A stretch of 63,266 bases of DNA, the filler included, from Deltaproteobacteria bacterium (GTDB taxonomy: Bacteria > JAUYMQ01), in assembly GCA_030698575.1 (NCBI GenBank). It is 13 parts of 13 records of this genome, joined end to end, with 100 filler letters (N's around TTAATTAATTAA, not from the genome) between each part and the next. Parts side by side here need not be neighbours in the genome. Positions count along the whole stretch, not along the records: positions 28,104 to 31,911 come from JAUYMQ010000398.1; 12 more parts are not named here. One strand, written 5' to 3'. Below the pieces are notes generated by a model, which saw only the letters and a program-made list of their open reading frames with translations, had not been told where the DNA came from and made no database searches. This document shows, piece after piece, positions 1 through 63,266 of the stretch (the stretch's first letter is position 1; the number at the start of each line of letters is the position of its first letter). The position numbers and the translations under genes were made by a program.

Positions 1-80
1 CGCGGTCGGGAGACTACTGGATCACCGATGCGTTTTCATTTTCAGACGTTTAGACCACCCACACAGTTGGGAGAAGAGCC
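1..80 (-). mobile_element. Probable terminus of an ISL3-family-like insertion sequence interrupting the YIP1 gene
   Basis: Minus strand from 80 reads GGCTCTTCTCCCAACTG, like ISL3-type ends (GGCTCTTC...). It abuts an AT-rich target (AAAAATGA, 81-88), and the YIP1-like reading frame loses its membrane-protein character at this point. No transposase is visible in the window. Confidence 0.45.
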
Positions 81-443
81 AAAAATGATTGTGAACAGGC
101 CCGGGACGACCGCCGCCACCTGGATGAGACCGGGCGCGGCGGCGAAGCCGAGGGTGCGTAGCATTTCGCGGTAGTTCGATCGGGTTTGCGGCTGGGGAAG
201 TAGCTTCGTGCCTATCACGTAAGTGAGAAAGGCCCAGACGTACCAGCCAAGGAAGCCTGCAACGACCTTCAGCAGTATACCGCCTACACCCGCGTGCCCG
301 AGGCTGGCGATCCCGCCGGCCACCGCCGAGAGCAGGACGACCCCCATCGCTTGGTTCAGCGCGTGCTCGTCGGCTTCCACCTCCGCGTAAAGCGAGACGT
401 CGAGCTTCATTGCGCGAACGATCCGATCTTGAAAACTAGCCAC
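42..443 (-). CDS. YIP1-family membrane protein, probably C-terminally truncated
   Basis: GTG start with GGAGG RBS; LYAEVEADEHALNQAMGVV...LRTLGFAAAPG pattern with several TM helices; last 12 residues appear to be read from the putative IS end. Confidence 0.65.
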   Translation of the reverse strand: MASFQDRIVRAMKLDVSLYAEVEADEHALNQAMGVVLLSAVAGGIASLGHAGVGGILLKVVAGFLGWYVWAFLTYVIGTKLLPQPQTRSNYREMLRTLGFAAAPGLIQVAAVVPGLFTIIFGSSPNCVGGLNV

Positions 444-458
444 GGTAACCTCCCGGCA

Positions 459-1175
459 TCAGCCTGTTGTCCTGGTTTCCTGGGTTCGCCCGCCCGCCGC
501 CTCGCGGCGCGGCACGCACACCTCGCCGTATCCGTACTTCCATGCCGTCCCGATAAACCCTCCCCAGCCGATACCCCACAACGGTTCCTCCCCGGGGACG
601 CCCAGGATGAATCTGCCCGAGAGGTTCTCGAGCATCCAGTGGTCGATGAAAAGCCTTTCGTGAAACAGGAGAACTACCTGGTAGGCCCCAATCATGAGGA
701 CGGCCAGGCTCACGCCTGAAACGAGCGAAACGCGCACCAGATCCGGCCGCCGGAAGAGCATGTAGGCCGTCACCGCAACGAAGACCGCGAAGCTCACGTA
801 GATCGAATTCAGCCCCGCCGGCACGAACAGCGCATGAGCCGCGAGCCCGCCGAGAAAGGCGAGGAAAAAGAACACCGGGTTCTGATTCCCGTAACGTGGC
901 GCCCGGGCGCGGTTGGCCAACACCTCATATGACGCAGCGCCGAGGCCGCCCGCGGTGAAACCGAAAAGGAGATCCTCCACGCCAACCGACCAGGGCCCGA
1001 TGAGATCCGGCCGCCAGTAGTCCTGCAGATACCAGTACTGGAAGATAGGCCCGAGAGGGATTGTGACCAGGCTCGAGATCCACAGCTCGCGCCGTAGATC
1101 CGGCCGTGCCAGATGGATTGCGATCCAGGGCACGAGCAGCGTGAGACCGAATAGCAGATAGGCGTGCTGATCCAT
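459..1175 (-). CDS. Lycopene-cyclase-domain-like integral membrane protein (two repeats)
   Basis: Start at MDQHAYLL; hydrophobic throughout; repeated motifs GVEDLLFGF and LGVPGEEPLW resembling CrtYc/d-type GxPxEE. Confidence 0.6.
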   Translation of the reverse strand: MDQHAYLLFGLTLLVPWIAIHLARPDLRRELWISSLVTIPLGPIFQYWYLQDYWRPDLIGPWSVGVEDLLFGFTAGGLGAASYEVLANRARAPRYGNQNPVFFFLAFLGGLAAHALFVPAGLNSIYVSFAVFVAVTAYMLFRRPDLVRVSLVSGVSLAVLMIGAYQVVLLFHERLFIDHWMLENLSGRFILGVPGEEPLWGIGWGGFIGTAWKYGYGEVCVPRREAAGGRTQETRTTG

Positions 1176-1254
1176 GGAGCCCGGTTTCTCCCGTGCGCGA
1201 CTGGAGGCCGCGGGAACGTTCCTGATTTGACTCGCTCCGATGGCCGCTATATAA

Positions 1255-2754
<1,500 letters not shown>

Positions 2755-2931
2755 TCTCTCCAGCGATCCCCTTGCTTGACGCAAACCCCGGTTAATGTTA
2801 AAAAAATTCCTCGGGGCGAGTCAGGGATTCCCACCGGCTAGCATTGTTTCTCGCGTTTCATCACGGGCGAGCGGTCTGACCGCTTCTGACCCCGTTCCGG
2901 GGGTCGGGTCTCATTCTCGAATTCGAGATGC

Positions 2932-3017
2932 GGAGAGATGGCCGAGTGGTCGAAGGCGGCGGTCTTGAAAACCGTTAGGCGAAAGCCTCGGGGGTTCGAA
3001 TCCCTCTCTCTCCGCCA
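2932..3017 (+). tRNA. tRNA-Ser(TGA)
   Basis: Cloverleaf GGAGAGA...TCTCTCC-G-CCA, anticodon loop CT-TGA-AA, long variable arm, GTTCGAAT T-loop. Confidence 0.97.
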
Positions 3018-3120
3018 ATTTTCCCGACGTTACGCGCCGGCTACGGGCGAAGAGGCCTGCTCAGCCGGAGCACCTTTAGCAGTTCGCGGGCTCCGGCCCG
3101 GCGGTGATCAGGTTCAGTCC

Positions 3121-3210
<90 letters not shown>

Positions 3211-3225
3211 GTTCATTGAGATTGA

Positions 3226-3302
3226 GCGCCCATAGCTCAGATGGATAGAGCGTTGCCCTGCGGAGGCAGAGGTCGCAGGTTCGAATCCTGCTGGGCGCAC
3301 CA
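3226..3302 (+). tRNA. tRNA-Arg(GCG)
   Basis: GCGCCCA/TGGGCGC acceptor stem, anticodon stem TTGCC/GGCAG with loop CT-GCG-GA, A20 in D-loop, encoded CCA. Confidence 0.95.
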
Positions 3303-3518
3303 TACATCAGGTGACCAGGTAACAGGTGACACGAAGCGCTGATCGCGAGGCCCGTCGCGACAGCGCGTTCATTCAAGTCAGGGCTAACCGGAGGTCAGGC
3401 AGGGGTTTCCGGCGGGACTGCTGCTCCCAAACCGCGGGGCATCCCGCCGTCGCAAGCTCGTTTCCCTCGCCCTCTTCCGGTGGAAACGCGGCCATGGGCC
3501 GCGGGAGGGGGTCATTGC

Positions 3519-4001
3519 ATGGCGACCGAGGAGAAGGTGGGCACGGACTTGACGCTCGATGAAGCGCTCGACGGTTGGTCCAACCGGGCGCGCTACTGCT
3601 TCGAGTCGCTCAAGGAGGCCGTGCGAATATCGGGAGCGGAGTGGACGGGCATCATCTCCGCCTTCGGTCGCCAGCCCGTGCCGATTCTGAATTTCGGTGA
3701 CAAGAACGTCTGCCAGGTCTACCCGGACGGGGATCGGGTGGTTATCCAGATAATCCGCGGCGAGGATGTGCTCGAGGCGGTGAAGAAGGACCGGAAGCTG
3801 CCCGCCCACATGAAGCGCGCCTTCTCGGCGCCGGGCAAGCTCAACTTTCTCGCGGAGCTTCCGGTGACGGGCGTGGCCGACGCGCGGGCCGTCTCGTCGA
3901 TACTCACCATCAAGGCGGCGTGCCTCGGCGCGCGGACGACCACGGGCAAAGCCTTCAAGCGGCCGGCCCGCAAGTCCGCCGCCCATCGGAAAAGCCTTTG
4001 A
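3519..4001 (+). CDS. Hypothetical protein (weak resemblance to DUF3788-like proteins) inside the tRNA cluster
   Basis: ATG with GGGAGG RBS, typical GC3 bias, basic C-terminal tail; family resemblance by eye only. Confidence 0.7.
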   Translation: MATEEKVGTDLTLDEALDGWSNRARYCFESLKEAVRISGAEWTGIISAFGRQPVPILNFGDKNVCQVYPDGDRVVIQIIRGEDVLEAVKKDRKLPAHMKRAFSAPGKLNFLAELPVTGVADARAVSSILTIKAACLGARTTTGKAFKRPARKSAAHRKSL

Positions 4002-4008
4002 GTGATCC

Positions 4009-4099
4009 GGAGAGATGGCCGAGCTGGTTGAAGGCGCCTGACTCGAAATCAGGTGTACGGGTAACCGTACCGGGGGTTCGAATCCCTCTCTCTCCGCCA
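4009..4099 (+). tRNA. tRNA-Ser(CGA)
   Basis: Stem CCTGA/TCAGG, loop CT-CGA-AA, long variable arm, CCA. Confidence 0.97.
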
Positions 4100-4124
4100 T
4101 AATGTGATTTGAAGATTTACTCAC

Positions 4125-4215
4125 GGAGAGATGGCCGAGCGGCTGAAGGCACACGCCTGCTAAGCGTGCGTAGGGGAAAACTCTACCGAGGGTTCGAATC
4201 CCTCTCTCTCCGCCA
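4125..4215 (+). tRNA. tRNA-Ser(GCT)
   Basis: Stem CACGC/GCGTG, loop CT-GCT-AA, long variable arm, CCA. Confidence 0.97.
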
Positions 4216-4270
4216 ATTTCCCGTGAGTCCCCGAGTGCACCGTTCGGGGACAAGTAAGGCCCGCCGCAAT

Positions 4271-4410
4271 CCGCGGGGCGCGGAGGAGCGGCAGCTGGGT
4301 CCCGCGCAACGAGGTATGGCAAACTCCGCCAGGTCCGGAAGGAAGCAACGGTAGTCATTACTTTCGTGTGCCGCGGGGTCGCCTGGCTGTCGCTCCTCGA
4401 CGCCCCGTGG
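4271..4410 (+). ncRNA. ffs: Signal recognition particle RNA
   Basis: Helix-8 motif CAGGTCCGGAAGGAAGCA (4330-4347); long enclosing stem (CCGCGGGGCG..GAGGAGCGGCAGC with GCTGTCGCTCCTC..CGCCCCGTGG); classic position between tRNA-Ser and dnaX; exact ends uncertain. Confidence 0.92.
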
Positions 4411-4433
4411 CGCCGGAGTCCTGGAAACCCGCG

Positions 4434-6191
4434 ATGAGCTACACGGTCCTTGCGCGCAAATGGCGCCCGCGGCGCTTCTCTGAAGTGCTCGGCCAAGATC
4501 ACGTCACCCGTAGCCTCAAGAACGCCATCGCATCCGGCCGCATCGCCCACGCCATCCTGCTCACCGGTCCCCGCGGGGTGGGCAAGACCTCCATCGCCCG
4601 CATCTTCGCCAAGTCGCTCTGTTGCGAGCGCGGCCCCACCGCCGATCCCTGTGATGAGTGCCGGCCCTGCCGAGAGATCGCCGAAGGATCCGCCATCGAC
4701 GTCCAGGAGATCGACGGCGCGTCGAACCGCGGCGTGGAGAACGTCCGCGAGCTGCGTGAGAGCGTGAAGTACACTCCGGCCTCGTTGCGCTTCAAGGTGT
4801 ACATCATCGACGAAGTTCACATGCTGACGACAGAGGCCTTCAATGCCCTCCTGAAGACCCTCGAAGAGCCCCCGGATCACGTGAAGTTCATCTTCGCGAC
4901 CACCGACGTTCACAAGCTGCCGGCAACGATCCTCTCGCGGGTGCAGCGCTACGACCTCTCACGCATTCACACACGGGACATCGCGGCCAAGCTCGCCGAG
5001 ATCTCCGCGAGCGAGAAGATCGAGGCCGACGGCCCGGCGCTGGCGGCCGTGGCGCGCCAGTCGGAAGGGTGCATGCGCGACGCCCTGACGATTCTCGACC
5101 AGCTTGTCGCCTACACGGACGGCAAGATTCATGAGAGCGAGGTCCGGGAGGCGCTCGGTCTCATTGACCGTAACCTTGTTCTCGATCTGGCACGGACGGT
5201 GATCGCCGCCGATCCCAGGGCGTGTCTGGAGGGCCTCCGACAGCTCGATGCGCAGGGGGCCGACGCCAGGCGAACGGTCCGCGAACTCCTGGGGCTGCTG
5301 CGGGATCTCGTGGTGCTGGTCACGCTCGAGGCGCCGGAGAAGGTGATCGACGCGCCCGAGGCGGAGCTCGAACGGATGCGCGCGATGGTCGGCGGCGTCC
5401 AGCCCGAAACGCTGCATGCCCTCTTCGATCTGTTCCTCCAGTCCGACCAGGAAATCGAGCTTGCCTCGCAGCCCTTTCTCGTCTTTGAAATGGCGGTGCT
5501 GAAGGCGGCCCATCTTCGCCCGCTCCTGCCGATCTCCGAACTCCTGAGCCGCTTTGCTGATCTCGAGAAGGGCCTGCCCGCCTCGCCGCCGCCCGCTCCG
5601 GCGCGGGCGCCAGGGAACGTCGGCGGCGGTTCGGGAAAGGTAAAAAGCGTCGGACCCGGCGCACCTCGACCCTCCACGCCGGCGCCCACCCGGAAAGCAA
5701 GCGACACGGTTCCGCCGATCTCGGACGAAGACATTTCCGACAACGACGATCTGGATCACGCGCTGCCGGAAGAGGCGCAGGAGGAGCACGCCAGTTCGCC
5801 CTGGGGCCGCTACCTGGCGCACGTGGGCGCCCGGGCGCCGCTGCTTGCCTCGATCCTGGCCCACGGCCGCTTCGCCGGTATGGACGACACCACCCTGCGC
5901 GTGCATTTCAGGGTGGGGCTTCACGGTGACATGCTGGGCGACAAGGCGGCGCTGGCGGCGGAGCTGGCCAAGGAGTGCTTCGGGCGGCAGCTGAAAGTGA
6001 TCGCGGTGTCTGCTCCCGCGGAGGGGGAAGTGACGCCGAAAAAGGCGGTCGAGGCCCGCCGCGAGGTGCGCGAGCGTGAAAGCGATCGCGAGCGCGCGCT
6101 CAAAAAGGAAGCTCTCGAGCACGAGGCGATCAAGCAGGCGAAGCGCATCCTCGGCGGCGAGATCAAGGAGATCAAGACTTTCGGCGCCTAG
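4434..6191 (+). CDS. dnaX: DNA polymerase III subunit gamma/tau
   Basis: MSYTVLARKWRP, Walker A GPRGVGKT, Cys zinc cluster, EIDGASNRGV, IIDEVHML, NALLKTLEEPP. Confidence 0.98.
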   Translation: MSYTVLARKWRPRRFSEVLGQDHVTRSLKNAIASGRIAHAILLTGPRGVGKTSIARIFAKSLCCERGPTADPCDECRPCREIAEGSAIDVQEIDGASNRGVENVRELRESVKYTPASLRFKVYIIDEVHMLTTEAFNALLKTLEEPPDHVKFIFATTDVHKLPATILSRVQRYDLSRIHTRDIAAKLAEISASEKIEADGPALAAVARQSEGCMRDALTILDQLVAYTDGKIHESEVREALGLIDRNLVLDLARTVIAADPRACLEGLRQLDAQGADARRTVRELLGLLRDLVVLVTLEAPEKVIDAPEAELERMRAMVGGVQPETLHALFDLFLQSDQEIELASQPFLVFEMAVLKAAHLRPLLPISELLSRFADLEKGLPASPPPAPARAPGNVGGGSGKVKSVGPGAPRPSTPAPTRKASDTVPPISDEDISDNDDLDHALPEEAQEEHASSPWGRYLAHVGARAPLLASILAHGRFAGMDDTTLRVHFRVGLHGDMLGDKAALAAELAKECFGRQLKVIAVSAPAEGEVTPKKAVEARREVRERESDRERALKKEALEHEAIKQAKRILGGEIKEIKTFGA

Positions 6192-6238
6192 CGCTACGTT
6201 CAGCGACGGCGCGGTCCGACAGGCAAAAGGAAGAGCGA

Positions 6239-6553
6239 ATGCAAGGCCAGATGAAGAACCTCATGAAGCAGGCGCAGCAGATGCAGGCGAAGCTCGCCAA
6301 GGTGCAGGAGGAGCTCAAGGGGCGCGAAGTCGAGGCGACGTCGGGGGGCGGGATGGTCACCGCAGTGGTGAACGGCGCGCAGGAGGTTCTCTCGATCAGG
6401 GTCGAGCGCGACATCGTGAACCCGGACGACGTCGAGATGCTGCAGGATCTGGTCCGGGCGGCGGTGAACGAGGCGTTGAAGAAGTCGCGGGAGATGGTCT
6501 CCGAGGAGATGGGAAAGATCACTGGCGGGCTCGGTATTCCGGGGCTGACGTAA
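6239..6553 (+). CDS. ybaB: YbaB/EbfC nucleoid-associated protein
   Basis: MKQAQQMQ..., SGGGMVT, DVEMLQDLV; dnaX-ybaB-recR synteny. Confidence 0.97.
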   Translation: MQGQMKNLMKQAQQMQAKLAKVQEELKGREVEATSGGGMVTAVVNGAQEVLSIRVERDIVNPDDVEMLQDLVRAAVNEALKKSREMVSEEMGKITGGLGIPGLT

Positions 6554-6554
6554 A

Positions 6555-7154
6555 ATGGCGCACCCCGGGCCCATCGCACGCCTGATCGAGCAGTTCCAGA
6601 AGCTTCCGGGCATCGGGGAGAAGACCGCCACGCGGCTCGCCTATCACGTGCTCAAGAGCGCGCCCGTCCTCGCCCAGGGACTCGCTGAGGCAATCCGGCG
6701 CGTCAAGGAAGAGGTGGTGCTCTGCCGGTCCTGCTGGAACCTGACCGACGCCGATCCCTGCGCGATCTGCCGGGACGATCGGCGCGACCCGCTCCAGATA
6801 TGCGTCGTCGAGGAGCCGCCCGATCTTCTTGCCATCGAGCGGACGGGAAAGTTCCGCGGCCACTTCCATGTTCTGCACGGGGCGCTCTCGCCACTCGACG
6901 GAATCGGGCCGGACGATCTGCATTTTGGCGAGTTGCTCGATCGTCTCGAGAAGCTCGGCAAGAAGTGTGAGGTCATCGTCGCGACGAATTTGAACGCCGA
7001 CGGTGAGGCCACGGCGCTCTACCTGGCCCGCATTCTGAAACCGATCGGCTACCGCGTGACGCGGCTCGCCCAGGGAATTCCCACGGGGGGCGATCTCGAA
7101 TACGTCGATCCCCTCAGTATCGCGAAGAGCCTGGAAAACCGCCGGGAGCTGTGA
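6555..7154 (+). CDS. recR: Recombination mediator RecR
   Basis: LPGIGEKTA HhH, C4 zinc finger, HVLHGALSPLDGIGP, Toprim EGEATA-like motif. Confidence 0.98.
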   Translation: MAHPGPIARLIEQFQKLPGIGEKTATRLAYHVLKSAPVLAQGLAEAIRRVKEEVVLCRSCWNLTDADPCAICRDDRRDPLQICVVEEPPDLLAIERTGKFRGHFHVLHGALSPLDGIGPDDLHFGELLDRLEKLGKKCEVIVATNLNADGEATALYLARILKPIGYRVTRLAQGIPTGGDLEYVDPLSIAKSLENRREL

Positions 7155-7336
7155 GGCGCGCCCGGACCGCGCCGAAAAGGCCCACGGAGGCCCGTCGCAG
7201 GGCTTTCCGGGCCCCCGCAAGCACTGCGGAAGCCGCCCTAAAGATCTCTTTCCAGATGCCGAAGAAGTCTTTGTCTTACTGGGGAAATGCTTGCCCGGCC
7301 AAAGGCCCCTCTGTTAGGCTGAGCCCCCTCGCGCAC

Positions 7337-7436
7337 NNNNNNNNNNNNNNNNNNNNNNNNNNNNNNNNNNNNNNNNNNNNTTAATTAATTAANNNNNNNN
7401 NNNNNNNNNNNNNNNNNNNNNNNNNNNNNNNNNNNN
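7337..7436. other. Artificial contig spacer (first of 12)
   Basis: 44 N + TTAATTAATTAA + 44 N; others at 10471, 13698, 19258, 22317, 28004, 31912, 39966, 43798, 48713, 55279, 58788 (each 100 nt). Confidence 0.99.
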
Positions 7437-7437
7437 G

Positions 7438-7683
7438 CTCCAGATACGGGCCGGCCTGCACACCGGTGAGTGCGAGCTGGCGGGCGACAAGATTGCGGGC
7501 ATCGCGGTGCACACCGCCTCGCGCGTCATGGGCCTCGCCGGTGCCGGCGAAATCTTCGTATCGCGAACGGTGAAGGATCTCGTTGCCGGCTCCGGGCTTT
7601 CCTTCGAGGATCGCGGTGAGCACGCCCTCAAGGGCGTCCCCGATCGCTGGCACGTCTACCAGCTGGCCGCGGCGCCGGCGTAA
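7438..7683 (+). CDS. Class III adenylate/guanylate cyclase domain protein, C-terminal fragment (LipJ-like)
   Basis: Manual translation LQIRAGLHTGECELAGDKIAGIAVHTASRV...SRTVKDLVAGSGLSFEDRGEHALKGVP; 5' cut by contig edge. Confidence 0.9.
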   Translation, partial: LQIRAGLHTGECELAGDKIAGIAVHTASRVMGLAGAGEIFVSRTVKDLVAGSGLSFEDRGEHALKGVPDRWHVYQLAAAPA

Positions 7684-7755
7684 CCCGGACCCCGATTGCG
7701 GAATCTCAGCACGGGGCCTGCTCCCCCCATCTGTGTGAAGGGTTCCGAACCTCCA

Positions 7756-8247
7756 ATGACGCTCCGCCTCGCCCGTTCCGACGACGCCGATCGCATCCTC
7801 GAGATGATGTCGGCCTTCTACGCCGAGTCGGACATGCCGCTCGACCGTGGTCAGGCCCGAGCCGCGCTCGCCACGCTCACGGCCGATCCGGCGCTCGGGC
7901 GCCTCTGGACCATCCAGCCCGGGAATGCGCTTGCCGGATATATCGCGGTCACCTTCGGCTTCAGCCTCGAGTACCTGGGGCGCGATGCCTTCATCGACGA
8001 CTTCTACATCGAGCCGCCTCACCGGGGCCGGGGGCTCGGCAACAGCGTGCTCGAGATCGTCGAGTCGGAATGCCGCGCGCTCGGTGTTCGCGCCCTCCAT
8101 CTGGAGGTCGGCCGGGGCAACGCAGCGGGGCAATCGCTCTATCGGAAGCGTGGCTTCCGCGACAACGACCGGCAGCTTCTGAGCTTGCGCCTCGGCCCGG
8201 AGAGCCGGGACGCATCGCGCCAGGACGCCAGCGCGAAGAAGAGGTGA
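7756..8247 (+). CDS. GNAT family N-acetyltransferase
   Basis: FIDDFYIEPPHRGRGLG acetyl-CoA motif; LHLEV...N..GQSLYRKRGF. Confidence 0.92.
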   Translation: MTLRLARSDDADRILEMMSAFYAESDMPLDRGQARAALATLTADPALGRLWTIQPGNALAGYIAVTFGFSLEYLGRDAFIDDFYIEPPHRGRGLGNSVLEIVESECRALGVRALHLEVGRGNAAGQSLYRKRGFRDNDRQLLSLRLGPESRDASRQDASAKKR

Positions 8248-8331
8248 ATACTCCGACCGGGCGACAGCCTTGCCTTCGAGGGCCTGCCTGTGCATAAGTC
8301 AAAGTAGTCAAGCCTGACCCCGGAGTTGCGA

Positions 8332-8649
8332 ATGGCCGACAACAAAATCATCTTCGAGAACCCGCTTACAGGCGCCGTCAAGGAGGCGCCTGTGGGATTC
8401 TCCTGGACCGTGGGCTTCTTCAGTTTCTTCCCGCCTCTTTTTCGAAGCGACTGGAAGTGGGGCGCGATTATGTTCCTGCTGGCCTGCATGACCGGCGGGC
8501 TCAGCGGCATGGTCTTCATGTTCATGTACAACAAGCTCTACATCAAGGATCTCATCGGCGCGGGCTTCAAGGTACGATCGGTCGAGTCCGGATCAATCGA
8601 TCAGGTCGCGACAGGGCTCGGCATGGTTCTCCCCACGCTTGATCCGTGA
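8332..8649 (+). CDS. Small membrane protein (HrgC/DUF2628-like)
   Basis: KEAPVGFSWT...FFPPLFRSDWKW...YNKLYIKDL pattern, two TM segments. Confidence 0.7.
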   Translation: MADNKIIFENPLTGAVKEAPVGFSWTVGFFSFFPPLFRSDWKWGAIMFLLACMTGGLSGMVFMFMYNKLYIKDLIGAGFKVRSVESGSIDQVATGLGMVLPTLDP

Positions 8650-8849
8650 TCGATGCGCGTTCCCGGGCACGTATCCACCACGCCCCAGGAGACGGATAAC
8701 CCGATCCCATCATGAGCACCGATCGTGAAAAGCAGCGCGATGCGGGCTTCCACCGCGTCGAAGTGCTCCCCATCGACCACGACCTGTGGCGTTTTTACCG
8801 GCTGCATTCGTGAGCCGGGAGCGGCGCCCGTGAACTGGAGGCGACACAC

Positions 8850-9572
8850 ATGTCCGCACAGCTCGACACCAGGAACCCGCGCACCGGTGACGGCGACGAG
8901 GGGATCGACGCCCGCAGGCTCTACACCAAGAAGCCCAGGGCCTACCGCCGCTTCGTCGGCCTGTTCGGTTATCCACAAGGCCTTCGCCACTACTTCCGGC
9001 GCTGCGGGCTTCTTCGCCCCGGCCTTCGAATCCTGGACGCGGGGTGCGGATTCGGCGCCGTCTCGCTCGGGCTCCACGACGCGCTCGTGGAGAGAGGCTT
9101 CGCGGGCTGCACCATCGACGGCTTCGACCTGACGCCGGCGATGCTCGACCTGTTCCGGGAGTCCATTGCGAGCCGCGGGATCGAGAACATCCGCCTCGTG
9201 CAGACGAACGTGCTCGAGCTCGAAACCCTGCCCCCCGAGTGGCGGGACTACGACCTGCTCGTCACCTCCGCGATGCTCGAATACCTGCCCAAGCCGCGGC
9301 TAGCCGAAGCGCTGATGGGCCTCCGCGCGCGGCTCCGTCCCGATGGGTCGCTCGTGCTCTTCATCACGCGCGACAACTGGCTGATGCGCCCTCTCATCGG
9401 CTGGTTGTGGGAGTCCAACCTTTACCGGCGGGAGGAGCTGGCCCGGGCCCTCGACGCCGCGGGCTTCAGCTATCGCTTCACACGATTCCCCTTTCCTCAC
9501 TGGTTGCTGAACCTCTGGGGCCTCGTGGTCGAGGCGCGCCCGGAGCAAGCGAACGTGAACAAGCAAGCTTGA
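8850..9572 (+). CDS. Class I SAM-dependent methyltransferase
   Basis: ILDAGCGFG motif I, DLTPAML, LRPDG post-motif; GGAGG RBS. Confidence 0.9.
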   Translation: MSAQLDTRNPRTGDGDEGIDARRLYTKKPRAYRRFVGLFGYPQGLRHYFRRCGLLRPGLRILDAGCGFGAVSLGLHDALVERGFAGCTIDGFDLTPAMLDLFRESIASRGIENIRLVQTNVLELETLPPEWRDYDLLVTSAMLEYLPKPRLAEALMGLRARLRPDGSLVLFITRDNWLMRPLIGWLWESNLYRREELARALDAAGFSYRFTRFPFPHWLLNLWGLVVEARPEQANVNKQA

Positions 9573-9604
9573 GCAGGAAAGCCCGAACATGGGAGCCTGA
9601 ACAA

Positions 9605-10470
9605 ATGAGCACCGGATTCGTATGGCACGAGCAGTACATGTGGCACGACACGGGAAGCTACGCGGGCGTTGTGCCCGCCGGCGGACTCGTCCAGCCCGAC
9701 CGCACCTACGAGCATCCCGAAACCAAGCGCAGGCTGAAGAACCTGCTCGACGCGAGCGGCCTCGCCGATCGGCTGACACCCATCCGCCCGCGGCATGCCA
9801 GCGAGGCCGAGCTTCTGCGGTTTCATACAGCCGAGTACGTCTCCCGAATAGAGGCGATGAGCGCGAACCGGGGGGGCGAGGCCGGGGAGTTCACTCCCTT
9901 CGGACCGGGCAGCTACGAGATCGCGTGCCTGGCTGTGGGAGGCGTCATCGAGGCGGTGGACGCCGTTCTCGGGGGGGCCGTCGACAACGCCTACGCGCTC
10001 GTGCGTCCCCCGGGTCACCATGCCGAGAGCAACACCGGGCGGGGCTTCTGCATCTTCGGGAACGTGGCGCTGGCTGCCATGCACGCCCTCGAAGCGCGCG
10101 CCGTTCCGAGAATCGCCGTGGTCGACTGGGACGTCCATCACGGCAACGGAACGCAGGCCGCCTTCTACCAAGACCCGCGCGTGCTCACGATCTCCATCCA
10201 TCAGGATCGCAACTACCCGTTCGACAGCGGTTTTCTCACAGAGCGCGGAGAGGGCGCGGGCATGGGCTACAACATCAACGTGCCGCTGCCCCCCGGATCG
10301 GGGCATGAAGCCTACGTGGCAACGATCGAGCGCGTCGTGGCACCGGCCCTTCGCGCCCACGAGCCCGCGCTCGTTTTCGTGGGATGCGGCTTCGATGCAT
10401 CCGTTGCAGACCCGCTCGGCCGGCAGATGTGCTACAGCGAAACCTACCGCGAGATGACGCGCGTGGTGAA
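9605..10470 (+). CDS. Class II histone deacetylase-like amidohydrolase (partial)
   Basis: RPPGHHA, GFCIFGN, DWDVHHGNGT, NINVPLPPG, GFDA motifs; 3' cut by contig edge. Confidence 0.95.
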
Positions 10471-10582
10471 NNNNNNNNNNNNNNNNNNNNNNNNNNNNNN
10501 NNNNNNNNNNNNNNTTAATTAATTAANNNNNNNNNNNNNNNNNNNNNNNNNNNNNNNNNNNNNNNNNNNNGGTTTCTCGAGC

Positions 10583-10610
10583 AGGCGGCTTCAAGGCCGC
10601 CTTTTTCTTT
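10583..10610 (+). terminator. Intrinsic terminator
   Basis: AGGCGGC-loop-GCCGCCT followed by T-rich tract. Confidence 0.7.
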
Positions 10611-10621
10611 GGGCGCTTCCC

Positions 10622-10660
10622 GGGGGACAGTCCCCCCTTTTCGAAAAGGGGGACAGTCCC
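10622..10660. repeat. REP-like doublet (GGGGACAGTCCCC x2)
   Basis: Two short palindromes around TTTTCGAAAA; same core as 20209 and 21425 elements. Confidence 0.8.
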
Positions 10661-10668
10661 CGTATTCG

Positions 10669-10696
10669 TTGACATCCCCCGGGGGCGGTGATAACT
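10669..10696 (+). promoter_or_regulatory. Putative sigma70 promoter of argH
   Basis: TTGACA followed at suitable spacing by TGATAACT upstream of the argH start. Confidence 0.45.
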
Positions 10697-10763
10697 GCTA
10701 GGATTCTCGAATGTTTGGAGATTTTCCGGGGGCGCGACAACAGATGCGCGCCGGAGGCCGGGC

Positions 10764-12164
10764 GTGAAACGCAAGAAGCCCTGGGGCGGACGCTTCAAGA
10801 TGGACACCGACCGGATGGTCGAGGCCTTCACTTCCTCGCTTGCATTCGATCGGAACCTCGCCGGCGCCGACATCCGCGGCTCGATCGCGCACGCCCGCAT
10901 GCTGGCGAAGCAGAAGATCATCACCGCGAAGGACGCCCGAGCCATCATCCGCGGGCTCGAGGAAATCCGGCGGGAGATCGACTCGGGGGGGTTCCCGTGG
11001 CGCGAGGACCTCGAGGACATCCATATGAACATCGAGGCGCGCCTCATCGAGAAGACCGGCGAGGCCGGCAAGCGGCTGCACACCGCGCGAAGCCGCAACG
11101 ACCAGGTGGCCACCGACCTGCGCCTCTACTTGAAGGAGCGGCTGGCTGCGATCGACGCGGCCGCCGGCGCGCTGCAGAAAGCACTCATCGGCCAGGCCAA
11201 ACGTCATCTCGGGGCCATCATGCCGGGCTACACGCATCTGCAGCAGGCCCAGCCGGTGCTTTTCTCGCATCACCTCATGGCCTACGTCGAAATGCTCGGG
11301 CGCGACCGGGGGCGGCTGCGCGACGCTTTCGCGCGCGCCGACGTGCTGCCGCTCGGTGCGGGAGCGCTGGCGGGAACGCCCTTCCCGATCGATCGCGCCT
11401 ACGTGGCCAAGCTTCTGGGTTTCTCGAAAGTGGCGGAGAACAGCATCGACGCCGTGAGCGACCGCGATTTCGCCGTCGAGTTCCTCTCGGCGGTGGCGCT
11501 GCTCATGGTGCACCTTTCGCGTTTTTGCGAGGAGCTGGTGCTCTGGTCGACGACCGAGTTCGGCTTCGTCGAGCTGTCCGACGCTTTCTGCACGGGCTCG
11601 AGCATCATGCCCAACAAAAAGAACCCCGACGTGGCCGAGCTGGTGCGCGGGAAGACGGGGCGCGTCGTCGGCGGACTCGTGAGCCTGCTGACAACCCTCA
11701 AGGGGCTGCCGCTCTCCTATAACAAGGATCTTCAGGAAGACAAAGAGCCCGTCTTCGACGCGGCCGACACGGCGGAGCAGAGCCTTCTCATCCTGGCGCA
11801 GGCTGTCGCGACGATGGCTGTGCATGCCGAGCGAATGCGCGCGGCGGCCTCCGGTGGTTTTCTCACCGCCACCGACGCGGCGGATTATCTGGTGGAGAAG
11901 GGCGTGCCCTTCCGCGAAGCGCACCACTTGGTCGGCGGGCTGGTCGCCCACTGCATCGACGCGGGACGCGCGCTCGACGATCTGACGGCGGCCGAACTCC
12001 GGAAGTTCTCGCCGAAATTTGGGGCCGATGCCGCCAGGCGGCTCACCGCCGAAAGTTCCGTCGCCAGCCGCAAGTCGACCGGCGGCACGGCGCGCGCCAC
12101 GGTGGCCGCCGCCATCCGTAAGTCGGAACGAACGCTTTCAAAGCTCAAACCCCTCCCGATCTAG
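10764..12164 (+). CDS. argH: Argininosuccinate lyase
   Basis: WGGRF, EDIHMNIE, HTARSRNDQ, MPGYTHLQ, GSSIMPNKKNPD, YNKDLQEDKE. Confidence 0.98.
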   Translation: MKRKKPWGGRFKMDTDRMVEAFTSSLAFDRNLAGADIRGSIAHARMLAKQKIITAKDARAIIRGLEEIRREIDSGGFPWREDLEDIHMNIEARLIEKTGEAGKRLHTARSRNDQVATDLRLYLKERLAAIDAAAGALQKALIGQAKRHLGAIMPGYTHLQQAQPVLFSHHLMAYVEMLGRDRGRLRDAFARADVLPLGAGALAGTPFPIDRAYVAKLLGFSKVAENSIDAVSDRDFAVEFLSAVALLMVHLSRFCEELVLWSTTEFGFVELSDAFCTGSSIMPNKKNPDVAELVRGKTGRVVGGLVSLLTTLKGLPLSYNKDLQEDKEPVFDAADTAEQSLLILAQAVATMAVHAERMRAAASGGFLTATDAADYLVEKGVPFREAHHLVGGLVAHCIDAGRALDDLTAAELRKFSPKFGADAARRLTAESSVASRKSTGGTARATVAAAIRKSERTLSKLKPLPI

Positions 12165-12209
12165 CGCCCGCGCGCACCGCGGACGCCGGGGGGGAACCGG
12201 GGGACACGC

Positions 12210-12743
12210 ATGCTTCGCTCGCTCGTAATGGCGGTCTCACTCCTTCTCGCCTGCGGGGGCTTCTGGGCCTGCGGCCGCAAGTCTGCCCCGCGACTACCCG
12301 AGGGGGAGCAGCTGCGCGTCCAGGGAAAGGGCTTCGAGGCGCCCATCAACGTCTATAGCCCCTACGAGGAAGAGCTGGAGCAGATCAGGGAAACGGGCGA
12401 CACCCTCGACCCGGGCGTGGAGGAATACGCACTGCCCGGCGACAAGCCCGATTTGGTGGTCGAACCTCCCGAGAGCGCCCAGGGCACGATCCGGCAGCGC
12501 GCACCCGCCGAGATCGAGGAGGAACTCGAGGTCGGTGAAGTGGCGCCGCCGTCCGGGGACAGGCCGGAAACGGATACGACCACCGGCGCCGCGCCAACGA
12601 CCGACCCGACCCGGGGACTGCGCCGGGGTGTGGAGGATCTGCTTCGATCGGAAGAGAAGCAGTCGCCCGAAGCCGATTACTCGCCTACCGATCAGGGCGG
12701 GCTTCCTCCATCGCCCGGGAGCCCGCTGGAAGGCGGCTTCTGA
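12210..12743 (+). CDS. LptM/LppL(YifL)-like lipoprotein with long acidic tail
   Basis: Signal peptide then ACGRKSAPRLPE, like the CGxKGPLxxP motif; position between argH and lysA. Confidence 0.65.
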   Translation: MLRSLVMAVSLLLACGGFWACGRKSAPRLPEGEQLRVQGKGFEAPINVYSPYEEELEQIRETGDTLDPGVEEYALPGDKPDLVVEPPESAQGTIRQRAPAEIEEELEVGEVAPPSGDRPETDTTTGAAPTTDPTRGLRRGVEDLLRSEEKQSPEADYSPTDQGGLPPSPGSPLEGGF

Positions 12744-12806
12744 AAGGCCTGGGCGCGGGATGCGCAGTCCGGGGATCACCACACGGCCCCTCGCGGGAAA
12801 GGGATC

Positions 12807-13697
12807 ATGCACCATTTCGAGGAAAAGAACGGCGAGCTCTACTGTGAGGACGTCCCTGTTCGCCGCGTGGCGGACGAGGTGGGAACGCCCTTCTATCTCT
12901 ACAGCCACGCCACGCTCACCCGGCACTACCGCGTGTACGCCGAGGCCTTCACGGGCATTGATCACCTGATTTGTTACGCGATGAAGGCCAACTCGAACCT
13001 GGCCCTCCTGCGCCTCTTCGCGAGCCTCGGCGCCGGCTTCGACATCGTTTCCGGCGGCGAGCTTCACCGCGTGATGCGGGCGGGTGGCGATCCGCGCAAG
13101 GTCGTCTATTCGGGCGTGGGCAAGGCGGCCGAGGAGATCGACCAGGCGCTCGACGCCGGCATCCTCTGCTTCAACGTGGAGTCGCGGGAAGAGCTGGGAG
13201 TTCTGAACGACCGCGCGCGGCGCAAGGGCGTGCGGGCGCCGGTGGCGATTCGGGTGAATCCCGACGTCGATCCCAAGACGCATCCTTACATCTCGACAGG
13301 GCTCAAGAAGAGCAAGTTCGGCGTGCCGATGACGCAGGCGCTGGACATTTACCGGCAGGCAGTCGCGCTCGCCCATCTGGAGGTCATCGGGCTCGACTGC
13401 CACATCGGTTCTCAGATCACCGAGACGGGCCCCTTCAGCGATGCGCTCAAGCGGCTCCGCGATCTCGTGCACCAGCTTCGCGACGCGGGAATCGCGCTGC
13501 GGCTGCTCGACATCGGCGGCGGCCTCGGCATTCCCTACGAGGACGAGGAGCCGCCGCAGCCCGCCGAATACGTTCGCGCCATCGCCGAGCCGTTGCGCGA
13601 GTTCACGTCGCTCGGCTGCAAGATCGTCCTGGAGCCGGGCCGTGTCATCGCCGGGAACGCGGGCATCCTCGTGACGCGCGTGCTGTATCGCAAGGAG
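12807..13697 (+). CDS. lysA: Diaminopimelate decarboxylase (partial)
   Basis: [16 protein letters not shown] (PLP Lys), [25 protein letters not shown]. Confidence 0.97.
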
Positions 13698-13797
13698 NNN
13701 NNNNNNNNNNNNNNNNNNNNNNNNNNNNNNNNNNNNNNNNNTTAATTAATTAANNNNNNNNNNNNNNNNNNNNNNNNNNNNNNNNNNNNNNNNNNNN

Positions 13798-14006
13798 AGG
13801 AGGCCCTCTTCAAGGCCATGGGCACCGGCTGGCCCCGGGGCGGAAAGCTCACGGACGTCGAACTCCATCAGGGCGCCGGCGGGCCGCGCATCGAGGTCAC
13901 CGGCGCGGCACGCGTAATTCTCGACGGCCGGCGCGTCAGCGAGATTGCGGTCACCACCTCCTGGGAGGGCAACCTGGCGCTCTGCCTGGTGCTGCTGCTC
14001 CGCTAG
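13798..14006 (+). CDS. acpS: Holo-ACP synthase-like phosphopantetheinyl transferase, C-terminal fragment
   Basis: EALFKAMGTG...DVEL...GGPRI pattern; 5' cut by contig edge. Confidence 0.7.
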
Positions 14007-14039
14007 GATGCGCGATCGGCCGCGCGAGGGGAATCACAC

Positions 14040-15263
14040 ATGCCGGATGAACGACCGGAACCGAATGCGGCGGGCGCGCCGCGGCCCCCGCTGCCGCGCG
14101 CGAAGCGGATCCTGTTCGCCGCCGTCACCGCCCTGATCTCGATCTCGCTCCTGCTGGTGGCCGGCGAGATCGGCATCCGGATGTACCGCGCGAAGACGAA
14201 GCTCCCTTCACCCCGGAGCTTCATCGAGAATCCCCACGGAACCGGATCCTACCGCCTCCGGCCCCATCTCGATGCCGCCACCCGCGTCGCGGGGAAAACG
14301 ATTGCTATCAGGACCAATGCCCACGGCATGCCCTGGCGCGAGGTGGCCCGGGAGAAGCCGGGCGGCGTCCGGCGCGTGGCCATCGTGGGTGACAGCTTCG
14401 CGCAAGGGCTCTGGGCCGAATCGGCGGAGAAGGGGCTTGCCGGTGTGTTCGCATCCATCGTCGAGCCCGGCGGCTTCGAGGTTCTGAATTTCGGCGTGTC
14501 AGGCTACGGGCTGGCCGACGTGGCGCTGCAGATCCGCGAGGAGGTGCTGGGCTTCGAGCCGGCCTTCATCGTGCTCGTCTTCTACGCGGGAAACGACTTC
14601 ATCGACACCTACCTGGGGCTCGAGCGCTACGGGGTCAAGGACGGAGCGCTGGTGCACGACGACGCGGTCGTGCGTGCCAAGGTTCCGCCGGAGTTCAACC
14701 CCGCGGCCGTCCCGTTGCACGAGCGCCACGGGCCCTGGAAGCGCTGGACCCGCTCCCTCCGGCCGCACGTGAAGCTCTATGGCGCCTTGCGCGGGATCAG
14801 CCGCCGGAAGTCCGAGCCGTTGCTGCAGGAGTTCAAGGTCCGGCAGAGCTTCACCGGGCGGACCTTCTGGTCACAGAAGCCCTACCCGCCGATTGCGAAG
14901 CAGGCCAGGGACGTGACGCTCGAGACCCTGGCCGCCATTTCGGAGACCTGCCGCGAGAACGACGTCACGCTCCTCGTCGCCGCACTGCCTTTCAAGGAGC
15001 AGGTGAGCAGCTACACGCAGCGCGGGTCCGACTTCGACATCGGGCGACCGCAGAGTTTCCTGCGGGAGTTCTGCGAAGAGCGAGGGATTCCCTATCACGA
15101 TCTGCTCCCTGCGATGCGCCACTACGTGCGCAGCAACCAGCGGAGCGTCTTCGTGACCGACGAGATTCACTTAAACGACGAGGGGCACGCGGTGGCGGGC
15201 GAGGAGATGGCGATCTGGTTCAGGGAGACGCTCGATCGCCTTTCCGCTCCCGGAGCCATGTGA
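14040..15263 (+). CDS. Membrane-anchored SGNH/GDSL hydrolase-like protein
   Basis: N-terminal TM; GDSF block I, NFGVSGYG, GNDF block III, DEIHLNDEGH block V. Confidence 0.88.
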   Translation: MPDERPEPNAAGAPRPPLPRAKRILFAAVTALISISLLLVAGEIGIRMYRAKTKLPSPRSFIENPHGTGSYRLRPHLDAATRVAGKTIAIRTNAHGMPWREVAREKPGGVRRVAIVGDSFAQGLWAESAEKGLAGVFASIVEPGGFEVLNFGVSGYGLADVALQIREEVLGFEPAFIVLVFYAGNDFIDTYLGLERYGVKDGALVHDDAVVRAKVPPEFNPAAVPLHERHGPWKRWTRSLRPHVKLYGALRGISRRKSEPLLQEFKVRQSFTGRTFWSQKPYPPIAKQARDVTLETLAAISETCRENDVTLLVAALPFKEQVSSYTQRGSDFDIGRPQSFLREFCEERGIPYHDLLPAMRHYVRSNQRSVFVTDEIHLNDEGHAVAGEEMAIWFRETLDRLSAPGAM

Positions 15264-15831
15264 TCGCCTCCTCCAGGTGATCGTCTCCCCAGAAAAGCTC
15301 GTCCCCGGCCAGGAAGCTCGGCGCGCCAAAGATGCCGAGCGCCTGCGCCTTTTCGGTCTGGGCCCGGAGCGCGTGCTTGACGTCATCCGCGCCCGCGCGG
15401 GCCAGCGCCTCATCCCCGACCCGCCCGATCTCCGCCAGGATTTCCTTCACGACCGCTGCGTCGCCGATCTCCCGATCCTCGACGAAATTCGCCCGGAAGA
15501 CCGCGCGCGTGAACGACGGGCACCACCCCTCGTCCGAAGCGACGACCGCCGTCCGCGCGGCCAGGAGCCCGTTGCGCGGGAAGCGGGTGGGGCGGCGAAA
15601 GGGGAGGCCGTAGGCATTCGCGCGCCGCTCGAGATCGCGCCACATGTAGCGCCCCTTGGCGGGGTAGATGTTGAAGGGGGAGTCGTTCCACCCCTGCGCC
15701 GCGAAGATGGGGCCGAGCAGGAAGGGGCGCCAGCGCACGCTGATCCCTTCACGGGCGGCGACGTCCTCGATGCGCATGACGGTGAGATAGGAGTAGGTGC
15801 TTGCGAACTCGTACCAGAACTCAAGCTCCAC
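15220..15831 (-). CDS. 2-hydroxychromene-2-carboxylate isomerase / kappa-GST (DsbA-fold) protein
   Basis: EFWYEFASTYSY, WRPFLLG, GIFGAPSF, LFWGDD; GTG start overlaps upstream stop. Confidence 0.92.
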   Translation of the reverse strand: MELEFWYEFASTYSYLTVMRIEDVAAREGISVRWRPFLLGPIFAAQGWNDSPFNIYPAKGRYMWRDLERRANAYGLPFRRPTRFPRNGLLAARTAVVASDEGWCPSFTRAVFRANFVEDREIGDAAVVKEILAEIGRVGDEALARAGADDVKHALRAQTEKAQALGIFGAPSFLAGDELFWGDDHLEEAITWLRERKGDRASP

Positions 15832-18229
15832 GGGGGCCGTCCGCCGCCCGGAGGGTGAGCACACTCGTGCCGGGGAGATCGAGCGTCATGGGGACGTATT
15901 CGCCCCGCAGCCAGAGCGCCGCGAGATCCTCGCGATGGGGCGATGCAAGGTTCCCCGACTGTCCCGCGTTCACGATGAAGGCGCTGCGCTCCGGATCGGC
16001 GAGATCGACCACCTGCCGCAGCCCCGGCCCCGCCACGTGCTTGAAGGGATGGGCGTAGAAGAACTGCCCGTTGTTCACCGTGAAGCTGGTGCCGCGGGAA
16101 GGGTAGGGCCCGAGGTTGAGCGAGGGGCCGAGAAGCGGATGGCCGCCCAGCGGGTGCGGCATGGTCAGCGTGTGGAGCCGCCCCCAGGTCCAGTGGCGCG
16201 GATCGGCACCCAGCTCGCGCTTCAGGTTGTCGAGGGCCCGGGTCATGGCGCGCATGAGAACGTCTTCGATGCGCTTCCCTTCCATCCATCCGGAGTTCGG
16301 ATCGCGCAGCACGCGCTCCGAAGCCATGAGCGCCTCGTTCCAGTTCTCGAAGAGGAGCAGCCAGAGGTCCTCTCCCAACCGCGGTTCGAACACGTCGCGA
16401 AGCACCTGCGCGAACAGGCTGTGATAGATCGCCGCCGCCCGGCTGTCCGGCGTGCAGCGGAAGTCCCATTCGAGAAGCGTCTCGACGGCCCGGCGGATCT
16501 GCTCCGCCCCCGGGCCGCGCAGATCGAGGCGCTCGAGGCGGTCCGCCCAGGGGGCGACGAGATCGCGCACGAACTCCTCGGCCTCGATCGAATGGACGTC
16601 CTGCTGGATCGACTTCATCGTTTCAAGCGTGTGGCGCTGGATCTCGGAAAGCCGCTGGCGAATGCGCCGGATGCGGTAGGGCGGCTCCCAGTAGCTCGAG
16701 ATGTAGAAGGGGTAGCTGTCGCTCACCGACTTGTTGTTCGCTGTCGCGATGAAGCCGCTGTCGGGATTGAGGACCTTGGGCTGGGCCTCGTAGGGGACGA
16801 AGCCGGTCCACTCGAAATCATCCTCGCCGGGCGCGAGCCATCCGGGCACCGGCGTGGTGCCGCGGCCGTTCCGCCGGATGGGAATCCTGCCGGCGAGCAC
16901 GTAGCCGATGTTCCCCTTGATATCGGCGTAGATGACGTTCTGGGCCGGCGAACCGAACTTCTCCAGCGCGGCGGAGAAGGCGTCGAAGTCCTGCGCATGG
17001 TTCAGGTCGATGAGCGCCTCCACCTCGTTGGAGGGCTCGTGGCCGGTCCACTTGAAGGCGAGCACGTGGCCGTTCCCGCCGCCCACCGCGTCGGTGAGGA
17101 CCGGCCCGTGGCGCGTCACCCGCACCTCGATCGGAACGTCCGCCTTCCCTTTGACCCCGATGGTCTCCTTCAGGACCGTCATGCTCTCGTACTGATCACC
17201 CACGAGCACCTTGTGCGGGTCGTCGGGCGAGACACGCTCGACGAACAGATCGGCGTCGTGGGCCATGACGTTCGTCATGCCCCAGGCGATGGATCGGTTG
17301 CGCCCGATGGTCACCCCCGGCGCGCCGGGCAGCGTGACGCCCATTACTGAAAGATCCGGCGACTCGATGCCCGCGGCGTACCAGACGCCCGGCGAGGTGA
17401 GGAACAGATGGGGATCGCTGCAGAGGATGGGCTTTCCCGTCTTGCTGAGTGAGCCGTTGACGACCCAGTTGTTGCTTCCGCCGTGCGGGCCCACCCAGCC
17501 GTTGAAGAGCCGCAGCGCGACGTCGGCGGCGATCAGCGCCTCGGCCTCGCCCGGGCCCACATAGCTCAGGATGCGCGGATCCTCCGCCGGGTACTCGGGC
17601 GGCAGCAGCTCGCGCGCGAGCTGGGGCTGATCCGCCAGCACGTGCGAGAGCTGCCACTGGGCGAGCAACGATCGCCAGGAGTAGCAGAGCTGGTAGGCCA
17701 TGCCCTTCACCATCGACACCGTGTCGACCGGCGCCCAAGGCTCGGGCTTGTACTTGAGCAGCTTGAACTCGAGAGGAAGCGGCCCCTTCGCGATGAAGGC
17801 GTTTACGCCTTCGGCGTACCGGTTGAGGGTCGCCATGCCTTTGTCCGAGATTGCCAGCTGGGCGATCTCGGCGGCGCGGCGGAGGCCGAGCACGCGCATA
17901 AAGCGATCGAGGTCGGGCACCCGCTTGTTGCGGAAGACGACCGAGAGATCCTCCCAGCCCAGCGGCTCGTCGCCGAGAATCTCGGCGAGGCGCCCGGAGA
18001 TGGCGCGCCGGTTGAAGTCCATCTGGAAGAGGCGCTCACACGCGTGCAGGAACCCGAGCGTCCTCCAGGCATCGCCCTCGCTCCGCGCGTGGATGCGGGG
18101 GATGGCGTACTCGTCGAAGCGCACCTGGACGTCGGCGTCGAGACCGGCGAGGTTCACCGTGCCCTGGTAGTCGGGCCGGGAGCGGCGGGAGAGGAGCCTG
18201 AGGACGGTACTAACAAGGGCGTTTTTCAT
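15821..18229 (-). CDS. Penicillin acylase family Ntn-hydrolase
   Basis: ERLFQMD..RR..GRLAE, GSNNWV nucleophile site, DPHL, TRHGPV, TANNK, GQSGN. Confidence 0.95.
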   Translation of the reverse strand: MKNALVSTVLRLLSRRSRPDYQGTVNLAGLDADVQVRFDEYAIPRIHARSEGDAWRTLGFLHACERLFQMDFNRRAISGRLAEILGDEPLGWEDLSVVFRNKRVPDLDRFMRVLGLRRAAEIAQLAISDKGMATLNRYAEGVNAFIAKGPLPLEFKLLKYKPEPWAPVDTVSMVKGMAYQLCYSWRSLLAQWQLSHVLADQPQLARELLPPEYPAEDPRILSYVGPGEAEALIAADVALRLFNGWVGPHGGSNNWVVNGSLSKTGKPILCSDPHLFLTSPGVWYAAGIESPDLSVMGVTLPGAPGVTIGRNRSIAWGMTNVMAHDADLFVERVSPDDPHKVLVGDQYESMTVLKETIGVKGKADVPIEVRVTRHGPVLTDAVGGGNGHVLAFKWTGHEPSNEVEALIDLNHAQDFDAFSAALEKFGSPAQNVIYADIKGNIGYVLAGRIPIRRNGRGTTPVPGWLAPGEDDFEWTGFVPYEAQPKVLNPDSGFIATANNKSVSDSYPFYISSYWEPPYRIRRIRQRLSEIQRHTLETMKSIQQDVHSIEAEEFVRDLVAPWADRLERLDLRGPGAEQIRRAVETLLEWDFRCTPDSRAAAIYHSLFAQVLRDVFEPRLGEDLWLLLFENWNEALMASERVLRDPNSGWMEGKRIEDVLMRAMTRALDNLKRELGADPRHWTWGRLHTLTMPHPLGGHPLLGPSLNLGPYPSRGTSFTVNNGQFFYAHPFKHVAGPGLRQVVDLADPERSAFIVNAGQSGNLASPHREDLAALWLRGEYVPMTLDLPGTSVLTLRAADGPRGA

Positions 18230-18315
18230 GGTGTCATCCTCAGCGTTGGCTCGTGCTGGCTCGAACCGGCTGGAAGAAACCAATATTATCAGATAAGGAC
18301 CGGACCCGGGGCGCC

Positions 18316-18349
18316 GCTTAAATAATGGGGTCAGACCCCTTTATTTAAG
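18316..18349. repeat. REP-like palindrome (GGGGTCAGACCCC core)
   Basis: 18316-18346 is the exact reverse complement of 19210-19240. Confidence 0.85.
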
Positions 18350-19231
18350 TCAGGGGAAGATTTCGCAGCGGGCGATGTAGTCCTTGTTGGTGAACATCCA
18401 GCGGGTGCCGAGATAGGGCGCCAGTATGACCGACCAGGGGCCCCACTCCCGGTCGAACTCCCAGCGGCGGATCTCCGCGAGCGGGACCGTCCGGTAACTC
18501 CCCAGCACGATGGTCGAGGTGTCGTTCATCTCGATGAAGCCGCGGATGACCGGGAGATCGATCGGCCATGCGTTGCCGTCACGGTCGACGCCGAAAACGA
18601 CGTCCGGTGGAGCGCCCCTCGGGGGGGCGTAGCGCACTTGACCCACGGGCGCGCGGTGAACCTTCCCGTAGTAGTCCTGAACGACGCGCTCCCGCTTCTC
18701 CAGCGTCACGCGCCGGGCGCGCAGCGTGTGCTCGCGAAATTGCACGGGAAACTCACGCGGGCTTTCAATCCACTGCAGATCCTGGGCGTCGACGACCCGC
18801 GAAGCCGGCGTGTTCCGCTCGCGCAGGACGAGGCGATCCGAGAGCGCCGCCTCGAGCGTCCAGTGCTCAGCCGACCAGGTCGTGGCGTCGGCCGTCGTGA
18901 AGCGCCAGCAGGCCGTCTGCTCGAAAATGCCCGCCCGGGCCTTCTCGAATGCGGGGCGGGGGAGCTTCTTCACCTCCCGGTGAACCGCGCGGCTTCCGAT
19001 GTTCGGCTTCGCCCATTTCTCGCGCTCTACCGTGACTACGTAGCCGACCAGCCGCTCCGGCGCCCCGGGCGCGGCGACAGTGTCGTCGGACGCGACGGCC
19101 ACGTAGTTCAGGCGCTGGGCGCACCCGGGGAGAAGCAGCAGCAGCAGCAGGAGCAGGCCGGGCCGGATTAAAATAGCGGGGTCAGACCCCCTTACTTTAA
19201 CCGGCACTAAAATAAAGGGGTCTGACCCCAT
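18350..19231 (-). CDS. Hypothetical putative lipoprotein; start lies within REP repeat
   Basis: Long ORF with GC3 bias; poly-Leu h-region then LPGC lipobox; N-terminal GSDP motifs are REP-encoded. Confidence 0.65.
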   Translation of the reverse strand: MGSDPFILVPVKVRGSDPAILIRPGLLLLLLLLLPGCAQRLNYVAVASDDTVAAPGAPERLVGYVVTVEREKWAKPNIGSRAVHREVKKLPRPAFEKARAGIFEQTACWRFTTADATTWSAEHWTLEAALSDRLVLRERNTPASRVVDAQDLQWIESPREFPVQFREHTLRARRVTLEKRERVVQDYYGKVHRAPVGQVRYAPPRGAPPDVVFGVDRDGNAWPIDLPVIRGFIEMNDTSTIVLGSYRTVPLAEIRRWEFDREWGPWSVILAPYLGTRWMFTNKDYIARCEIFP

Positions 19232-19240
19232 TATTTAAGC
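19168..19240. repeat. REP-like inverted doublet (GGGGTCAGACCCC / GGGGTCTGACCCC)
   Basis: Two palindromic cores with AT-rich flanks in opposite orientation. Confidence 0.85.
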
Positions 19241-19357
19241 ACCAGCGCCTCGTGGCGNNNNNNNNNNNNNNNNNNNNNNNNNNNNNNNNNNNNNNNNNNN
19301 NTTAATTAATTAANNNNNNNNNNNNNNNNNNNNNNNNNNNNNNNNNNNNNNNNNNNN

Positions 19358-20188
19358 GGCCACCGCGGCATCACGCACTCGGCCGTGGGCATTACCCTCT
19401 TCGCGCCTCTGGTCGCCGCCCTTCTCCACGCCGTCGGTCCGGAGGCGAACTACGCCTTCTACCTCGGGCTGGTCGCGCTCGGCATGGGGCTCCACGTCCT
19501 CTTCGATCTCATCACGAGCTGGGGGACGATGATCCTTGCCCCTTTCTCGAAGCGGAAGTTTTACTGGTCCTGGATCTCTTTCCGGAACTACCCTTTCGTC
19601 TTCACGCTCTGGGGCACGCTGGCGCTCTCGTTCTTCCTCGACCCGCTCGAGAGCCAGATTGTCTGTGCGGCGGCCATGGGCTTCGCGATGGTCATGATCG
19701 CCGTGGCCGGCGTCACGCAGGCTGTCGCCAAACGCCGCTTTCGCGACGCTCTCTCCGCGAAGGGGATCCGCGCGCACAAGCTCGAGGGATTTCCGCGCGG
19801 GCGCCGGCTCTTCACCTGGTCGATCTTCGCCGAGAGCGCCGACGCCTTCCATCATGGCACCGTGGCCGTCACATCGAAGGCGCCGATCGTCTTCAATGAG
19901 ATGCCCAAGCCTGAGGCGAACGATTTCATCGAGGCGGCCCGGCAGGTGCCCGCTATCGGCTTCTACTTCGACGTGACGAGCTTCGTGCAGGGGCACTACG
20001 CGCGGGAGGGAGAGCGGCACATCGTGACCTTCTCGAACGCGCGCTTCGCCTTCGGCGGAACGCCCGTGCGCGGCATGGCGCCCGGCGACGGCGCAAGCGT
20101 GGTCTTCGACGAGGCGCGGCGCGTGATCGACGCCGTGATCTACGGCATCCCCGTCCCGGTCGTTCGATCCGGAACCGGAACGTCCTGA
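19358..20188 (+). CDS. YdjM-like membrane metal-dependent hydrolase (partial)
   Basis: HRGITHS and HVLFDLITSWGT..LAPF motifs; 5' cut by contig edge. Confidence 0.85.
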   Translation, partial: GHRGITHSAVGITLFAPLVAALLHAVGPEANYAFYLGLVALGMGLHVLFDLITSWGTMILAPFSKRKFYWSWISFRNYPFVFTLWGTLALSFFLDPLESQIVCAAAMGFAMVMIAVAGVTQAVAKRRFRDALSAKGIRAHKLEGFPRGRRLFTWSIFAESADAFHHGTVAVTSKAPIVFNEMPKPEANDFIEAARQVPAIGFYFDVTSFVQGHYAREGERHIVTFSNARFAFGGTPVRGMAPGDGASVVFDEARRVIDAVIYGIPVPVVRSGTGTS

Positions 20189-20208
20189 AAAGACAGGTGA
20201 TTTCAGCC

Positions 20209-20255
20209 AATAAGTGGGACAGTCCCTCTTAATAAGAGGGACTGTCCCACTTATT
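20209..20255. repeat. 47-bp palindromic REP doublet
   Basis: AATAAGTGGGACAGTCCCTCTTA-A-TAAGAGGGACTGTCCCACTTATT, perfect hairpin. Confidence 0.9.
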
Positions 20256-20273
20256 GGGCGGCAAGGAGACGAG

Positions 20274-21422
20274 ATGAAGCGCGACATCTATTCAGAAGAG
20301 CACGAGCTTTTCCGTGACCAGTTCCGTCGATTCGCTGCGGCCGAAATCGAGCCGAAGATCGAGGCGTGGAACAAGCAGGGGATGAGCGACCGCGAAACCT
20401 GGGCTCGCTGCGGCAAGGCGGGCTTTCTCGGCGCGAATCAGCCGGAGGAGTTCGGCGGGAGCGGCGCCGATTTCCTCTTCGACGCCGTGATCATGGAGGA
20501 ACTGGCGCGGATTCGCGCCCACGCCATCATGATTTCACTGCACTCGGACATCTGCCTCCCCTACATCGTCACTTACGGCACCGATGCGCAGAAGAAGAAG
20601 TTCGTTCCGCCGGCCATCACCGGCGAGCTGATTCTCGGAATAGCCATGACCGAGCCGGGCACAGGCTCCGACCTGGCCGCTGTCCAGACACGCGCAATTC
20701 GCGACGGCGATCACTACGTCGTGAACGGCGCGAAGACGTTCATCTCGAACGGCCAGATCGGCGATCTCTTCATCGTCGTCGTGAAGACAAATCCCGACGC
20801 CAATCCGCCACACGCGGGCGTAAGCCTCCTGCTCATCGAGGCCGACAGGAAAGGGTTCGTTCGCGGGCGGAACCTGGAGAAGCTCGGCCTCAAGGGGCAG
20901 GACACGAGCGAGCTGTTCTTCGAGGACTGCCGGGTGCCCGTCGAGAACCTGCTCGGCCAGGAAGGCCAGGGGTTCGTCATGCTGATGGAGAAGCTCCAGC
21001 AGGAGCGGCTTTCGGTGGCGGTCGCATCAATCGCCTGCTCGCGGCGCGCGCTCGAGGACACCATCGATTACGTGAAGCAGCGCCACGCATTCGGGAAGCC
21101 CATCGCGGCATTCCAGAACACGCAGTTCAAGCTGGCGGAACTCGCCACGGAACTCGAGGTCGGCCAGGCGTTCGTCGACAAGCTCCTGGTGGCGCATGTG
21201 CGGGGTGAAAACATCGTCACGGGGGTTAGCATGGCGAAGTGGTGGACCACGGCGCTGCAGAAGCGGCTCACCAGCGAGTGCCTGCAGCTCTACGGCGGCT
21301 ACGGCTTCATGGAGGAGTACCCGATCTCGACCGACTTCGCCGATGCCGCCGTGCACACCATCTTCGCCGGCTCGAACGAAATCATGAAGCGCATCATCGC
21401 GAAAAATCTCGGTATCGGCTGA
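20274..21422 (+). CDS. Acyl-CoA dehydrogenase (long-chain type)
   Basis: IAMTEPGTGSD, NGAKTFISNG, QDTSELFF, RHAFGKPI..FQN, QLYGGYG, GSNEIMK. Confidence 0.96.
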   Translation: MKRDIYSEEHELFRDQFRRFAAAEIEPKIEAWNKQGMSDRETWARCGKAGFLGANQPEEFGGSGADFLFDAVIMEELARIRAHAIMISLHSDICLPYIVTYGTDAQKKKFVPPAITGELILGIAMTEPGTGSDLAAVQTRAIRDGDHYVVNGAKTFISNGQIGDLFIVVVKTNPDANPPHAGVSLLLIEADRKGFVRGRNLEKLGLKGQDTSELFFEDCRVPVENLLGQEGQGFVMLMEKLQQERLSVAVASIACSRRALEDTIDYVKQRHAFGKPIAAFQNTQFKLAELATELEVGQAFVDKLLVAHVRGENIVTGVSMAKWWTTALQKRLTSECLQLYGGYGFMEEYPISTDFADAAVHTIFAGSNEIMKRIIAKNLGIG

Positions 21423-21424
21423 GA

Positions 21425-21471
21425 AATAAGTGGGACAGTCCCTCTTATTAAGAGGGACTGTCCCACTTATT
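21425..21471. repeat. 47-bp palindromic REP doublet between convergent genes
   Basis: Identical to 20209-20255 except the central base; overlaps the modA stop codon. Confidence 0.9.
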
Positions 21472-22231
21472 TGCCGAAGCCGTGCGCGGCGAGGATCTCC
21501 GCCGCGCGGCTCCCCGTCAGGAAGGCCGCGAACTTCTCCGCCAGCGCCCGGTGGGGTGAAGCTGCCACCACCCCCGCTCCGTAAGTGATCGCGTGGCCCA
21601 CCGGGATTGGCACTTCGAACGCCACGCGCACCCCCGTTCGCCCCCTGGCGTCGGTGCGGTAGACGAAAGCCGCGTCGACCTCGCCCCGCTCGGTATAGAC
21701 CAGCACCTGCCGCACGTTCTCCCCAAAGACCATCCGCCGCTGCAAGGGCGCGTACAGCCCCGCGCGCTCCATCGCCGCTCGCGCGTAAATTCCGGCGGGC
21801 ACGTAGCCGGGATTTCCCATTCCGATGCGCGCGTACTGACGCTTCGTGAGATCGGCGAGCGCCGCCGGCCGCGCGTCGGAGGAAGCCGGCACGATCAGCA
21901 CGAGGCTGTTCGTCGCGAAGCGTCGCACCCCGGTGAATCGCTTTTTCCAGGCAGGCTCGTCGAACATCTCCACGCGCGCCGTCAGAAAGACGTCTATCGG
22001 CGCACCCCCCTCAATCTGCGCCATGAGCTGACCGGAACCCGCATAGGTCACCCTGGTCTTCGCGCCGTGGGCCTGCTCGAAGGCCTGAAGGATCGGATCG
22101 AGTGCGTCCTGCAGGCTCGACGCGGCCGCGATGGTCAGCTCGTCGGCCGCGCGAGCACTCACGGGAGAAAGCGCGCCGAGAATTGCGGCGACGGCGACGC
22201 CGATGATCAACCCCGTACGGATGGTTCGCAT
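21467..22231 (-). CDS. modA: Molybdate ABC transporter substrate-binding protein
   Basis: Signal peptide; AAASSL, GSGQL..QIEGGAP.DVF, VPAGIYA, ENVRQVL..GEVDAAFVY. Confidence 0.95.
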   Translation of the reverse strand: MRTIRTGLIIGVAVAAILGALSPVSARAADELTIAAASSLQDALDPILQAFEQAHGAKTRVTYAGSGQLMAQIEGGAPIDVFLTARVEMFDEPAWKKRFTGVRRFATNSLVLIVPASSDARPAALADLTKRQYARIGMGNPGYVPAGIYARAAMERAGLYAPLQRRMVFGENVRQVLVYTERGEVDAAFVYRTDARGRTGVRVAFEVPIPVGHAITYGAGVVAASPHRALAEKFAAFLTGSRAAEILAAHGFGK

Positions 22232-22251
22232 GCTTGTTCCTCGTTGAACTG

Positions 22252-22314
22252 TCAGGCGCCGATGCGCAGGCTCGTGGCCTTCACGATGGCCCATAGTTCG
22301 GCGCCCGCGGCAAT
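22252..22314 (-). CDS. C-terminal fragment of TOBE-domain protein (ModC/ModE-like)
   Basis: IAAGAELWAIVKATSLRIGA* fits a TOBE end; directly upstream of modA. Confidence 0.55.
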   Translation of the reverse strand: MAAGAELWAIVKATSLRIGA

Positions 22315-22416
22315 GGNNNNNNNNNNNNNNNNNNNNNNNNNNNNNNNNNNNNNNNNNNNNTTAATTAATTAANNNNNNNNNNNNNNNNNNNNNNNNNNNN
22401 NNNNNNNNNNNNNNNN

Positions 22417-22932
22417 CCGATGGTGATCCGGAACTGGGCCGAGCAGGGCGGGATCAACGTGATCCTCGCGACCATGGTCTTCATCGGCGCGCTCGCGGCC
22501 ATCATGTCGACGGCCGACTCGGTGCTGCTCTCGCTCGGAAGCGTCATCTCCGAGGACGTAGTCGGGAGCGACCGATACGATCCGAGGACCACGCGGCAGG
22601 GCAAGCTGGCCGCCGCGGCGCTTCTCATCCTCATGGTCGGGATCGCGGTGGCGCCGCGCATAACTCTCTGGCGTCTCATCGAGGTGAAGATGGAGGTGCT
22701 CATGCAGTGCGCACCGGCCTTCCTCCTGGGGGTGCACTCCCGGCGGCTGGAGGCCCGCACCGTATTCCTCGGCATCCTGGCCGGCTGCGCCGTCGCGCTC
22801 TGGGGCATGTGGACCGGAACGCCTCGCCTGGGGGGCGTGCACGTGGGCGTGATCGGCCTGGGCGTGAACCTGGCGGTCATTGGCGCCGGCCGCGCGCTGT
22901 CCCGCGGTGCGGTTTCGTCCAACGGCCTCTAG
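22417..22932 (+). CDS. Sodium:solute symporter family protein (partial)
   Basis: LAAIMSTADS motif, multiple TM helices. Confidence 0.9.
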   Translation, partial: PMVIRNWAEQGGINVILATMVFIGALAAIMSTADSVLLSLGSVISEDVVGSDRYDPRTTRQGKLAAAALLILMVGIAVAPRITLWRLIEVKMEVLMQCAPAFLLGVHSRRLEARTVFLGILAGCAVALWGMWTGTPRLGGVHVGVIGLGVNLAVIGAGRALSRGAVSSNGL

Positions 22933-23081
22933 GCGCGGATTGAATGTGCGCCGCTGATCAGGCTGTTCTTGACACGCATTCCCTTTTCAAGCGCGCCGTT
23001 CGCAGCACGGCCTCGCCCCGCAGGCTTGCCCCCGCACACATTTCCGCCCGCAGAACCAGTGAAAATTTTTTACCGCGGGTT

Positions 23082-23097
23082 TGGCACGGGCCTTGCT
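23082..23097 (+). promoter_or_regulatory. Sigma54 -24/-12 promoter
   Basis: TGGCAC-GGGCC-TTGCT, exact consensus, about 50 nt upstream of an RBS and ATG. Confidence 0.8.
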
Positions 23098-23145
23098 CTA
23101 GCTTCAGGAAGGAGTCAGCGAAACTGAAATCGGGAGGGACACAAG

Positions 23146-23328
23146 ATGAACTGCCAGACCCAAAGCTACCGGACAAGGAATCAGCGAGGGCCGACCCGGC
23201 TCGGCCAGATCGGGCACGGGTCCCGCCCCCGGCGCATCGGCGCCGTCGAGCGGTTCAAGGAAACCCTCTACGGGCTGGTCGACACGACGGCGCGCGAGCG
23301 CTTCGAGGCCCGCAAGCCCCGCTTCTAG
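23146..23328 (+). CDS. Small basic hypothetical protein (60 aa)
   Basis: GGGAGGG RBS, ATG, first ORF after sigma54 promoter. Confidence 0.5.
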   Translation: MNCQTQSYRTRNQRGPTRLGQIGHGSRPRRIGAVERFKETLYGLVDTTARERFEARKPRF

Positions 23329-23390
23329 CGGCGGCGCGGCCCCCCCGGCCCGCCGGCCCTGAGCCGGCGCGGACAAGACGGAGTGACACC

Positions 23391-23618
23391 ATGGAATGCT
23401 GCGCCTGCCACAACATGCTTCGCGAAGGGACATGGTTTTGCACCGAGTGCGGTAACCCCTCGTCACGCCCCTGCACGGGCTGTGGCGGCGAGATGGAGCC
23501 CGACGATCGCTTCTGCTCCAACTGCGGCTGTCCCGTCCGTTCGGCCGCACCCGCCCGTCGGACTGCCTCGACTCGCCCCAACGACCCGGCTCGCTCCCCG
23601 CTATTTCTTCCTCTATAG
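23391..23618 (+). CDS. Small double zinc-ribbon protein (75 aa)
   Basis: GGAG RBS; four CxxC pairs with FCTECG and FCSNCG knuckles. Confidence 0.75.
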   Translation: MECCACHNMLREGTWFCTECGNPSSRPCTGCGGEMEPDDRFCSNCGCPVRSAAPARRTASTRPNDPARSPLFLPL

Positions 23619-23728
23619 TCGAACCCGGCCCGGATGACGGATGCTCGCCGGAGAGGCGCGCGCCGGCGCGCCCTTTCGTCCGGAGAGTGCGCTGTATTCC
23701 GCGCCTGAGACGCCACAGGAGGTAGTCC

Positions 23729-24430
23729 ATGGCTTCGCGCGTATGTGTGATCACCGGCGTCGGACCGGGCAACGGCGCCGCCTTCAGCAAGCGCTTCGCC
23801 TCGGCCGGCTACCGGGTGGCGATGCTGGCCCGATCGGAGGATCGGCTGAAGGATCTCGAGAAGGCCATTCCAGGAACCCGGGGCTATGCAACCGATGTTT
23901 CCGATGCCGGGCAGGTAGGCGAGGCCTTCGCGCGCATCCGCAAGGATCTCGGCCCGGTCGACGTCCTTCTGCACAACGCGGGAAGCGGCCTGTTCGGCGA
24001 CTTCCTCCAGACGCCTCCCGAGATGTTCGAGGAGAGCTGGCGAGTGAACTCACTCGCGCTGCTTCTCTGCGGCCAGGAAGCCGTCCGCGACATGCAGAAA
24101 GCCGGTAGCGGCGCGATTGTCGTGACGGGCGCGACGGCCTCGCTGCGAGGCGGGGCCAGCTTCGCGGCCTTCGCATCCGCCAAGGCCGCCCAGAGATCGC
24201 TGGCCCAGTCGATGGCGCGGCAACTCGCCCCCCAGGGAATCCACGTGGCCTACGTCATCGTCGATGGCGTGATCGACATTCCCCGGACGAGAGAGTTTTT
24301 CCCCGATCGCCCCGACGAATACTTTCTGAAGCCTGATGCCATCGCCGAGACGGTTCATCACCTGGTGGAGCAGGACCGGTCGGCCTGGACTTTCGAGGTT
24401 GATGTACGTCCCTTCGGAGAGAAGTGGTAG
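23729..24430 (+). CDS. Short-chain dehydrogenase/reductase (atypical, FxxxK)
   Basis: TGVGPGNG, HNAG, TGATASLRG, FASAKAAQRSLAQS, GIHVAYVIVDG. Confidence 0.93.
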   Translation: MASRVCVITGVGPGNGAAFSKRFASAGYRVAMLARSEDRLKDLEKAIPGTRGYATDVSDAGQVGEAFARIRKDLGPVDVLLHNAGSGLFGDFLQTPPEMFEESWRVNSLALLLCGQEAVRDMQKAGSGAIVVTGATASLRGGASFAAFASAKAAQRSLAQSMARQLAPQGIHVAYVIVDGVIDIPRTREFFPDRPDEYFLKPDAIAETVHHLVEQDRSAWTFEVDVRPFGEKW

Positions 24431-24483
24431 CCTAAGGGAGGCGCCCGGAATCGAACCCGGGAGTCAAACCCTCGAGTCGAACC

Positions 24484-26355
24484 ATGGAACGTGCCCAGAT
24501 CATTGCGGTTCTTCAGGACACGATGGGAGGCCGGCTGCTCCCGACCACGATTGATCCGGCGCTCGCCCTCACCGACAGTGACATCGAGGCCCTCGCGGAA
24601 CTGGTGAAGGAGCTTCCGGTGAAGGCCGGCGGCATGATCATCCGCGAAGGAGACGAGGGCGATTCTCTTTTCATCGTAGCGTCAGGCAGCGTCACGATCA
24701 TCCGGATGTCGCCGGAGGGCGAGGAGCTGCCGGTGACCGAACTGGAGGCCGGGACGCTCTTTGGCGAACTGGCGCTCCTCGAGGGCGGGCGGCGCTCGGC
24801 CTCGGTGCGGGCCTCGAATGACACGATTCTTCTGCGTCTGGATCGGGCGCCCCTTCGTGAGCTGCTTGTCCAGCAAAGCCCCCTGGCCTACAAGCTGCTC
24901 TTCGCGCTGACCCTCCACGTGACGGCCCGTGTCCGCCAGAAGGACGTTCAGGAACTCGAGGCGCGCGCCCGTGCGTTGGAGGGTTTGGTCCAGGAGCGCA
25001 CCGAGGAGTTGCAGCGGCTGCTCGAGCGCGAGTCGATGATGAACCTGATCACGTCGGCAATCCGGGGACACCTGGATCTTGATCGGGTGCTCCAGACAAC
25101 GGTTGAGCAGGTCGGCCGGGCTGTTGGGGTGTCGCGCTGCCGGCTGGCGCTCTTCTCGCCCGGTACAGATGACCACTCCGTGGAGCATGAATACACGGCG
25201 CCCGGCGTCGCTTCGACAGTCGGACTCAAGTCGCCGGGGTTCAAGGCTATCGAGCCCGCGCTGAAGTTCATGATTGAGACGCGCCGCCCCTATGTCATCG
25301 GCGACGTGGGCGCCGATCCCCTCACCAAGAATCTGGGAAACGACTACCCCGAGTTCGTGCAGGCGCTGAAGGGCACCAGGTCGGTCCTCATCGTACCGCT
25401 GTTCTATGCCGACGAGTTCATCGGCGAACTGACGCTCTTCACCAGCGAGCCACATCGGTGGAAACAGGAGGAGCAGGACTTCGTCCAGGCCATCGGTGAC
25501 CAGGTCTCGGTGGCCATCAAGCAGTCCAAACTCTACTGGGATCTCGCCGAGCAGAAAGACCAGCTCTCCGAAGCGATCGAGGAACTCCAGCGCAAGGAGC
25601 AGCAACTCATCCAGTCGGAGAAGATGGCCAGCCTCGGCCAGCTTGTCGCAGGCGTCGCCCACGAACTGAACAATCCCATCAGCATCGTCTACGGTTTTCT
25701 CGGGCAGGTGAGCCGCCGGCTGAGCCTGTTGAGGGAAGTTCTCGAGCGCGGTCAGACGGTCGACGCGGACGTGTTCGAGGAGCTGGACGATATGCTTTCG
25801 CGGTCGAAGGAGGGGGCGCTTCGAACGAAGAATATCGTGAGCGACCTGCGCACCTTCAGTCGGCTCGACGAAGCCGAGTTCAAAGACGTCGATCTGCACG
25901 CGGGGCTCGAGAGCACGCTGCACCTGCTCGAGCACCGGCTCGGCGACCGCCTGACCGTTCACCGCAACTACGGCGACCTGCCGCCGGTGGCCTGCTATGC
26001 CGGGCAGATGAACCAGGTGTTCATGAATCTGCTTTCAAACGCCATCGATGCGATAGAACACAAGGGCGGGCCTGGAGACATCTATGTGCGGACCTGGGCG
26101 ATCGGGGATGAAGAAGGCCAGCAGCGGGTCGCGGTGAGCGTGCGCGACACGGGCACCGGCATCCCCCCTGACAAGGTCAGCCGGGTCTTCGATCCCTTCT
26201 TCACCACCAAGCCCATCGGACAGGGCACGGGGCTGGGCCTGTCGGTGAGCCACGGTATCGTGAGCAAGCACGGCGGCATCATCCGGGTGGAGAGCCGGAT
26301 GGGCGAGGGGAGCACCTTCACGGTGGAGCTTCCAATAGGCCCGCGAGCCGCATGA
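24484..26355 (+). CDS. Sensor histidine kinase, cNMP-binding + GAF + HisKA + HATPase
   Basis: FGELALLEGGRRSASV (cNMP); GAF LDRVLQTTV..VPL..W..EE; AGVAHELNNP H-box; NLLSNAID, DTGTG, FDPFFTTK, GTGLGL. Confidence 0.95.
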   Translation: MERAQIIAVLQDTMGGRLLPTTIDPALALTDSDIEALAELVKELPVKAGGMIIREGDEGDSLFIVASGSVTIIRMSPEGEELPVTELEAGTLFGELALLEGGRRSASVRASNDTILLRLDRAPLRELLVQQSPLAYKLLFALTLHVTARVRQKDVQELEARARALEGLVQERTEELQRLLERESMMNLITSAIRGHLDLDRVLQTTVEQVGRAVGVSRCRLALFSPGTDDHSVEHEYTAPGVASTVGLKSPGFKAIEPALKFMIETRRPYVIGDVGADPLTKNLGNDYPEFVQALKGTRSVLIVPLFYADEFIGELTLFTSEPHRWKQEEQDFVQAIGDQVSVAIKQSKLYWDLAEQKDQLSEAIEELQRKEQQLIQSEKMASLGQLVAGVAHELNNPISIVYGFLGQVSRRLSLLREVLERGQTVDADVFEELDDMLSRSKEGALRTKNIVSDLRTFSRLDEAEFKDVDLHAGLESTLHLLEHRLGDRLTVHRNYGDLPPVACYAGQMNQVFMNLLSNAIDAIEHKGGPGDIYVRTWAIGDEEGQQRVAVSVRDTGTGIPPDKVSRVFDPFFTTKPIGQGTGLGLSVSHGIVSKHGGIIRVESRMGEGSTFTVELPIGPRAA

Positions 26356-26446
26356 AGCAGTCGGTTGCCCCCCGGCCCCCCCGCCGTTATGATGGCGCCT
26401 GGGCCCGCCGCACCCGTTCCCGGGTGCCGCGCCATCAGGGGAGCGG

Positions 26447-27688
26447 ATGACCGAATCCAGCCAGCACACCCTCCTCATCGTCGACGATGAGGGCTCGATC
26501 CTCAAACTGCTCGAGTACACCTTCAAGCCCGACTACCGGGTGCTCACGGCCTTGAGCGGCGCCGAGGGACTGGAGATCCTCCGCAAGGAGAAGGTCTCGC
26601 TCATCATTGCCGACCAGCGCATGCCCGAGATGACCGGCTCGGAGTTCCTCGAGAAGAGCATCGCCATAAACCCGGATGCCATCCGGATGGTCCTCACCGG
26701 ATACACCGACATCGACTCGGCGATACAGGCCATCAACTCCGGGCGGGTCTACCGATATCTCACCAAGCCCTGGGAAGACGAGGATCTGCGCCTCAACGTC
26801 CGGCGGGCGCTCGAGACCTACGACCTGCAACAGACCAACCGGCGGCTTCTCGACGAATTGAAGGAGGCCAACGAGCGCCTCGAAGAGAAAGTGAAGCTCC
26901 GCACGGCGGAGCTGGAGGAAGCGAACGCGCAGCTGCGGGAAGCACAGAAGCAGATGGAGCAGGATCTGGCGCTGGCTGAGCGGATCCAGCGAACGCTCGT
27001 GCCCGGAGCTGTTCGGCGGCCGGACCTCGAGATCGAGACCGTGTACCGCCCGATGATCGGCATCGGCGGCGACTACGCCCTTACGCGGCTCGAGGAAGAC
27101 CGTGTGTTTCTTGCCGTGTGCGACGTCACGGGCCACGGCATCGCCGCCAGCGGCGTGGCGAACCGCGTTCACATGGAGCTCGGGCGGCTCGTGGGAGAGG
27201 GCGCCTCGCCGGCGGAAACGCTCACCGCGATGAACCGCTTCGTGTATCAGCAGTTCGCCGAGCTGGGCATGTACATGACGATGGCCGTCGCCGAGCTGGA
27301 GATTGCCTCCGGGCGTCTGCTATGGGCTTCGGCGGGTCACCCGCCGAGCCTGCTGTGGCGGAGCAAGGACGGCGCCGGTGAGAGGCTCGATGTCTCGGCG
27401 CCCGTGCTTGGGGTGGAGCCGGAGCTTCGCGGAGGCGCCGAGCAGGGAGAATCGCTCCTCTCCCCGGGAGACCGCCTGATCTTGTATACCGACGGGCTCA
27501 CCGAAGCGCGTGATGCCCATGGACAGTTCTTCGGCGTCGACAGGCTGGAGAAGCTCCTGGCGGAAAACGCCGGGCGCCCCGTCGACGAGATGTCGATTGC
27601 GATCGTGGACGGGGTGGATGGGTTCCGCTTCGGCCCGGCCCGGGACGACATCGTACTTCTTGCGGTGGCCCGCCCGGAACGGAATTAG
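26447..27688 (+). CDS. Response regulator receiver fused to PP2C/SpoIIE phosphatase (RsbU-like)
   Basis: IVDDE, ADQRMP, LTKPW receiver; GGDY, DVTGHG, SAGHPP, YTDGL, DDI phosphatase motifs. Confidence 0.95.
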   Translation: MTESSQHTLLIVDDEGSILKLLEYTFKPDYRVLTALSGAEGLEILRKEKVSLIIADQRMPEMTGSEFLEKSIAINPDAIRMVLTGYTDIDSAIQAINSGRVYRYLTKPWEDEDLRLNVRRALETYDLQQTNRRLLDELKEANERLEEKVKLRTAELEEANAQLREAQKQMEQDLALAERIQRTLVPGAVRRPDLEIETVYRPMIGIGGDYALTRLEEDRVFLAVCDVTGHGIAASGVANRVHMELGRLVGEGASPAETLTAMNRFVYQQFAELGMYMTMAVAELEIASGRLLWASAGHPPSLLWRSKDGAGERLDVSAPVLGVEPELRGGAEQGESLLSPGDRLILYTDGLTEARDAHGQFFGVDRLEKLLAENAGRPVDEMSIAIVDGVDGFRFGPARDDIVLLAVARPERN

Positions 27689-27697
27689 GAGGGCTGC

Positions 27698-28003
27698 GTG
27701 AAAGGGCCCGAGGGAACCGTTTCCATCCGAATTCCCAGCGATCCGAAAAAGCTCTACCTGATGCGGCGCCTGGTGAAGGAGATCTCCTGCGCCGAGGGTT
27801 TTGCAGAAAAAGAGACGGGGCGGATCGTGCTGGCGATGGACGAAGCCTGCACCAACGTGATACGCCACGCCTACGGGGGCGACACCGGCAAGAGCATCGT
27901 GATCGAGGCCGGCCCCTGCGAGGAAGGCATCTGCTTCGTGGTGATTGACGAGGGCCGGAAACCCGATCCGGACTCGATCCGGCCCCGGCCGCTTGATCAG
28001 ATA
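27698..28003 (+). CDS. Anti-sigma factor Ser/Thr kinase, RsbW-like (partial)
   Basis: LAMDEACTNVIRHAY, VIDEG; follows PP2C gene. Confidence 0.9.
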
Positions 28004-28103
28004 NNNNNNNNNNNNNNNNNNNNNNNNNNNNNNNNNNNNNNNNNNNNTTAATTAATTAANNNNNNNNNNNNNNNNNNNNNNNNNNNNNNNNNNNNNNNNN
28101 NNN

Positions 28104-28799
28104 GTCCTGGTGTTCGAGGATCCGATCCCTCACGTAGCCGATCTCGTAGGCCCTCTTTGGCCTCTCCACCGAGAGCGCTCGAAGGAGAGCGTTCCACTCC
28201 CGGACCATCTTACGATGCCACGCTGGAGTGTTGGGGATCGATGACCCCTTGCGGCGCGGGTTGACGAGGATGAGGGGGTTCTTCCTGGCCATCGTCCCGA
28301 GGCTCATGTAGAGCCCAAGGTGCTGCTCGATGGTCGGGCGCAGCGCGCTCGCGTAGACGCCAGAGTACTCGCCGGTGCGCGTCACGTCGAGGCCGCGCCG
28401 CGTGATCTGCGCGAAGCTGACCGTGTAGGTGTCGCTCGGGTCCAGTGTCACCTTGACGTAGTTTCCCGCGCCGCGCTTGCCCTTGAGCTTGAGCTTGAAG
28501 CTCAGCCCGTCGCCGTGATCGAGGAATGTGTGCGCGCCGATCATCGCGGAGAGCCGCCCGGCGCCGCCGAGTTGGCGCAGGATCGTGGCGGCGACGCCCA
28601 CCGGGTTGCGCTTGACCTTGGACCGCACGAACGAAGCAGCCCTTCTCGCTCCCCTTGAGTCTATCTTCAGGCCCCCCGCGGCACGCTTGGCACCCCGTGC
28701 AACCTTGTCGTACGCGCCACGGGCGACCCACGCCACGGCTCCAGATCCAACAACCACGATGGGCATGGGGATATTCTTCGCTCTTCTGCTGCGCGCCAT
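28104..28799 (-). CDS. Basic virus-like protein with NP motifs and a phage-type globular domain (3' partial)
   Basis: GGGAGG RBS; domain TILRQLGG...AMIGA...VTLDPSDTYTV...GVY...GLYMSL recalled from phage hypothetical proteins; KRNP, RKNP, LVNP. Confidence 0.75.
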
Positions 28800-29030
28800 C
28801 TAAGCCTCCCCGTCCACGTCGAATACCAGCATCCCGGAGGGGTTGTCTCCATGTTTCATGCTGCGGAGCAGCGCTGCCCCTCGATTTTCGGGCCCTCGGC
28901 CTGAATCATAGCTGTACCGCACGATTCGGCCAAGAAGCCTGGCCCTGGGAGCGTCGAGGATCGCCACGCCGAGAACGCGACCGGCCTCCTCGATGATGCC
29001 GATCTGCATCTTGACCGTGGAATCACTCAC
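28800..29030 (-). CDS. Small hypothetical protein (virus-like contig)
   Basis: Overlaps upstream stop and abuts downstream start; same strand as all neighbours. Confidence 0.6.
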   Translation of the reverse strand: MSDSTVKMQIGIIEEAGRVLGVAILDAPRARLLGRIVRYSYDSGRGPENRGAALLRSMKHGDNPSGMLVFDVDGEA

Positions 29031-29277
29031 GATGCACCGTCACGGTAGGCTTCTCGATCTGGTCTTGAGCCTCGTGTAGCAGCCCTGATAATGCCCTGAA
29101 CACATCGCCTGCCTTTCCAGGCAGGCTGGACGATAGACTGTTGATGGCGCTCTCCGCGTAAGCCAGGCGATCGAGCAGCGGGATGGCCTCGTCCCGAAGC
29201 ACTTCCGACGCTCCCTCTAGCTTCCCCGCGATGCTCTCGGCGACGCCCATGAGAATGTTCTTCACTAGCGGGTTCAT
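29023..29277 (-). CDS. Small helical hypothetical protein (virus-like contig)
   Basis: ATGA overlap with upstream gene; MNPLVKNIL start. Confidence 0.65.
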   Translation of the reverse strand: MNPLVKNILMGVAESIAGKLEGASEVLRDEAIPLLDRLAYAESAINSLSSSLPGKAGDVFRALSGLLHEAQDQIEKPTVTVHRE

Positions 29278-30005
29278 CGCTTCACCGCGACGTAGCCGAC
29301 GCCCAGGATGCCAGCAGCTCCGGCCAGCTTGACCCACATCGGAATCATGCTCCACACATCGCCGATGCCCTCGACGGCGGTTGCCGCACCCTCAACCGCC
29401 ACGTTCCCGCCAGGGAGCCAGGAGATACCGTAGGCCGCGTCTCCGTGCTCCATGGCGAGGGCGACGTCTTCACGCTCTCCCTGCTCGGCGAGCCACGCAG
29501 CGGAAGTTGAGCCGGCCTCGGCCGCAGCCTCTGCCTTCGCCTCTTCGGCGATGGCGGCCGTGGCCTGGACCGTGGATGCGCCGGAAGAACGCTCGACGTC
29601 TCCGCCGTAGGACTCGAGAACGTCCAGGGCGCGAGCCAGTAGCCGTTGTGCCTCCGACTGGCCAGGGTGACCAGCGGGGAAGTTCGCGATGGCCTCGTCC
29701 TCCGCCGTGGCGAATGCGTGCTCGGCCTGACCGATCTTGCCCTGGCTCGCGAGGCTCGCCACATCTTCCGTGCGCCGAGACAGTCGGTCGCCTTGCGTGC
29801 TTGACGGGCCGCGCCAGGCGAACTCCTCGCGTCGAGCCTCCCGGATGAACTCAATATCGACGGCAGGGCCGCCCTCGGCCGAGGCCACGTCGGCATCGGT
29901 CTGGTAGGCTCCTCCGGTAATCTTCGACAGCCAGCTCTCGCCGCCGAGACGGGCGGATCCGAGCGCAGGATGGCGCCAAAGCTGGACAGGCTGCACGTAT
30001 CGCAT
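29274..30005 (-). CDS. Ala/Glu-rich hypothetical protein with C-terminal membrane anchor
   Basis: ATG with GGAG RBS; ends WVKLAGAAGILGVGYVAVKR. Confidence 0.7.
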   Translation of the reverse strand: MRYVQPVQLWRHPALGSARLGGESWLSKITGGAYQTDADVASAEGGPAVDIEFIREARREEFAWRGPSSTQGDRLSRRTEDVASLASQGKIGQAEHAFATAEDEAIANFPAGHPGQSEAQRLLARALDVLESYGGDVERSSGASTVQATAAIAEEAKAEAAAEAGSTSAAWLAEQGEREDVALAMEHGDAAYGISWLPGGNVAVEGAATAVEGIGDVWSMIPMWVKLAGAAGILGVGYVAVKR

Positions 30006-30027
30006 CGTTCTCTCCGTCCGCCTCGAG

Positions 30028-30828
30028 TTAGCGTGGTCTGCGCTCGGGACACTTACGCCAGTGCTCAGGCACCGTGTATGATCGCACGAAGACGCCCCTT
30101 CCTGGGACGCAAGCCTTAGCTCTCTTGAGCTTTCGCTTCTTCGGCTTCCTTCCGAAGTCGAAGGACGCATCAGGGGGTGCTGGGCCGAAGTCAAAGGATG
30201 TATCCGAGGGAGGTTCGAATCCAAGGCTCAAGCGTCGGGCTGCTCTACGGGCTCCTCGGCGCCCCGTCCCTGTCCGGCGAGAGATGAGCACCGTCTTCTT
30301 CTTTCTCCTGACGCGCTTCATGGGCCCGAGTCTCTTCAGCGCCATGCGTATGTCGAGCAGCGACAGCTTTTCCCCGTCAGCGTCGGTCGCCCTGAACGGT
30401 GCCCCGGCGTCTGCGCGTTCCTTCGCCGCCCAATATGCCGCCTCGGGGTCATAGAAGATGCGCTTCTCGACCGTGTAGGGCATAGGGGGGATGACGAACT
30501 CCTCGCGCACTCGTCCAGAGATGACCTTCACGCGACCAGGGTATTCACGCTTCACAAAGGCTTTGATCGCCTTGCGAGCTGGGGCTACTGACCTGTAGAT
30601 CGTTGGCGTGCCGACTGGATGTCCCTGCTCGTCGATGCCGAACTCAACGCCCTCTAGTTCCTGCCGGTCAAGGTGCATAGCCGTAACGACTCGGACGCGC
30701 TTCGGCTTGGTCCTCCGGCGCTTGAAGCCGATGGTTGCATCGAGGGAGCCTGGGACGATCCAATGCTCCAGGAGACGGTTGACCGCCTTCTGGATGAGTT
30801 CCGGGTTGGATCTACGCACGGCTCCCAT
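30028..30828 (-). CDS. Highly basic hypothetical protein (virus-like contig)
   Basis: MGAVRRSNP start with GAGG RBS; Arg/Lys tracts; duplicated D(T/A)SFDFG; C-terminal VRSYTVPEHWR. Confidence 0.7.
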   Translation of the reverse strand: MGAVRRSNPELIQKAVNRLLEHWIVPGSLDATIGFKRRRTKPKRVRVVTAMHLDRQELEGVEFGIDEQGHPVGTPTIYRSVAPARKAIKAFVKREYPGRVKVISGRVREEFVIPPMPYTVEKRIFYDPEAAYWAAKERADAGAPFRATDADGEKLSLLDIRMALKRLGPMKRVRRKKKTVLISRRTGTGRRGARRAARRLSLGFEPPSDTSFDFGPAPPDASFDFGRKPKKRKLKRAKACVPGRGVFVRSYTVPEHWRKCPERRPR

Positions 30829-30836
30829 GGGAACTT

Positions 30837-31571
30837 CTAGCCTCGGTTGAGCTCCGCGGCGAGCTGCTGCGCCTCTCCTAGCGCGATCTGATAGGCGCCT
30901 CGATCCGTCTTGCCAACGCTCAGGCGTTCCCATACACGGATGATCTCGGCGACGCCCCGGGTGCGCGTTGAGATCATCTTAGGCACGCCCTCGAATCCAG
31001 GCGCGAGACGAACCACCGCCACCCTGCGGTAGTTTCCGAACCTGCCCTTCCTCGGGGAGCCGGCCGACATCACGATGTACCTCCCGTCCGTTCGGGTTCC
31101 GGGGTTCCTGCCGCGCATTCTGGCCTCGGCAACCGAGTGCCTGTCCAGTTCCGATGCGAGCCGGTTCAGCGCGGCCAGGGCCTTCCTGGCGTCCCCGGCG
31201 TAGATCGCCTTGCGCACCGCCCAGGCGTCCTTGTTGGCTGACGCGGGGAGATGGGGGTTCCGGAGCCGTGGCCGCCGGCGCTTGATGCGCCCACCTTCTC
31301 GGCCAGCCTCTTCCGCCCCGTAGGCCGCGTCGGCGTACTTGCCTCCCCGCACCCTCTCCATGTCCCGTACGGCCCGGTCGAGTTCTCGCTCGATCTTGAC
31401 GGCGCGCTGCACGTTGCCGCCCAAGCGGTAGTAGGCTGCGGCCTCGGCGAGCCTCCGGATGCGGTGCAGCGGGCCACGCTTCTTGCCGCCGGGGCCTCGC
31501 TTGGGATTGCTCCGAGAGCGCATAGCGCAACTCGAACGGCGACCCACGCGCGCCATCGGTCGTCCAGTCAT
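30837..31571 (-). CDS. Arg-rich modular protein with three NP motifs (virus-like contig)
   Basis: TGATG coupling with AGGAG RBS; RSNP, LRNP, GRNP; last module YRRVAVV...MISTRTRGV...WERLSVGKT recalled from phage hypothetical proteins. Confidence 0.7.
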   Translation of the reverse strand: MTGRPMARVGRRSSCAMRSRSNPKRGPGGKKRGPLHRIRRLAEAAAYYRLGGNVQRAVKIERELDRAVRDMERVRGGKYADAAYGAEEAGREGGRIKRRRPRLRNPHLPASANKDAWAVRKAIYAGDARKALAALNRLASELDRHSVAEARMRGRNPGTRTDGRYIVMSAGSPRKGRFGNYRRVAVVRLAPGFEGVPKMISTRTRGVAEIIRVWERLSVGKTDRGAYQIALGEAQQLAAELNRG

Positions 31572-31911
31572 CACGTTCTCCTGCGGCGCGATACGCGCCT
31601 CTCAGCGCTGCGAGGTGAAAAGGCTCTCCACAGCGTCCATGTTGCCGACAGGGCTCCCACTCCGGCAAGCGCCAGGGTGGCTGGCCAAAACCACGCTGGC
31701 GGACTCCCGTACGGTGACCATCGCGCCAGGGTGTTTCCGTGCTGCTCAAGCTCCACCTCGGGTCGCAGGAAGGGGAGGGCCGGCTTGCTCGCGTCCGATG
31801 ACGCGGCTTGCTGCTCTCCGCCCGCGAGAAGGCTACCGAGGTCGATACTGATCTCCGGCGTTACCGCCGTTCGAAACACCACGCGGGCGCCCTGGAGGCC
31901 GGCGCCGAGCA
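31571..31911 (-). CDS. Hypothetical protein with C-terminal membrane anchor (5' partial)
   Basis: Ends WFWPATLALAGVGALSATWTLWRAF followed by basic tail. Confidence 0.6.
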
Positions 31912-32105
31912 NNNNNNNNNNNNNNNNNNNNNNNNNNNNNNNNNNNNNNNNNNNNTTAATTAATTAANNNNNNNNNNNNNNNNNNNNNNNNNNNNNNNNN
32001 NNNNNNNNNNNCTCCTGGGACTGGCGTGGTGCCCACGCCCTGCTGTGTTTCCCCTCCCGCGCGGGCGGGGCCGCTCGGGGGCGCCGTCCGTTGGGAGAGT
32101 GCTAA

Positions 32106-32121
32106 TGCAAATGAGATGCCA
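32106..32121 (-). promoter_or_regulatory. Sigma54 -24/-12 promoter for a gene beyond the contig edge
   Basis: Minus strand TGGCAT-CTCAT-TTGCA (GG-N10-GC); AGGAG RBS at the contig edge about 90 nt downstream. Confidence 0.7.
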
Positions 32122-32480
32122 ACTGGCGGGTCGTCGTTCAGCCGGGCCGACGCGCGTCTGCGTCGGGACCCGCGCAGGTGAGCCAACTCTCTGAAAACAG
32201 AGGGATCGGCATGGGTGCGGCGTTGTCCCGGTGCGGGGTGCGTGACCGCTCCCGGGAGGAAAAAATCAGGCGGGAAGGGGCTGCCGGGACGTCAGACGAC
32301 GCAAAATTGTCGCCCTCGGTGACGAAATTCAGCTTCTGCTCCGACATACCGCGGTGTCTGGCGCCTGTCACGAAAGTGTATCTGCCGGACTCGCCGCGCG
32401 TCGGGGGTGCATCTGCAGAGATGGCAGACGCGGATGGATCAACTCAAATCAATCAATTCATATCAATTAACTCATTTCAG

Positions 32481-33221
32481 TTAACACATCGAGTAGCCTC
32501 CGTTCACGCTGATGGCCTGCCCGGTGATCCAGGAAGCGCGGCCGGACAGGAGGAACACGATCATGTTGGCAATGTCCAGCGGTTCGCCGAGCCGGCGCAG
32601 GGGATAGCTGCGGATCCATTTCGCTTCCATCTCCGGCGTCAGGAAGGCGGTCATCGCGGTCTTGGTGGTGCCGGGGCAAACCACGTTCACATTAATCGCG
32701 TTGCGACCGTGTTCCTTGGCGATGGATTTCGAGAAGGCGACAACAGCGCCCTTGGCCGCCGCGTAGGAGGCCATCTGCCCTTCGCCCACCTTTGCGGCGT
32801 CGCTTGCGATGTTCACGATCTGGCCGCCGTTCTGGCTTGCCATGATCGGGAGCGTGGCATGGCAGCAATTGAGCACGCCGTAGAGGCAGACGTCGATTTC
32901 GCGTTTCCAGCTCGCGGGTTCCGTCTCGACGAAACGACCGCCGGCCAGAACGCCCGCGGCGTTCACCAGCCCGTCGATGCGTCCGAACCGGCCGTGGATG
33001 TCGCCGATAGCGGCCCTGACGTCATCGAAGCGCGTCACGTCCAGACCGACGCCTGTCGCGTCGCCGCCCGTTTCCCTGGCGGCGGCCTCGGCGGCCGATG
33101 CCTCCCGATCGATCACCACGACCCGAGAGCCTTCCTTGGTCAGCAACGCCGCTGTCGCCTTTCCGATGCCCGAGGCGCCTCCGGTAACGAGCACTACCCT
33201 GTCTTTCAATAGAAGATCCAT
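32481..33221 (-). CDS. SDR oxidoreductase (FabG/BadH-like)
   Basis: TGGASGIG, NAAG, NIASDAA, YAAAKG, VCPG, ITGQAISVNGG. Confidence 0.93.
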   Translation of the reverse strand: MDLLLKDRVVLVTGGASGIGKATAALLTKEGSRVVVIDREASAAEAAARETGGDATGVGLDVTRFDDVRAAIGDIHGRFGRIDGLVNAAGVLAGGRFVETEPASWKREIDVCLYGVLNCCHATLPIMASQNGGQIVNIASDAAKVGEGQMASYAAAKGAVVAFSKSIAKEHGRNAINVNVVCPGTTKTAMTAFLTPEMEAKWIRSYPLRRLGEPLDIANMIVFLLSGRASWITGQAISVNGGYSMC

Positions 33222-33236
33222 GAGCGGTCTTTCCTT

Positions 33237-33299
33237 CACAATTGCGGCGCTTGTAGCGCCGCGGGCCTGCACAGTTGCGGCGCTTGCAGCGCCGCGGGC
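33237..33299. repeat. Tandem 30-bp duplication containing GC hairpins
   Basis: CACA(A/G)TTGCGGCGCTTG(T/C)AGCGCCGCGGGC at 33237 and 33270. Confidence 0.75.
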
Positions 33300-33457
33300 G
33301 GCGCAAACGCCGGCGCGTTTGTCTGTTGTTCATACTACTCGACGGGCGAAGATGAGGGCCAGTCGCGCGGCCGGCTCCATGTTCGGGCAGGCGGTGCGCG
33401 TTGACGCTCGCGCCTCCCTTCTGATACTACTTTGTCTCATCGAATCGCGAGGGCGTT

Positions 33458-34093
33458 GTGCGCATTGTCGGCGGAACCGCGCGTGGCAGGGCGCTCCTGG
33501 GGCCGCCGAAGAACCTTCAGCTCCGGCCCACATCCGACAAGGTGCGCGAGGCCGTCTTCGACGTTCTGGCCGCCGGGAAGGGCGGAGCGATCTCGGGGCG
33601 CGCCATCGACCTGTTCGCGGGAACGGGCGGCTACGGCATCGAGGCGCTCTCTCGAGGCGCATCGGATGTCGTGTTCGTCGATAGGAGCCCGGCAGCCTGC
33701 GCCCTCATTCGTGAGAATCTCCAACGCCTTGATCTCGAGGAGCGCGGCCGGGTGCACGCCGGCGACACAGAGCGGCTGATTAGTCGCCTCGCGTCATCGG
33801 GGGAACGCCCCTTCGATCTGGCTTTCATTGATCCCCCCTACGGCGAGGGGGCGGCCGCGCCGGCCGCGGAGCGCCTTCTGGAGGAAGGACTTCTCGCGCC
33901 GGACGGTATCGTCGTCATCGAATCGAGCGTGCGGGAGACCGTGGACACGCCGCCGGCCCTGGAGGCCTTCCGCCAAAAGCGCTACGGTGACACCTGTATC
34001 GCGTTTCTCCGGCCGGCCGGGCAGTCCTCCGGCACTGCCAGCCGTTCCAACCCGGGCAAACCGGCAAAGCCGGCTGCGGGGGCTTCGTCATGA
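33458..34093 (+). CDS. rsmD: 16S rRNA m2G966 methyltransferase
   Basis: MRIVGG, RPTSDKVREAVF, DLFAGTG, EALSRGA, DPPY, YGDT; adjacent to coaD. Confidence 0.96.
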   Translation: MRIVGGTARGRALLGPPKNLQLRPTSDKVREAVFDVLAAGKGGAISGRAIDLFAGTGGYGIEALSRGASDVVFVDRSPAACALIRENLQRLDLEERGRVHAGDTERLISRLASSGERPFDLAFIDPPYGEGAAAPAAERLLEEGLLAPDGIVVIESSVRETVDTPPALEAFRQKRYGDTCIAFLRPAGQSSGTASRSNPGKPAKPAAGASS

Positions 34094-34596
34094 AAAGCGG
34101 TTCAAGCGTCGCGGTCTACCCCGGATCTTTCGATCCGATCACTTACGGCCACGTCGACATCGTCGATCGCACGCTCGCGATCTTTCCCGAGCTGATAGTC
34201 GGGGTCGCGAACAATCCCAGCAAGAAGGGGATCTTCTCGGTTGCCGAAAGGATCGAGTTGATCAGCGAATCGCTGAAGGATCGAAAGGGGGTCCGGGTCG
34301 AGAGCTTCGAGGGGCTGCTGGTCGACTTCTGCAAAGAGCGCGGCGCGGCAGTGATCATCCGTGGTCTCCGGGCACTCTCGGACTTCGAGTTCGAGTTCCA
34401 GATGGCCATGATGAACCAGCGTATGCGCCCCGAGGGCGAGACCGTGTTCATGATGACCGGCCCGCAGTACTTCTACCTGAGTTCGAGCATCATCAAGGAA
34501 GTGGTCCAGTTCGGCGGCGACGTGGGAGGGCTGGTGCCCGAGGTCGTCAATGAAAGGCTCAAGTCCTATCACGGCCGGAAACTGAGCGGCCGTTAA
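34090..34596 (+). CDS. coaD: Pantetheine-phosphate adenylyltransferase
   Basis: YPGSFDPITYGH, IRGLR..SDFEFE, LSSS. Confidence 0.98.
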   Translation: MKSGSSVAVYPGSFDPITYGHVDIVDRTLAIFPELIVGVANNPSKKGIFSVAERIELISESLKDRKGVRVESFEGLLVDFCKERGAAVIIRGLRALSDFEFEFQMAMMNQRMRPEGETVFMMTGPQYFYLSSSIIKEVVQFGGDVGGLVPEVVNERLKSYHGRKLSGR

Positions 34597-34628
34597 GCGG
34601 GCCAGGGTTATCTCCTAGGAGGAAAGCC

Positions 34629-35819
34629 GTGCTCTCCAATCGTGTGAAGCTCATAAAGCCTTCGCCCACCCTCGCGATTACGGCCAAGGCCAAGGCGATG
34701 CAGGCGGAGGGGATTGACGTCGTGGGCTTCGGTGCCGGCGAGCCCGACTTCGACACGCCCGAGCACGTGAAGGAGGCCGCCATTGCGGCTATTCGCGCCG
34801 GGTTCACCAAGTACACCGCGACAGGGGGCATCCCCGAGCTGAAGCAGGCGATTATCAACAAACTCGCGCGGGACGGCGGGATCTCCTGCGAGCCCGCCGA
34901 GATTCTCGTCTCGGTCGGCGGCAAGCACAGCTTCTACAATCTTGCGCAGACGCTGTTCCAGGAAGGCGACGAAGTGATCATCCCGGCGCCCTACTGGGTT
35001 TCCTATCCGCCGATGGTCACGCTGGCGGGGGCGACGCCGGTCATCATCGAGACCGACGAGAAGACCGAGTTCAAAATCTCCCCCGAGCAGCTCAACCGCG
35101 CGATCACTCCGAAGACGAAGGCGGTAGTCCTGTGCAGTCCCTCCAATCCCACGGGGTCGGCCTACGAGAAGGCCGAGCTGGAGGCGCTTGCCGCGGTGAT
35201 CCTGGACAAGAGTATTTTTGTCATCAGTGACGAGATCTACGAGAAATTCACCTACGACGGGTTTGCATGGTCGAGCATCGCCAGCCTGGGCCCCGAGATC
35301 CGGCGGCGAACCTTCATTCTCAACGCCGTATCGAAGACCTACTCGATGACCGGCTGGCGAATCGGCTTCGCCGTCGGAGACCGGGAGGTCATCGCGGCGA
35401 TGAACCGCATACAGGATCAGAGCACGTCCAACCCGGTCTCGATCAGCCAGAAGGCGGCCATCGCCGCGCTCGAGGGTCCGCAGGATTGCGTCACCATAAT
35501 GCTGAGGGAGTTCGAGAAGCGACGCCGGGTCATGGTGGAGGGTCTCAACGCCGTCGAGGGGATCTCCTGCCTCTGGCCGAAGGGCGCCTTCTACGTATTC
35601 CCGAACGTCTCGGCGCTGTACGGCCGCAAGTTCGGCGAAAAAACGATCGACGGCTCGACTTCGTTCACGGAGTACCTGCTGGACTCGGCGCGCGTGGCCG
35701 TCGTGCCGGGCGATGGTTTCGGCGCCGACGGCTACGTGCGGCTCTCATACGCGACGAGCATGGCGACGATCGAGAAAGGGCTGGCGCGGATCGCCGAGGC
35801 GGTGTCTCGTCTGACGTGA
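34629..35819 (+). CDS. Class I PLP-dependent aspartate aminotransferase
   Basis: GEPDFDTP, PYWVSY, PSNPTG, DEIY, SKTYSMTGWRIG, GAFY. Confidence 0.95.
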   Translation: MLSNRVKLIKPSPTLAITAKAKAMQAEGIDVVGFGAGEPDFDTPEHVKEAAIAAIRAGFTKYTATGGIPELKQAIINKLARDGGISCEPAEILVSVGGKHSFYNLAQTLFQEGDEVIIPAPYWVSYPPMVTLAGATPVIIETDEKTEFKISPEQLNRAITPKTKAVVLCSPSNPTGSAYEKAELEALAAVILDKSIFVISDEIYEKFTYDGFAWSSIASLGPEIRRRTFILNAVSKTYSMTGWRIGFAVGDREVIAAMNRIQDQSTSNPVSISQKAAIAALEGPQDCVTIMLREFEKRRRVMVEGLNAVEGISCLWPKGAFYVFPNVSALYGRKFGEKTIDGSTSFTEYLLDSARVAVVPGDGFGADGYVRLSYATSMATIEKGLARIAEAVSRLT

Positions 35820-35838
35820 CCACCCTGGTTTCCAAGTG

Positions 35839-35876
35839 AAAGGCCCGGCGGCGTCTGCCGTCGGGCCTTTTTCTTT
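35839..35876. terminator. Intrinsic terminator between convergent genes
   Basis: AAAGGCCCGGCGGC-loop-GCCGTCGGGCCTTTTT. Confidence 0.8.
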
Positions 35877-35891
35877 GGCGGCGAGCGCGGC

Positions 35892-36386
35892 TCATCCGCC
35901 CGGAAGTCGTCCAGTCCGGCCGGGAAGGAACTCGCTCCCATCGGCCTTCCACCGGAAATAGTCCTCGAGGATTGCGGCGTGATCGAAGACGAGCGGGGAG
36001 GGCAGCCGTTCCTGCGTGAAGACCTCGGCCTTCGCCGCGTCGTCCGCCGCGTGGAGCGCGGCGGACGAGCAGGGGCGCCCCACGTAGACTGCGGTAATCG
36101 TGTGGCGGCGCGCATCCCGGGACGGGTCGGAGTAGGTTCCCAGCTGGTGGATGAGCTCGACGTCGAGCCCCGTTTCCTCCCTTGCTTCGCGGACCGCGCA
36201 TTCTTCGAGGCTCTCACCATAATCGACGAAGCCCCCCGGTATCGCCCAGCCCAGCGGATCGTTCCTGCGCTCGATGAGCACGATTCCGCCTTCCGGCATC
36301 TCGACGATCACGTCGGCCGTGGGCGCGGGGTTCCGGTAGCTCTCCACCACGGCGCCGCAAGCGTCACAGCGCAGGTCCTTCCGCAT
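35892..36386 (-). CDS. NUDIX hydrolase (ADP-ribose pyrophosphatase-like)
   Basis: [24 protein letters not shown] Nudix box; YRNP; SDPSRD; FDH. Confidence 0.95.
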
Positions 36387-36535
36387 TGCTTTCCTCCCTC
36401 TCGTATTGTCCCCATGGGCTCCGCGCGGGCGCCCTGCCGGCCGTGCTGAAAGCTCAACATATCATGAGGGTCCTCCGCGCCGGGGTCGCGGGGCGAGCGG
36501 CCTCCTAAGCTTACCCGCTTTATCAGCTTTACACA

Positions 36536-36564
36536 TTGACACCCGGGGGGGGCTCACCTATGCT
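36536..36564 (+). promoter_or_regulatory. Sigma70 promoter of coaBC
   Basis: TTGACA-17 nt-TATGCT. Confidence 0.7.
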
Positions 36565-36631
36565 TTTTTTGAGCGCGGGTGATCCGCCGCCGGCAGGGAC
36601 CGCCGGCCCGGTTTCTCGCGTGGAGTCATGC

Positions 36632-37858
36632 ATGTCCTCCGGAAGCGTCCTGTCGGAAAAGCGAATTCTCCTTGGCGTCAGCGGGGGTATTGCGGCCTAC
36701 AAGGCGGCCGAGGTGGTCAGATCCGCGATGCGCGCGGGCGCGGAGGTTCGCGTCATCCTCACTTCTGGCGGCGCCAGGTTTGTGACGGCCCTGACATTCC
36801 AGGCCCTCACCCAGAATCCCGTCTCCACCAATCTCTTTGACCCAGGACAGGAGCAGGAGATCGGCCATATTGATCTGGCCGACTGGGCGGATCTTCTTCT
36901 CATCGCGCCTGCGACGGCCAACGTGATCGCCCGCCTGGCGATGGGCATGGCCGACGATCTGCTCACGACGGTGGCGCTCGCCACGCGAGCCCCGCTTGTT
37001 CTCGCCCCCGCGATGAACGTCCACATGTACCGTCACGCCGCCGTCCAGCGAAATATCAAGGAGCTCCGGAACGGGGGCGCCCACGTCGTCGATCCCGCCG
37101 AAGGAGAGATGGCTTGTGGCCATGTCGGGGAAGGGCGGCTCGCCGACACGGAGGATATTCTGGATGGGGCGGCCCGGGCGATCTCGACGCAGGATCTGTC
37201 CGGCGTTGCACTCCTCGTTACGGCGGGCCCTACCGAGGAGCCCATAGACCCGGTGCGCGTGATTTCGAACCGCTCTTCGGGAAAGATGGGATACGCGCTG
37301 GCGCGGGCCGCCTGGCGGCGAGGCGCTGATGTGACGCTTATCTCGGGACCGGTGGATCCCGGGCTGCGCGTTCCCCGGGGGGTGAGGCTGAGGCGCGTCG
37401 AAACGGCGCTGGAGATGGGCGATGCGGTGCTGGAGCACTATCCCAAGGCTTCGGTCGTCGTGATGGCCGCCGCCGTGGCGGACTGGACGCCCGATTCGGT
37501 GTCTTCCTTGAAGATCAAGAAGGGCGAAGGAAATCTCCGTCTCGATCTGAAACAAACGCGGGACATCCTTTCGCAACTCGGCCGTGCGAAAGGCGATCGC
37601 CTTCTCGTCGGGTTTGCGGCCGAGACCGATCGCGTGATCGAAAATGCTCGAAAGAAGCTCGAAGGAAAGAACCTGGATCTTGTTGTGGCCAACGACGTAA
37701 CCGTTGATGGCGCCGGGTTCGGCGTGGACACGAACCAGGTTGTCATTCTCGATCGGGACGGGACTGAACGGCCGCTACCGCTCCTTTCCAAGGAACGCAC
37801 CGCCGATGCGATTCTCGACTCTGTTTCCGCGCTTCTGTCGCCCCGGGCGCGGTCTTAG
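36632..37858 (+). CDS. coaBC: Bifunctional PPC decarboxylase / PPC synthetase
   Basis: GGIAAYK, APATAN, PAMN, ACG..G.GRL, TAGPT.E.IDPVR..SNRSSGKMG, VGFAAET. Confidence 0.97.
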   Translation: MSSGSVLSEKRILLGVSGGIAAYKAAEVVRSAMRAGAEVRVILTSGGARFVTALTFQALTQNPVSTNLFDPGQEQEIGHIDLADWADLLLIAPATANVIARLAMGMADDLLTTVALATRAPLVLAPAMNVHMYRHAAVQRNIKELRNGGAHVVDPAEGEMACGHVGEGRLADTEDILDGAARAISTQDLSGVALLVTAGPTEEPIDPVRVISNRSSGKMGYALARAAWRRGADVTLISGPVDPGLRVPRGVRLRRVETALEMGDAVLEHYPKASVVVMAAAVADWTPDSVSSLKIKKGEGNLRLDLKQTRDILSQLGRAKGDRLLVGFAAETDRVIENARKKLEGKNLDLVVANDVTVDGAGFGVDTNQVVILDRDGTERPLPLLSKERTADAILDSVSALLSPRARS

Positions 37859-37889
37859 GAAGTACTCGCCGCAGGGCAGAAGTCTTGAC

Positions 37890-39206
37890 GTGCGCCTTCG
37901 TCGCGCGCTGACGGCTGTCCTGGCTGCCGTGCTTCTTTTTTCCTCGGTCCAGGAGCCTGACTCCGCAACGCGGAATGCCGTTCACCGGATGGTGATAAAC
38001 GGAACAATCAACCCCGCCACATCCGACTTTCTCAGAAAATCGATCGAAGCCGCCCGTCAGGACGGGCGTGCCCCCTTGCTCATCGAGCTCGACACGCCGG
38101 GAGGCATCCTGGTGAGCACGCAGAACATGGTCGAGCAGATCCTCAATAGCCCTGTCCCGATCGTGGTCTTCGTCTCGCCGAAGGGGGCGCGGGCTGCCAG
38201 CGCGGGTACGTTCATTCTGATGTCGGCCCACGTGGCCGCCATGGCGCCCGGAACCCGGGTGGGGGCCGCCCATCCCGTATCCGCGGGCGGGGGGGAGATG
38301 GGGAAGGACATGGCGGCGAAGGTGGAGGAGGACACGGCGGCCTTCATCGCGAGCATCGCGAAGCAGCGGGGGCGGAACGCCGAATGGGCGGTGAGCGCCG
38401 TGCGCGAATCAAAGGCGATTACCGATGATGAAGCGCTGAAGCTCAACGTGGTGGACCTCGTGGCGGCGAACACGAAGGCATTGCTCGGCCTCATCGACGG
38501 AAAGACCGTCAAGCTCGACGGTGAAGATCTGACGCTTCGCACGAAGGACGCAAAGCTCGTAACGCACGAGATGAGCTTCATCAACCGAATCATCGACACG
38601 ATCTCGCATCCCAACATCGCCGTTCTACTCTTTCTCGGCGGCCTCCTGGGCCTCTACGTGGAGTTCACCCAGCCCGGTCTGATCTTCCCCGGGGTGGCCG
38701 GAGTCCTCTCCATCATACTTTTCGGCCTCGCAGCGGAGGTTCTTCCCATGAACTCCGCCGGCTTCCTGTTAGTCTTGCTTGGTGTTGTCCTTCTCGTCGC
38801 GGAGGTTTTTGTCACCAGCTTCGGGCTGCTCTTCACAGGCGGGATTATCTCGCTGACGCTCGGCCTTCTTATCGTGTTCGATACCCCCGCCGAATCGGAT
38901 CTCCGGGTATCCTTCTGGTCGGTCCTGTTTCCGGCGGTCCTCGGGGTGAGTCTCTTCGGCGGGGTTGTGGCCTACGGCGTGACGCGGAGCCTTCTCCGGC
39001 CCCAGCGCAGCGGGATCGAAGGGTTTATAGGCACCCGGGGTGAGGCGCGAAGCGACCTTTCGACGGGAGGCGGAAAAGTTTTCATCGTCGGCGAGTGGTG
39101 GGATGCCGTCAGCGAAGAGCATATCCAAACGGGCGAGCCGATCGAGGTGATTGGCCTCGATGGCATGGTTCTCAACGTGAAAAAAGTGAAGGAGGATTCA
39201 AAGTGA
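37890..39206 (+). CDS. nfeD: NfeD membrane-bound serine protease (ClpP class)
   Basis: LDTPGG, AASAG, GAAHPV, TM region, C-terminal OB fold GEWWDA; start uncertain. Confidence 0.92.
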
Positions 39207-39958
39207 GCCCCTGGCTGATTTTCGTAGGAGTTGTCACTCTGCTTTTCATTTCCGGGGTCCGGATCTTCTACGAGTACGAGCGCGGCGTTGTCTTCAGGCT
39301 CGGCCGTCTGTCGGCCATGAAGGGCGCCGGATTCCGCTGGATCATTCCGGGCGTCGACCGCGTCGTGCGGGTGGATCTCCGGATTGTGACAATGGACGTG
39401 CCGTCGCAGGACGTGATCACCCGAGACAACGTCACGATCAAGGTGAATGCCGTTGTCTACTTCAGAGTGCTCGATCCGAACAAGGCCACCATCGCGGTGA
39501 ATAACTATCTCTATGCCACCAGTCAGCTGGCTCAGACGACCCTCCGTTCGGTCCTGGGCGAATCGGAGCTGGATGAGCTGTTGACCAGCCGCGAGACGAT
39601 CAACCATAAGCTGCAGGAGATCCTCGACCGGCAGACCGACGCCTGGGGGATCAAGATCTCACAGGTGGAAGTGAAGCACATCGATCTGCCGCAGGAAATG
39701 CAGCGCGCCATGGCGCGCCAGGCGGAAGCGGAGCGTGAGCGCCGCGGGAAGGTCATTGCCGCCGAGGGAGAGTATCAGGCGGCGGAGCGGCTCAACGACG
39801 CCGCCATGATCATGTCCAAGAACCCGATTACCATTCAACTGCGCTACCTTCAGACGCTGGGGGAGATCGCCTCCGAGACCAATTCGGTCACGCTCTTCCC
39901 CATCCCAATCGACATCATCCAGGGCTTCCTGGATATGAAGAAGAACATCGGGGCCTGA
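39203..39958 (+). CDS. Slipin/stomatin (SPFH) family protein
   Basis: [55 protein letters not shown]. Confidence 0.96.
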
Positions 39959-40065
39959 GGCGCTTNNNNNNNNNNNNNNNNNNNNNNNNNNNNNNNNNNN
40001 NNNNNNNNNTTAATTAATTAANNNNNNNNNNNNNNNNNNNNNNNNNNNNNNNNNNNNNNNNNNNN

Positions 40066-40503
40066 CCTCAGCGAGATCAATTCATCGGGCTCCGCCTTCG
40101 GGTCCCCCTGCCAATCTGGAACCGCAATCAGGGCCGGATCGCCGAGGCGCGCGCCGGCCAGAAGCGTTCGGCGGCGAAACTAGCCGCCGCCGAGCTTGCG
40201 GTGCGCCGAGAGGTGGAGGCGGCGTGGTCTCAGGTGAAGCGGCTCGAGGAGGCGGTGGAGGCCTACCGCGGTGAGTTGATAGGGCTCTCTGATCGCAACG
40301 TTGCCCTCATCAAGTCCGGTTACGCCGACGGGCTGGTGGGAATTACCGAACTCGTGCAGGCCCAGCAGCAGTCCGCGAACATTCGCCAGCGCTATTACGG
40401 GGCACTGGGTCAACTGTGGAAGGCCCGCATCGATCTGCAGACGGCCAGCGTTTCCGACCCTCTCGTGATCGAAACGACCGAGAAACAGCAGGAGAAACCA
40501 TGA
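40066..40503 (+). CDS. TolC/CzcC-like outer membrane efflux protein (partial)
   Basis: PLPIWNRNQGRIAEA motif; upstream of MFP and RND genes. Confidence 0.88.
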   Translation, partial: PQRDQFIGLRLRVPLPIWNRNQGRIAEARAGQKRSAAKLAAAELAVRREVEAAWSQVKRLEEAVEAYRGELIGLSDRNVALIKSGYADGLVGITELVQAQQQSANIRQRYYGALGQLWKARIDLQTASVSDPLVIETTEKQQEKP

Positions 40504-41684
40504 AGATGCCCGTCAAGATAAAGTTCGCCCGCTTGCTTGGGGGCATCGCATTCGTCCTCGCGGCGCTCCTCGTGATGCCGGCCGGCCCGAAAGCCCACGA
40601 GGGTCACACGGCTGCGCCCGGGGGCGAAAGCGCCTCGCTCGCGGAGGGTCTGGTGCGCATCAGCCCCGAGGCGCGCAAGAATCTCGACCTCCGGACGGAA
40701 GCTGCCGAGCTGCGGCCCATCGAGAAGGTCCTCACGACGGTAGGGCGAATTGCGCCCATCCCTGAGCGATCGGGCGCTGTCTCGAGCCGCATCTCGGGCC
40801 GCGTTGTCGATCTGATGAGCCACGAAGGCGCGAAGGTCGAGCGCGGCCAGCCGATGGTGCGAGTGGAAAGCCGCCAGCTCGGGAGCCCGCCGCCCAGCGT
40901 CACCTATCGCGCGCCGCTATCGGGAGTCGTGACCGATCGGCACGTGGTCGTCGGCGACAGTGTGGAACCGGCCACCCATCTGTTCGAGCTGGCTGATCTG
41001 AGGGAGGTCTACGCCGTAGCGAAGGTCTTCGAAGGACAGATCGGCCAGGTTCGGCAGGGTGCCAAGGCGAGGGTGCGCGTGGACGGCTATTCGGATGAGG
41101 TCTTCGAGGGATCGATCGAGCGGACGGCAGGTGAACTCGACAGGACATCGGGGAGCCTTGATGTGTACGTGCGTCTGGTGAACGAGAAAGAACGCCTTCT
41201 TCCGGGAATGACGGCCTCGGTGGCTATCGTAATTGCCGAATCCGATGTAGCGGTGACGATTCCCGAGGCGGCCGTCCTGGGAGATTCAGGACGCAACTTC
41301 GCCTTCGTGCAGGGAGAGGATCCGCTCAGCTTCGAGCGCAGGGAACTTGTTCTGGGCCTCGCGGACGATCGCTACCAGGAGGTGATCGAGGGAATCCTCC
41401 CGGGCGACGAGGTGGTCGTGCGAGGGAATTACCAGCTTCAGTACATCCCCGGCTCGCCGGCCTCCAAGAACGACGAGCACGAGGAACAAACGGGTACGAA
41501 GGCTCTGGACAAGGTCGACGTGGATCACGAGGCCTCGGCGGGCCAGGAGCCCGCCTCCGGGTCTACGCCGGGGCCCGGCCAGGCGCGATGGGTATGGGCC
41601 GCCGGGGCGGTAGGAATTCTCGCAATCCTCTGGCTCGGAGTCCGGGCGCGTCGCGCTAGACACTCCTCCGTCCGGGAGGCCTAG
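40500..41684 (+). CDS. Heavy-metal RND periplasmic adaptor (CzcB/CusB-like)
   Basis: Signal peptide + HEGH; APLSGVV, LFELADL, LLPGM; extra C-terminal hydrophobic helix. Confidence 0.92.
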
Positions 41685-41686
41685 AC

Positions 41687-43797
41687 ATGCTGAACCGGAT
41701 GATCGAGTTCTCTTTGCGCAATCGCCTCTTTGTGATTGCCGCGTCCATCATGATCGTCATTTACGGCGGGATCGTCGCGGCGAATCTCCCGGTTGATGTG
41801 TTCCCGGATCTCAACCGGCCCACGGTCACTATTCTGACGGAAGCCCCCGGCCTCGCGCCTGAGGAGGTCGAGACCCTGGTCACGTGGCCGCTGGAAACCT
41901 CTCTCAATGGCGCGCCCGACGTTCGTCGTGTGCGCTCCAGTTCGGGCATCGGGCTTTCCGTGGTTTTCGTAGAGTTTGACTGGGGCACCGATATTTATCG
42001 TGACCGTCAGTTGATTCAGGAAAGGCTTCAGATAGCGAGGGAACAGCTCCCCGAAGGAGTGGCTCCGGTCATGGGGCCGATCTCATCGATCATGGGCGAA
42101 ATCATGCTCATCGGACTGTCGAGTGATAGCGGAACTGTTTCGCCACGGGCTCTGCGGTCTCTTGCGGACTGGACCATCCGGCAGCGGCTTCTCACCATCC
42201 CCGGTGTTTCCCAGGTTATCCCGATCGGCGGAGGCGTGAAGCAGTACCAGGTCCTGGTCTCCCCTCAGAAGCTCGCGTTCTACGACGTAAGTTTGCAGGA
42301 GGTTGAGGAAACCGCATCGAAATCGCAGATGAACACGGCGGGGGGTTTCCTGGAAACCGCGAATCGCGAGGCGCTCATCCGTAACATCGGTCGGACCAGC
42401 TCCATCGATGACATCGGGGATTCCGTCATTCGAATGAGGGGCGAGACGCCCCTCCTTCTCAAGGACGTCGCGACCGTCAAGATAGGTGACCGCGTGAAGC
42501 GGGGGGACGCCGGGGTGAACGGCGGGCCGGCGGTGATCCTTTCCGTTCAGAAGCAGCCGGGCGTGGATACCATCTCGCTGACGCGGAAGGTTGAAGGCGC
42601 GCTTGACGAGATAGGGGCGTCCCTGCCGAAAGGCGTCGAGATAAAACTCCTCTTCAAGCAAGCGAACTTCATTCAGGCCGCGATTTCGAACGTGGAAGAG
42701 GCCATCCGGGACGGCGCCATCATGGTCGTCATCGTCCTGTTTCTATTCTTGCTCAACGTCCGGACGACGCTCATCACCTTGACCGCGATCCCCCTGTCTT
42801 TTCTGGCCACGGCGATCGTCTTTCATTATCTCGATATCACCATCAACACGATGACCCTCGGCGGTCTAGCCGTGGCCATAGGCATGGTCGTCGACGACGC
42901 CATCGTGGACGTCGAAAACGTCTTCAGGCGGTTGCGTGAAAACCGCCACAAGCCGAAACCGAGGCCCCCCCTGAGGGTCATCGCCAGCGCCTCGGCCGAA
43001 GTCAGAAATTCCATCCTGTTTGCGACCCTCTTGATCATCCTCGTGTTCATTCCCCTCTTCGGGCTGGGTGGAATCGAGGGGCGTCTCTTCGCGCCAATCG
43101 GAATCGCCACCATCATCTCGATGATCGCATCGTTCATCGTCTCGCTGACGGTGATTCCGGCGCTTTGCTCATATCTCCTTCCGCAAATGCGACGCATGGC
43201 GAGCGAGTCAGACGGCTGGCTTGTCCGCAAGTTGAAAGAATTCGACCGGAGGTTCGTTCTCGGCCCGGCGCTCCGCCGGCCGGGCCTGGTTGTTCTCATA
43301 GCAACGATTCTTGTGGTCAGCGGCCTCGCTCTCTATCCCCTCATGGGGAAGGAGTTCCTTCCGGAATTCAACGAGGGTACCGTGACCGTGAACTTGTTGG
43401 CGGCGCCGGGCACGTCGCTCAGCGAGTCGAATCGGATCGGAAGCGTGGCCGAGAAGCTGCTGCTCAAGATACCGGAAGTCGTCTCGACGGGACGGAGGAC
43501 TGGGCGTGCTGAGCTGGACGAGCACGCGGAGGGAGTCCACTACACGGAGATCGATCTGGATCTACGCGGGTCGGAGAGGTCCAGAGAAGCCATTCTGGAG
43601 GATATTCGATCACGCCTGTCCCAGATTCCGGGCACGGCCTTGAACGTCGGCCAGCCGATTTCCCACCGTCTGGATCACATGCTTTCGGGCGTCCGCGCGC
43701 AACTCGCGGTCAAAGTTTTCGGCCCCGACCTCGATGTCTTGAGGGCGAAGGCGGCGGAGATCGAGGCGGTGATGGCGCCCACTCCAGGGATCGTCGA
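41687..43797 (+). CDS. CzcA/CusA-family heavy-metal RND permease (partial)
   Basis: [52 protein letters not shown]. Confidence 0.96.
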
Positions 43798-43897
43798 NNN
43801 NNNNNNNNNNNNNNNNNNNNNNNNNNNNNNNNNNNNNNNNNTTAATTAATTAANNNNNNNNNNNNNNNNNNNNNNNNNNNNNNNNNNNNNNNNNNNN

Positions 43898-44195
43898 CGG
43901 GGACAACAGCTACTACGTCACCGACGGCAAAGTGACGATCGCGCTGCGGCCGTGGGACATGGTGAAGTACCGCGGGCTGATGGCGGGACTCGACCACTTC
44001 GGCTTCCAAGTAGAGAACCTCGAAGAGGCCAAGAAGGATATCGAGAATCTTCCCACCACCGCGCCCGGCTCCAACGCGAGAAAAATCACTATCGGCCGCG
44101 ACGGCGAGACGCGGCAAACAAATCTCCAAGGCTGCAAGCTCTGCAAGCACGCGCTGGCGGATCCGGATGGGGTGTTGCTGGATTTGACGGACTGA
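43898..44195 (+). CDS. VOC/glyoxalase-like protein, C-terminal fragment
   Basis: GLDHFGFQVENLEE and DPDGVLLDL motifs. Confidence 0.8.
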
Positions 44196-44439
44196 AAGTT
44201 CGCTGACGTTCAAACGATTCTGCAGTTACCGATCGAGCACACCGTCCCCCCTCGACAAAGTTCACAATTGGAGCTTCGCGGAACAAGCGAGACGCGAGTC
44301 GGGAAACGCAGGCGAGGCAAGATAAGCCCGTCGATCAATTCGCGTAAATGAAAAAGTACTCAGCGCCGGGTATTCTCCATGTTTTGAATCGAGGCGGGAA
44401 GGGAGTTCGGAGTCCGGCGGATGGAGATTGAGCAAAGCT

Positions 44440-44600
44440 TAAGCTGTGCAGGTATATTGACGCTATACTGACCGAGGATATTGGTTATACCTGTGAATAA
44501 AAATAGTTGACAACCCATTGATCGAAAGAGTAATTCTCGCATTACGGTAATGTCTGTGAAGTTAATATCACTGGTCAGTATACTCATTGGTTATACGGCA
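44440..44600 (+). other. AT-rich attI-like recombination/regulatory region
   Basis: GTATACT-CATTG-GTTATAC simple-site geometry (44578-44596); ATTGGTTATAC repeated at 44480 and 44586; LexA-like CTGT-N8-ATAG at 44491-44506; TTGACA at 44507. Confidence 0.45.
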
Positions 44601-44773
44601 CCTCTGCATCGACTCAATGCATGATTCGTTAATCGCGCTCGCGGAGCGACTCATCGCGAATGGACGCGCCGGCAGGGACGATCGAATCGAGGCCGAACTA
44701 CGCCAACAAAAGGCCGCGCTCTATCTCGCCTATCGTCCCGATCCGAGTCCATGCCAATTGTGAGCTCTCCACC

Positions 44774-46843
44774 ATGATCCGAGCGTTCGTCTCCTCGACC
44801 TACCGCGATCTCAAGGACCACCGCGCGTACGTCATCGACAGGCTCTTGCGCGGCGGCATCTTCGTCGACCCGATGGAGAAGTGGACGGCCGCGGACGACG
44901 AGCCGAAAGCCCTCTCGCAGGAGCGGGTCCGGGACTGCCAGCTCTGCATCCTGCTCGTCGGCTTCCGGCGCGGCCACGTACCGGAAGCCGAGGTGCGAAG
45001 CGTGACCCAGCTCGAATACGCGGAGGCGCTGAGGCGCGGCATCGAGGTGCTGGTGTTCATGGCGAACGAGCAGGCCGACTGGCCTGTCGAATCGATCGCC
45101 GCGCTCGGCGGCGATCCTGAAATCGTGCGCTGGCGGGCCGAGCTTAAGGAGCACAAGACCGTCGGGTTCTTCACTCCGCGGCCTGAATCGATCGATGTGG
45201 ACGCGGCCGTCAACCGGTGGCTGCAGGAGCGCCTGCCGGCGCAAGGCGAGGGCAAGCCTGATGACTTGGACGCGGCTATACACACGGTCGAGATCCGGGC
45301 GCACAGCAACTCCGACGGCGTGCTGCTCGTCTGGCGCACGGAGCGGCCGATCCCGAATTGCCTCGGCTTCGCGCTCTACGGCGAGAGGCTCGGGGACGCG
45401 GGCATAACGCGCTACGTCATGAAGAACCGCTTGGTACTCGAGCGCTCGATGAAAGTGGGCTCCGGCTTTCTAGACAGCACGAAGAACCCGATCCAGAATT
45501 TCAGGTGGCTGGCGCGCGTGCCGGGTGAGGCCCGGTACCGTGTCGCACCCGTGCTCGGCGCGCCCGGCAATCTCGCCGAACCGAGCGAGCAACAGGCCGG
45601 GAGCGCCTGGACAGGCTGGGTCTCTCCCCTCGCGGGCGGCAACCCCGGGTGCCGTGCCTTCTTCAGCGCTCCACTCTGGTCGGCGACTCGGTTACGCCAG
45701 GGTCGCGCGGACGTGGACGAGCACGTGCTGCGCGGTAGCCGGGGACGCGCCTCTGAGTTGCGCAGCAACCTAGGCAGTGGGCTGCGCCGCCGGATCCTGG
45801 AGTTGCTCACTGCCGCGAAGGCGGCGGACCGGCACGTATACGCTGTCCTGTCCGGCCTCGACGATCCGGACTTGGCGCGCGCGCTCGCGGCCCTGGGCCA
45901 AAACGCCCGCGTCGTCCTTCCTGCGGCCGCGTTCGGCGGGCGTGTCACCAAGCCGCTGAAGGACGCCAGCGTTCGCGTCTATGCGTGCGAGAAAGCCGCC
46001 GCCACGGCGCGCAGCAACTTCCTCGTGTCGTGCGACCGGTGGGGAACGCCGCTCAGCGTCTTGACCGGAAGCGCCGCGTGGACCATCGACGCGCTGTGCC
46101 TGCGCTCGAACAACGCCGTCTTCATGGAATCGGTGCCTCTTGCGCGCGCTTATCTCGACCGCTGGGAGGATCTCGCGTGTCCCGCCGGGGTCCGCGGGCT
46201 GCGCCGCGAGCGAATCACCCGCTCGCCTGTCCACATTCGCGAGGCCGAGATGGCGCTGACGCTCTGGAACACTCCCACGCGGGGCAACGGAGACCTGCGG
46301 GATGCCAAGCGTCTCATTCGGGGCGCCCGGCAGGGCGTGCTCTTTGCGGTGAACCGGGCGCGCGTCGCCCCGGAGATGATGGAAGAGATATTAAGTCGGC
46401 TCGCCGACAAGGATCTCTTCATCGAGGGCTTGTCGTGGTCCGAGGGCCGCAGCGGCTACGAATACCGTGTCAACGACGACCGCCGCGTCATTACGCTGGC
46501 CGGTTCAAAACCTGGAATCACCAGCACGATCGTCCTCGTGGATCCATTCGGGCCACATCCGGTCGTGATGACCGGATCCCACGATCTCGGTGCCGCCACG
46601 AGCTCGAGGCGCTACGCGGACCTCCTGATCATCGAGAACGTGCCGGGCCTCGCGGCCGAGTACGCAGTGCACCTTGTGGGCATGTTCGACCACCTGCGGT
46701 TCCGGACGTGGCAGGCCACCGCGCGCCGGACGAGAGCCCTCGTGTTGCTGAAGCCCACTCCTGCATGGCAGGACCGCTACTTCAAATCCGCGAAGCGCAG
46801 CGAGTTCAACTTCTTCTTCGGATCCCTCTCGCCGCGGCTGTAA
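44774..46843 (+). CDS. DUF4062 domain fused to a phospholipase D-like region lacking both HxK motifs
   Basis: N-term FVSSTYRDL...ILLVG.R.G...SVTQLEY (DUF4062); C-term VLTGSAAWT..NN and VDPFG.HPVVMTGSH.LG..LLII PLD-like repeats. Confidence 0.8.
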   Translation: MIRAFVSSTYRDLKDHRAYVIDRLLRGGIFVDPMEKWTAADDEPKALSQERVRDCQLCILLVGFRRGHVPEAEVRSVTQLEYAEALRRGIEVLVFMANEQADWPVESIAALGGDPEIVRWRAELKEHKTVGFFTPRPESIDVDAAVNRWLQERLPAQGEGKPDDLDAAIHTVEIRAHSNSDGVLLVWRTERPIPNCLGFALYGERLGDAGITRYVMKNRLVLERSMKVGSGFLDSTKNPIQNFRWLARVPGEARYRVAPVLGAPGNLAEPSEQQAGSAWTGWVSPLAGGNPGCRAFFSAPLWSATRLRQGRADVDEHVLRGSRGRASELRSNLGSGLRRRILELLTAAKAADRHVYAVLSGLDDPDLARALAALGQNARVVLPAAAFGGRVTKPLKDASVRVYACEKAAATARSNFLVSCDRWGTPLSVLTGSAAWTIDALCLRSNNAVFMESVPLARAYLDRWEDLACPAGVRGLRRERITRSPVHIREAEMALTLWNTPTRGNGDLRDAKRLIRGARQGVLFAVNRARVAPEMMEEILSRLADKDLFIEGLSWSEGRSGYEYRVNDDRRVITLAGSKPGITSTIVLVDPFGPHPVVMTGSHDLGAATSSRRYADLLIIENVPGLAAEYAVHLVGMFDHLRFRTWQATARRTRALVLLKPTPAWQDRYFKSAKRSEFNFFFGSLSPRL

Positions 46844-46871
46844 GCCGCCTGTGGAGAGAGGGGTCAGATCC

Positions 46872-48380
46872 GAATGGCACTTACTTAAGGATAAGCACCT
46901 GAACTGATTGTTGCAAAAGGCTGGCTCGATGAGCGATAAGGTGGAGTTGCCAAACGCCCACCCATCACTCAAGGAGCCAGCCCGAATGCATGATGCTATT
47001 CGCAACGCACGCGCGCAACAACGACAAGTTCGCTCGCAGGTCCGTGAAAGCGATGCCTATGGCTTTTTCAATCTGCTGACGGGGCCGGAATTGTTCGACA
47101 AAGTCGAGTCGTTGTTGCCGCCGCATCGGGAACGGCGATTTCCGCCGACTGAGACGCTGTCGATGTTTCTGGCCCAGGCGCTGAGCGCGGATCGATCCTG
47201 CCAGAAGGCGGTAGACGAGGCGGCGATCAAGCGCCTGGCCGCAGGACTCACGCCGTGCAGTACGCATACGGGGGCGTACTGCCGTGCGCGTCTGCGCTTG
47301 CCGACGGAAATGGTGCATACGCTGGCGGGATACGTAGGCCAATGTGTGACGGCACACGCACCCGATGCCTGGCACTGGCGGGGTCGCCCGGTGCGCTTGG
47401 TGGACGGCACGACGCTGGTGATGCCCGACACCCCGGCCAACCAGGCCGCTTACCCGCAAGCGCGCAGCCAGAAGTCCGGACTGGGCTTCCCGCTGTGTCG
47501 GATGGTGGGCCTGGTGTGCTTGGGAAGTGGCGCCGTGCTCCAAGCCGCAATCGGCCACTATCGGGGCAAGGGCGGCGATGAACAGTCGTTGCTGCGTTCG
47601 ATCCTCGACACCCTGGAACGCGGCGACCTGTTGCTTGGCGATGCGTTCTACGCCACGTATTTCCTGCTGTGCACCTTGCGTGAACGGGGCATCGATGCGG
47701 TGTTTGAACAACACGGTTCGCGCCAACGCACCACGGACTTTCGCTGCGGTCAGCGCCTCGGTGTGCGCGACCACCTGATGCTGCTGCCAAAGCCGGTCAC
47801 CAAACCCGACTGGATGAGCCAGGCCGACTACGAGCAGGCCCCGCAGAGCCTGACTGTGCGTGAGCTGCGCACCGGGGGCAAGACGCTGGTGACAACGCTG
47901 CTTTGCCCGAAGCTCACCGACAAAGCCGCCTTGAGAGCCCTTTACCGCGACCGCTGGCATGTGGAACTCGATCTACGCAACATCAAGACCACCCTGGGGA
48001 TGGACCGACTGAGCTGCCAGACGCCCGCCATGGCGATCAAGGAAATCTGGGTCTACCTGCTCGCCTACAATCTCATCCGCCTGATGATGGCCCAGGCCGC
48101 CTGGCTGGCCCATCGACTGCCGCGCCAACTCAGCTTCAAGCACACCGTGCAAATCTGGATCGCCTGGACTTACCACGCCAACCGAATCGACGACGACAAG
48201 CTCTATGGCTTGTTTGTCCTCATCGCCCAACAACACGTCGGTGAGCGCCCCGGCCGTATCGAGCCCCGCGCGCTCAAACGACGACTTAAACCCTATCCGT
48301 TGCTTACCATACCGCGCGCGACTGCACGCGCGCATGTCCGAGAACATGGTCACCCGGAAAAGCTTAAGTAAGTGCCATTC
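46872..48380 (+). mobile_element. Complete IS4-family insertion sequence (1509 bp)
   Basis: Perfect 18-bp terminal IRs GAATGGCACTTACTTAAG (46872-46889, 48363-48380); 11-bp target duplication GGGTCAGATCC (46861-46871, 48381-48391). Confidence 0.95.
46986..48371 (+). CDS. IS4-family DDE transposase
   Basis: VDGT, GDAFY, YRDRWHVELDLRNIK (YREK motif), LLAYNLIR; AAGGAG RBS; stop inside right IR. Confidence 0.95.
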   Translation: MHDAIRNARAQQRQVRSQVRESDAYGFFNLLTGPELFDKVESLLPPHRERRFPPTETLSMFLAQALSADRSCQKAVDEAAIKRLAAGLTPCSTHTGAYCRARLRLPTEMVHTLAGYVGQCVTAHAPDAWHWRGRPVRLVDGTTLVMPDTPANQAAYPQARSQKSGLGFPLCRMVGLVCLGSGAVLQAAIGHYRGKGGDEQSLLRSILDTLERGDLLLGDAFYATYFLLCTLRERGIDAVFEQHGSRQRTTDFRCGQRLGVRDHLMLLPKPVTKPDWMSQADYEQAPQSLTVRELRTGGKTLVTTLLCPKLTDKAALRALYRDRWHVELDLRNIKTTLGMDRLSCQTPAMAIKEIWVYLLAYNLIRLMMAQAAWLAHRLPRQLSFKHTVQIWIAWTYHANRIDDDKLYGLFVLIAQQHVGERPGRIEPRALKRRLKPYPLLTIPRATARAHVREHGHPEKLK

Positions 48381-48563
48381 GGGTCAGATCCTGCTTCTCG
48401 CGCCACTCCAACTCGGTGAGGAAGCAACCGCGTAGCGAGTAATAGGAGTGCCGCGTTTCGGAATCGGTCGTGATCTTGTGCGGGCAGTGATGCGGCGCGC
48501 GGCTCCGATCAGCGAGGCCGCGCCGCCCTCCTCCTCAAACGGCGCTTCTCCAGATCGCGACCT

Positions 48564-48623
48564 TGCCGTATAACCAATAAGGATTGAGACGACTTCAGAA
48601 GTCGTTTCAATCCGGTGTTCAAG
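48564..48623 (+). other. attC-like hairpin
   Basis: TGCCGTATAAC...GGATTGAGACGACTT-CAG-AAGTCGTTTCAATCC...GTT; left end is the reverse complement of the 44586-44600 site. Confidence 0.5.
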
Positions 48624-48812
48624 AAGCCCGTGGTTGAGGCAGCGGCGATCAATATAAGGGTAAAGGTCGTGAAGCGTGGTTTGCGCGGAGGAAAGTGAAG
48701 GTCAGATTGGCCNNNNNNNNNNNNNNNNNNNNNNNNNNNNNNNNNNNNNNNNNNNNTTAATTAATTAANNNNNNNNNNNNNNNNNNNNNNNNNNNNNNNN
48801 NNNNNNNNNNNN

Positions 48813-49237
48813 CCCCTCTCGCCCTTGATCGTCAGCCAGGCACCGCCGGCGCCGTCGGGCTTGACGGTCGCCACGTAATGGACGTTCGCCGCGGGGCGCT
48901 CGAAATCGATCTCGCCCGTAAGATCGGTGCTGTACCAGGGCCCTTTGACGACATAGGCAAGCTTCGTCCCCTTGGCCGGCAGCTTGCCGGCTGGAACGCG
49001 AAGCTGCGCCTGCCCCGCCACCAGGGGCTCGGCCAGGCCGATCGCCGGGATCTCGAACTGCTTCGCCGCCTCCGTGCCCTCGACGTCGATAATCAGCACG
49101 CGATCCGGGCCGCCGCCCTCCATGCGCGCCGAGACATTCGCCGAGGGGCGGGGCAGCAGGAACACCATCGCCGCCCCGGCCGCGAGGGCCAGGAGGATGG
49201 CGATCACGCGGGGTGTGCGCGGAGGCTTTCTGAACAT
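48813..49237 (-). CDS. Hypothetical protein with N-terminal membrane anchor (3' partial)
   Basis: ATG, basic + hydrophobic N-terminus, GC3 bias. Confidence 0.65.
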
Positions 49238-49485
49238 GTACTTGCGTCGACGAATCAGGGGGTTGGGCGCTCGGCAAGCATTTGGTTTTTCAGCGTTCCG
49301 CCCGCGCAGTGCCCGAGCATGGCGCAGGGCAGAGGGGATCCCTCAGTTCGGGGCGCGGGTTGGGGGCGATATTAGGGATGAAGGGGCGGGAGAGTCAAAC
49401 GGGTCGGTGAGGCTCGCGCCTTCGTCGGGATCTCCGGGGCGCGGCTCAAGCCATCCTCAATGAGGAAGTCAAAGGCCGCCTGCGA

Positions 49486-49893
49486 TCATTGATAAACGGC
49501 GTCGGTTTTCGCGGGTCCAGCCTCGGGACGGATGTAGTCTCCCTCGACGTAGAGCGTACGAGGCTGGAAGATGACCCCTCCCCCGATGAAGTAGTTCAGC
49601 ACGCCAGAGATGATTATGTCGAGAATTGTGAACTGAGTCTTGATCTCCGATATCGTCGTCTCTTTCCCGGTCGTTGGAACCAGCCCCCTCGAGGGTTCCT
49701 TCTTCCAAGGGAACAGGCCCCATACGGCAAATCCGCATATCTTCTTCTTGTCAACGTGGCCCGTCGCCTGGCCTGCTTTCAGCGGCATGTGGTTGTAGTA
49801 GACGGTTCCGTCGAACTCGTGCTTCATGTGAAAGCAACCGCTGACACTCACGATGAGCATGATGCATAGAATTCCACGAAGCCGTTTGTTCAT
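49486..49893 (-). CDS. Bor/Iss-like small lipoprotein (paralog 1)
   Basis: Lipobox VSGC; FAVWGL; I.TQFT..D; YQPRT-like end. Confidence 0.7.
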   Translation of the reverse strand: MNKRLRGILCIMLIVSVSGCFHMKHEFDGTVYYNHMPLKAGQATGHVDKKKICGFAVWGLFPWKKEPSRGLVPTTGKETTISEIKTQFTILDIIISGVLNYFIGGGVIFQPRTLYVEGDYIRPEAGPAKTDAVYQ

Positions 49894-49907
49894 TATTTGC
49901 TCGCCCC

Positions 49908-50318
49908 CTATTCGTATACAGCGTCCAGGGGGGCGGGCCCGTATGCGGGATCGATGTAGTCCCCCTCGATTTTGATCGTCCGTGTTTCGTAGATGATGTT
50001 ACCTAGACCAAATGTTGCAAGTGCGATGAAAAATGCCACGAGATGATCCATGGCGGTAAACTGGGTTTCTATTTCCAGATTCGATATTTCACGACCACTT
50101 GATGCAACGAGCGATCGTGTCGGCTCCTGCTCATAGGGGACGAGACCATAAAGCGCGAATCCCATCATTTGCTCTTTGTCCAGGTGTCCCTCTCGTTTGG
50201 CATCCGGTATGCGGTTGAAATAGACCGTCCCATCGAAGCTATGCTTCATGTGGAAGCAGCCACTGGTGGAAATCAGGAAAACAACGGACATTAAAATGGA
50301 CGATGGTTTCGTGACCAT
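49908..50318 (-). CDS. Bor/Iss-like small lipoprotein (paralog 2)
   Basis: GAGGAGG RBS; TSGCFHMKHSFDGTVY nearly identical to paralog 1. Confidence 0.7.
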   Translation of the reverse strand: MVTKPSSILMSVVFLISTSGCFHMKHSFDGTVYFNRIPDAKREGHLDKEQMMGFALYGLVPYEQEPTRSLVASSGREISNLEIETQFTAMDHLVAFFIALATFGLGNIIYETRTIKIEGDYIDPAYGPAPLDAVYE

Positions 50319-50375
50319 GCAGCCTCCTCGGTAGGCAGCGCCAACTTGAACTTTGTCCGCCTCGCCCATCTAGCT

Positions 50376-50792
50376 CTAGGGCGCCATTCTTTCTCCTTCG
50401 GGACCTTGCGGGGCAACAGATTCGACCGTGTCACCCTGGACCACGTCGCCTTCGATCCAGACCGAATAGGTCCCGACGATGCCGATTAGACCATCAAGGA
50501 AGGCGTCCCCTGTGCTCATGCCGTCCTTGAGTCTGAAATTGACAATTGCCTGATCAGGACGAGCTTCCTCGGCAGCCAGCTTTAGGACGTTCAATGGTTC
50601 GCCCGAGCCAGCCAATCCGAAAAGCCAGAACACCTGGCGGTCGTGCTTCTTGAAGTGCTTAACGATGTGCGGTTTTCCTTCAACTTCTTTCGCATTGGTG
50701 ATTGTGACGGGGCCGCTGTACTTGTGCCGGACGGTGTAGCAGCCCGAGCACAGGAGAGCGACGAGAAGAAGCGGAAGAACCATTTTCAACAT
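50376..50792 (-). CDS. Bor/TRL-like small lipoprotein (paralog 3, more divergent)
   Basis: Lipobox CSGC; FWLFGL; IEGDVV. Confidence 0.65.
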   Translation of the reverse strand: MLKMVLPLLLVALLCSGCYTVRHKYSGPVTITNAKEVEGKPHIVKHFKKHDRQVFWLFGLAGSGEPLNVLKLAAEEARPDQAIVNFRLKDGMSTGDAFLDGLIGIVGTYSVWIEGDVVQGDTVESVAPQGPEGERMAP

Positions 50793-51266
50793 GGTCTTGC
50801 TCTCCACTTTTGAGTTTTGGATCGCTCGTTTAATCAAGAAAAGTTAGGAGAGGAAATCTTGCTGGCTAAGTATCGCAGAATTCAAAAGTTACACAAGAGC
50901 GTTGAGTTATTATTCCGCTGGTCTTGTAATTCTTAGGCATACCCAACCATGACAATCAGGTTTGTTTTGGAGTCATCACTTGTACAATGATCTTGGTCAT
51001 TAATCGGGTGGCAACACATAGCGGGCGCGCCGAGTCATGGGGCGACCCATGTTGGCGAAGACTTGGCACCACGAGCCTGCTGCGCCTTCGGATCGGGCAG
51101 GGTCGATTTTACACCACGCTTATTGTCCGCTCGCGCATGACGCCGCCGTTGGGCGGTGCCCGAGCTTTGGGGCGCGATTCCAGCCCGCAGCCGGAACTTC
51201 CGATGATCCCTGCAAGGCCCCGCCGACCCTCGCGCGGCGAAAAGAATTCATCGGAAGGGGAGGCCC

Positions 51267-51743
51267 ATGGACGAGAAGGCCAGGCGGCTGCTGCTGCAAA
51301 ATATTCCCTACGGCCTCTTCGTCGTGACGGCGCAGGATAAAGGGCAACGCAACGGGCTCACGGTCAACTGGCTCACGCAGGTGAGCTTCCGGCCGCCGCT
51401 CGTGGCCATGGCCATCGCCCGGGCCTGCCAGAACCACCCCCTCATCGCCAAAGCCGGGCGAGTGGCCATCCACTTCCTCCCGAAAACCGGCGAGGCGCTA
51501 GCTCAGCGTTTCGTCGTCCCCACGCGACGCACACCCGACAAATTTTTCGGCGCTGCGGTCAAGGACGACGCCGGCCCCCCGATCCTCGAAGGGGTCGTCG
51601 GCGTCCTTGAGGGAAAGCTCGTCCAGAAAGTGGAGACCATTGGCGATCACGACATCTTTGTGTTCGAGATCGTGGATGCGCGCCTCGACCAGGACGGATC
51701 CGTCCTGAAACTCGCCGACACTCGCATGACCTACGCCGGCTAA
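51267..51743 (+). CDS. Flavin reductase-like protein (DIM6/NTAB family)
   Basis: IPYGLFVVT, WLTQVSFRPP, GDHDIF. Confidence 0.92.
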   Translation: MDEKARRLLLQNIPYGLFVVTAQDKGQRNGLTVNWLTQVSFRPPLVAMAIARACQNHPLIAKAGRVAIHFLPKTGEALAQRFVVPTRRTPDKFFGAAVKDDAGPPILEGVVGVLEGKLVQKVETIGDHDIFVFEIVDARLDQDGSVLKLADTRMTYAG

Positions 51744-51779
51744 GCGGTCCCCCACCTGTCTTTGCGATCTCCCCAGTCA

Positions 51780-51952
51780 GCGCATGTCATTGCGAGGAGC
51801 GAAGCGACGAAGCAATCCCCTCCGTATTTGCCGGGAGATTGCTTCGTCGGGCCTCCGGCCCTCCTCGCAATGACATGCGCGGCCCGCGGCCCTCCTCGCA
51901 AGGACATGCGGCGGCTAAGCGGCCCTCCTCGCAATGACATGCGCGGCCCGCG
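51780..51952. repeat. Palindromic GTCATTGCGAG..CTCGCAATGAC element with two extra tandem copies of its right arm
   Basis: Hairpin 51780-51880; GGCCCTCCTCGCAA(T/G)GACATGCG repeated at 51857, 51888, 51921. Confidence 0.85.
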
Positions 51953-52031
51953 ACCTGCTTGTCGCCGCCGCCCGATGGGGCTAGGATGAGCAGGTCGCGC
52001 CCGCGGCCGACGGGACGCAGAGGAGCAGCCC

Positions 52032-52817
52032 ATGGGACAGAGCTACATTCTCGCGAACTTCGATCTGGTCGAAGGCGAAGAAACGCGCCTCTATGAGATG
52101 GCGAAGTCCGAGCAGTGGAACGCCTCGACCGACATCGACTGGTCGAAGCCTGTCGGCTGGAGCAAGAAGCTCACGAAGGAGACGGCCCTCGCCTACCGGG
52201 CCGACGTGATCTCCCAGTTCTGGTACGGAGAGCAGGGCGCGCTGGCTGTTTGCGCGCAGCTCATCCCGCTCGTGCCCGACATGTCGGCCAAGCTCTACCT
52301 CTCGAGCCAGGTGATCGACGAGGCGCGCCACACCGAGGTCTTTGGCCGCTACCTGAATCTCATCGGCGGGCCGACGCAGCTCAATCCCCACCTCGAACGT
52401 CTTCTGCTCAACCTGCTCGAGGCGCCCGGCGTCGAAGAGAAGCTCGTGGGAATGCAGGTGCTGGCCGAGGGGCTGGCGCTCGACAGCTTCCACTCGATGA
52501 TGGACACGACCTCCGACGCGCTCCTGCGCGACATCCTCGCAAAGGTGAGCCAGGACGAATCCCGACATCTCGGCTTCGGGGTTCTCTACCTGAAGCGCCG
52601 CATCGCACAGACGACGCCCGAGCGGCGGGCCGAGGTAGAGAAGGCTCTCGCGGGCTACGCGCACCTGATCGCCAAGAGCACGGGCTGGCGCAATCCCAAC
52701 CTCCCGCCCCCGCCCGCGCACTGGCAGGTTGAGTCTTCGGGCTCTTCCTTCGCCGAGTATCTCTTGAAGAACCTGCGCGGGAGGCTGAGCCAGATCGGGC
52801 TCAAGCTGGCGGCCTGA
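52032..52817 (+). CDS. Ferritin-like diiron protein (AurF-like)
   Basis: GEQGA, DEARH, EGLA, DESRH iron ligands. Confidence 0.88.
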   Translation: MGQSYILANFDLVEGEETRLYEMAKSEQWNASTDIDWSKPVGWSKKLTKETALAYRADVISQFWYGEQGALAVCAQLIPLVPDMSAKLYLSSQVIDEARHTEVFGRYLNLIGGPTQLNPHLERLLLNLLEAPGVEEKLVGMQVLAEGLALDSFHSMMDTTSDALLRDILAKVSQDESRHLGFGVLYLKRRIAQTTPERRAEVEKALAGYAHLIAKSTGWRNPNLPPPPAHWQVESSGSSFAEYLLKNLRGRLSQIGLKLAA

Positions 52818-52907
52818 GGCGGGCCCCGCCGGCGCCCCCTTCAACCGATTTGCAGCACTCACCGAGTTGACGGCAACTCGGTGCTTCTTTTCAAGGAGGA
52901 CGATCAG

Positions 52908-53819
52908 ATGATGCTTCGTGACAAGGTCGCGCTGGTGACAGGCGCGGGCCGCGGCATCGGCCGGGACATCGCGCTTCTCATGGCGAAGTATGGCGCGAAG
53001 GTCGTGGTGAACGACCTCGGCGGCAGCGAGAAGGGCGAGGGGCTGGACCAGATGCCCGCCGCGGAAGTCGTGCGCGAGATCGAGAAGGCCGGAGGCGAGG
53101 CCGTCGCCAACTTCGACAGCGTCGCCACCTGGGATGGCGGTAAGGCCATGGTGCAAACGGCGCTCGATCGCTGGGGGAGGATCGACATCGTGGTGAACAA
53201 CGCCGGCATTCTTCGCGATCGCATGTTCTGGAAGATGAGCGAGGAGGAGTGGGACGCCGTCATCAACGTGCATCTCAAGGGGCACTTCTGCGTGACGCGG
53301 GCCGCGGTCAACCACATGAAGGAGCGCGGCTTCGGCCGCGTGATCAACTTCACGAGCACCTCGGGGCTCATCGGAAACATGGGGCAGACGAATTACGGCG
53401 CGGCCAAGATGGCCATCGTGGGGCTCACGCGAAATCTGGCGCTCGAGATGCAGCGCTACGGCGTCACGGTGAACGCGATCTCGCCCTTCGCCTGGACGCG
53501 CCTCATCGGCACCATCCCGACCGAGACCGACGCCCAGAAGGCCCGCGTCGAGAAGATCAAGCAGATGTCCCCGGCCCACATCGCGCCGCTCGCGGTCTTT
53601 CTCGCGAGCGATCAGGCGGCCGAGATCACGGGGCAGATCTTCGGCGTGCGGGCCAAGGAGATCATCCTCTTTTCACTCCCGCGGCCGGTGCGGACCATCG
53701 GGCGCCTCGAGGGGTGGACGCCTGAGGATCTGGCCGAGGTGATTCCGGGCGCCTTCGGAAGCTCGTTCTTCCCGTTGAAGGTGAGCGCCCAGGAATTCCC
53801 GAACGACCCGCTGGTCTGA
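52908..53819 (+). CDS. SDR oxidoreductase (3-hydroxyacyl-CoA dehydrogenase/MFE-2-like)
   Basis: TGAGRGIG, VVVNDLG, NNAGILRD, NYGAAK. Confidence 0.94.
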   Translation: MMLRDKVALVTGAGRGIGRDIALLMAKYGAKVVVNDLGGSEKGEGLDQMPAAEVVREIEKAGGEAVANFDSVATWDGGKAMVQTALDRWGRIDIVVNNAGILRDRMFWKMSEEEWDAVINVHLKGHFCVTRAAVNHMKERGFGRVINFTSTSGLIGNMGQTNYGAAKMAIVGLTRNLALEMQRYGVTVNAISPFAWTRLIGTIPTETDAQKARVEKIKQMSPAHIAPLAVFLASDQAAEITGQIFGVRAKEIILFSLPRPVRTIGRLEGWTPEDLAEVIPGAFGSSFFPLKVSAQEFPNDPLV

Positions 53820-53825
53820 GGCAGC

Positions 53826-54563
53826 GTGCGCCCACCCGATCCTTCGCAGCCCGTTCTCTATAGCCCGACGCGCCATCTCGCGATCTACCGCTACGTTCTG
53901 CCGCTGTTCGCCGTGATGACGCTGGGCTTCGTCGCCTGGTCGCTGCCGGCCGGTGTGCGCGAAATCCTCGTACCCTACCTCCTGCCGGTTGCCGTGTTCA
54001 TCGGCGGCCTGCTGCTGCACGCGCGCAACCTGCGCGCGGGCACAATCACCGAGCCCGGTATCGTCGTCAGCGAAGGCGGCGCGGACTACCTGGTCGAGTG
54101 GAACGACATCGAATGGGCGACGGAGCTGTGGATGAACCCGCCCACGCTCGTCGTCCGGCTGAAGCCCGGCCTGCCCATCCTTCCGCCCTGGTTTCTTCTG
54201 CTCCCGCCCCGTGAGCGGCGCTACAGCTGGAGCCCGCAGCCCATGTCGCAGTTCGTCGCGCAGAAGACGCGCGAGGCGCGGGCGGAACGCCCGGAGCCGG
54301 GGCTGGAGCACGGCCGCTGGCCGTCGCGCGCGCGGCTCACGCTCAGGGTGACGGGCACCTTCTTCGCGCTGTTCGTGGGCTCGCTCATGCTGGCGACCTG
54401 GCTCTACGTTCGCGAACTGGGCGATGCGCTGCCGATCGATCGCCACGGCGAGCCATTGCATGTCATTGCGAGGAGCGAAGCGACGAAGCAATCTCATGGC
54501 AATTGCGAAGGGGATTGCTTCGTCGGGCCCTGCGGGCCCTCCTCGCAACGACACGCGGCGTAG
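53826..54563 (+). CDS. Hypothetical membrane protein; C-terminus encoded by a palindromic repeat
   Basis: Three TM segments; tail HVIARSEATKQS...DCFVG is the repeat translation. Confidence 0.65.
   Translation: MRPPDPSQPVLYSPTRHLAIYRYVLPLFAVMTLGFVAWSLPAGVREILVPYLLPVAVFIGGLLLHARNLRAGTITEPGIVVSEGGADYLVEWNDIEWATELWMNPPTLVVRLKPGLPILPPWFLLLPPRERRYSWSPQPMSQFVAQKTREARAERPEPGLEHGRWPSRARLTLRVTGTFFALFVGSLMLATWLYVRELGDALPIDRHGEPLHVIARSEATKQSHGNCEGDCFVGPCGPSSQRHAA
54458..54552. repeat. Second copy of GTCATTGCGAG palindromic element
   Basis: GCATGTCATTGCGAGGAGCGAAGCGACGAAGCAATC identical to the 51782 copy; right arm GATTGCTTCGTCGGG..CTCCTCGCAACGAC. Confidence 0.88.
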
Positions 54564-54649
54564 GCGCGTGTCGCGTTGACACACGGCCGCGAAAAAACCT
54601 AGACTTCCGCCCGACACTTCCCCCGTTTTCCCCGGCCCGCGAGGTGCGC

Positions 54650-55278
54650 ATGTCACGCTCCGTCCGCTTCTTTGCATCCTTCCACACCGTTCCAAGCTTC
54701 GACGAGTGGCGCGCCATGGCGGTCGACGCCGAGCGCCTCGGCTTCTACGGCATCAGCCGCGACGATCACTTCTGGCCGCCCACGCTCGCGCAACCCGAAG
54801 ACCCGTGGCCCGAATGCTTCACGCTGCTCGGGGCGCTCGCGGCGGTCACGTCGAAGGTGCGCATCACGCAGACGGTGACCTGCAACGCCTACCGGCATCC
54901 GGGGCTGCTCGCGAAGATCGTCTCGACGCTCGACTGGATCTCGAACGGGCGGGCCGAGCTTGGGCTCGGCGCGGGCTGGTACCGGCCGGAGTTCGATGCC
55001 TACGGCATCGACTATCCGAAGCCCAGCGTGCGCATAGCGATGCTTCAGGAGGCGGTGAAGATCGTGAAGAGCCTCTGGACGGAGCCGAAGACGACCTTCG
55101 ACGGCAAGTACTACAAGATAAAAGACGCCTACTGCTATCCGAAGCCGGTCCAGAAGCCGAGGCCCCCCATCGTGATCGGCGGCGGCGGCGAGAAGCTGCT
55201 GCGGGTCACGGCCGAGGAGGCCGACATCGCGAACATCAGCATGATCTTCAGCGCCGGCACGGTTACGCCCGAGGGGGT
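54650..55278 (+). CDS. LLM-class (probably F420-dependent) oxidoreductase (partial)
   Basis: DDHF, YRHPGLLAK, SNGRAELGLGAGW, PKPVQKP.PPIVIGGGGEK. Confidence 0.92.
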
Positions 55279-55378
55279 NNNNNNNNNNNNNNNNNNNNNN
55301 NNNNNNNNNNNNNNNNNNNNNNTTAATTAATTAANNNNNNNNNNNNNNNNNNNNNNNNNNNNNNNNNNNNNNNNNNNN

Positions 55379-57158
55379 AGAAGACACGCTGGAAGAAGCT
55401 CATACCGCCCGCCTTGAGAAAGGCGGTGACCCGAGGCTGAAGGATCCCGTATCCCTCCACCACCCGACCCAACGGCCCGTCAACCCGGGCCCGGTTGAGA
55501 GGATGGGCCATCGTCGCCACCAACCGGGTGGCCGCCCCCGGGGGAAGCCGCGAATCAGCATCGAGAGCGATCACATAGCGAACCCGTTCCGGGGGCACTT
55601 GGCCGGTTTGAATGAAGCTGGTGTCGGCCGCTCCTCGCAGGAGAAGGTTGAGTTCGTGAAGCTTGCCCCGCTTGCGTTCCCAGCCCATCCAGCAACCCTC
55701 GGAAGCGTTGAAGAGCCTGGGCCGGTGCAGCAGGTGGAACGGGCCCTTCCCCGTCTCCCCGTAACGCGTATTGAGGCGGCCGATCCCGTCCACAAGGATC
55801 TGAACAAGACCCTCATCGCCGGGCATCCGCTCGGAGGGAGCGTCGGTGTAGTCGGAAAGGAGCGCAAACTGAACCGCACCCTTCGGATTTGCGAGGTAGT
55901 GGCCCTCCAGCTTTTCGAGCAGTTCATGCGCCTCCTCCTGGCTTCCGAGAAGGGTCGGAACGACGACGGCGGTTTTGTACTCCGGAGGGATTCCCTTTTC
56001 GAAATCGAGCTTTGGCAGCAAGCGCGGCTGAAGGATCATCGTGGCAAGCCAGTGCACGAGCGTCAGTCCGACCACTGAGGCCGGGAGCAGCGCGATCGTG
56101 GTTCCAATGATCAGGGCGAGAGGAAGAGGATGCGCCTCCGTCGCGGCCAGGTAGAGCGCGGGCAGGGCGACCGCCACCGCGGTCGCGGCGAAAAGCGCCG
56201 CCGCATAGAGCGGCGCAACGTGGCGTCGCAGCCAGCGTCCCCAGGAGGCTTGCAGGGGCGGGAGGTAGCCGATCGACCGCTCAAATGCCTCCAGGCCGCC
56301 GCCAACGAGCCAGTAGCCCACGTGACCATGAGACTTTCCGCCCCCCGCGTTGCGTCGCGTTTGTTCGACGACGCGCTCGGCGATCCGATGTTCGGCGTAT
56401 GTCGTGTGGCGCGCGAGCTCTTCCACGGTCTTTCGGTAACGATCGCGCGTCTCGAAATCCATATGTGCATAGACGCCAGCCGCGTCGCGCCCCAGAATCG
56501 CCTCGACCTGGCTGGTCCGGTCGAAGAAGTCCTTCCACTGAATCGAATCGATTAAACCCAGGTTGGCGATCGCGCGTGCGACGCACTCCGTGTCTTCAAC
56601 AGACGGCGGTTCCATGGCGGGCGGTGTTGCTTCAAAGGGGGGCGCCAGCCGAGGAACAAGGCGTCCGAGCGCCACAACCAGCAGTTCGAGGCAGGCAAGG
56701 CGAAGCATCGTGGGGAGCGCCCACAATTCGGCGATGGTGAGGTAGGCATCTTCCTGATAGGCGTTGACGTACTCGATCGCACTGGACAGCGAGAGCTGCA
56801 GGCGGGTTGCCTGAAGAAGTGAGTGCGAGATGAACAGGATGCGCGGTAGTCCCTCCGCCTCGGGGTTCGCAGGGACGGGGAGACGCGCGTAGAAGCCCGG
56901 GGGCAGATCCTGCGCGATCTGCACCACGGCGCGTTGCACGAGGTGGTCGTTGTCCAGGAGCCACTCGGCCGCTTTCGTAGCGGTCGGGTCCGGCTCGGCG
57001 AGGGCCTGCCGGGCGCGATCGAGCCATTCGCGCATTCCCCGGATTTGCTCCAACGAGGGCAACGCCCGCGGTCGTTCGTCCAAGACCTCGTGATGCTCCC
57101 GGAGCGCCCGCGCCGCCATCTCCAGGGGGCGGTGCCGGGGCTCCAGGCCCGGGGTCAC
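55379..57158 (-). CDS. Cyclic beta-1,2-glucan synthase-like protein (NdvB/ChvB family), N-terminal part
   Basis: AEWLLDN, LPPGFY..LP, ELWALP.MLR, MDFETRDRYR, WMGWERKRGKL, YVIALDAD, YGILQPRV. Confidence 0.9.
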
Positions 57159-58186
57159 AGGCTCGCCTGCCTCGGAAATCTAGTAGCCGATTGCTCCGTT
57201 GGTGCATGCGCGCGGCGCGTCGATTGGGCCGCGCGTGGGCGCACGATCAAGAGTGGCGTCAAGGAGTGGGCCATCAGGTAGGTTGTCACGTTCCCGCAGG
57301 GAACGTCAGATCGGCTGCTCTGACCGTGGGCGGAAAGGATCACGAGATCGATACCCTCGTCAGCAATGAGGCGTGCAAGTCGTGTGCGGACGTCACCTGC
57401 CGGCAGCACCAGCACGGACGGTATGATTCCGTTCCTCGCCACCCGTGCACGGAGGCGATCGAGATAAGCGCTCGCCACGCGCTCGTTTCGTTGCGTAAGC
57501 CGATCCCGCAACTCGAGATCCCTGGCGTCGTGCGGTCCTGTCCCGGTCAGTTCCGGGACGGCAATTGCATGGGCGAGGATCAGCTCCGCGCCATGGGCGG
57601 CGGCGAGCCGCGTGGCCAGCGAAAGAACGCTCTCGGCGAGAGGGGATCCGTCGAGGGGCACGAGGAGGCGACGATAGCGGGCGATATGATCGACGGGCGC
57701 CGTCGCCGCGGGAACGAGCAGCAGCGACCCCGGGGCTCGTTCCGCGAGCTTTCGGGCCGTGCTGGCGAGGCTCCAATCCGTGCAGCCGCTCAGGCCGTGG
57801 CTGCACAGAACGGTGAGGTCCACCCCGTGGTGCTCGGCCCAGAGGCAAATCTGCTCGGCTGCCTGACCCTCGATCACTTCCACATTCGCCTTGATCGAAG
57901 ACTTCTTGCCCGCGCGATCTTCGGCTATCTGCTCGAGGTACTCCCGGGCCTCCTTGCGACGGATTTCCCACTCGAGAGGGTCAGGAGGAGCCTCCCCCAT
58001 GCCTCTCCCCTCGAGCACGCGCAGCAGCGTGATGGGTGCCTTTAGGGCCTTCGCGAGGGCCAGAGCATGAGGCATCGCGCGCTCTCCCAGCTCGGATCCG
58101 TCCAGGCAGGCCACGATCTGCTTAAACGGCCTATCAGGGGGCGCCTCATTTCGACGGGACGAACGTCCTTGCGAATCTTGTGTCAT
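57155..58186 (-). CDS. Tandem universal stress protein (two UspA domains)
   Basis: ACLDGS and VPLDGS N-motifs, SHG..G / AHG.S motifs; GGAGG RBS. Confidence 0.92.
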   Translation of the reverse strand: MTQDSQGRSSRRNEAPPDRPFKQIVACLDGSELGERAMPHALALAKALKAPITLLRVLEGRGMGEAPPDPLEWEIRRKEAREYLEQIAEDRAGKKSSIKANVEVIEGQAAEQICLWAEHHGVDLTVLCSHGLSGCTDWSLASTARKLAERAPGSLLLVPAATAPVDHIARYRRLLVPLDGSPLAESVLSLATRLAAAHGAELILAHAIAVPELTGTGPHDARDLELRDRLTQRNERVASAYLDRLRARVARNGIIPSVLVLPAGDVRTRLARLIADEGIDLVILSAHGQSSRSDVPCGNVTTYLMAHSLTPLLIVRPRAAQSTRRAHAPTEQSATRFPRQASL

Positions 58187-58230
58187 GGTCCCGTTCCTCC
58201 AGCGTTTTTACGCGTGCGCAGCCCTCCGGA

Positions 58231-58246
58231 TGCAACCGCGATGCCG
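58231..58246 (-). promoter_or_regulatory. Sigma54-like promoter of usp-glucan synthase operon
   Basis: Minus strand CGGCAT-CGCGG-TTGCA (GG-N10-GC), 45 nt upstream of the ATG. Confidence 0.6.
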
Positions 58247-58559
58247 CAAGCCGCAGCTTGCCACGCGAATAGCCGAACAAGCTTGTGGGATCTGCAGCGG
58301 GATCAGACATCGGCGCGCGGGTTGTTATGAAGGTGAGAGTGCAAGAGGCTTGCCAAGAAGGGAATGCTCTGAATGTGCTCTGATTTCGTGCGCTTGCGGG
58401 GGATCGGTTGCGCAAGAGATGCATGAAGCCGCACTGGAAGTGAAAGCTTTGCAAGAAACTTCACGGCGAGGATGTGGGAGGCGAATTATAATTTCGGGTA
58501 TAGAAACGCTTTTTTTAGAGCCTTGCTCCAGACGGCATTCCCCCCTACGCTTCCCCGCC

Positions 58560-58625
58560 ATGAGAGACCTGTTCATTCTGCTCAGCCATCTGTTGGCGCC
58601 CATCGCCAAGCTCCTGAGCCCCGGC
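58560..58625 (+). pseudogene. Possible N-terminal remnant of an integrase-core-domain transposase
   Basis: MRDLFILLSHLLAPIAKLLSPG resembles the start of rve-type transposases as recalled; similarity stops abruptly. Confidence 0.35.
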
Positions 58626-58887
58626 TGCGCGAGACATTTCTCGCGGGCCATTCGAGCTACCGGAGGCAGCGTGATTAGACCTAATGACTTCCGCAAAGAG
58701 AGGCTGACCCCCGAGGTGTTCGCGGGTTAGCCTTGCGGCCAGAGCCGCATCGTGCCGAAGCACGAGCCACTTCTAAACGGGGGTCAGNNNNNNNNNNNNN
58801 NNNNNNNNNNNNNNNNNNNNNNNNNNNNNNNTTAATTAATTAANNNNNNNNNNNNNNNNNNNNNNNNNNNNNNNNNNNNNNNNNNNN

Positions 58888-61176
58888 AAGATCGACGGCC
58901 ATCGCCCAGCGGTAGTCCTCGCTCCTGGCATCGTGCTCGGCCCACTCCTCGACCGGGATCACGGTGCCCGGCGGGGGCTCGTGATGGGCGTGATCCTCGT
59001 GCCCTTCGCCCTGGCCGAGCATCGCCGCCAGGGTGGTGTCCTGGGCGATGCCGCGGTGCTCCTGGTCCTGCGAGATCTGGGTCCGCAAATCGAACTCGGC
59101 CGGTCCCTTCGAGGAAATCCGCACGCGCGTCGAGAGGTACGCCGGAGCGCCTGAAACGCTGTCGTGAACGGCCGGAATCAGATCGAAGACGTTTCCGCCG
59201 ACCCCCGTGGCCCAGCGCCCGAAGGCCGTATGCCCCTGGCCGGCCGGAACAGCGACCGCGTCCTCGCGTATGCCCGGGGTCAGGAACGCGATGGCCTGAA
59301 TGGCGCCCGCTCCCGACACGATCTCGATCACGTCTCCCATGGCGATGCCGTTCTCGACGGCCGTCATGGGGTTAATCATGGCGGGAGTGGACCACACGGT
59401 CTTCGTGATGGGGTCCGGCAGTTCCTGGAGCCAGGGCCGGTTGGCGCCACGTCCGTCGAACGTCTGTCCAGGATAGGCAACGAGCGCGAGACCCTCTCCC
59501 TGGAGCGCGGGCGCTTCGAAACGGACGCCGGAGAGATCCCTGAGCGCGGCGCCCTGGGTGGGAAGATCACGCCAGAGGCCGCCCCGCGCCAGGGCGTTCC
59601 GCCACCAGATCTCGAACATCTCCGTCGAGCCGACAGCAGCGTGAACGGATTGCCAGCGCTGCTTCAGGTGCTCCTGGGCATTCGCCCCCTGGATGCGGTT
59701 CGCGTCGCCCGCGATGGCGGCCGCGTTCTGGATGAATATGTCGGCCGCCTGCCGCGTGTCATGAAGGGGGCTGATGACCGGCTGCTGCAGCGAGAGCACG
59801 CCGTCACGGGCGGACCAGTCGCCCCAGCTTTCGAGCGGGGAGTTGTCGGCCAGCACGAGGTCGCACTGCTCGGCTGTCTCGTCCATGAACTGGGTGATGG
59901 AAACCTTGAAGGGGACCTTCGCAAGGGCCTCGCTGAATCCGTAGGACTTCGGAAGCGAGTAAGCGGGATTGGTATCGAGCAGGACGAGCGCCTGGACCTT
60001 GCCGCCCTTCATGGCCTCGATGAGCGCCGCCATTCCCTTCGCACCGGCCGGAGCCGCGGCGCGCTCGCCGGCGTTGATGCCGGGGCCGAAGTTCACCGTC
60101 CGGCCAAGGTTGCCGGCGACGTGGTTCAGGACGTTCACGGCCGCCACGAAAGCCGCCGCGTTCTCATTCTGCAGCGCGGCGCCTCCCGGGAGCGCGATCG
60201 AAGGAGAGGCCTCGACGAACTCCAGGGCGAGGCGGCTGATGGTTTCGGCCGGAACGCCCGTGGTCGCCGCGACCTTTTCCGGCGCGAATGCGTCGAGGTC
60301 GACGCCGCTCACGGCGTTCCGCCCCTTGCCCGAGCGGACGATGACCTGCGCCATGGAGAGCGCCAGAAGCATCTCCGTGCCCGGAGCCGCGGCCACCCAT
60401 TCGTCCGCGCTCGAGGCGGTGGGCGAGAGCCAGGGTTCGATCGCCACGAAGCGCGACATGCGTCCGTCGGCGTAGCCGTGTGATTCGCTGAAGCCCCGCG
60501 TGAATTCGACCGGAGAGAGCCAGGTGTTCAGGAAGTCGGCGCCAAAGGAGAGGATGAAGCGTGCCTTCCCGATGTCGTACCGGGGAATCTGATCGATGCC
60601 GAAGGAGAGCTGGTTCCCCTCGCGCAGCGCCTCGTGGCCAAAAGGTTCGTGAACGATGCGGTTCGCAGAGCCGACGGACTCGAGCCATTCACCGCAGAGG
60701 GCTTCCATGCTCGAGGTGAGCGTCGGAGTGACAAGCCAGACGCCCGCGCCGTTGCCCTGCGTTCGCAGATCGCCAACCTTCTTCGCGAGGAGCGCCAGCG
60801 CGTCGTCCCAGCTCGTGGCCTTGAGGGCGTCGCCCTCCCGCTTCAGCGGCGAGCGAACGCGGTCGGGGTTGTAGAGCCCCTGAAGGGATGACTGGCCGCG
60901 AGCGCAGAGTTTGCCCTGGTTGACCGGGTGTTCCGGGTTGCCCTCGATCTTGATCGGGCGCCCCTCACGGGTTTTCACGTGAGTGCCGCAGCCCACCGGG
61001 CATTCGCGGCAGGTGCTCGCGTAGAAAACCGGGACGCCCACGGTCATGCCCTCGGGAGGAACAACGTAGGGAACGAGCTTCACGTTCTGCTCGACGCCAC
61101 ACGCCACCGCGCCGCTGGCCACGCCCGCCGCGCCGATGACCTTGAGGAAATCCCTTCGGTTCAACCCTTCCGACAT
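58888..61176 (-). CDS. actB: Alternative complex III subunit ActB-like (molybdopterin oxidoreductase fold + start of 4Fe-4S domain), partial
   Basis: Tat signal NRRDFLK; CRECPVGC..KIEGNPEHP..LCARGQ..LYNPDR; NRPWLQELPDPITK; ends YRWAMAVDL. Confidence 0.85.
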
Positions 61177-61246
61177 CGTTTCTCCCGCGATGGCCGCCCC
61201 TGCTCCGCTCGTTTCCGAGCCAGCGTCAGGCAGAGGCCTTCCGGAC

Positions 61247-61822
61247 TCAGTAGTGGCAGGTCGTGCAATCGGTCGGCGCACTCGCGATTTTGGCCGCGCC
61301 GGCCGTATTCTTGTGGCAGTTGATGCACCAGTTCATCTGCAATGGCTGGTTGAGCGAGATCACGTCCATCTCCTGGACGGGGCCATGACATGTCTGACAG
61401 GCGATCTCCGCCCGGATGTGCGCCTCGTGCTTGAACTGTGCGTACTGCGGAAGGTAGTAGACGCGCGCCCAGGGAATGGGCTCCTTCTTCTCCCAGTACT
61501 CGAAGAGCTGCTTGACGCCCGGCTTCTCGAGACTCGCTGTCATGTACTGGTGGCACCCCATGCAGACCGAAACCGCCGGCACGCCCGCAAGCTGGGACCT
61601 GCCCGTCCCTGCGTGGCAGTGCAGGCACTCGATCTGATTCACGCCGGCGTGGATGCGATGGCTGAAATTTTCGATCGGTTGCTTGGGACCGGTGTTGCGC
61701 GCACCAAGTCCGACGCTCAGCGCGAGGAGGATTGTGACGAACGCTAGACCCGTAGTGACCAGACGAGGCGCGGCGTGTTCGGTGAGGAACACGAAGCGCC
61801 TCGCATTCCGTAGCTGAGGCAT
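61247..61822 (-). CDS. actA: Pentaheme cytochrome c, ActA-like
   Basis: N-terminal TM; five CxxCH motifs; PKQPI.NFSH, MNWCINCH, DCTTCHY. Confidence 0.88.
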   Translation of the reverse strand: MPQLRNARRFVFLTEHAAPRLVTTGLAFVTILLALSVGLGARNTGPKQPIENFSHRIHAGVNQIECLHCHAGTGRSQLAGVPAVSVCMGCHQYMTASLEKPGVKQLFEYWEKKEPIPWARVYYLPQYAQFKHEAHIRAEIACQTCHGPVQEMDVISLNQPLQMNWCINCHKNTAGAAKIASAPTDCTTCHY

Positions 61823-61975
61823 CGATCTCCCCGGGATTGGCGCCGGCAATTTACCCGGGAAGTCCGCCAGTAGTCAAGGGCCGGCAGGAATAAATCCACG
61901 CCCTTCGGCCTTGAAGGCACATGAAGGCGTAACGCCCCAGCCCAATAATGGATCGTGAAGTGCAATCGGCGGGAA

Positions 61976-62851
61976 TCAGCCCTCCCGCCCGAATCCGAGG
62001 CGGGAAGCGCGGTGTGCCGGGGCGACGGGCGCGGCGGCAACCCTGCTTCCCTGGGCCGTGGCGCCCGCCGGCTGCTCCATGGCCGGGCCAAGAGCGAACA
62101 CGCGGTCTCCGAGCGCCGCCAGCATGCGCGCGGAGCGCGACGGCGCCGCGTACTCCCAGATCGTCTTCCCGTGGCTCTGCGCCTCCTCCATCTTCACGTC
62201 GTAGCGCAGCGGCTCCTCATGCACGCGTCCGGGGAAGTGCGCGTTGAGGCGCTCGACCACGGCATCGGCAAGCCGGGTGGGCCGGTAGAGGGTGGGTACG
62301 ATCAACCTGAGCGCGGGAGCGGGAAAACCCGGAGAGGCGGGGAGGCCGGACAGCGTCTTGACCAGCTCGGCGCACCCGTCCAGCGCGAGAAAACTCGCGT
62401 TCACGGGCACGATCAGCTCCTGTGCAGCGGCGAGGATGTTGAGCATCGTCGTGCCGAAGTTCGCGGGCGCGTCCATCAGCACGAAGTCGTATCCCGGGAG
62501 TCTGTCGAGGCAGCGGCGGAGGCGAAAATGCCGTTCCGGATCGGCGGCGGCGACGGTCGGGAAGAGGGCGATCGACTTGTTCGAGAGAATGACGTCGAGC
62601 CCCTCGAACCGGGTGCGGCGCACGAAGAGCCCGGGGTTGCGCTCCTCATCCAGGAGCATCTCGAGGGTCGTGCGCGTGTAGGCGCTGACGTCGTAACCGA
62701 GTGTTTTGCCCAGGTGACCCTGCGGATCGAGATCGATGAGGAGAACGCGCGCAGAACGGCGCGTCGCCAGGTGCGCGCCAAGGTGAACCGTGAGGGTGGT
62801 CTTGCAGGACCCCCCCTTCTCGTTGACGATCCCGATGCGCCGGGCCACCAC
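61976..62851 (-). CDS. ParA/Soj family ATPase
   Basis: NEKGGSCKTT, IDLDPQGH, DFVLMDAP, EAQSHGKTI; GGGAGG RBS. Confidence 0.92.
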   Translation of the reverse strand: MVARRIGIVNEKGGSCKTTLTVHLGAHLATRRSARVLLIDLDPQGHLGKTLGYDVSAYTRTTLEMLLDEERNPGLFVRRTRFEGLDVILSNKSIALFPTVAAADPERHFRLRRCLDRLPGYDFVLMDAPANFGTTMLNILAAAQELIVPVNASFLALDGCAELVKTLSGLPASPGFPAPALRLIVPTLYRPTRLADAVVERLNAHFPGRVHEEPLRYDVKMEEAQSHGKTIWEYAAPSRSARMLAALGDRVFALGPAMEQPAGATAQGSRVAAAPVAPAHRASRLGFGREG

Positions 62852-63086
62852 TCGCCTCCCATCGCGCCACGAGGGCGCCGCCGCCCCGGGGAGGGGCAGG
62901 CGGTCGAGTTGCGCTGCGGATCGCGCCTTTCGCGCAGCATACTCCGTGGGGCCCGGCCGGTGAAACAATAAAATAGAGCGTCGGGCGGGACTGTAGGGCA
63001 ATCCCTACCCCGCAGCGCGCGAGCGGGGCCGGCGACTTTGAGATAAGCCCCTGGAGTGGACGCACCGGACGAGCCGAGGCCCGCGC

Positions 63087-63238
63087 TCACCAGGGAATCA
63101 TGTTCCGCCCCAGCGCCGGCATAATCTTGTCGTAGAAGATCACGACGGTCGGCAGGACGGTGAAGGCAGCCTCATCGTCGCCCGCGATCGGGAACTGGAA
63201 AGCCACGCCCGCCTGATAGCGCTCCCGGCTGTAAACCA
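63087..63238 (-). pseudogene. C-terminal fragment of an unknown gene cut off by a putative IS end
   Basis: Frame VYSRERYQAGVAFQFP...GRNMIPW* has coding-like bias but hits a TAA inside the IS-like sequence upstream. Confidence 0.4.
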
Positions 63239-63266
63239 CATCGCCGTCAACTTAATTCTTCAGGAG
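63239..63266 (-). mobile_element. Probable right end of an IS4-family (ISH8-like) element
   Basis: CATCGCCGTCAACTTAA resembles CAT..CGTCAACTTAA-type IRs; minus-strand LLKN* stop falls inside the IR, as in the complete IS4 of this window. Confidence 0.45.

Follow-up and report, generated by a model that had tools for sequence, protein, structure and literature searches.

In our opinion the contig at positions 28104-31911 of the window (the whole stretch of DNA that was analysed, 63,266 nucleotides with filler) is a piece of some mobile element not yet characterised; the likeliest candidate is a virus of the groundwater bacterium to whose metagenome bin the contig was assigned. We put the probability of this reading at roughly 0.55 and assign the element to no particle type. 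The contig looks like a piece of a mobile element because its only family match is to a module of phages and plasmids, and also because the joint-and-module architecture of the protein carrying that match recurs in virus-like late operons of two IMG/VR genomes and of one further locus. Three of its seven proteins, P1, P5 and P6, are hyper-basic and resemble beads on a string, with small modules, most of them helical or alpha+beta, set off by short basic-x-Asn-Pro joints. Like the mobile origin, the DNA binding, co-transfer and processing of the contig products discussed below are what the sequence suggests, not what was observed.

The 3,808 bp in question are one entire contig, since runs of N with the TTAATTAATTAA spacer flank it on both sides; as 12 such spacers are present, the window holds 13 contigs. 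Unitigs from two runs of a single study span it with 100% identity and a word depth of 4.3-9.5, and they show neither a joint nor a loose end over it. Neither long repeats, nor a terminal overlap, nor a tRNA or other Rfam RNA was found on it. Its GC content is 0.654, against 0.624-0.672 in the other contigs of the window. A comparison of tetranucleotide profiles with the bin had been proposed together with the original prediction; it gave r = 0.943, within the 0.922-0.975 of the other contigs, and hence the contig is no outlier.

Seven translationally coupled minus-strand ORFs fill the contig, which bears out the earlier observation of seven overlapping or nearly abutting genes on one strand. 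From the upstream end they are P7 (31882-31574, 103 aa), P6 (31574-30840, 245 aa, pI 11.6), P5 (30828-30031, 266 aa, pI 11.1), P4 (30005-29277, 243 aa, Ala-rich and acidic with pI 4.7), P3 (29277-29026, 84 aa, acidic), P2 (29030-28803, 76 aa) and P1 (28799-28104, at least 232 aa, pI 11.3). The genes at either end are not complete: the frame of P7 runs open as far as the upstream contig end, so that the protein is possibly longer, and the other contig end cuts the 3' end of P1. In the same order the junctions are GTGATGA, a gap of 8 nt, a gap of 22 nt, ATGA (the ATG of P3 overlapping the stop of P4), an overlap of 8 nt and TAGATG. GC3 is 0.67-0.84 and exceeds GC2 in all seven genes; the four host-type controls have 0.78-0.85, and P2-P5 and P7 (0.67-0.77) lie below them. 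Five alternative frames were tested, and four lack the coding pattern (GC3 below GC1 or GC2). The fifth, on the plus strand at 31251-31911, has a GC3 of 0.73 over a GC2 of 0.64, and the GC3 measure does not dismiss it. Based on the GC3 pattern, on the ATGA, GTGATGA and TAGATG couplings and on the recovery of the same sequence from two runs, we regard the seven genes as real.

The richness of three proteins in Arg and Lys, noticed in the original prediction, is confirmed: R+K amounts to 18.5% in P1, 23.7% in P5 and 23.3% in P6, with pI values of 11.1-11.6. The two C-terminal ends of hydrophobic plus basic residues are likewise present. P4 closes with IPMWVKLAGAAGILGVGYVAV (29283-29345, minus strand; Kyte-Doolittle 19-mer 1.59) followed by KR, and P7 has a weaker segment, AWFWPATLALAGVGALSAT (31640-31696, minus strand; 1.20), followed by the Arg-rich tail RAFSPRSAERRVSRRRRT. 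Both are predicted tail-anchored membrane proteins of the same operon, for which a place in a virion membrane, a role at an assembly site or one in lysis would be candidates. In size and basic tail P7 would fit a holin, but it has one weak hydrophobic segment only; it matches no holin family, and no endolysin was found on the contig. P5 carries two SFDFG motifs near its C-terminus.

Pfam, NCBIfam and PADLOC gave no family match for any of the seven proteins, and PHROGs gave none for P2-P7. P4, P5 and P6 are singletons that match only themselves among 5.8 billion clusters or 1.84 billion representatives (for P5, by phmmer against the latter); atlas models of P5 and P6 are of low confidence (pLDDT 0.49 and 0.62) and gave no usable match. 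Searches returned no relatives of P2 and P3, tblastn of P7 against phages found nothing, and P2-P7 have no match in about 1.1 Mb of related loci, nor by BLAST or profile in the look-alike genomes discussed below. Thus the description of the genes as orphans holds for P2-P7 but not for P1, which contains the family phrog_9437. Within this 3.8-kb fragment, profile searches (Pfam, PHROGs, NCBIfam) identified no capsid, packaging ATPase, terminase, portal, integrase, relaxase or replication gene, in agreement with the earlier remark that capsid, packaging ATPase and integrase are not visible. The jelly-roll capsid and the FtsK/HerA (A32-type) ATPase that were to be looked for have been sought, and none of the seven proteins matched a family of either kind in the same searches. 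Peptidase families, including zincin-like ones, are also absent from the seven.

P1 consists, in order, of a basic N-terminus with the hydrophobic stretch IPMPIVVVGSGAVAWVARG (28716-28772, minus strand; Kyte-Doolittle 1.41), a joint, the phrog_9437 module, a second joint and a further module. The phrog_9437 module, about 100 aa long, is the sole recognisable part of the contig. It comprises residues 69-167 (28299-28595, minus strand) and matches the family profile at near full length (positions 3-98 of 98; E 1.8e-18, 67.9 bits). AlphaFold2 predicts an alpha-alpha-beta5-alpha fold for it (pLDDT 80.3, pTM 0.72, with values below 50 at residues 1-7). PHROGs assigns the family no function; some GenBank phage records label members 'putative YahA protein' or 'cytidyltransferase'. 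By tblastn the module occurs in 43 GenBank phage records, in which every named phage is tailed or unclassified. It also occurs in 563 plasmid records, of which 452 are conjugative. The phages include Tunturiibacter phage Tunturi_5 (309 kb), an uncultured phage of 485 kb, KVP40 and phages of Rhizobium, Agrobacterium, Sinorhizobium and Rhodobacter; in one plasmid that was inspected, the module lies amid a run of small hypothetical genes and adjoins a RelE/ParE pair. In the collections searched it is confined to phages and plasmids. It is 33-51% identical to 27 relatives. Most members of the family are stand-alone genes of about 100 aa, whereas P1 embeds the module between a basic region at its N-terminus and another module on the C-terminal side, with a basic-Asn-Pro joint on either side.

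It is these joints that P1, P5 and P6 have in common. The three proteins contain 7 Asn-Pro (NP) dipeptides against 0.8 expected, and the seven proteins together (1,249 aa) contain 9 against 1.2; none of 1000 shuffles reached either count. Sites with a basic run before NP number 6 in the 1,249 aa against 0.4 expected (again 0 of 1000 shuffles), and all six are in P1, P5 and P6. In 18 host-type ORFs of the window, taken as a control, there are 16 NP against 10.7 expected. On the minus strand, P6 has three joints, RS-NP (31503-31508), LR-NP (31254-31259) and GR-NP (31101-31106), which divide it into four modules. P5 has one at its very start, MGAVRRS-NP (30802-30807). In P1 the joint KR-NP (28602-28607) stands three residues ahead of the module and SLGTMARK-NP (28275-28280) directly after it. 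We take the joints to be probable domain boundaries and, possibly, processing sites. The Asn-Pro bond can be cleaved by the Asn side chain, as described for RsgI anti-sigma factors, reovirus mu1 and aquareovirus VP5 (PMC10328401). Those autocleavage sites are in folded turns of specific domains, whereas the NP of the contig are in basic, probably flexible linkers, in keeping with the model values below 50 at residues 1-7. Against this view, a basic run followed by Asn-Pro may simply be a favoured domain boundary.

The closest likeness to P1 is found in two complete IMG/VR genomes, G001 and G002 (41-43 kb, with DTR, 100% complete by CheckV), and in a 199-aa protein on a 6.9-kb metagenome contig (L141). 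Among the 23 of 32 IMG/VR loci that were examined, G001 and G002 are the two in which a called ORF has the module amid several basic-NP joints; three further loci (L020, L033, L034) have one or two such sites, in upstream extensions of uncertain validity. The same module is recognised in the 532-aa protein of G001 and the 758-aa protein of G002 (hhalign probability 99.1, 45-48% identity). As in P1 it has basic-NP joints on both sides there and in L141, in the pattern 'KRNP...module...SLG[TS]M..NP'. The surroundings of the module in relatives are rich in NP as well: 8 against 1.6 expected in the G002 protein (0 of 1000 shuffles), 4 against 1.5 in that of G001, 6 against 1.2 in P0011 and 3 against 0.3 in the L141 protein.

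The likeness extends to gene arrangement, since each of the three loci has a one-strand operon with small C-terminally anchored proteins and a hyper-basic protein. The operon of G001 and G002 is long: ahead of the module protein come a hyper-basic NP protein and seven small proteins, each with a TM helix and basic residues at its C-terminal end, and after it come beta-rich ORFans and an SLT transglycosylase. The P1-like gene of L141 adjoins four beta-rich ORFans as well as an M15 peptidase that has an anchor at its C-terminus. However, the G001 and G002 proteins carry an HNH nuclease at the N-terminus and a large domain at the C-terminus, neither of which is seen in P1, and the neighbouring genes in all three loci have no detectable kinship with P2-P7. 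The tie between the contig and these loci is therefore one promiscuous module plus a shared style. Nor is P1 any closer to G001 and G002 than to tailed phages, given that its module is 46-47% identical to the tailed-phage copies; the identity to unplaced metagenome proteins is 52%.

If the contig derives from a mobile element, the basic linkers of P1, P5 and P6 would bind the DNA of that element, and the three proteins would accompany it, whether packaged in a particle or synthesised as soon as it enters; they would afterwards bring their modules into the new cell. The analogues that we have in mind are the internal or core proteins of virions and the polyvalent proteins of Iyer et al. 2017 (PMC5512222), multi-domain products of phages and conjugative elements for which packaging or transfer along with the DNA is predicted and, in some, processing. 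The presence of several unrelated small modules in one mobile-element polypeptide is common to both, and the idea of packaging or co-transfer would suit basic jointed proteins. On the other hand, P1, P5 and P6, at 232-266 aa, are small and have none of the published domain repertoire, and the zincin-like metallopeptidase (MPTase) frequent in polyvalent proteins is absent from the seven proteins. Polyvalent proteins join two or more domains of the conflict repertoire; P1 has one recognisable mobile-element module besides parts without assignment, and P5 and P6 have no recognisable domain. Several points weigh against the mobile-element reading as a whole: the contig has no mobile-element hallmark gene and no protease, P2-P7 have no detectable relative in the look-alikes or elsewhere in what was searched, and the tetranucleotide profile does not stand out from the bin.

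Could the contig instead come from an ordinary, possibly large tailed phage, co-binned or integrated, as its accessory region (early genes or internal proteins)? Orphan gene runs are typical of accessory regions in tailed phages, the module stands alone in Tunturi_5, the 485-kb phage, rhizobial and Rhodobacter phages and KVP40, and the genomes of the IMG/VR module loci L018 and L011 match a terminase. P2-P7 are, however, shared by none of those phages, the gene is a stand-alone one of about 100 aa without basic-NP joints in the tailed phages where it was read, and the contig shows no tailed-phage gene, which in our opinion makes this explanation unlikely. The original prediction saw here the structural region of a dsDNA virus, unclassified and of the tailless jelly-roll kind with a membrane, with the anchored proteins in an internal membrane and the basic ones as virion components. 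Tectiviridae and Corticoviridae (PRD1, PM2) indeed have one-strand runs of small membrane-anchored proteins and lack tail genes. On the contig, too, no tail gene was recognised, and its one-strand run with the plausible anchor of P4 and the weak one of P7 would suit such a virus. So would the absence from G001 and G002, the only genomes with the P1 architecture, of matches to four tailed-phage models (Terminase_6N, Phage_portal, Phage_capsid and TerL_ATPase, each 0 of 2), their row of seven anchored proteins, their conserved beta-rich proteins of 247, 219 and 176 aa, and the beta-rich ORFans of L141. Against this, the contig has no recognisable jelly-roll capsid, no FtsK/HerA-type ATPase and no tectiviral or corticoviral PHROG match, P2-P7 show no kinship with any protein of G001, G002 or L141, and the module otherwise occurs in tailed phages and plasmids. 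To our knowledge hyper-basic jointed proteins are not a trait of Tectiviridae or Corticoviridae. The PRD1 capsid model gave 0 of 2 in G001 and G002, a blank that is uninformative because the control search matched no genome. The 247-aa candidate capsid reached an AlphaFold2 pLDDT of 31.4, so that a jelly roll is not demonstrated, and the segment of P7 is weak. G001 and G002 also hold giant ORFs (1517 aa and about 1200 aa), a 732-aa protein with matches to families of virion structure and tail spikes, and a HerA-type ATPase whose only GenBank-phage relative sits in the non-structural block of a tailed phage. With a contig free of hallmarks, P2-P7 unmatched and the named phages with the module tailed, we regard the tailless structural region as possible but quite unlikely; what survives of the original prediction is a viral or mobile origin, supported by the phage and plasmid module and by the architecture recurring in IMG/VR genomes.

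That the contig is an accessory cassette, similar to a leading region, from a conjugative plasmid or an integrative element seems to us very improbable. The many conjugative plasmids among the carriers and the small genes and RelE/ParE pair around the module in one of them speak for it. Yet all three basic-NP contexts that were inspected (G001, G002, L141) show cell-wall hydrolases and virus-like operons, searches of part of their ORFs returned no relaxase or type IV secretion families, and the contig has no plasmid gene. Least probable of all is a lineage-specific chromosomal island, such as a decayed prophage remnant, without present mobility. GC content and tetranucleotide profile inside the bin range and the absence of a mobility gene would agree with it, but the GC3 of P2-P5 and P7 lies under that of the host-type controls, the module is one of mobile elements, the seven genes are intact and coupled (apart from the cut 3' end of P1), and the contig assembled apart from the chromosome.

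The mobile-element reading, which we prefer, can be carried further, though only as a speculation that we regard as improbable. The contig, G001, G002 and perhaps L141 would then form an unclassified soil and groundwater virus lineage, without the tailed-phage hallmark profiles tested and without a match to the jelly-roll models tried. Its hyper-basic NP-jointed proteins would be genome-bound core polyproteins, packed together with the DNA and cut at N|P joints, much as adenovirus cuts its core precursors at consensus sites, to release small effector modules such as phrog_9437 on entry, and its tail-anchored proteins would lie in an internal membrane.

Outside the contig the phrog_9437 module circulates as a stand-alone gene in phages and conjugative plasmids and as one bead of larger multi-module proteins. 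A further case is L144, a locus without a Pfam match, where the module lies inside a 1926-aa multi-module protein with repeated joints of the ESLDE type.

The stretch is divided by 12 runs of N's, each set around TTAATTAATTAA, into 13 contigs, and positions 28104-31911 coincide exactly with one of them (3,808 bp; GC 0.654, compared with 0.624-0.672 in the other twelve). Its minus strand is filled by seven ORFs, from P7 upstream to P1 downstream. The junctions read GTGATGA for P7/P6, an 8-nt gap for P6/P5, a 22-nt gap with GGAG before it for P5/P4, ATGA for P4/P3, an 8-nt overlap for P3/P2 and TAGATG for P2/P1. The original prediction spoke of seven genes on one strand that overlap or nearly abut, which is indeed the case, as no gap exceeds 22 nt, and these genes are one translationally coupled operon. 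The frame of P7, the first gene, is open to the contig end, and P1, the last one, is cut by the opposite end; hence the contig is a fragment of a larger entity.

The coding nature of these ORFs can be judged from base composition. GC3 is higher than GC2 in all seven (GC3 0.67-0.84), and it amounts to 0.78-0.85 in four host-type genes of neighbouring contigs. This pattern is absent from four of the five alternative frames checked on the contig; in the fifth, on the plus strand at 31251-31911, GC3 is 0.73 and GC2 0.64, so that by this measure it may be coding as well. Two promoter-like sites were found where shuffled sequences predict 0.4, while terminator-like sites show no excess, and the contig has no long repeat, terminal overlap or RNA gene that we could find. 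In one groundwater-metagenome study, two runs yielded unitigs that cover it at 100% identity with a word depth of 4.3-9.5; run X3 gave no cover, and no RNA run is listed as containing it. No join, loose end, sign of a circle or unitig reaching past the contig ends was seen among these unitigs, which are short and therefore silent on extension. The tetranucleotide profile had been proposed as a check of the contig against its bin, and it turned out to be ordinary (r 0.943, with 0.922-0.975 for the other contigs), which fits a host-adapted element and a chromosomal island alike.

Three of the seven products, P1, P5 and P6, are very rich in Arg and Lys (18.5%, 23.7% and 23.3%, respectively; pI 11.1-11.6), as had been noticed from the sequence at the outset. 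The same is true of the two products described as ending in a hydrophobic segment plus basic residues: P4 is acidic and has a C-terminal hydrophobic segment of 21 residues followed by KR, and P7 has a weaker segment followed by an Arg-rich tail. Both are probably tail-anchored membrane proteins; they may belong to the membrane of a virion or to a site of assembly, or take part in lysis. None of the seven proteins has a match in Pfam, NCBIfam or PADLOC. A search of 5.8 billion protein clusters with P6 and P4 returned nothing other than the queries, whereas P1 has eight partial relatives there; phmmer, run over the complete set of 1.84 billion representatives, found P5 itself alone. P5 and P1 used as single queries gave no match in IMG/VR, P2, P3, P6 and P7 gave none by tblastn against 50,697 GenBank phage records, and the ESM Atlas gave no usable match for P6 and P5. 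The claim that these proteins are orphans thus stands for P2 to P7 within the searches made, but not for P1, which holds a known module. As a separate observation, S-F-D-F-G occurs twice, six residues apart, in the C-terminal region of P5 (about 30151-30198), ahead of a Lys/Arg run; LDFPFG forms the C-terminus of a 332-aa protein (32248-33246) of G001, one of two complete IMG/VR viral genomes with a P1-like protein. Possibly it is a short motif for docking.

Residues 69-167 of P1 match phrog_9437, a PHROG family of unknown function, over its full length (E 1.8e-18). The module is present in 43 GenBank phage records, which include an uncultured 485-kb phage, Tunturiibacter phage Tunturi_5, Vibrio phage KVP40 and phages of Rhizobium, Agrobacterium, Sinorhizobium and Rhodobacter; where we read the phage gene, it stands alone and encodes about 100 aa. 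Plasmids account for another 563 records, of which 452 are typed as conjugative; IMG/VR has the module at 32 loci, and at least 106 stretches of metagenome contain it. Its profile has no match among PDB chain sequences. The P1 copy is 45-48% identical to those of G001 and the second complete genome, G002, 46-47% to tailed-phage copies and 52% to unplaced proteins. In two unrelated phage loci (L001 13495-16747 and L011 about 10300-11611) the stand-alone gene adjoins genes whose products, by eye only, resemble GHKL-type ATPases with HExxH motifs, which may be a conserved gene pair.

What sets the basic proteins apart is the placement of Asn-Pro. In P1 to P7 nine of 25 Asn residues precede Pro (1.2 expected), and six of these nine have Arg or Lys no more than two residues before them (0.4 expected); neither count was reached by any of 1000-2000 shuffles. 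Eighteen host-type ORFs of the window contain, for comparison, 16 Asn-Pro pairs with 10.7 expected. All six basic-Asn-Pro sites, to which we refer as joints, fall within P1, P5 and P6, at apparent module boundaries. In P1, KR-NP lies three residues N-terminal of the phrog_9437 module and SLGTMARK-NP directly C-terminal of it; P5 has RRS-NP at its start, and three sites split P6 into four parts. The same joint grammar surrounds the same module in three proteins from the cluster database (P0008, P0009 and P0011) and in a 199-aa protein of the 6.9-kb locus L141 (MIRR-NP, module, GRA-NP, PKA-NP). It recurs in the multi-module proteins of G001 (532 aa; 4 Asn-Pro pairs, 1.5 expected) and G002 (758 aa; 8 pairs, 1.6 expected, reached by none of 1000 shuffles). 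Among the 23 of 32 IMG/VR loci surveyed (L024-L032, whose statistics repeat those of L023, were left out), a called ORF with several joints round the module occurs only in these two genomes; L020, L033 and L034 have one or two basic-Asn-Pro sites each, within putative upstream extensions that are not validated as genes.

Direct terminal repeats are present in G001 (42,670 bp) and G002 (40,998 bp), and completeness is rated at 100% for each. The gene for the multi-module protein belongs, in either genome, to a long one-strand operon of the same order: a transglutaminase-like protein (recognized by eye only), seven consecutive small proteins with a TM helix and basic residues at the C-terminus (L004 4192-8036, which is G001, and G002 21895-26004), a hyper-basic Asn-Pro protein of 211-240 aa, a small HTH protein, and the multi-module protein itself, built of HNH, joints, phrog_9437, a joint and a C-terminal domain. 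Genes further downstream encode an SLT transglycosylase and three conserved beta-rich proteins (247, 219 and 176 aa). The seven small proteins (39-56% identity between G001 and G002 pairs) share the N-terminus M-[IY]-x-x-[LV]..P..R-R-x-x-R-G-L-G and have 2-4 basic residues after the TM helix; this N-terminus resembles a signal for targeting or processing. L141 encodes, beside its P1-like protein, four beta-rich ORFans and a 5'-open protein that contains four Asn-Pro pairs and TM segments. An endonuclease VII-like gene and the gene of a C-terminally anchored M15 peptidase are also present, as is an IS605-type TnpB transposase gene (4976-6816; PF01385, PF07282), whose start lies within the 3'-terminal part of the P1-like gene.

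How close is the contig to these look-alikes? By tblastn of its seven proteins against 34 loci (534 kb) and 80 metagenome loci (549 kb), and by Smith-Waterman comparison with shuffles and hhalign against the proteins of G001, G002 and L141, matches were obtained for P1 only; P2 to P7 have no match in G001, G002, L141 or the other approximately 110 loci, and none of the remaining contigs of the window matches any of the three. A likeness seen by eye between the N-terminus of P7 and proteins of G001 (93 aa) and G002 (100 aa) received no support from hhalign. Common to both sides are a P1-type protein built as joint, module and joint, and an operon in which a hyper-basic Asn-Pro protein occurs together with small tail-anchored proteins. 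We rate the link as weak at the level of sequence and as moderate at that of architecture.

In our opinion, the contig is best read as a piece of a mobile element, for which a virus is the most probable kind; to this statement as a whole we give a probability of roughly 0.55. The original prediction was more specific and saw in it the structural region of a tailless membrane-containing virus. The mobile and virus-like character stands; the structural module is not borne out, and we consider it improbable. Six-frame searches of G001 and G002 found Terminase_6N, Phage_portal, Phage_capsid and TerL_ATPase in neither genome, as a tailless virus would have it; the PRD1 capsid model matched neither genome, but its control matched nowhere either. 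An AlphaFold2 model of the 247-aa candidate capsid of G001 is unusable (pLDDT 31.4). The 578-aa HerA/DUF87-type ATPase of both genomes could have hinted at tailless packaging, and we dropped this idea: its single relative in GenBank phages, annotated as HerA helicase, lies among the non-structural genes of a tailed phage that has a terminase, portal, capsid and tape measure of its own, and therefore is no evidence of tectivirus-like packaging. Nor are the two genomes simply small-gene viruses. G001 has ORFs of 1517 aa (36392-40945; L127) and about 1200 aa (41294-42670 plus 1-2401, across the terminal repeat; L037), neither of which has a PHROG or Pfam match, and a 732-aa protein of G002 matches virion structural and tail-spike PHROGs.

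P1, P5 and P6 look like small versions of polyvalent proteins, the name of Iyer et al. 2017 (PMC5512222) for proteins of several modules that phages and conjugative elements encode. These are predicted there to be packed into virions or co-transferred with DNA, sometimes after proteolytic processing. The phrog_9437 module is also contained in a 1926-aa protein (L144 8615-14392, on a 78-kb metagenome contig; no Pfam match at E <= 0.01), whose apparent modules are parted by twelve or more acidic peptides of the ESLDE(A/E) type. Because of their extreme basic charge, it is suggested that P1, P5 and P6 bind the DNA of the element. The joints may be cutting sites, by analogy; the contig encodes no protease. 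Self-cleaving Asn-Pro bonds are described for RsgI anti-sigma factors and reovirus mu1/VP5 (PMC10328401), where they lie within folded turns, whereas those of the contig lie in linkers. Jointed multi-module proteins of mobile elements are thus known, and what is new is their small, hyper-basic, basic-Asn-Pro-jointed form on an otherwise orphan fragment.

If this reading is true, a compact form joins the proteins thought to be sent into a new host with DNA, and the contig supplies six exact candidate cleavage sites in them. Two complete viral genomes of 41-43 kb with no recognisable packaging or capsid genes are, in our view, worth structural study. For now, the contig chiefly illustrates the viral or mobile 'dark matter' that a groundwater bin can contain, and it should not be counted as bin chromosome before coverage is compared.

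Two observations concern other contigs of the window. Argininosuccinate lyase (ArgH, 10764-12161) is at most 62% identical (best 58-62%) to the best 80 of 597 confirmed stretches in 185,579 species genomes, and the top matches among these 80 are MAGs scattered over several phyla; therefore, the bin has no close relative among the best 80 of 597 matches in this collection. At 44660-48371 two ORFs follow each other, the first of unknown family (727 aa) and the second (487 aa) resembling, by eye only, a DDE transposase.

Follow-up and report, generated by a model that had tools for sequence, protein, structure and literature searches.

The gene at positions 44774 to 46843 (plus strand) of the window, i. 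e. of the whole stretch of 63,266 nucleotides that was analysed, encodes a protein in which a DUF4062/NIR head is fused to an FN3-like domain and a PLD fold that has lost its catalytic motif in both lobes. We consider it fairly probable that this protein is a single-polypeptide abortive-infection (anti-phage) NADase which uses the pseudo-PLD as its sensor. Such a sensor-effector reading is the natural one, since experiments have identified DUF4062 as a NADase effector with variable C-terminal sensors. According to the preprint texts, it is TIR-like and acts as the NADase effector in defence systems made of a single protein (10.64898/2026.05.01.722283, 10.64898/2026.06.25.731849, 10.64898/2026.09.04.749371). 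By analogy with this literature, from which the NADase activity and the defence role of DUF4062 are taken, we infer NADase activity and an anti-phage role for the protein, a sensor function for its PLD module and the probable kind of ligand.

Reading frame, contig and domain layout

The translation of 44774 to 46843 is free of stops and gives 689 amino acids followed by the stop codon. An alternative in-frame ATG at 44660 would lead to a product of 727 aa. The homologues, with the exception of short extensions in P0006 and P0028, begin at or a few residues from MIRAF, and for this reason the start was placed at 44774. The protein consists, in this order, of the DUF4062/NIR TIR-like head, the FN3-like domain, the two-lobed PLD fold and a short C-terminal helical tail. 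An AF2 model of the whole protein had a mean pLDDT of 80.3 and a pTM of 0.71. A scan for promoters and terminators gave no convincing promoter directly upstream of the gene and no terminator.

The window is made up of 13 contigs joined by artificial spacers (N run, TTAATTAATTAA, N run). The gene's own contig spans 43898 to 48712 (4815 nt), with one spacer at its left end (43798 to 43897) and another at its right end (48713 to 48812); its length agrees with the record length given for P0001. For this reason HlyD and AcrB, although adjacent in the window, are not neighbours of the gene; NfeD, SPFH and the genes past 48812 also lie on separate contigs and were ruled out.

The DUF4062/NIR head

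The head, which we propose as the NADase effector, comprises residues 1–155 (44774 to 45238, plus strand). Pfam assigned residues 3–85 to DUF4062 (PF13271; E 5.2e-16, 59 bits versus a cut-off of 24.7), and the A1 profile matched the DUF4062 chain 10wc of KpSwz over residues 3–104 with an E-value of 5e-8. The motifs S7-S8-T9 and S76-x-T78-x-x-E81-Y82 are present, as the original prediction had stated. In each of the 28 full-length homologues S7, S8, T9, S76, T78 and E81 are unchanged, as is F5, and Y82 is invariant in alignment A3 (7 sequences).

E81 of the pair E81-Y82 (45014 to 45019, plus strand) is the Glu of the S-x-T-x-x-E-Y motif and the putative catalytic residue. According to the preprint texts, a Glu is required for defence in KpSwz (E97), Eva01 (E87), PsAvs2 (E108) and Vulcan (E98) (10.64898/2026.05.01.722283, 10.64898/2026.06.25.731849, 10.64898/2026.09.04.749371), and both F11A and E87A abolish the defence conferred by Eva01 (10.64898/2026.06.25.731849). 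The spacing of F5 and E81-Y82, with 76 residues from F5 to E81, is identical to that of F11 and E87-Y88 in Eva01, which was compared by its published description. HMMER pairs the catalytic Glu of KpSwz with Q79, two residues ahead of E81, and the equivalence of E81 is therefore based on the E-Y motif and the Eva01 spacing. The KpSwz Glu in question has chain position 82, which would correspond to E97 only on the assumption that residue 16 is the first of the chain.

In a wide VIA search with a model of residues 1–300, the head matched TIR-1 (Z 10.2, rmsd 3.2, 128 aligned), MilB (Z 9.5), nucleoside deoxyribosyltransferase (Z 9.3) and the SARM1 TIR domain (Z 9.2); these head scores of 8–10 are modestly above background, and the model is mediocre (pLDDT 67.5). 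The matches point to a TIR/NDT-like flavodoxin-type fold of the head. Foldseek with the same model returned translational GTPases (TM ~0.3, rmsd 11–19 Å), which were rejected as reflecting a generic arrangement of an alpha/beta domain and a beta-barrel; in contrast, the TIR/NDT and FN3 lists from VIA were coherent.

Heads on STAND/NLR-like proteins are 43–60% identical to the head studied here, and the nearest heads were found on STAND, TPR, WD40 and SIR2_2 proteins. STAND-type NTPase families were carried by 29 of the 32 head-only matches, which bears out the earlier claim that DUF4062 usually sits on STAND or repeat sensors. Most of the metagenome loci kept (75 of 80) match the head only. 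In the protein itself Pfam detected no NTPase family, so the central STAND NTPase of Avs/NLR-like NIR proteins is absent.

The FN3-like domain and the inactivated PLD module

The head is followed by an FN3-like beta-sandwich (residues 170–288; 45281 to 45637, plus strand). It is apparent from the strands of the models, from VIA matches to the FN3 domains of Ihog (Z 8.5, rmsd 3.1, 102 aligned), titin and neuroglian (both Z 7.8), and from its alignment with the N-terminus of stand-alone PLD relatives. The two-lobed pseudo-PLD fold, the proposed sensor, covers residues 290–655 (45641 to 46738, plus strand). With VIA, model residues 290–650 matched mouse PLD3 (8v06_A) with Z 27.6 (rmsd 4.0, 306 aligned), and further matches were F13 (Z about 26) and phosphatidylserine synthase (Z 25). 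Foldseek gave an E-value of 3.9e-10 for this module, and phmmer reached E-values down to 1e-40s against relatives with intact HKD motifs. The gene's own Pfam match to PLDc_2 is below threshold (E 0.12), and thus the PLD assignment is based on the homology to the intact-HKD relatives and on the predicted fold. Both folds named in the original prediction, the PF13271 head with its TIR/NDT matches and the PLD, were recovered in this way.

In lobe 1 the H-x-K motif is replaced by R413-S414-N415 (46010 to 46018, plus strand) and GSxN by GSAA (residues 432–435). In lobe 2 the replacements are T583-S584-T585 (46520 to 46528, plus strand) and GSHD (residues 601–604). This is how the original prediction had read these sites, and MAFFT alignments and an independent BLASTP pair (with P0036, E 2e-56) agree in putting RSN and TST exactly under the intact motifs: ARSNFLVSCD..GSAAWT stands under GHNKFLVICD..GSQNWT in lobe 1, and ITSTIVLVDPFG..GSHDLG under VHSKVIVVDPFG..GSHNLG in lobe 2. 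Neither the MAFFT nor the BLASTP alignment placed an intact HxK elsewhere. Of the catalytic motif, only the Asp is retained in both lobes (in alignment A1, D421 at least 90% conserved and D590 invariant). To judge from its motifs, the protein is a structural member of the PLD superfamily and not an active HKD enzyme, as HxK(x)4D(x)6GSxN is missing in both lobes.

H and K are each present in 100% of 96 intact relatives and in 0% of 29 fused members, and the residues that took their place vary within the fused clade (R/L/A/P at 413, D/T/N/E at 583). The changes extend beyond the catalytic positions: 23 of the 71 positions that are strongly conserved in the active relatives are replaced. Hence a ligand, if the PLD module binds one, need not be the ancestral substrate. 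The candidate substrate contacts N435, Q444, R405, N604, N613, D614 and N616, conserved to 98–100% in the intact relatives, are lost; this makes it less likely that the module still binds the ancestral substrate, and a purely structural role becomes possible. In the fused clade, 28 positions are clade-specific with a conservation of 90% or more, and 12 of them are Arg. R458, R509, R513, R516 and R519 belong to the clade-specific residues. So does H595, which does not vary within the clade, and H603 and D590 are retained. A complex prediction of the head with the FN3-PLD module scored 0.15 (mark 0.32), which counts neither for nor against an interaction.

Origin and conservation of the fusion

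All four H/K residues are intact in 96 of 153 aligned rows. Of the DUF4062-bearing homologues, by contrast, none of 31 has the H and K of lobe 1, and none of the 29 having lobe 2 has them there. The fusion is not a singleton, and all of the fused clade shares the loss of HxK in both lobes. In the tree of PLD modules, those of the fused proteins group together (27 fused rows and P0032 in one clade, SH-aLRT 100) apart from the 96 intact relatives; their heads likewise make up a single clade (16/16, SH-aLRT 99). These trees indicate that a single fusion event joined head and PLD module. Among proteins of 378–1206 aa, no other head was found on the dead module of the fused clade; it occurred only with DUF4062 or unfused and possibly truncated (P0032, P0033, P0213, P0018).

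The dN/dS ratio (NG86) between the window gene and L020 was 0.20 overall, with 0.20 for PLD-N, 0.23 for PLD-C, 0.27 for FN3 and 0.09 for the head; between L001 and L021 it was 0.165. The low ratios, together with the 28 clade-specific conserved positions, argue that the pseudo-PLD is under purifying selection and not decaying. The original prediction had asked for homologues of the same architecture and for dN/dS below one; both were found, with values far below one in the dead PLD itself.

Intact stand-alone FN3-PLD proteins form a family of 672 clusters at E<=1e-3. These proteins, annotated as 'phospholipase D-like domain-containing protein' (Dyella, Nevskia, Variovorax), are homologous to our protein over residues ~170–689 with 25–36% identity and share with it the FN3, the two-lobe PLD and the C-terminal helices. 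However, HxK...GSxN is intact in both of their lobes (96 rows), they have no DUF4062 head and they are ~550–600 aa long. Among named proteins they come closest, though weakly, to the nuclease Nuc and to DrmC of DISARM. The names offered by PADLOC and NCBIfam for the intact relatives (DrmC, ZacB, PbeA, DpdK) were rejected, being weak PLD-level matches far below the cut-offs. The neighbourhoods of five intact relatives are mixed, with a LuxR-type STAND regulator, thioredoxin, ImpA_N, RibD_C, an alpha/beta hydrolase, PanE, TPR and RtcB/RlaP, a set too heterogeneous to hint at the ancestral function. In a second FN3-PLD lineage lobe 2 is degenerate, and the N-terminal domain is one common to TIR-NB-ARC-TPR proteins. 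A Protein Atlas search with the N-terminal 300 aa of P0073 returned unnamed clusters only.

Genomic context and distribution

At the nucleotide level, the window resembles the closest locus, L020, only from 44769 to 46849, and the flanks differ among the window, L001/L021, L002, L020, L022 and L023. The gene moves alone, as a single gene, and no partner gene is conserved across the six contexts. Its hosts include one Vicinamibacterales MAG and one Alphaproteobacteria MAG. Defence-type neighbours are present in one of the six independent contexts (L001/L021); in L001 a TIR_2 protein, an nSTAND1 NTPase and a TsiV immunity gene are found next to the gene. In L002 it is located between ligA and catabolic genes, and the remaining contigs are too short to judge. 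The neighbourhood expected for a defence gene was therefore found at L001/L021 but not at the window contig or at L002.

The protein matched none of the PADLOC-DB v2.0.0 families at E<=1, and NCBIfam gave no usable match, in agreement with the earlier statement that this architecture is not a named system. The phage collection contained no match to the gene.

Comparison with known DUF4062 systems

Swarozyc from Klebsiella pneumoniae (KpSwz; PDB 10wc/11cq/11cv; Osinski et al. 2026, 10.64898/2026.05.01.722283) is likewise described as one protein in which a DUF4062 TIR-like NADase forms the N-terminal part and a sensor region the C-terminal part. Swarozyc heads are homologous to the head studied here (A1 profile, E 5e-8), and the abortive-infection logic proposed in that preprint is alike. 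According to the preprint text, however, KpSwz has ~340 aa, and its head is followed by a helical stalk and by an AUX domain for binding the phage portal (10.64898/2026.05.01.722283), whereas in our protein the A1 match ends at residue 104, the C-terminal 520 aa are FN3-like and pseudo-PLD, and a stalk/AUX of the KpSwz type is absent.

Evangelion (Eva01; Ibarra-Chavez et al. 2026, 10.64898/2026.06.25.731849) is presented as a single-gene system as well, in which a DUF4062 core is combined with a variable auxiliary region required for defence. As described, the AUX of Eva01 is short and without recognisable domain, and the system is plasmid-borne in staphylococci (10.64898/2026.06.25.731849); in contrast, none of the 12 matching records of the plasmid collection carries the fused architecture. 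In the NIR systems PsAvs2, Vulcan (NIR and HEAT repeats) and Vesta (NIR protein and alkaline phosphatase), the same effector is swapped among sensors, as far as the preprint text describes them (Le Mouellic et al. 2026, 10.64898/2026.09.04.749371), and VstA is proposed there to have a C-terminal ligand-binding domain (10.64898/2026.09.04.749371). Instead of STAND/TPR, HEAT or the VstA domain, our protein has a dead PLD, and it has no phosphatase partner. Pfam gave no HEAT match, and unlike in Vulcan the C-terminus is a PLD fold.

A DUF4062-PLD fusion was not found in a literature search which covered text, including that of the preprints; figures and supplements may show one, above all Fig. 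S1D/E in Osinski et al., which deals with 'auxiliary enzymatic domains'.

Alternative explanations

Instead of sensing, the pseudo-PLD and FN3 could serve as a scaffold that dimerises, oligomerises or localises the NADase head, for example at a membrane or on nucleic acid, with the trigger being sensed by the head or by an unlinked partner. The best-matching solved two-lobed PLD proteins do include dimers ("human PLD3 homodimer structure"), and with 23 of 71 conserved positions replaced the classical substrate pocket may be gone. We nevertheless regard a scaffold as rather unlikely: none of the six contexts has a conserved partner gene, the C-terminal region is the sensor in the DUF4062 systems characterised in the preprint texts (the KpSwz AUX binds the portal; Vulcan), and the 28 clade-specific positions with their 12 Arg suggest a specific binding surface. 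A related possibility is that the module is an integrated decoy. It would then imitate an active host enzyme of the FN3-PLD type which phages inhibit or modify, and binding of the phage factor would switch the NADase on. The descent of the dead module from a large intact family (672 clusters; 96 of 153 rows intact) would fit this, as would the weak resemblance of the intact relatives to Nuc and DISARM DrmC and the N-terminal domain of the lobe-2-degenerate lineage, common to TIR-NB-ARC-TPR proteins. Yet the heterogeneous neighbourhoods of the intact relatives speak against a decoy, and the fused clade, with ~30–35% identity to these relatives and a much changed conserved surface, would be a poor mimic; on balance it appears quite improbable. 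We know of no phage inhibitor of FN3-PLD type enzymes.

The gene might also have nothing to do with immunity and encode a regulated enzyme of NAD+ or nucleotide metabolism or an interbacterial toxin, in which the PLD-like part is regulatory or targeting. This would explain the window contig and L002, where defence-type neighbours are missing, and it is in line with TsiV (type VI immunity) upstream in L001 and the T6SS ImpA_N beside one intact relative. A secretion or delivery domain was not seen, however; Pfam gives DUF4062 and sub-threshold PLDc_2 and tail-sheath matches, and the protein opens directly with the head. Nor is a cognate immunity gene conserved alongside, and the patchy distribution, the unrelated flanks and heads common to NLR-like proteins fit immunity. 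As every bacterial DUF4062 protein tested is defensive according to the preprint texts, we hold a role outside immunity to be very improbable. The PLD module could finally still be enzymatic by means of non-canonical residues (H595, H603, the new Arg), which would make the protein a two-enzyme effector. The invariant, fused-clade-specific H595 and the retained H603 and D590 would be candidates. But PLD chemistry needs paired His/Lys, the residues at the former H/K positions 413 and 583 are unconserved, and N435 and N604 of GSxN are lost, so that a second activity seems extremely improbable.

Proposed mechanism and implications

In the preferred reading, that of an abortive-infection NADase with a pseudo-PLD sensor, the N-terminal DUF4062/NIR would be the TIR-like NADase, with E81 as its catalytic Glu. 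The FN3-like and pseudo-PLD part would be a pseudoenzyme standing in place of the STAND-NTPase and repeat sensors or of the AUX of Swarozyc and Evangelion. The protein would be inactive in the uninfected cell. Upon infection, an infection-derived ligand would bind to the remodelled, arginine-rich PLD module. As a first guess this ligand could carry a phosphate, as a nucleotide or the end of a nucleic acid does; alternatively, it could be a phage protein. Binding of the ligand would then lead to self-association of the heads, hydrolysis of NAD+ and growth arrest.

A more far-reaching idea, which we judge clearly unlikely, is that the FN3-PLD phosphodiesterase family has repeatedly lost its activity and been recruited to NLR-type immunity, in the DUF4062-fused lineage and in the lobe-2-degenerate lineage with its TIR-NB-ARC-TPR-type N-terminal domain, the pseudo-PLD acting as an integrated decoy or as a pattern-recognition receptor of an infection signal that bears a phosphodiester. 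If this were true, the pseudo-PLD would correspond, in bacteria, to the integrated decoy domains of plant NLRs and be made from a dead enzyme.

The DUF4062/NIR NADases have been recognised as immune effectors only in 2026, and what their C-terminal regions sense is the main question of the field. The family described here, from Acidobacteriota and Alphaproteobacteria of soil, would add a defence candidate which is absent from the PADLOC models and from the plasmid and phage collections searched. Its pseudo-PLD has an understood ancestral fold from which the catalytic apparatus has been removed and to which new clade-specific residues, including 12 arginines, have been added. With the fold known, catalysis lost and the new residues defined, the change from a pseudoenzyme to an immune receptor, and the question of what such a receptor recognises, may therefore be tractable here.

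Domain layout and predicted fold

The frame 44774-46843 (+) comprises 689 open codons. A start at the upstream in-frame ATG (44660) finds no support, as the homologues begin at MIRAF or a few residues from it, with short extensions only in P0006 and P0028. Pfam places DUF4062 at residues 3-85 (E 5.2e-16); a PLDc_2 match remained sub-threshold (E 0.12). The motif coordinates of the original prediction were exact: R413-S414-N415 corresponds to 46010-46018 and T583-S584-T585 to 46520-46528, and the downstream GSAA and GSHD lie at residues 432-435 and 601-604.

Residues 290-650 of the full-length AlphaFold2 model (32 sequences, mean pLDDT 80.3, pTM 0.71) superpose on mouse PLD3 with Z 27.6 (rmsd 4.0 Å, 306 aligned), and on PLD4, vaccinia F13, a bacterial PLD and phosphatidylserine synthase with Z 25-27; the superposition of PPK1 with the PLD module gave Z 21-23. 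The PLD fold claimed from the sequence is thus borne out by a two-lobed match. By sequence profile, the closest solved chains are nuclease-type PLDs, namely 4ggj, a mitochondrial cardiolipin hydrolase (E 0.003), and Nuc 1byr (E 0.05). A separate model of residues 1-300 was weaker (7 sequences, pLDDT 67.5). In a non-Foldseek search with this model, residues 1-153 returned a coherent TIR/nucleoside deoxyribosyltransferase list (C. elegans TIR-1 Z 10.2, MilB Z 9.5, nucleoside deoxyribosyltransferase Z 9.3, SARM1 TIR Z 9.2), as had been expected of DUF4062, and residues 168-288 returned FN3 domains (Ihog Z 8.5). From the Pfam match of the head and the fold searches of the models, the protein is predicted to consist of a DUF4062 head, an FN3-like domain, a two-lobed PLD fold and C-terminal helices.

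Loss of the catalytic motifs

A word-based search retrieved about 28 full-length proteins of the same architecture, all metagenomic and 42-83% identical, together with more distant head-less relatives carrying Pfam PLDc_2. The fusion is thus a family and not a singleton. With residues 165-689 as the query, exhaustive phmmer yielded 672 cluster representatives at E<=1e-3, mostly stand-alone proteins of 550-600 aa that start with an FN3-like domain.

In the motif alignment (153 rows, each of at least 400 aa), H and K are intact in both lobes in 96 rows. All 31 DUF4062-bearing rows lack an intact H/K pair in lobe 1, and the 29 of them that cover lobe 2 lack one there too, so that the HxK loss seen in the single sequence is conserved. 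P0030 keeps the lobe 2 His, its Lys being replaced by Asn. The substitutes for H and K vary among the fused (DUF4062-bearing) rows (R/L/A/P at 413, D/T/N/E at 583), and the Asn of both GSxN motifs is lost. A BLASTP pair with the homologue P0036, which is independent of the alignment, gave the same motif correspondence.

To judge from the alignment, remodelling of the PLD module extends past the catalytic residues. Of the positions conserved to 85% or more in intact relatives, 71 in all, 23 are each kept by fewer than 30% of fused members, R405, Q444, N613, D614 and N616 among them. The scaffold is kept (D364, F416, V418, G432, W436, N446, W464, D590, P591 and G601-S602-H603), and the fused clade has 28 positions of its own conserved to at least 90%, 12 of them arginines. 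By structure the protein belongs to the PLD superfamily, yet it lacks the catalytic motif that defines the family.

Selection and history

Compared with its closest DNA relative, L020 (83% amino acid identity, dS 0.54), the gene has a Nei-Gojobori dN/dS of 0.20, with 0.09 in the head, 0.27 in FN3, 0.20 in PLD-N and 0.23 in PLD-C. The ratio below one that the original prediction called for therefore holds for both PLD halves as well. For the loci L001 and L021 dN/dS is 0.165; more distant pairs were given no weight as their synonymous sites are saturated.

The FN3-PLD tree (quick IQ-TREE search, LG+G4) contained 86 rows, namely all 46 not classed as stand-alone intact and, of the 90 that are, the first 40, leaving out 50. 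In it, the 27 fused rows form one clade (SH-aLRT 100) with P0032, a possibly truncated protein that begins within the FN3 domain. In the head tree, built from 16 fused heads together with 31 others, the former are likewise one clade (SH-aLRT 99), their nearest non-fused heads belonging to WD40/nSTAND, TPR/NACHT and SIR2_2 proteins. Both trees fit a single fusion event followed by co-divergence. As they are midpoint-rooted only, no order of fusion and inactivation is claimed.

Contig context

The stretch consists of 13 contigs joined by 12 spacers, each built as N-run/TTAATTAATTAA/N-run (7337-7436, 10471-10570, 13698-13797, 19258-19357, 22317-22416, 28004-28103, 31912-32011, 39966-40065, 43798-43897, 48713-48812, 55279-55378 and 58788-58887). 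Gene order across a spacer is therefore meaningless, and ORFs apparently truncated there, for instance the AcrB fragment of 720 aa (41687-43849), stop because the contig does. HlyD, the truncated AcrB, NfeD and SPFH upstream, and everything past 48812, were rejected as neighbours since they lie on other contigs.

The gene's own contig (43898-48712) has a length of 4815 nt, which agrees with the length of the record listed for this protein. It carries the 3' end of an unassigned ORF (43899-44192), a lower-GC stretch of 570 nt upstream of the gene and, starting 17 nt past the stop codon, an insertion sequence (46861-48391). The latter encloses a DDE_Tnp_1 transposase ORF (46908-48371) and is bounded by 29-nt inverted repeats (46861-46889 and 48363-48391, 90% complementary), with no obvious target-site duplication. 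Gene and insertion sequence are flanked by a 21-nt AT-rich inverted repeat (90%; 44580-44600 and 48564-48584), and a second pair of 19 nt (44464-44482 and 44564-44582) lies within the lower-GC region. These pairs could mark the termini of a small mobile unit, serve as operators or have arisen by chance; L020 has none of the repeat-bearing flank. On another contig, a 36-nt unit occurs as three direct copies 31-33 nt apart (51856-51955), with inverted copies at 51771-51806; these look like REP-type intergenic repeats.

Distribution and neighbourhoods

A pattern-based scan of 185,579 species (one genome each), which can miss members, gave 19 confirmed loci, two of them with the fused form: L001 (Vicinamibacterales MAG) and L002 (Alphaproteobacteria MAG). 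The 80 metagenome loci kept comprise 4 full-length genes, 1 cut at residue 382 and 75 heads only. No record in the plasmid and phage collections searched carried the gene. Within the length range searched (378-1206 aa), the only partner found for the dead module of this clade was DUF4062; it also occurs unfused, in possibly truncated forms (P0032, P0033, P0213 and P0018).

Nucleotide similarity to L020 is limited to 44769-46849, ending at most 6 nt beyond the gene on each side. At L001 the gene lies in a conflict-gene cluster, with the type VI immunity gene TsiV upstream (5985-6929) and a TIR_2 protein (11901-13262) and an nSTAND1 NTPase (13175-15517) directly downstream; the latter two may be a separate two-gene system. 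At L021, where the gene is 95% identical to that of L001, the ORFs downstream are similar in size. In L002 the neighbours are ligA on one side and amidohydrolase/HpaB genes on the other; in L023 they are a methyltransferase and an RNase_H_2 exonuclease. Nothing was recognisable in the flanks of L020 and L022. Flanking genes thus differ in every context (the present contig, L001/L021, L002, L020, L022 and L023). As no partner gene is conserved across them, the gene by itself is taken as the unit.

Related FN3-PLD lineages

A lineage of about 830-950 aa within the FN3-PLD family (P0073, P0080, P0088, P0094, P0099, P0103, P0130) has a degenerate lobe 2 (QSR/GSR/LAR for HxK) and a variably intact lobe 1; some members, e.g. 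P0073, P0080 and P0088, carry a Lys-rich C-terminal tail. Their N-terminal domain of about 280 aa, without a Pfam match, shares 35-39% identity with the extreme N-termini of the TIR-NB-ARC-TPR proteins P0256-P0261, and 30% with a portion of P0262, a TIR_2/PG_binding_1 protein. It resembles an adaptor or a domain associated with effectors, and its similarity to the TIR-NB-ARC-TPR proteins hints at repeated recruitment of the PLD family into NLR-type systems.

Among intact stand-alone FN3-PLD genes, one in a Nevskia MAG (L003, 7790-9861) comes immediately after genes for an RtcB RNA ligase and an RlaP RNA-repair nucleotidyltransferase, and one in Dyella choica (L009) adjoins a T6SS ImpA_N gene. 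As such contexts are few and mixed, we assign no function to these relatives.

Relation to known systems and possible function

In their main text, Osinski et al. (10.64898/2026.05.01.722283) describe DUF4062 as a TIR-like NADase; the Klebsiella pneumoniae Swarozyc protein KpSwz requires E97 and its auxiliary domain, through which it binds the phage portal, and NAD+ is depleted. Evangelion combines a DUF4062 core with a variable AUX region, and F11A, E87A and AUX truncation abolish defence (Ibarra-Chavez et al., 10.64898/2026.06.25.731849). Le Mouellic et al. (10.64898/2026.09.04.749371) renamed the domain NIR and present it as an effector module that is used in Avs2, in Vulcan (joined to HEAT repeats) and in Vesta. 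The present protein would work like Swarozyc, Vulcan and Evangelion, but it is no member of Swarozyc or Vulcan and probably none of Evangelion: it lacks the Swz stalk and AUX as well as the HEAT repeats, and the STAND NTPase of NLR-like DUF4062 proteins is also absent. That the architecture is not a named system, as first supposed, agrees with PADLOC, which gave no match, and NCBIfam, which gave none usable.

By analogy with these systems we lean towards a one-gene abortive-infection system, in which the pseudo-PLD would bind an infection signal and thereby license NAD+ hydrolysis by the head. The head retains the catalytic Glu region of an effector family established by experiment and is found elsewhere joined to NLR-like sensors, and the C-terminal part has been conserved under constraint as a pseudoenzyme. 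Against this count the restriction of defence-type neighbours to one lineage, the HMMER alignment, which sets the catalytic Glu of KpSwz opposite Q79 and not E81, and the heavy remodelling of the ancestral pocket.

As to the signal, the weak affinity to nuclease-type PLDs (Nuc, 4ggj, PLD3/4 by structure, DrmC below threshold) and the gain of twelve conserved arginines point to a phosphate-bearing ligand, which might be a nucleic-acid end. A phage protein as the ligand would fit the findings on KpSwz and Vulcan just as well. On the abortive-infection reading, the protein would be a DUF4062/NIR effector with a type of sensor not described in the main text of the three 2026 preprints, which names no PLD partner.
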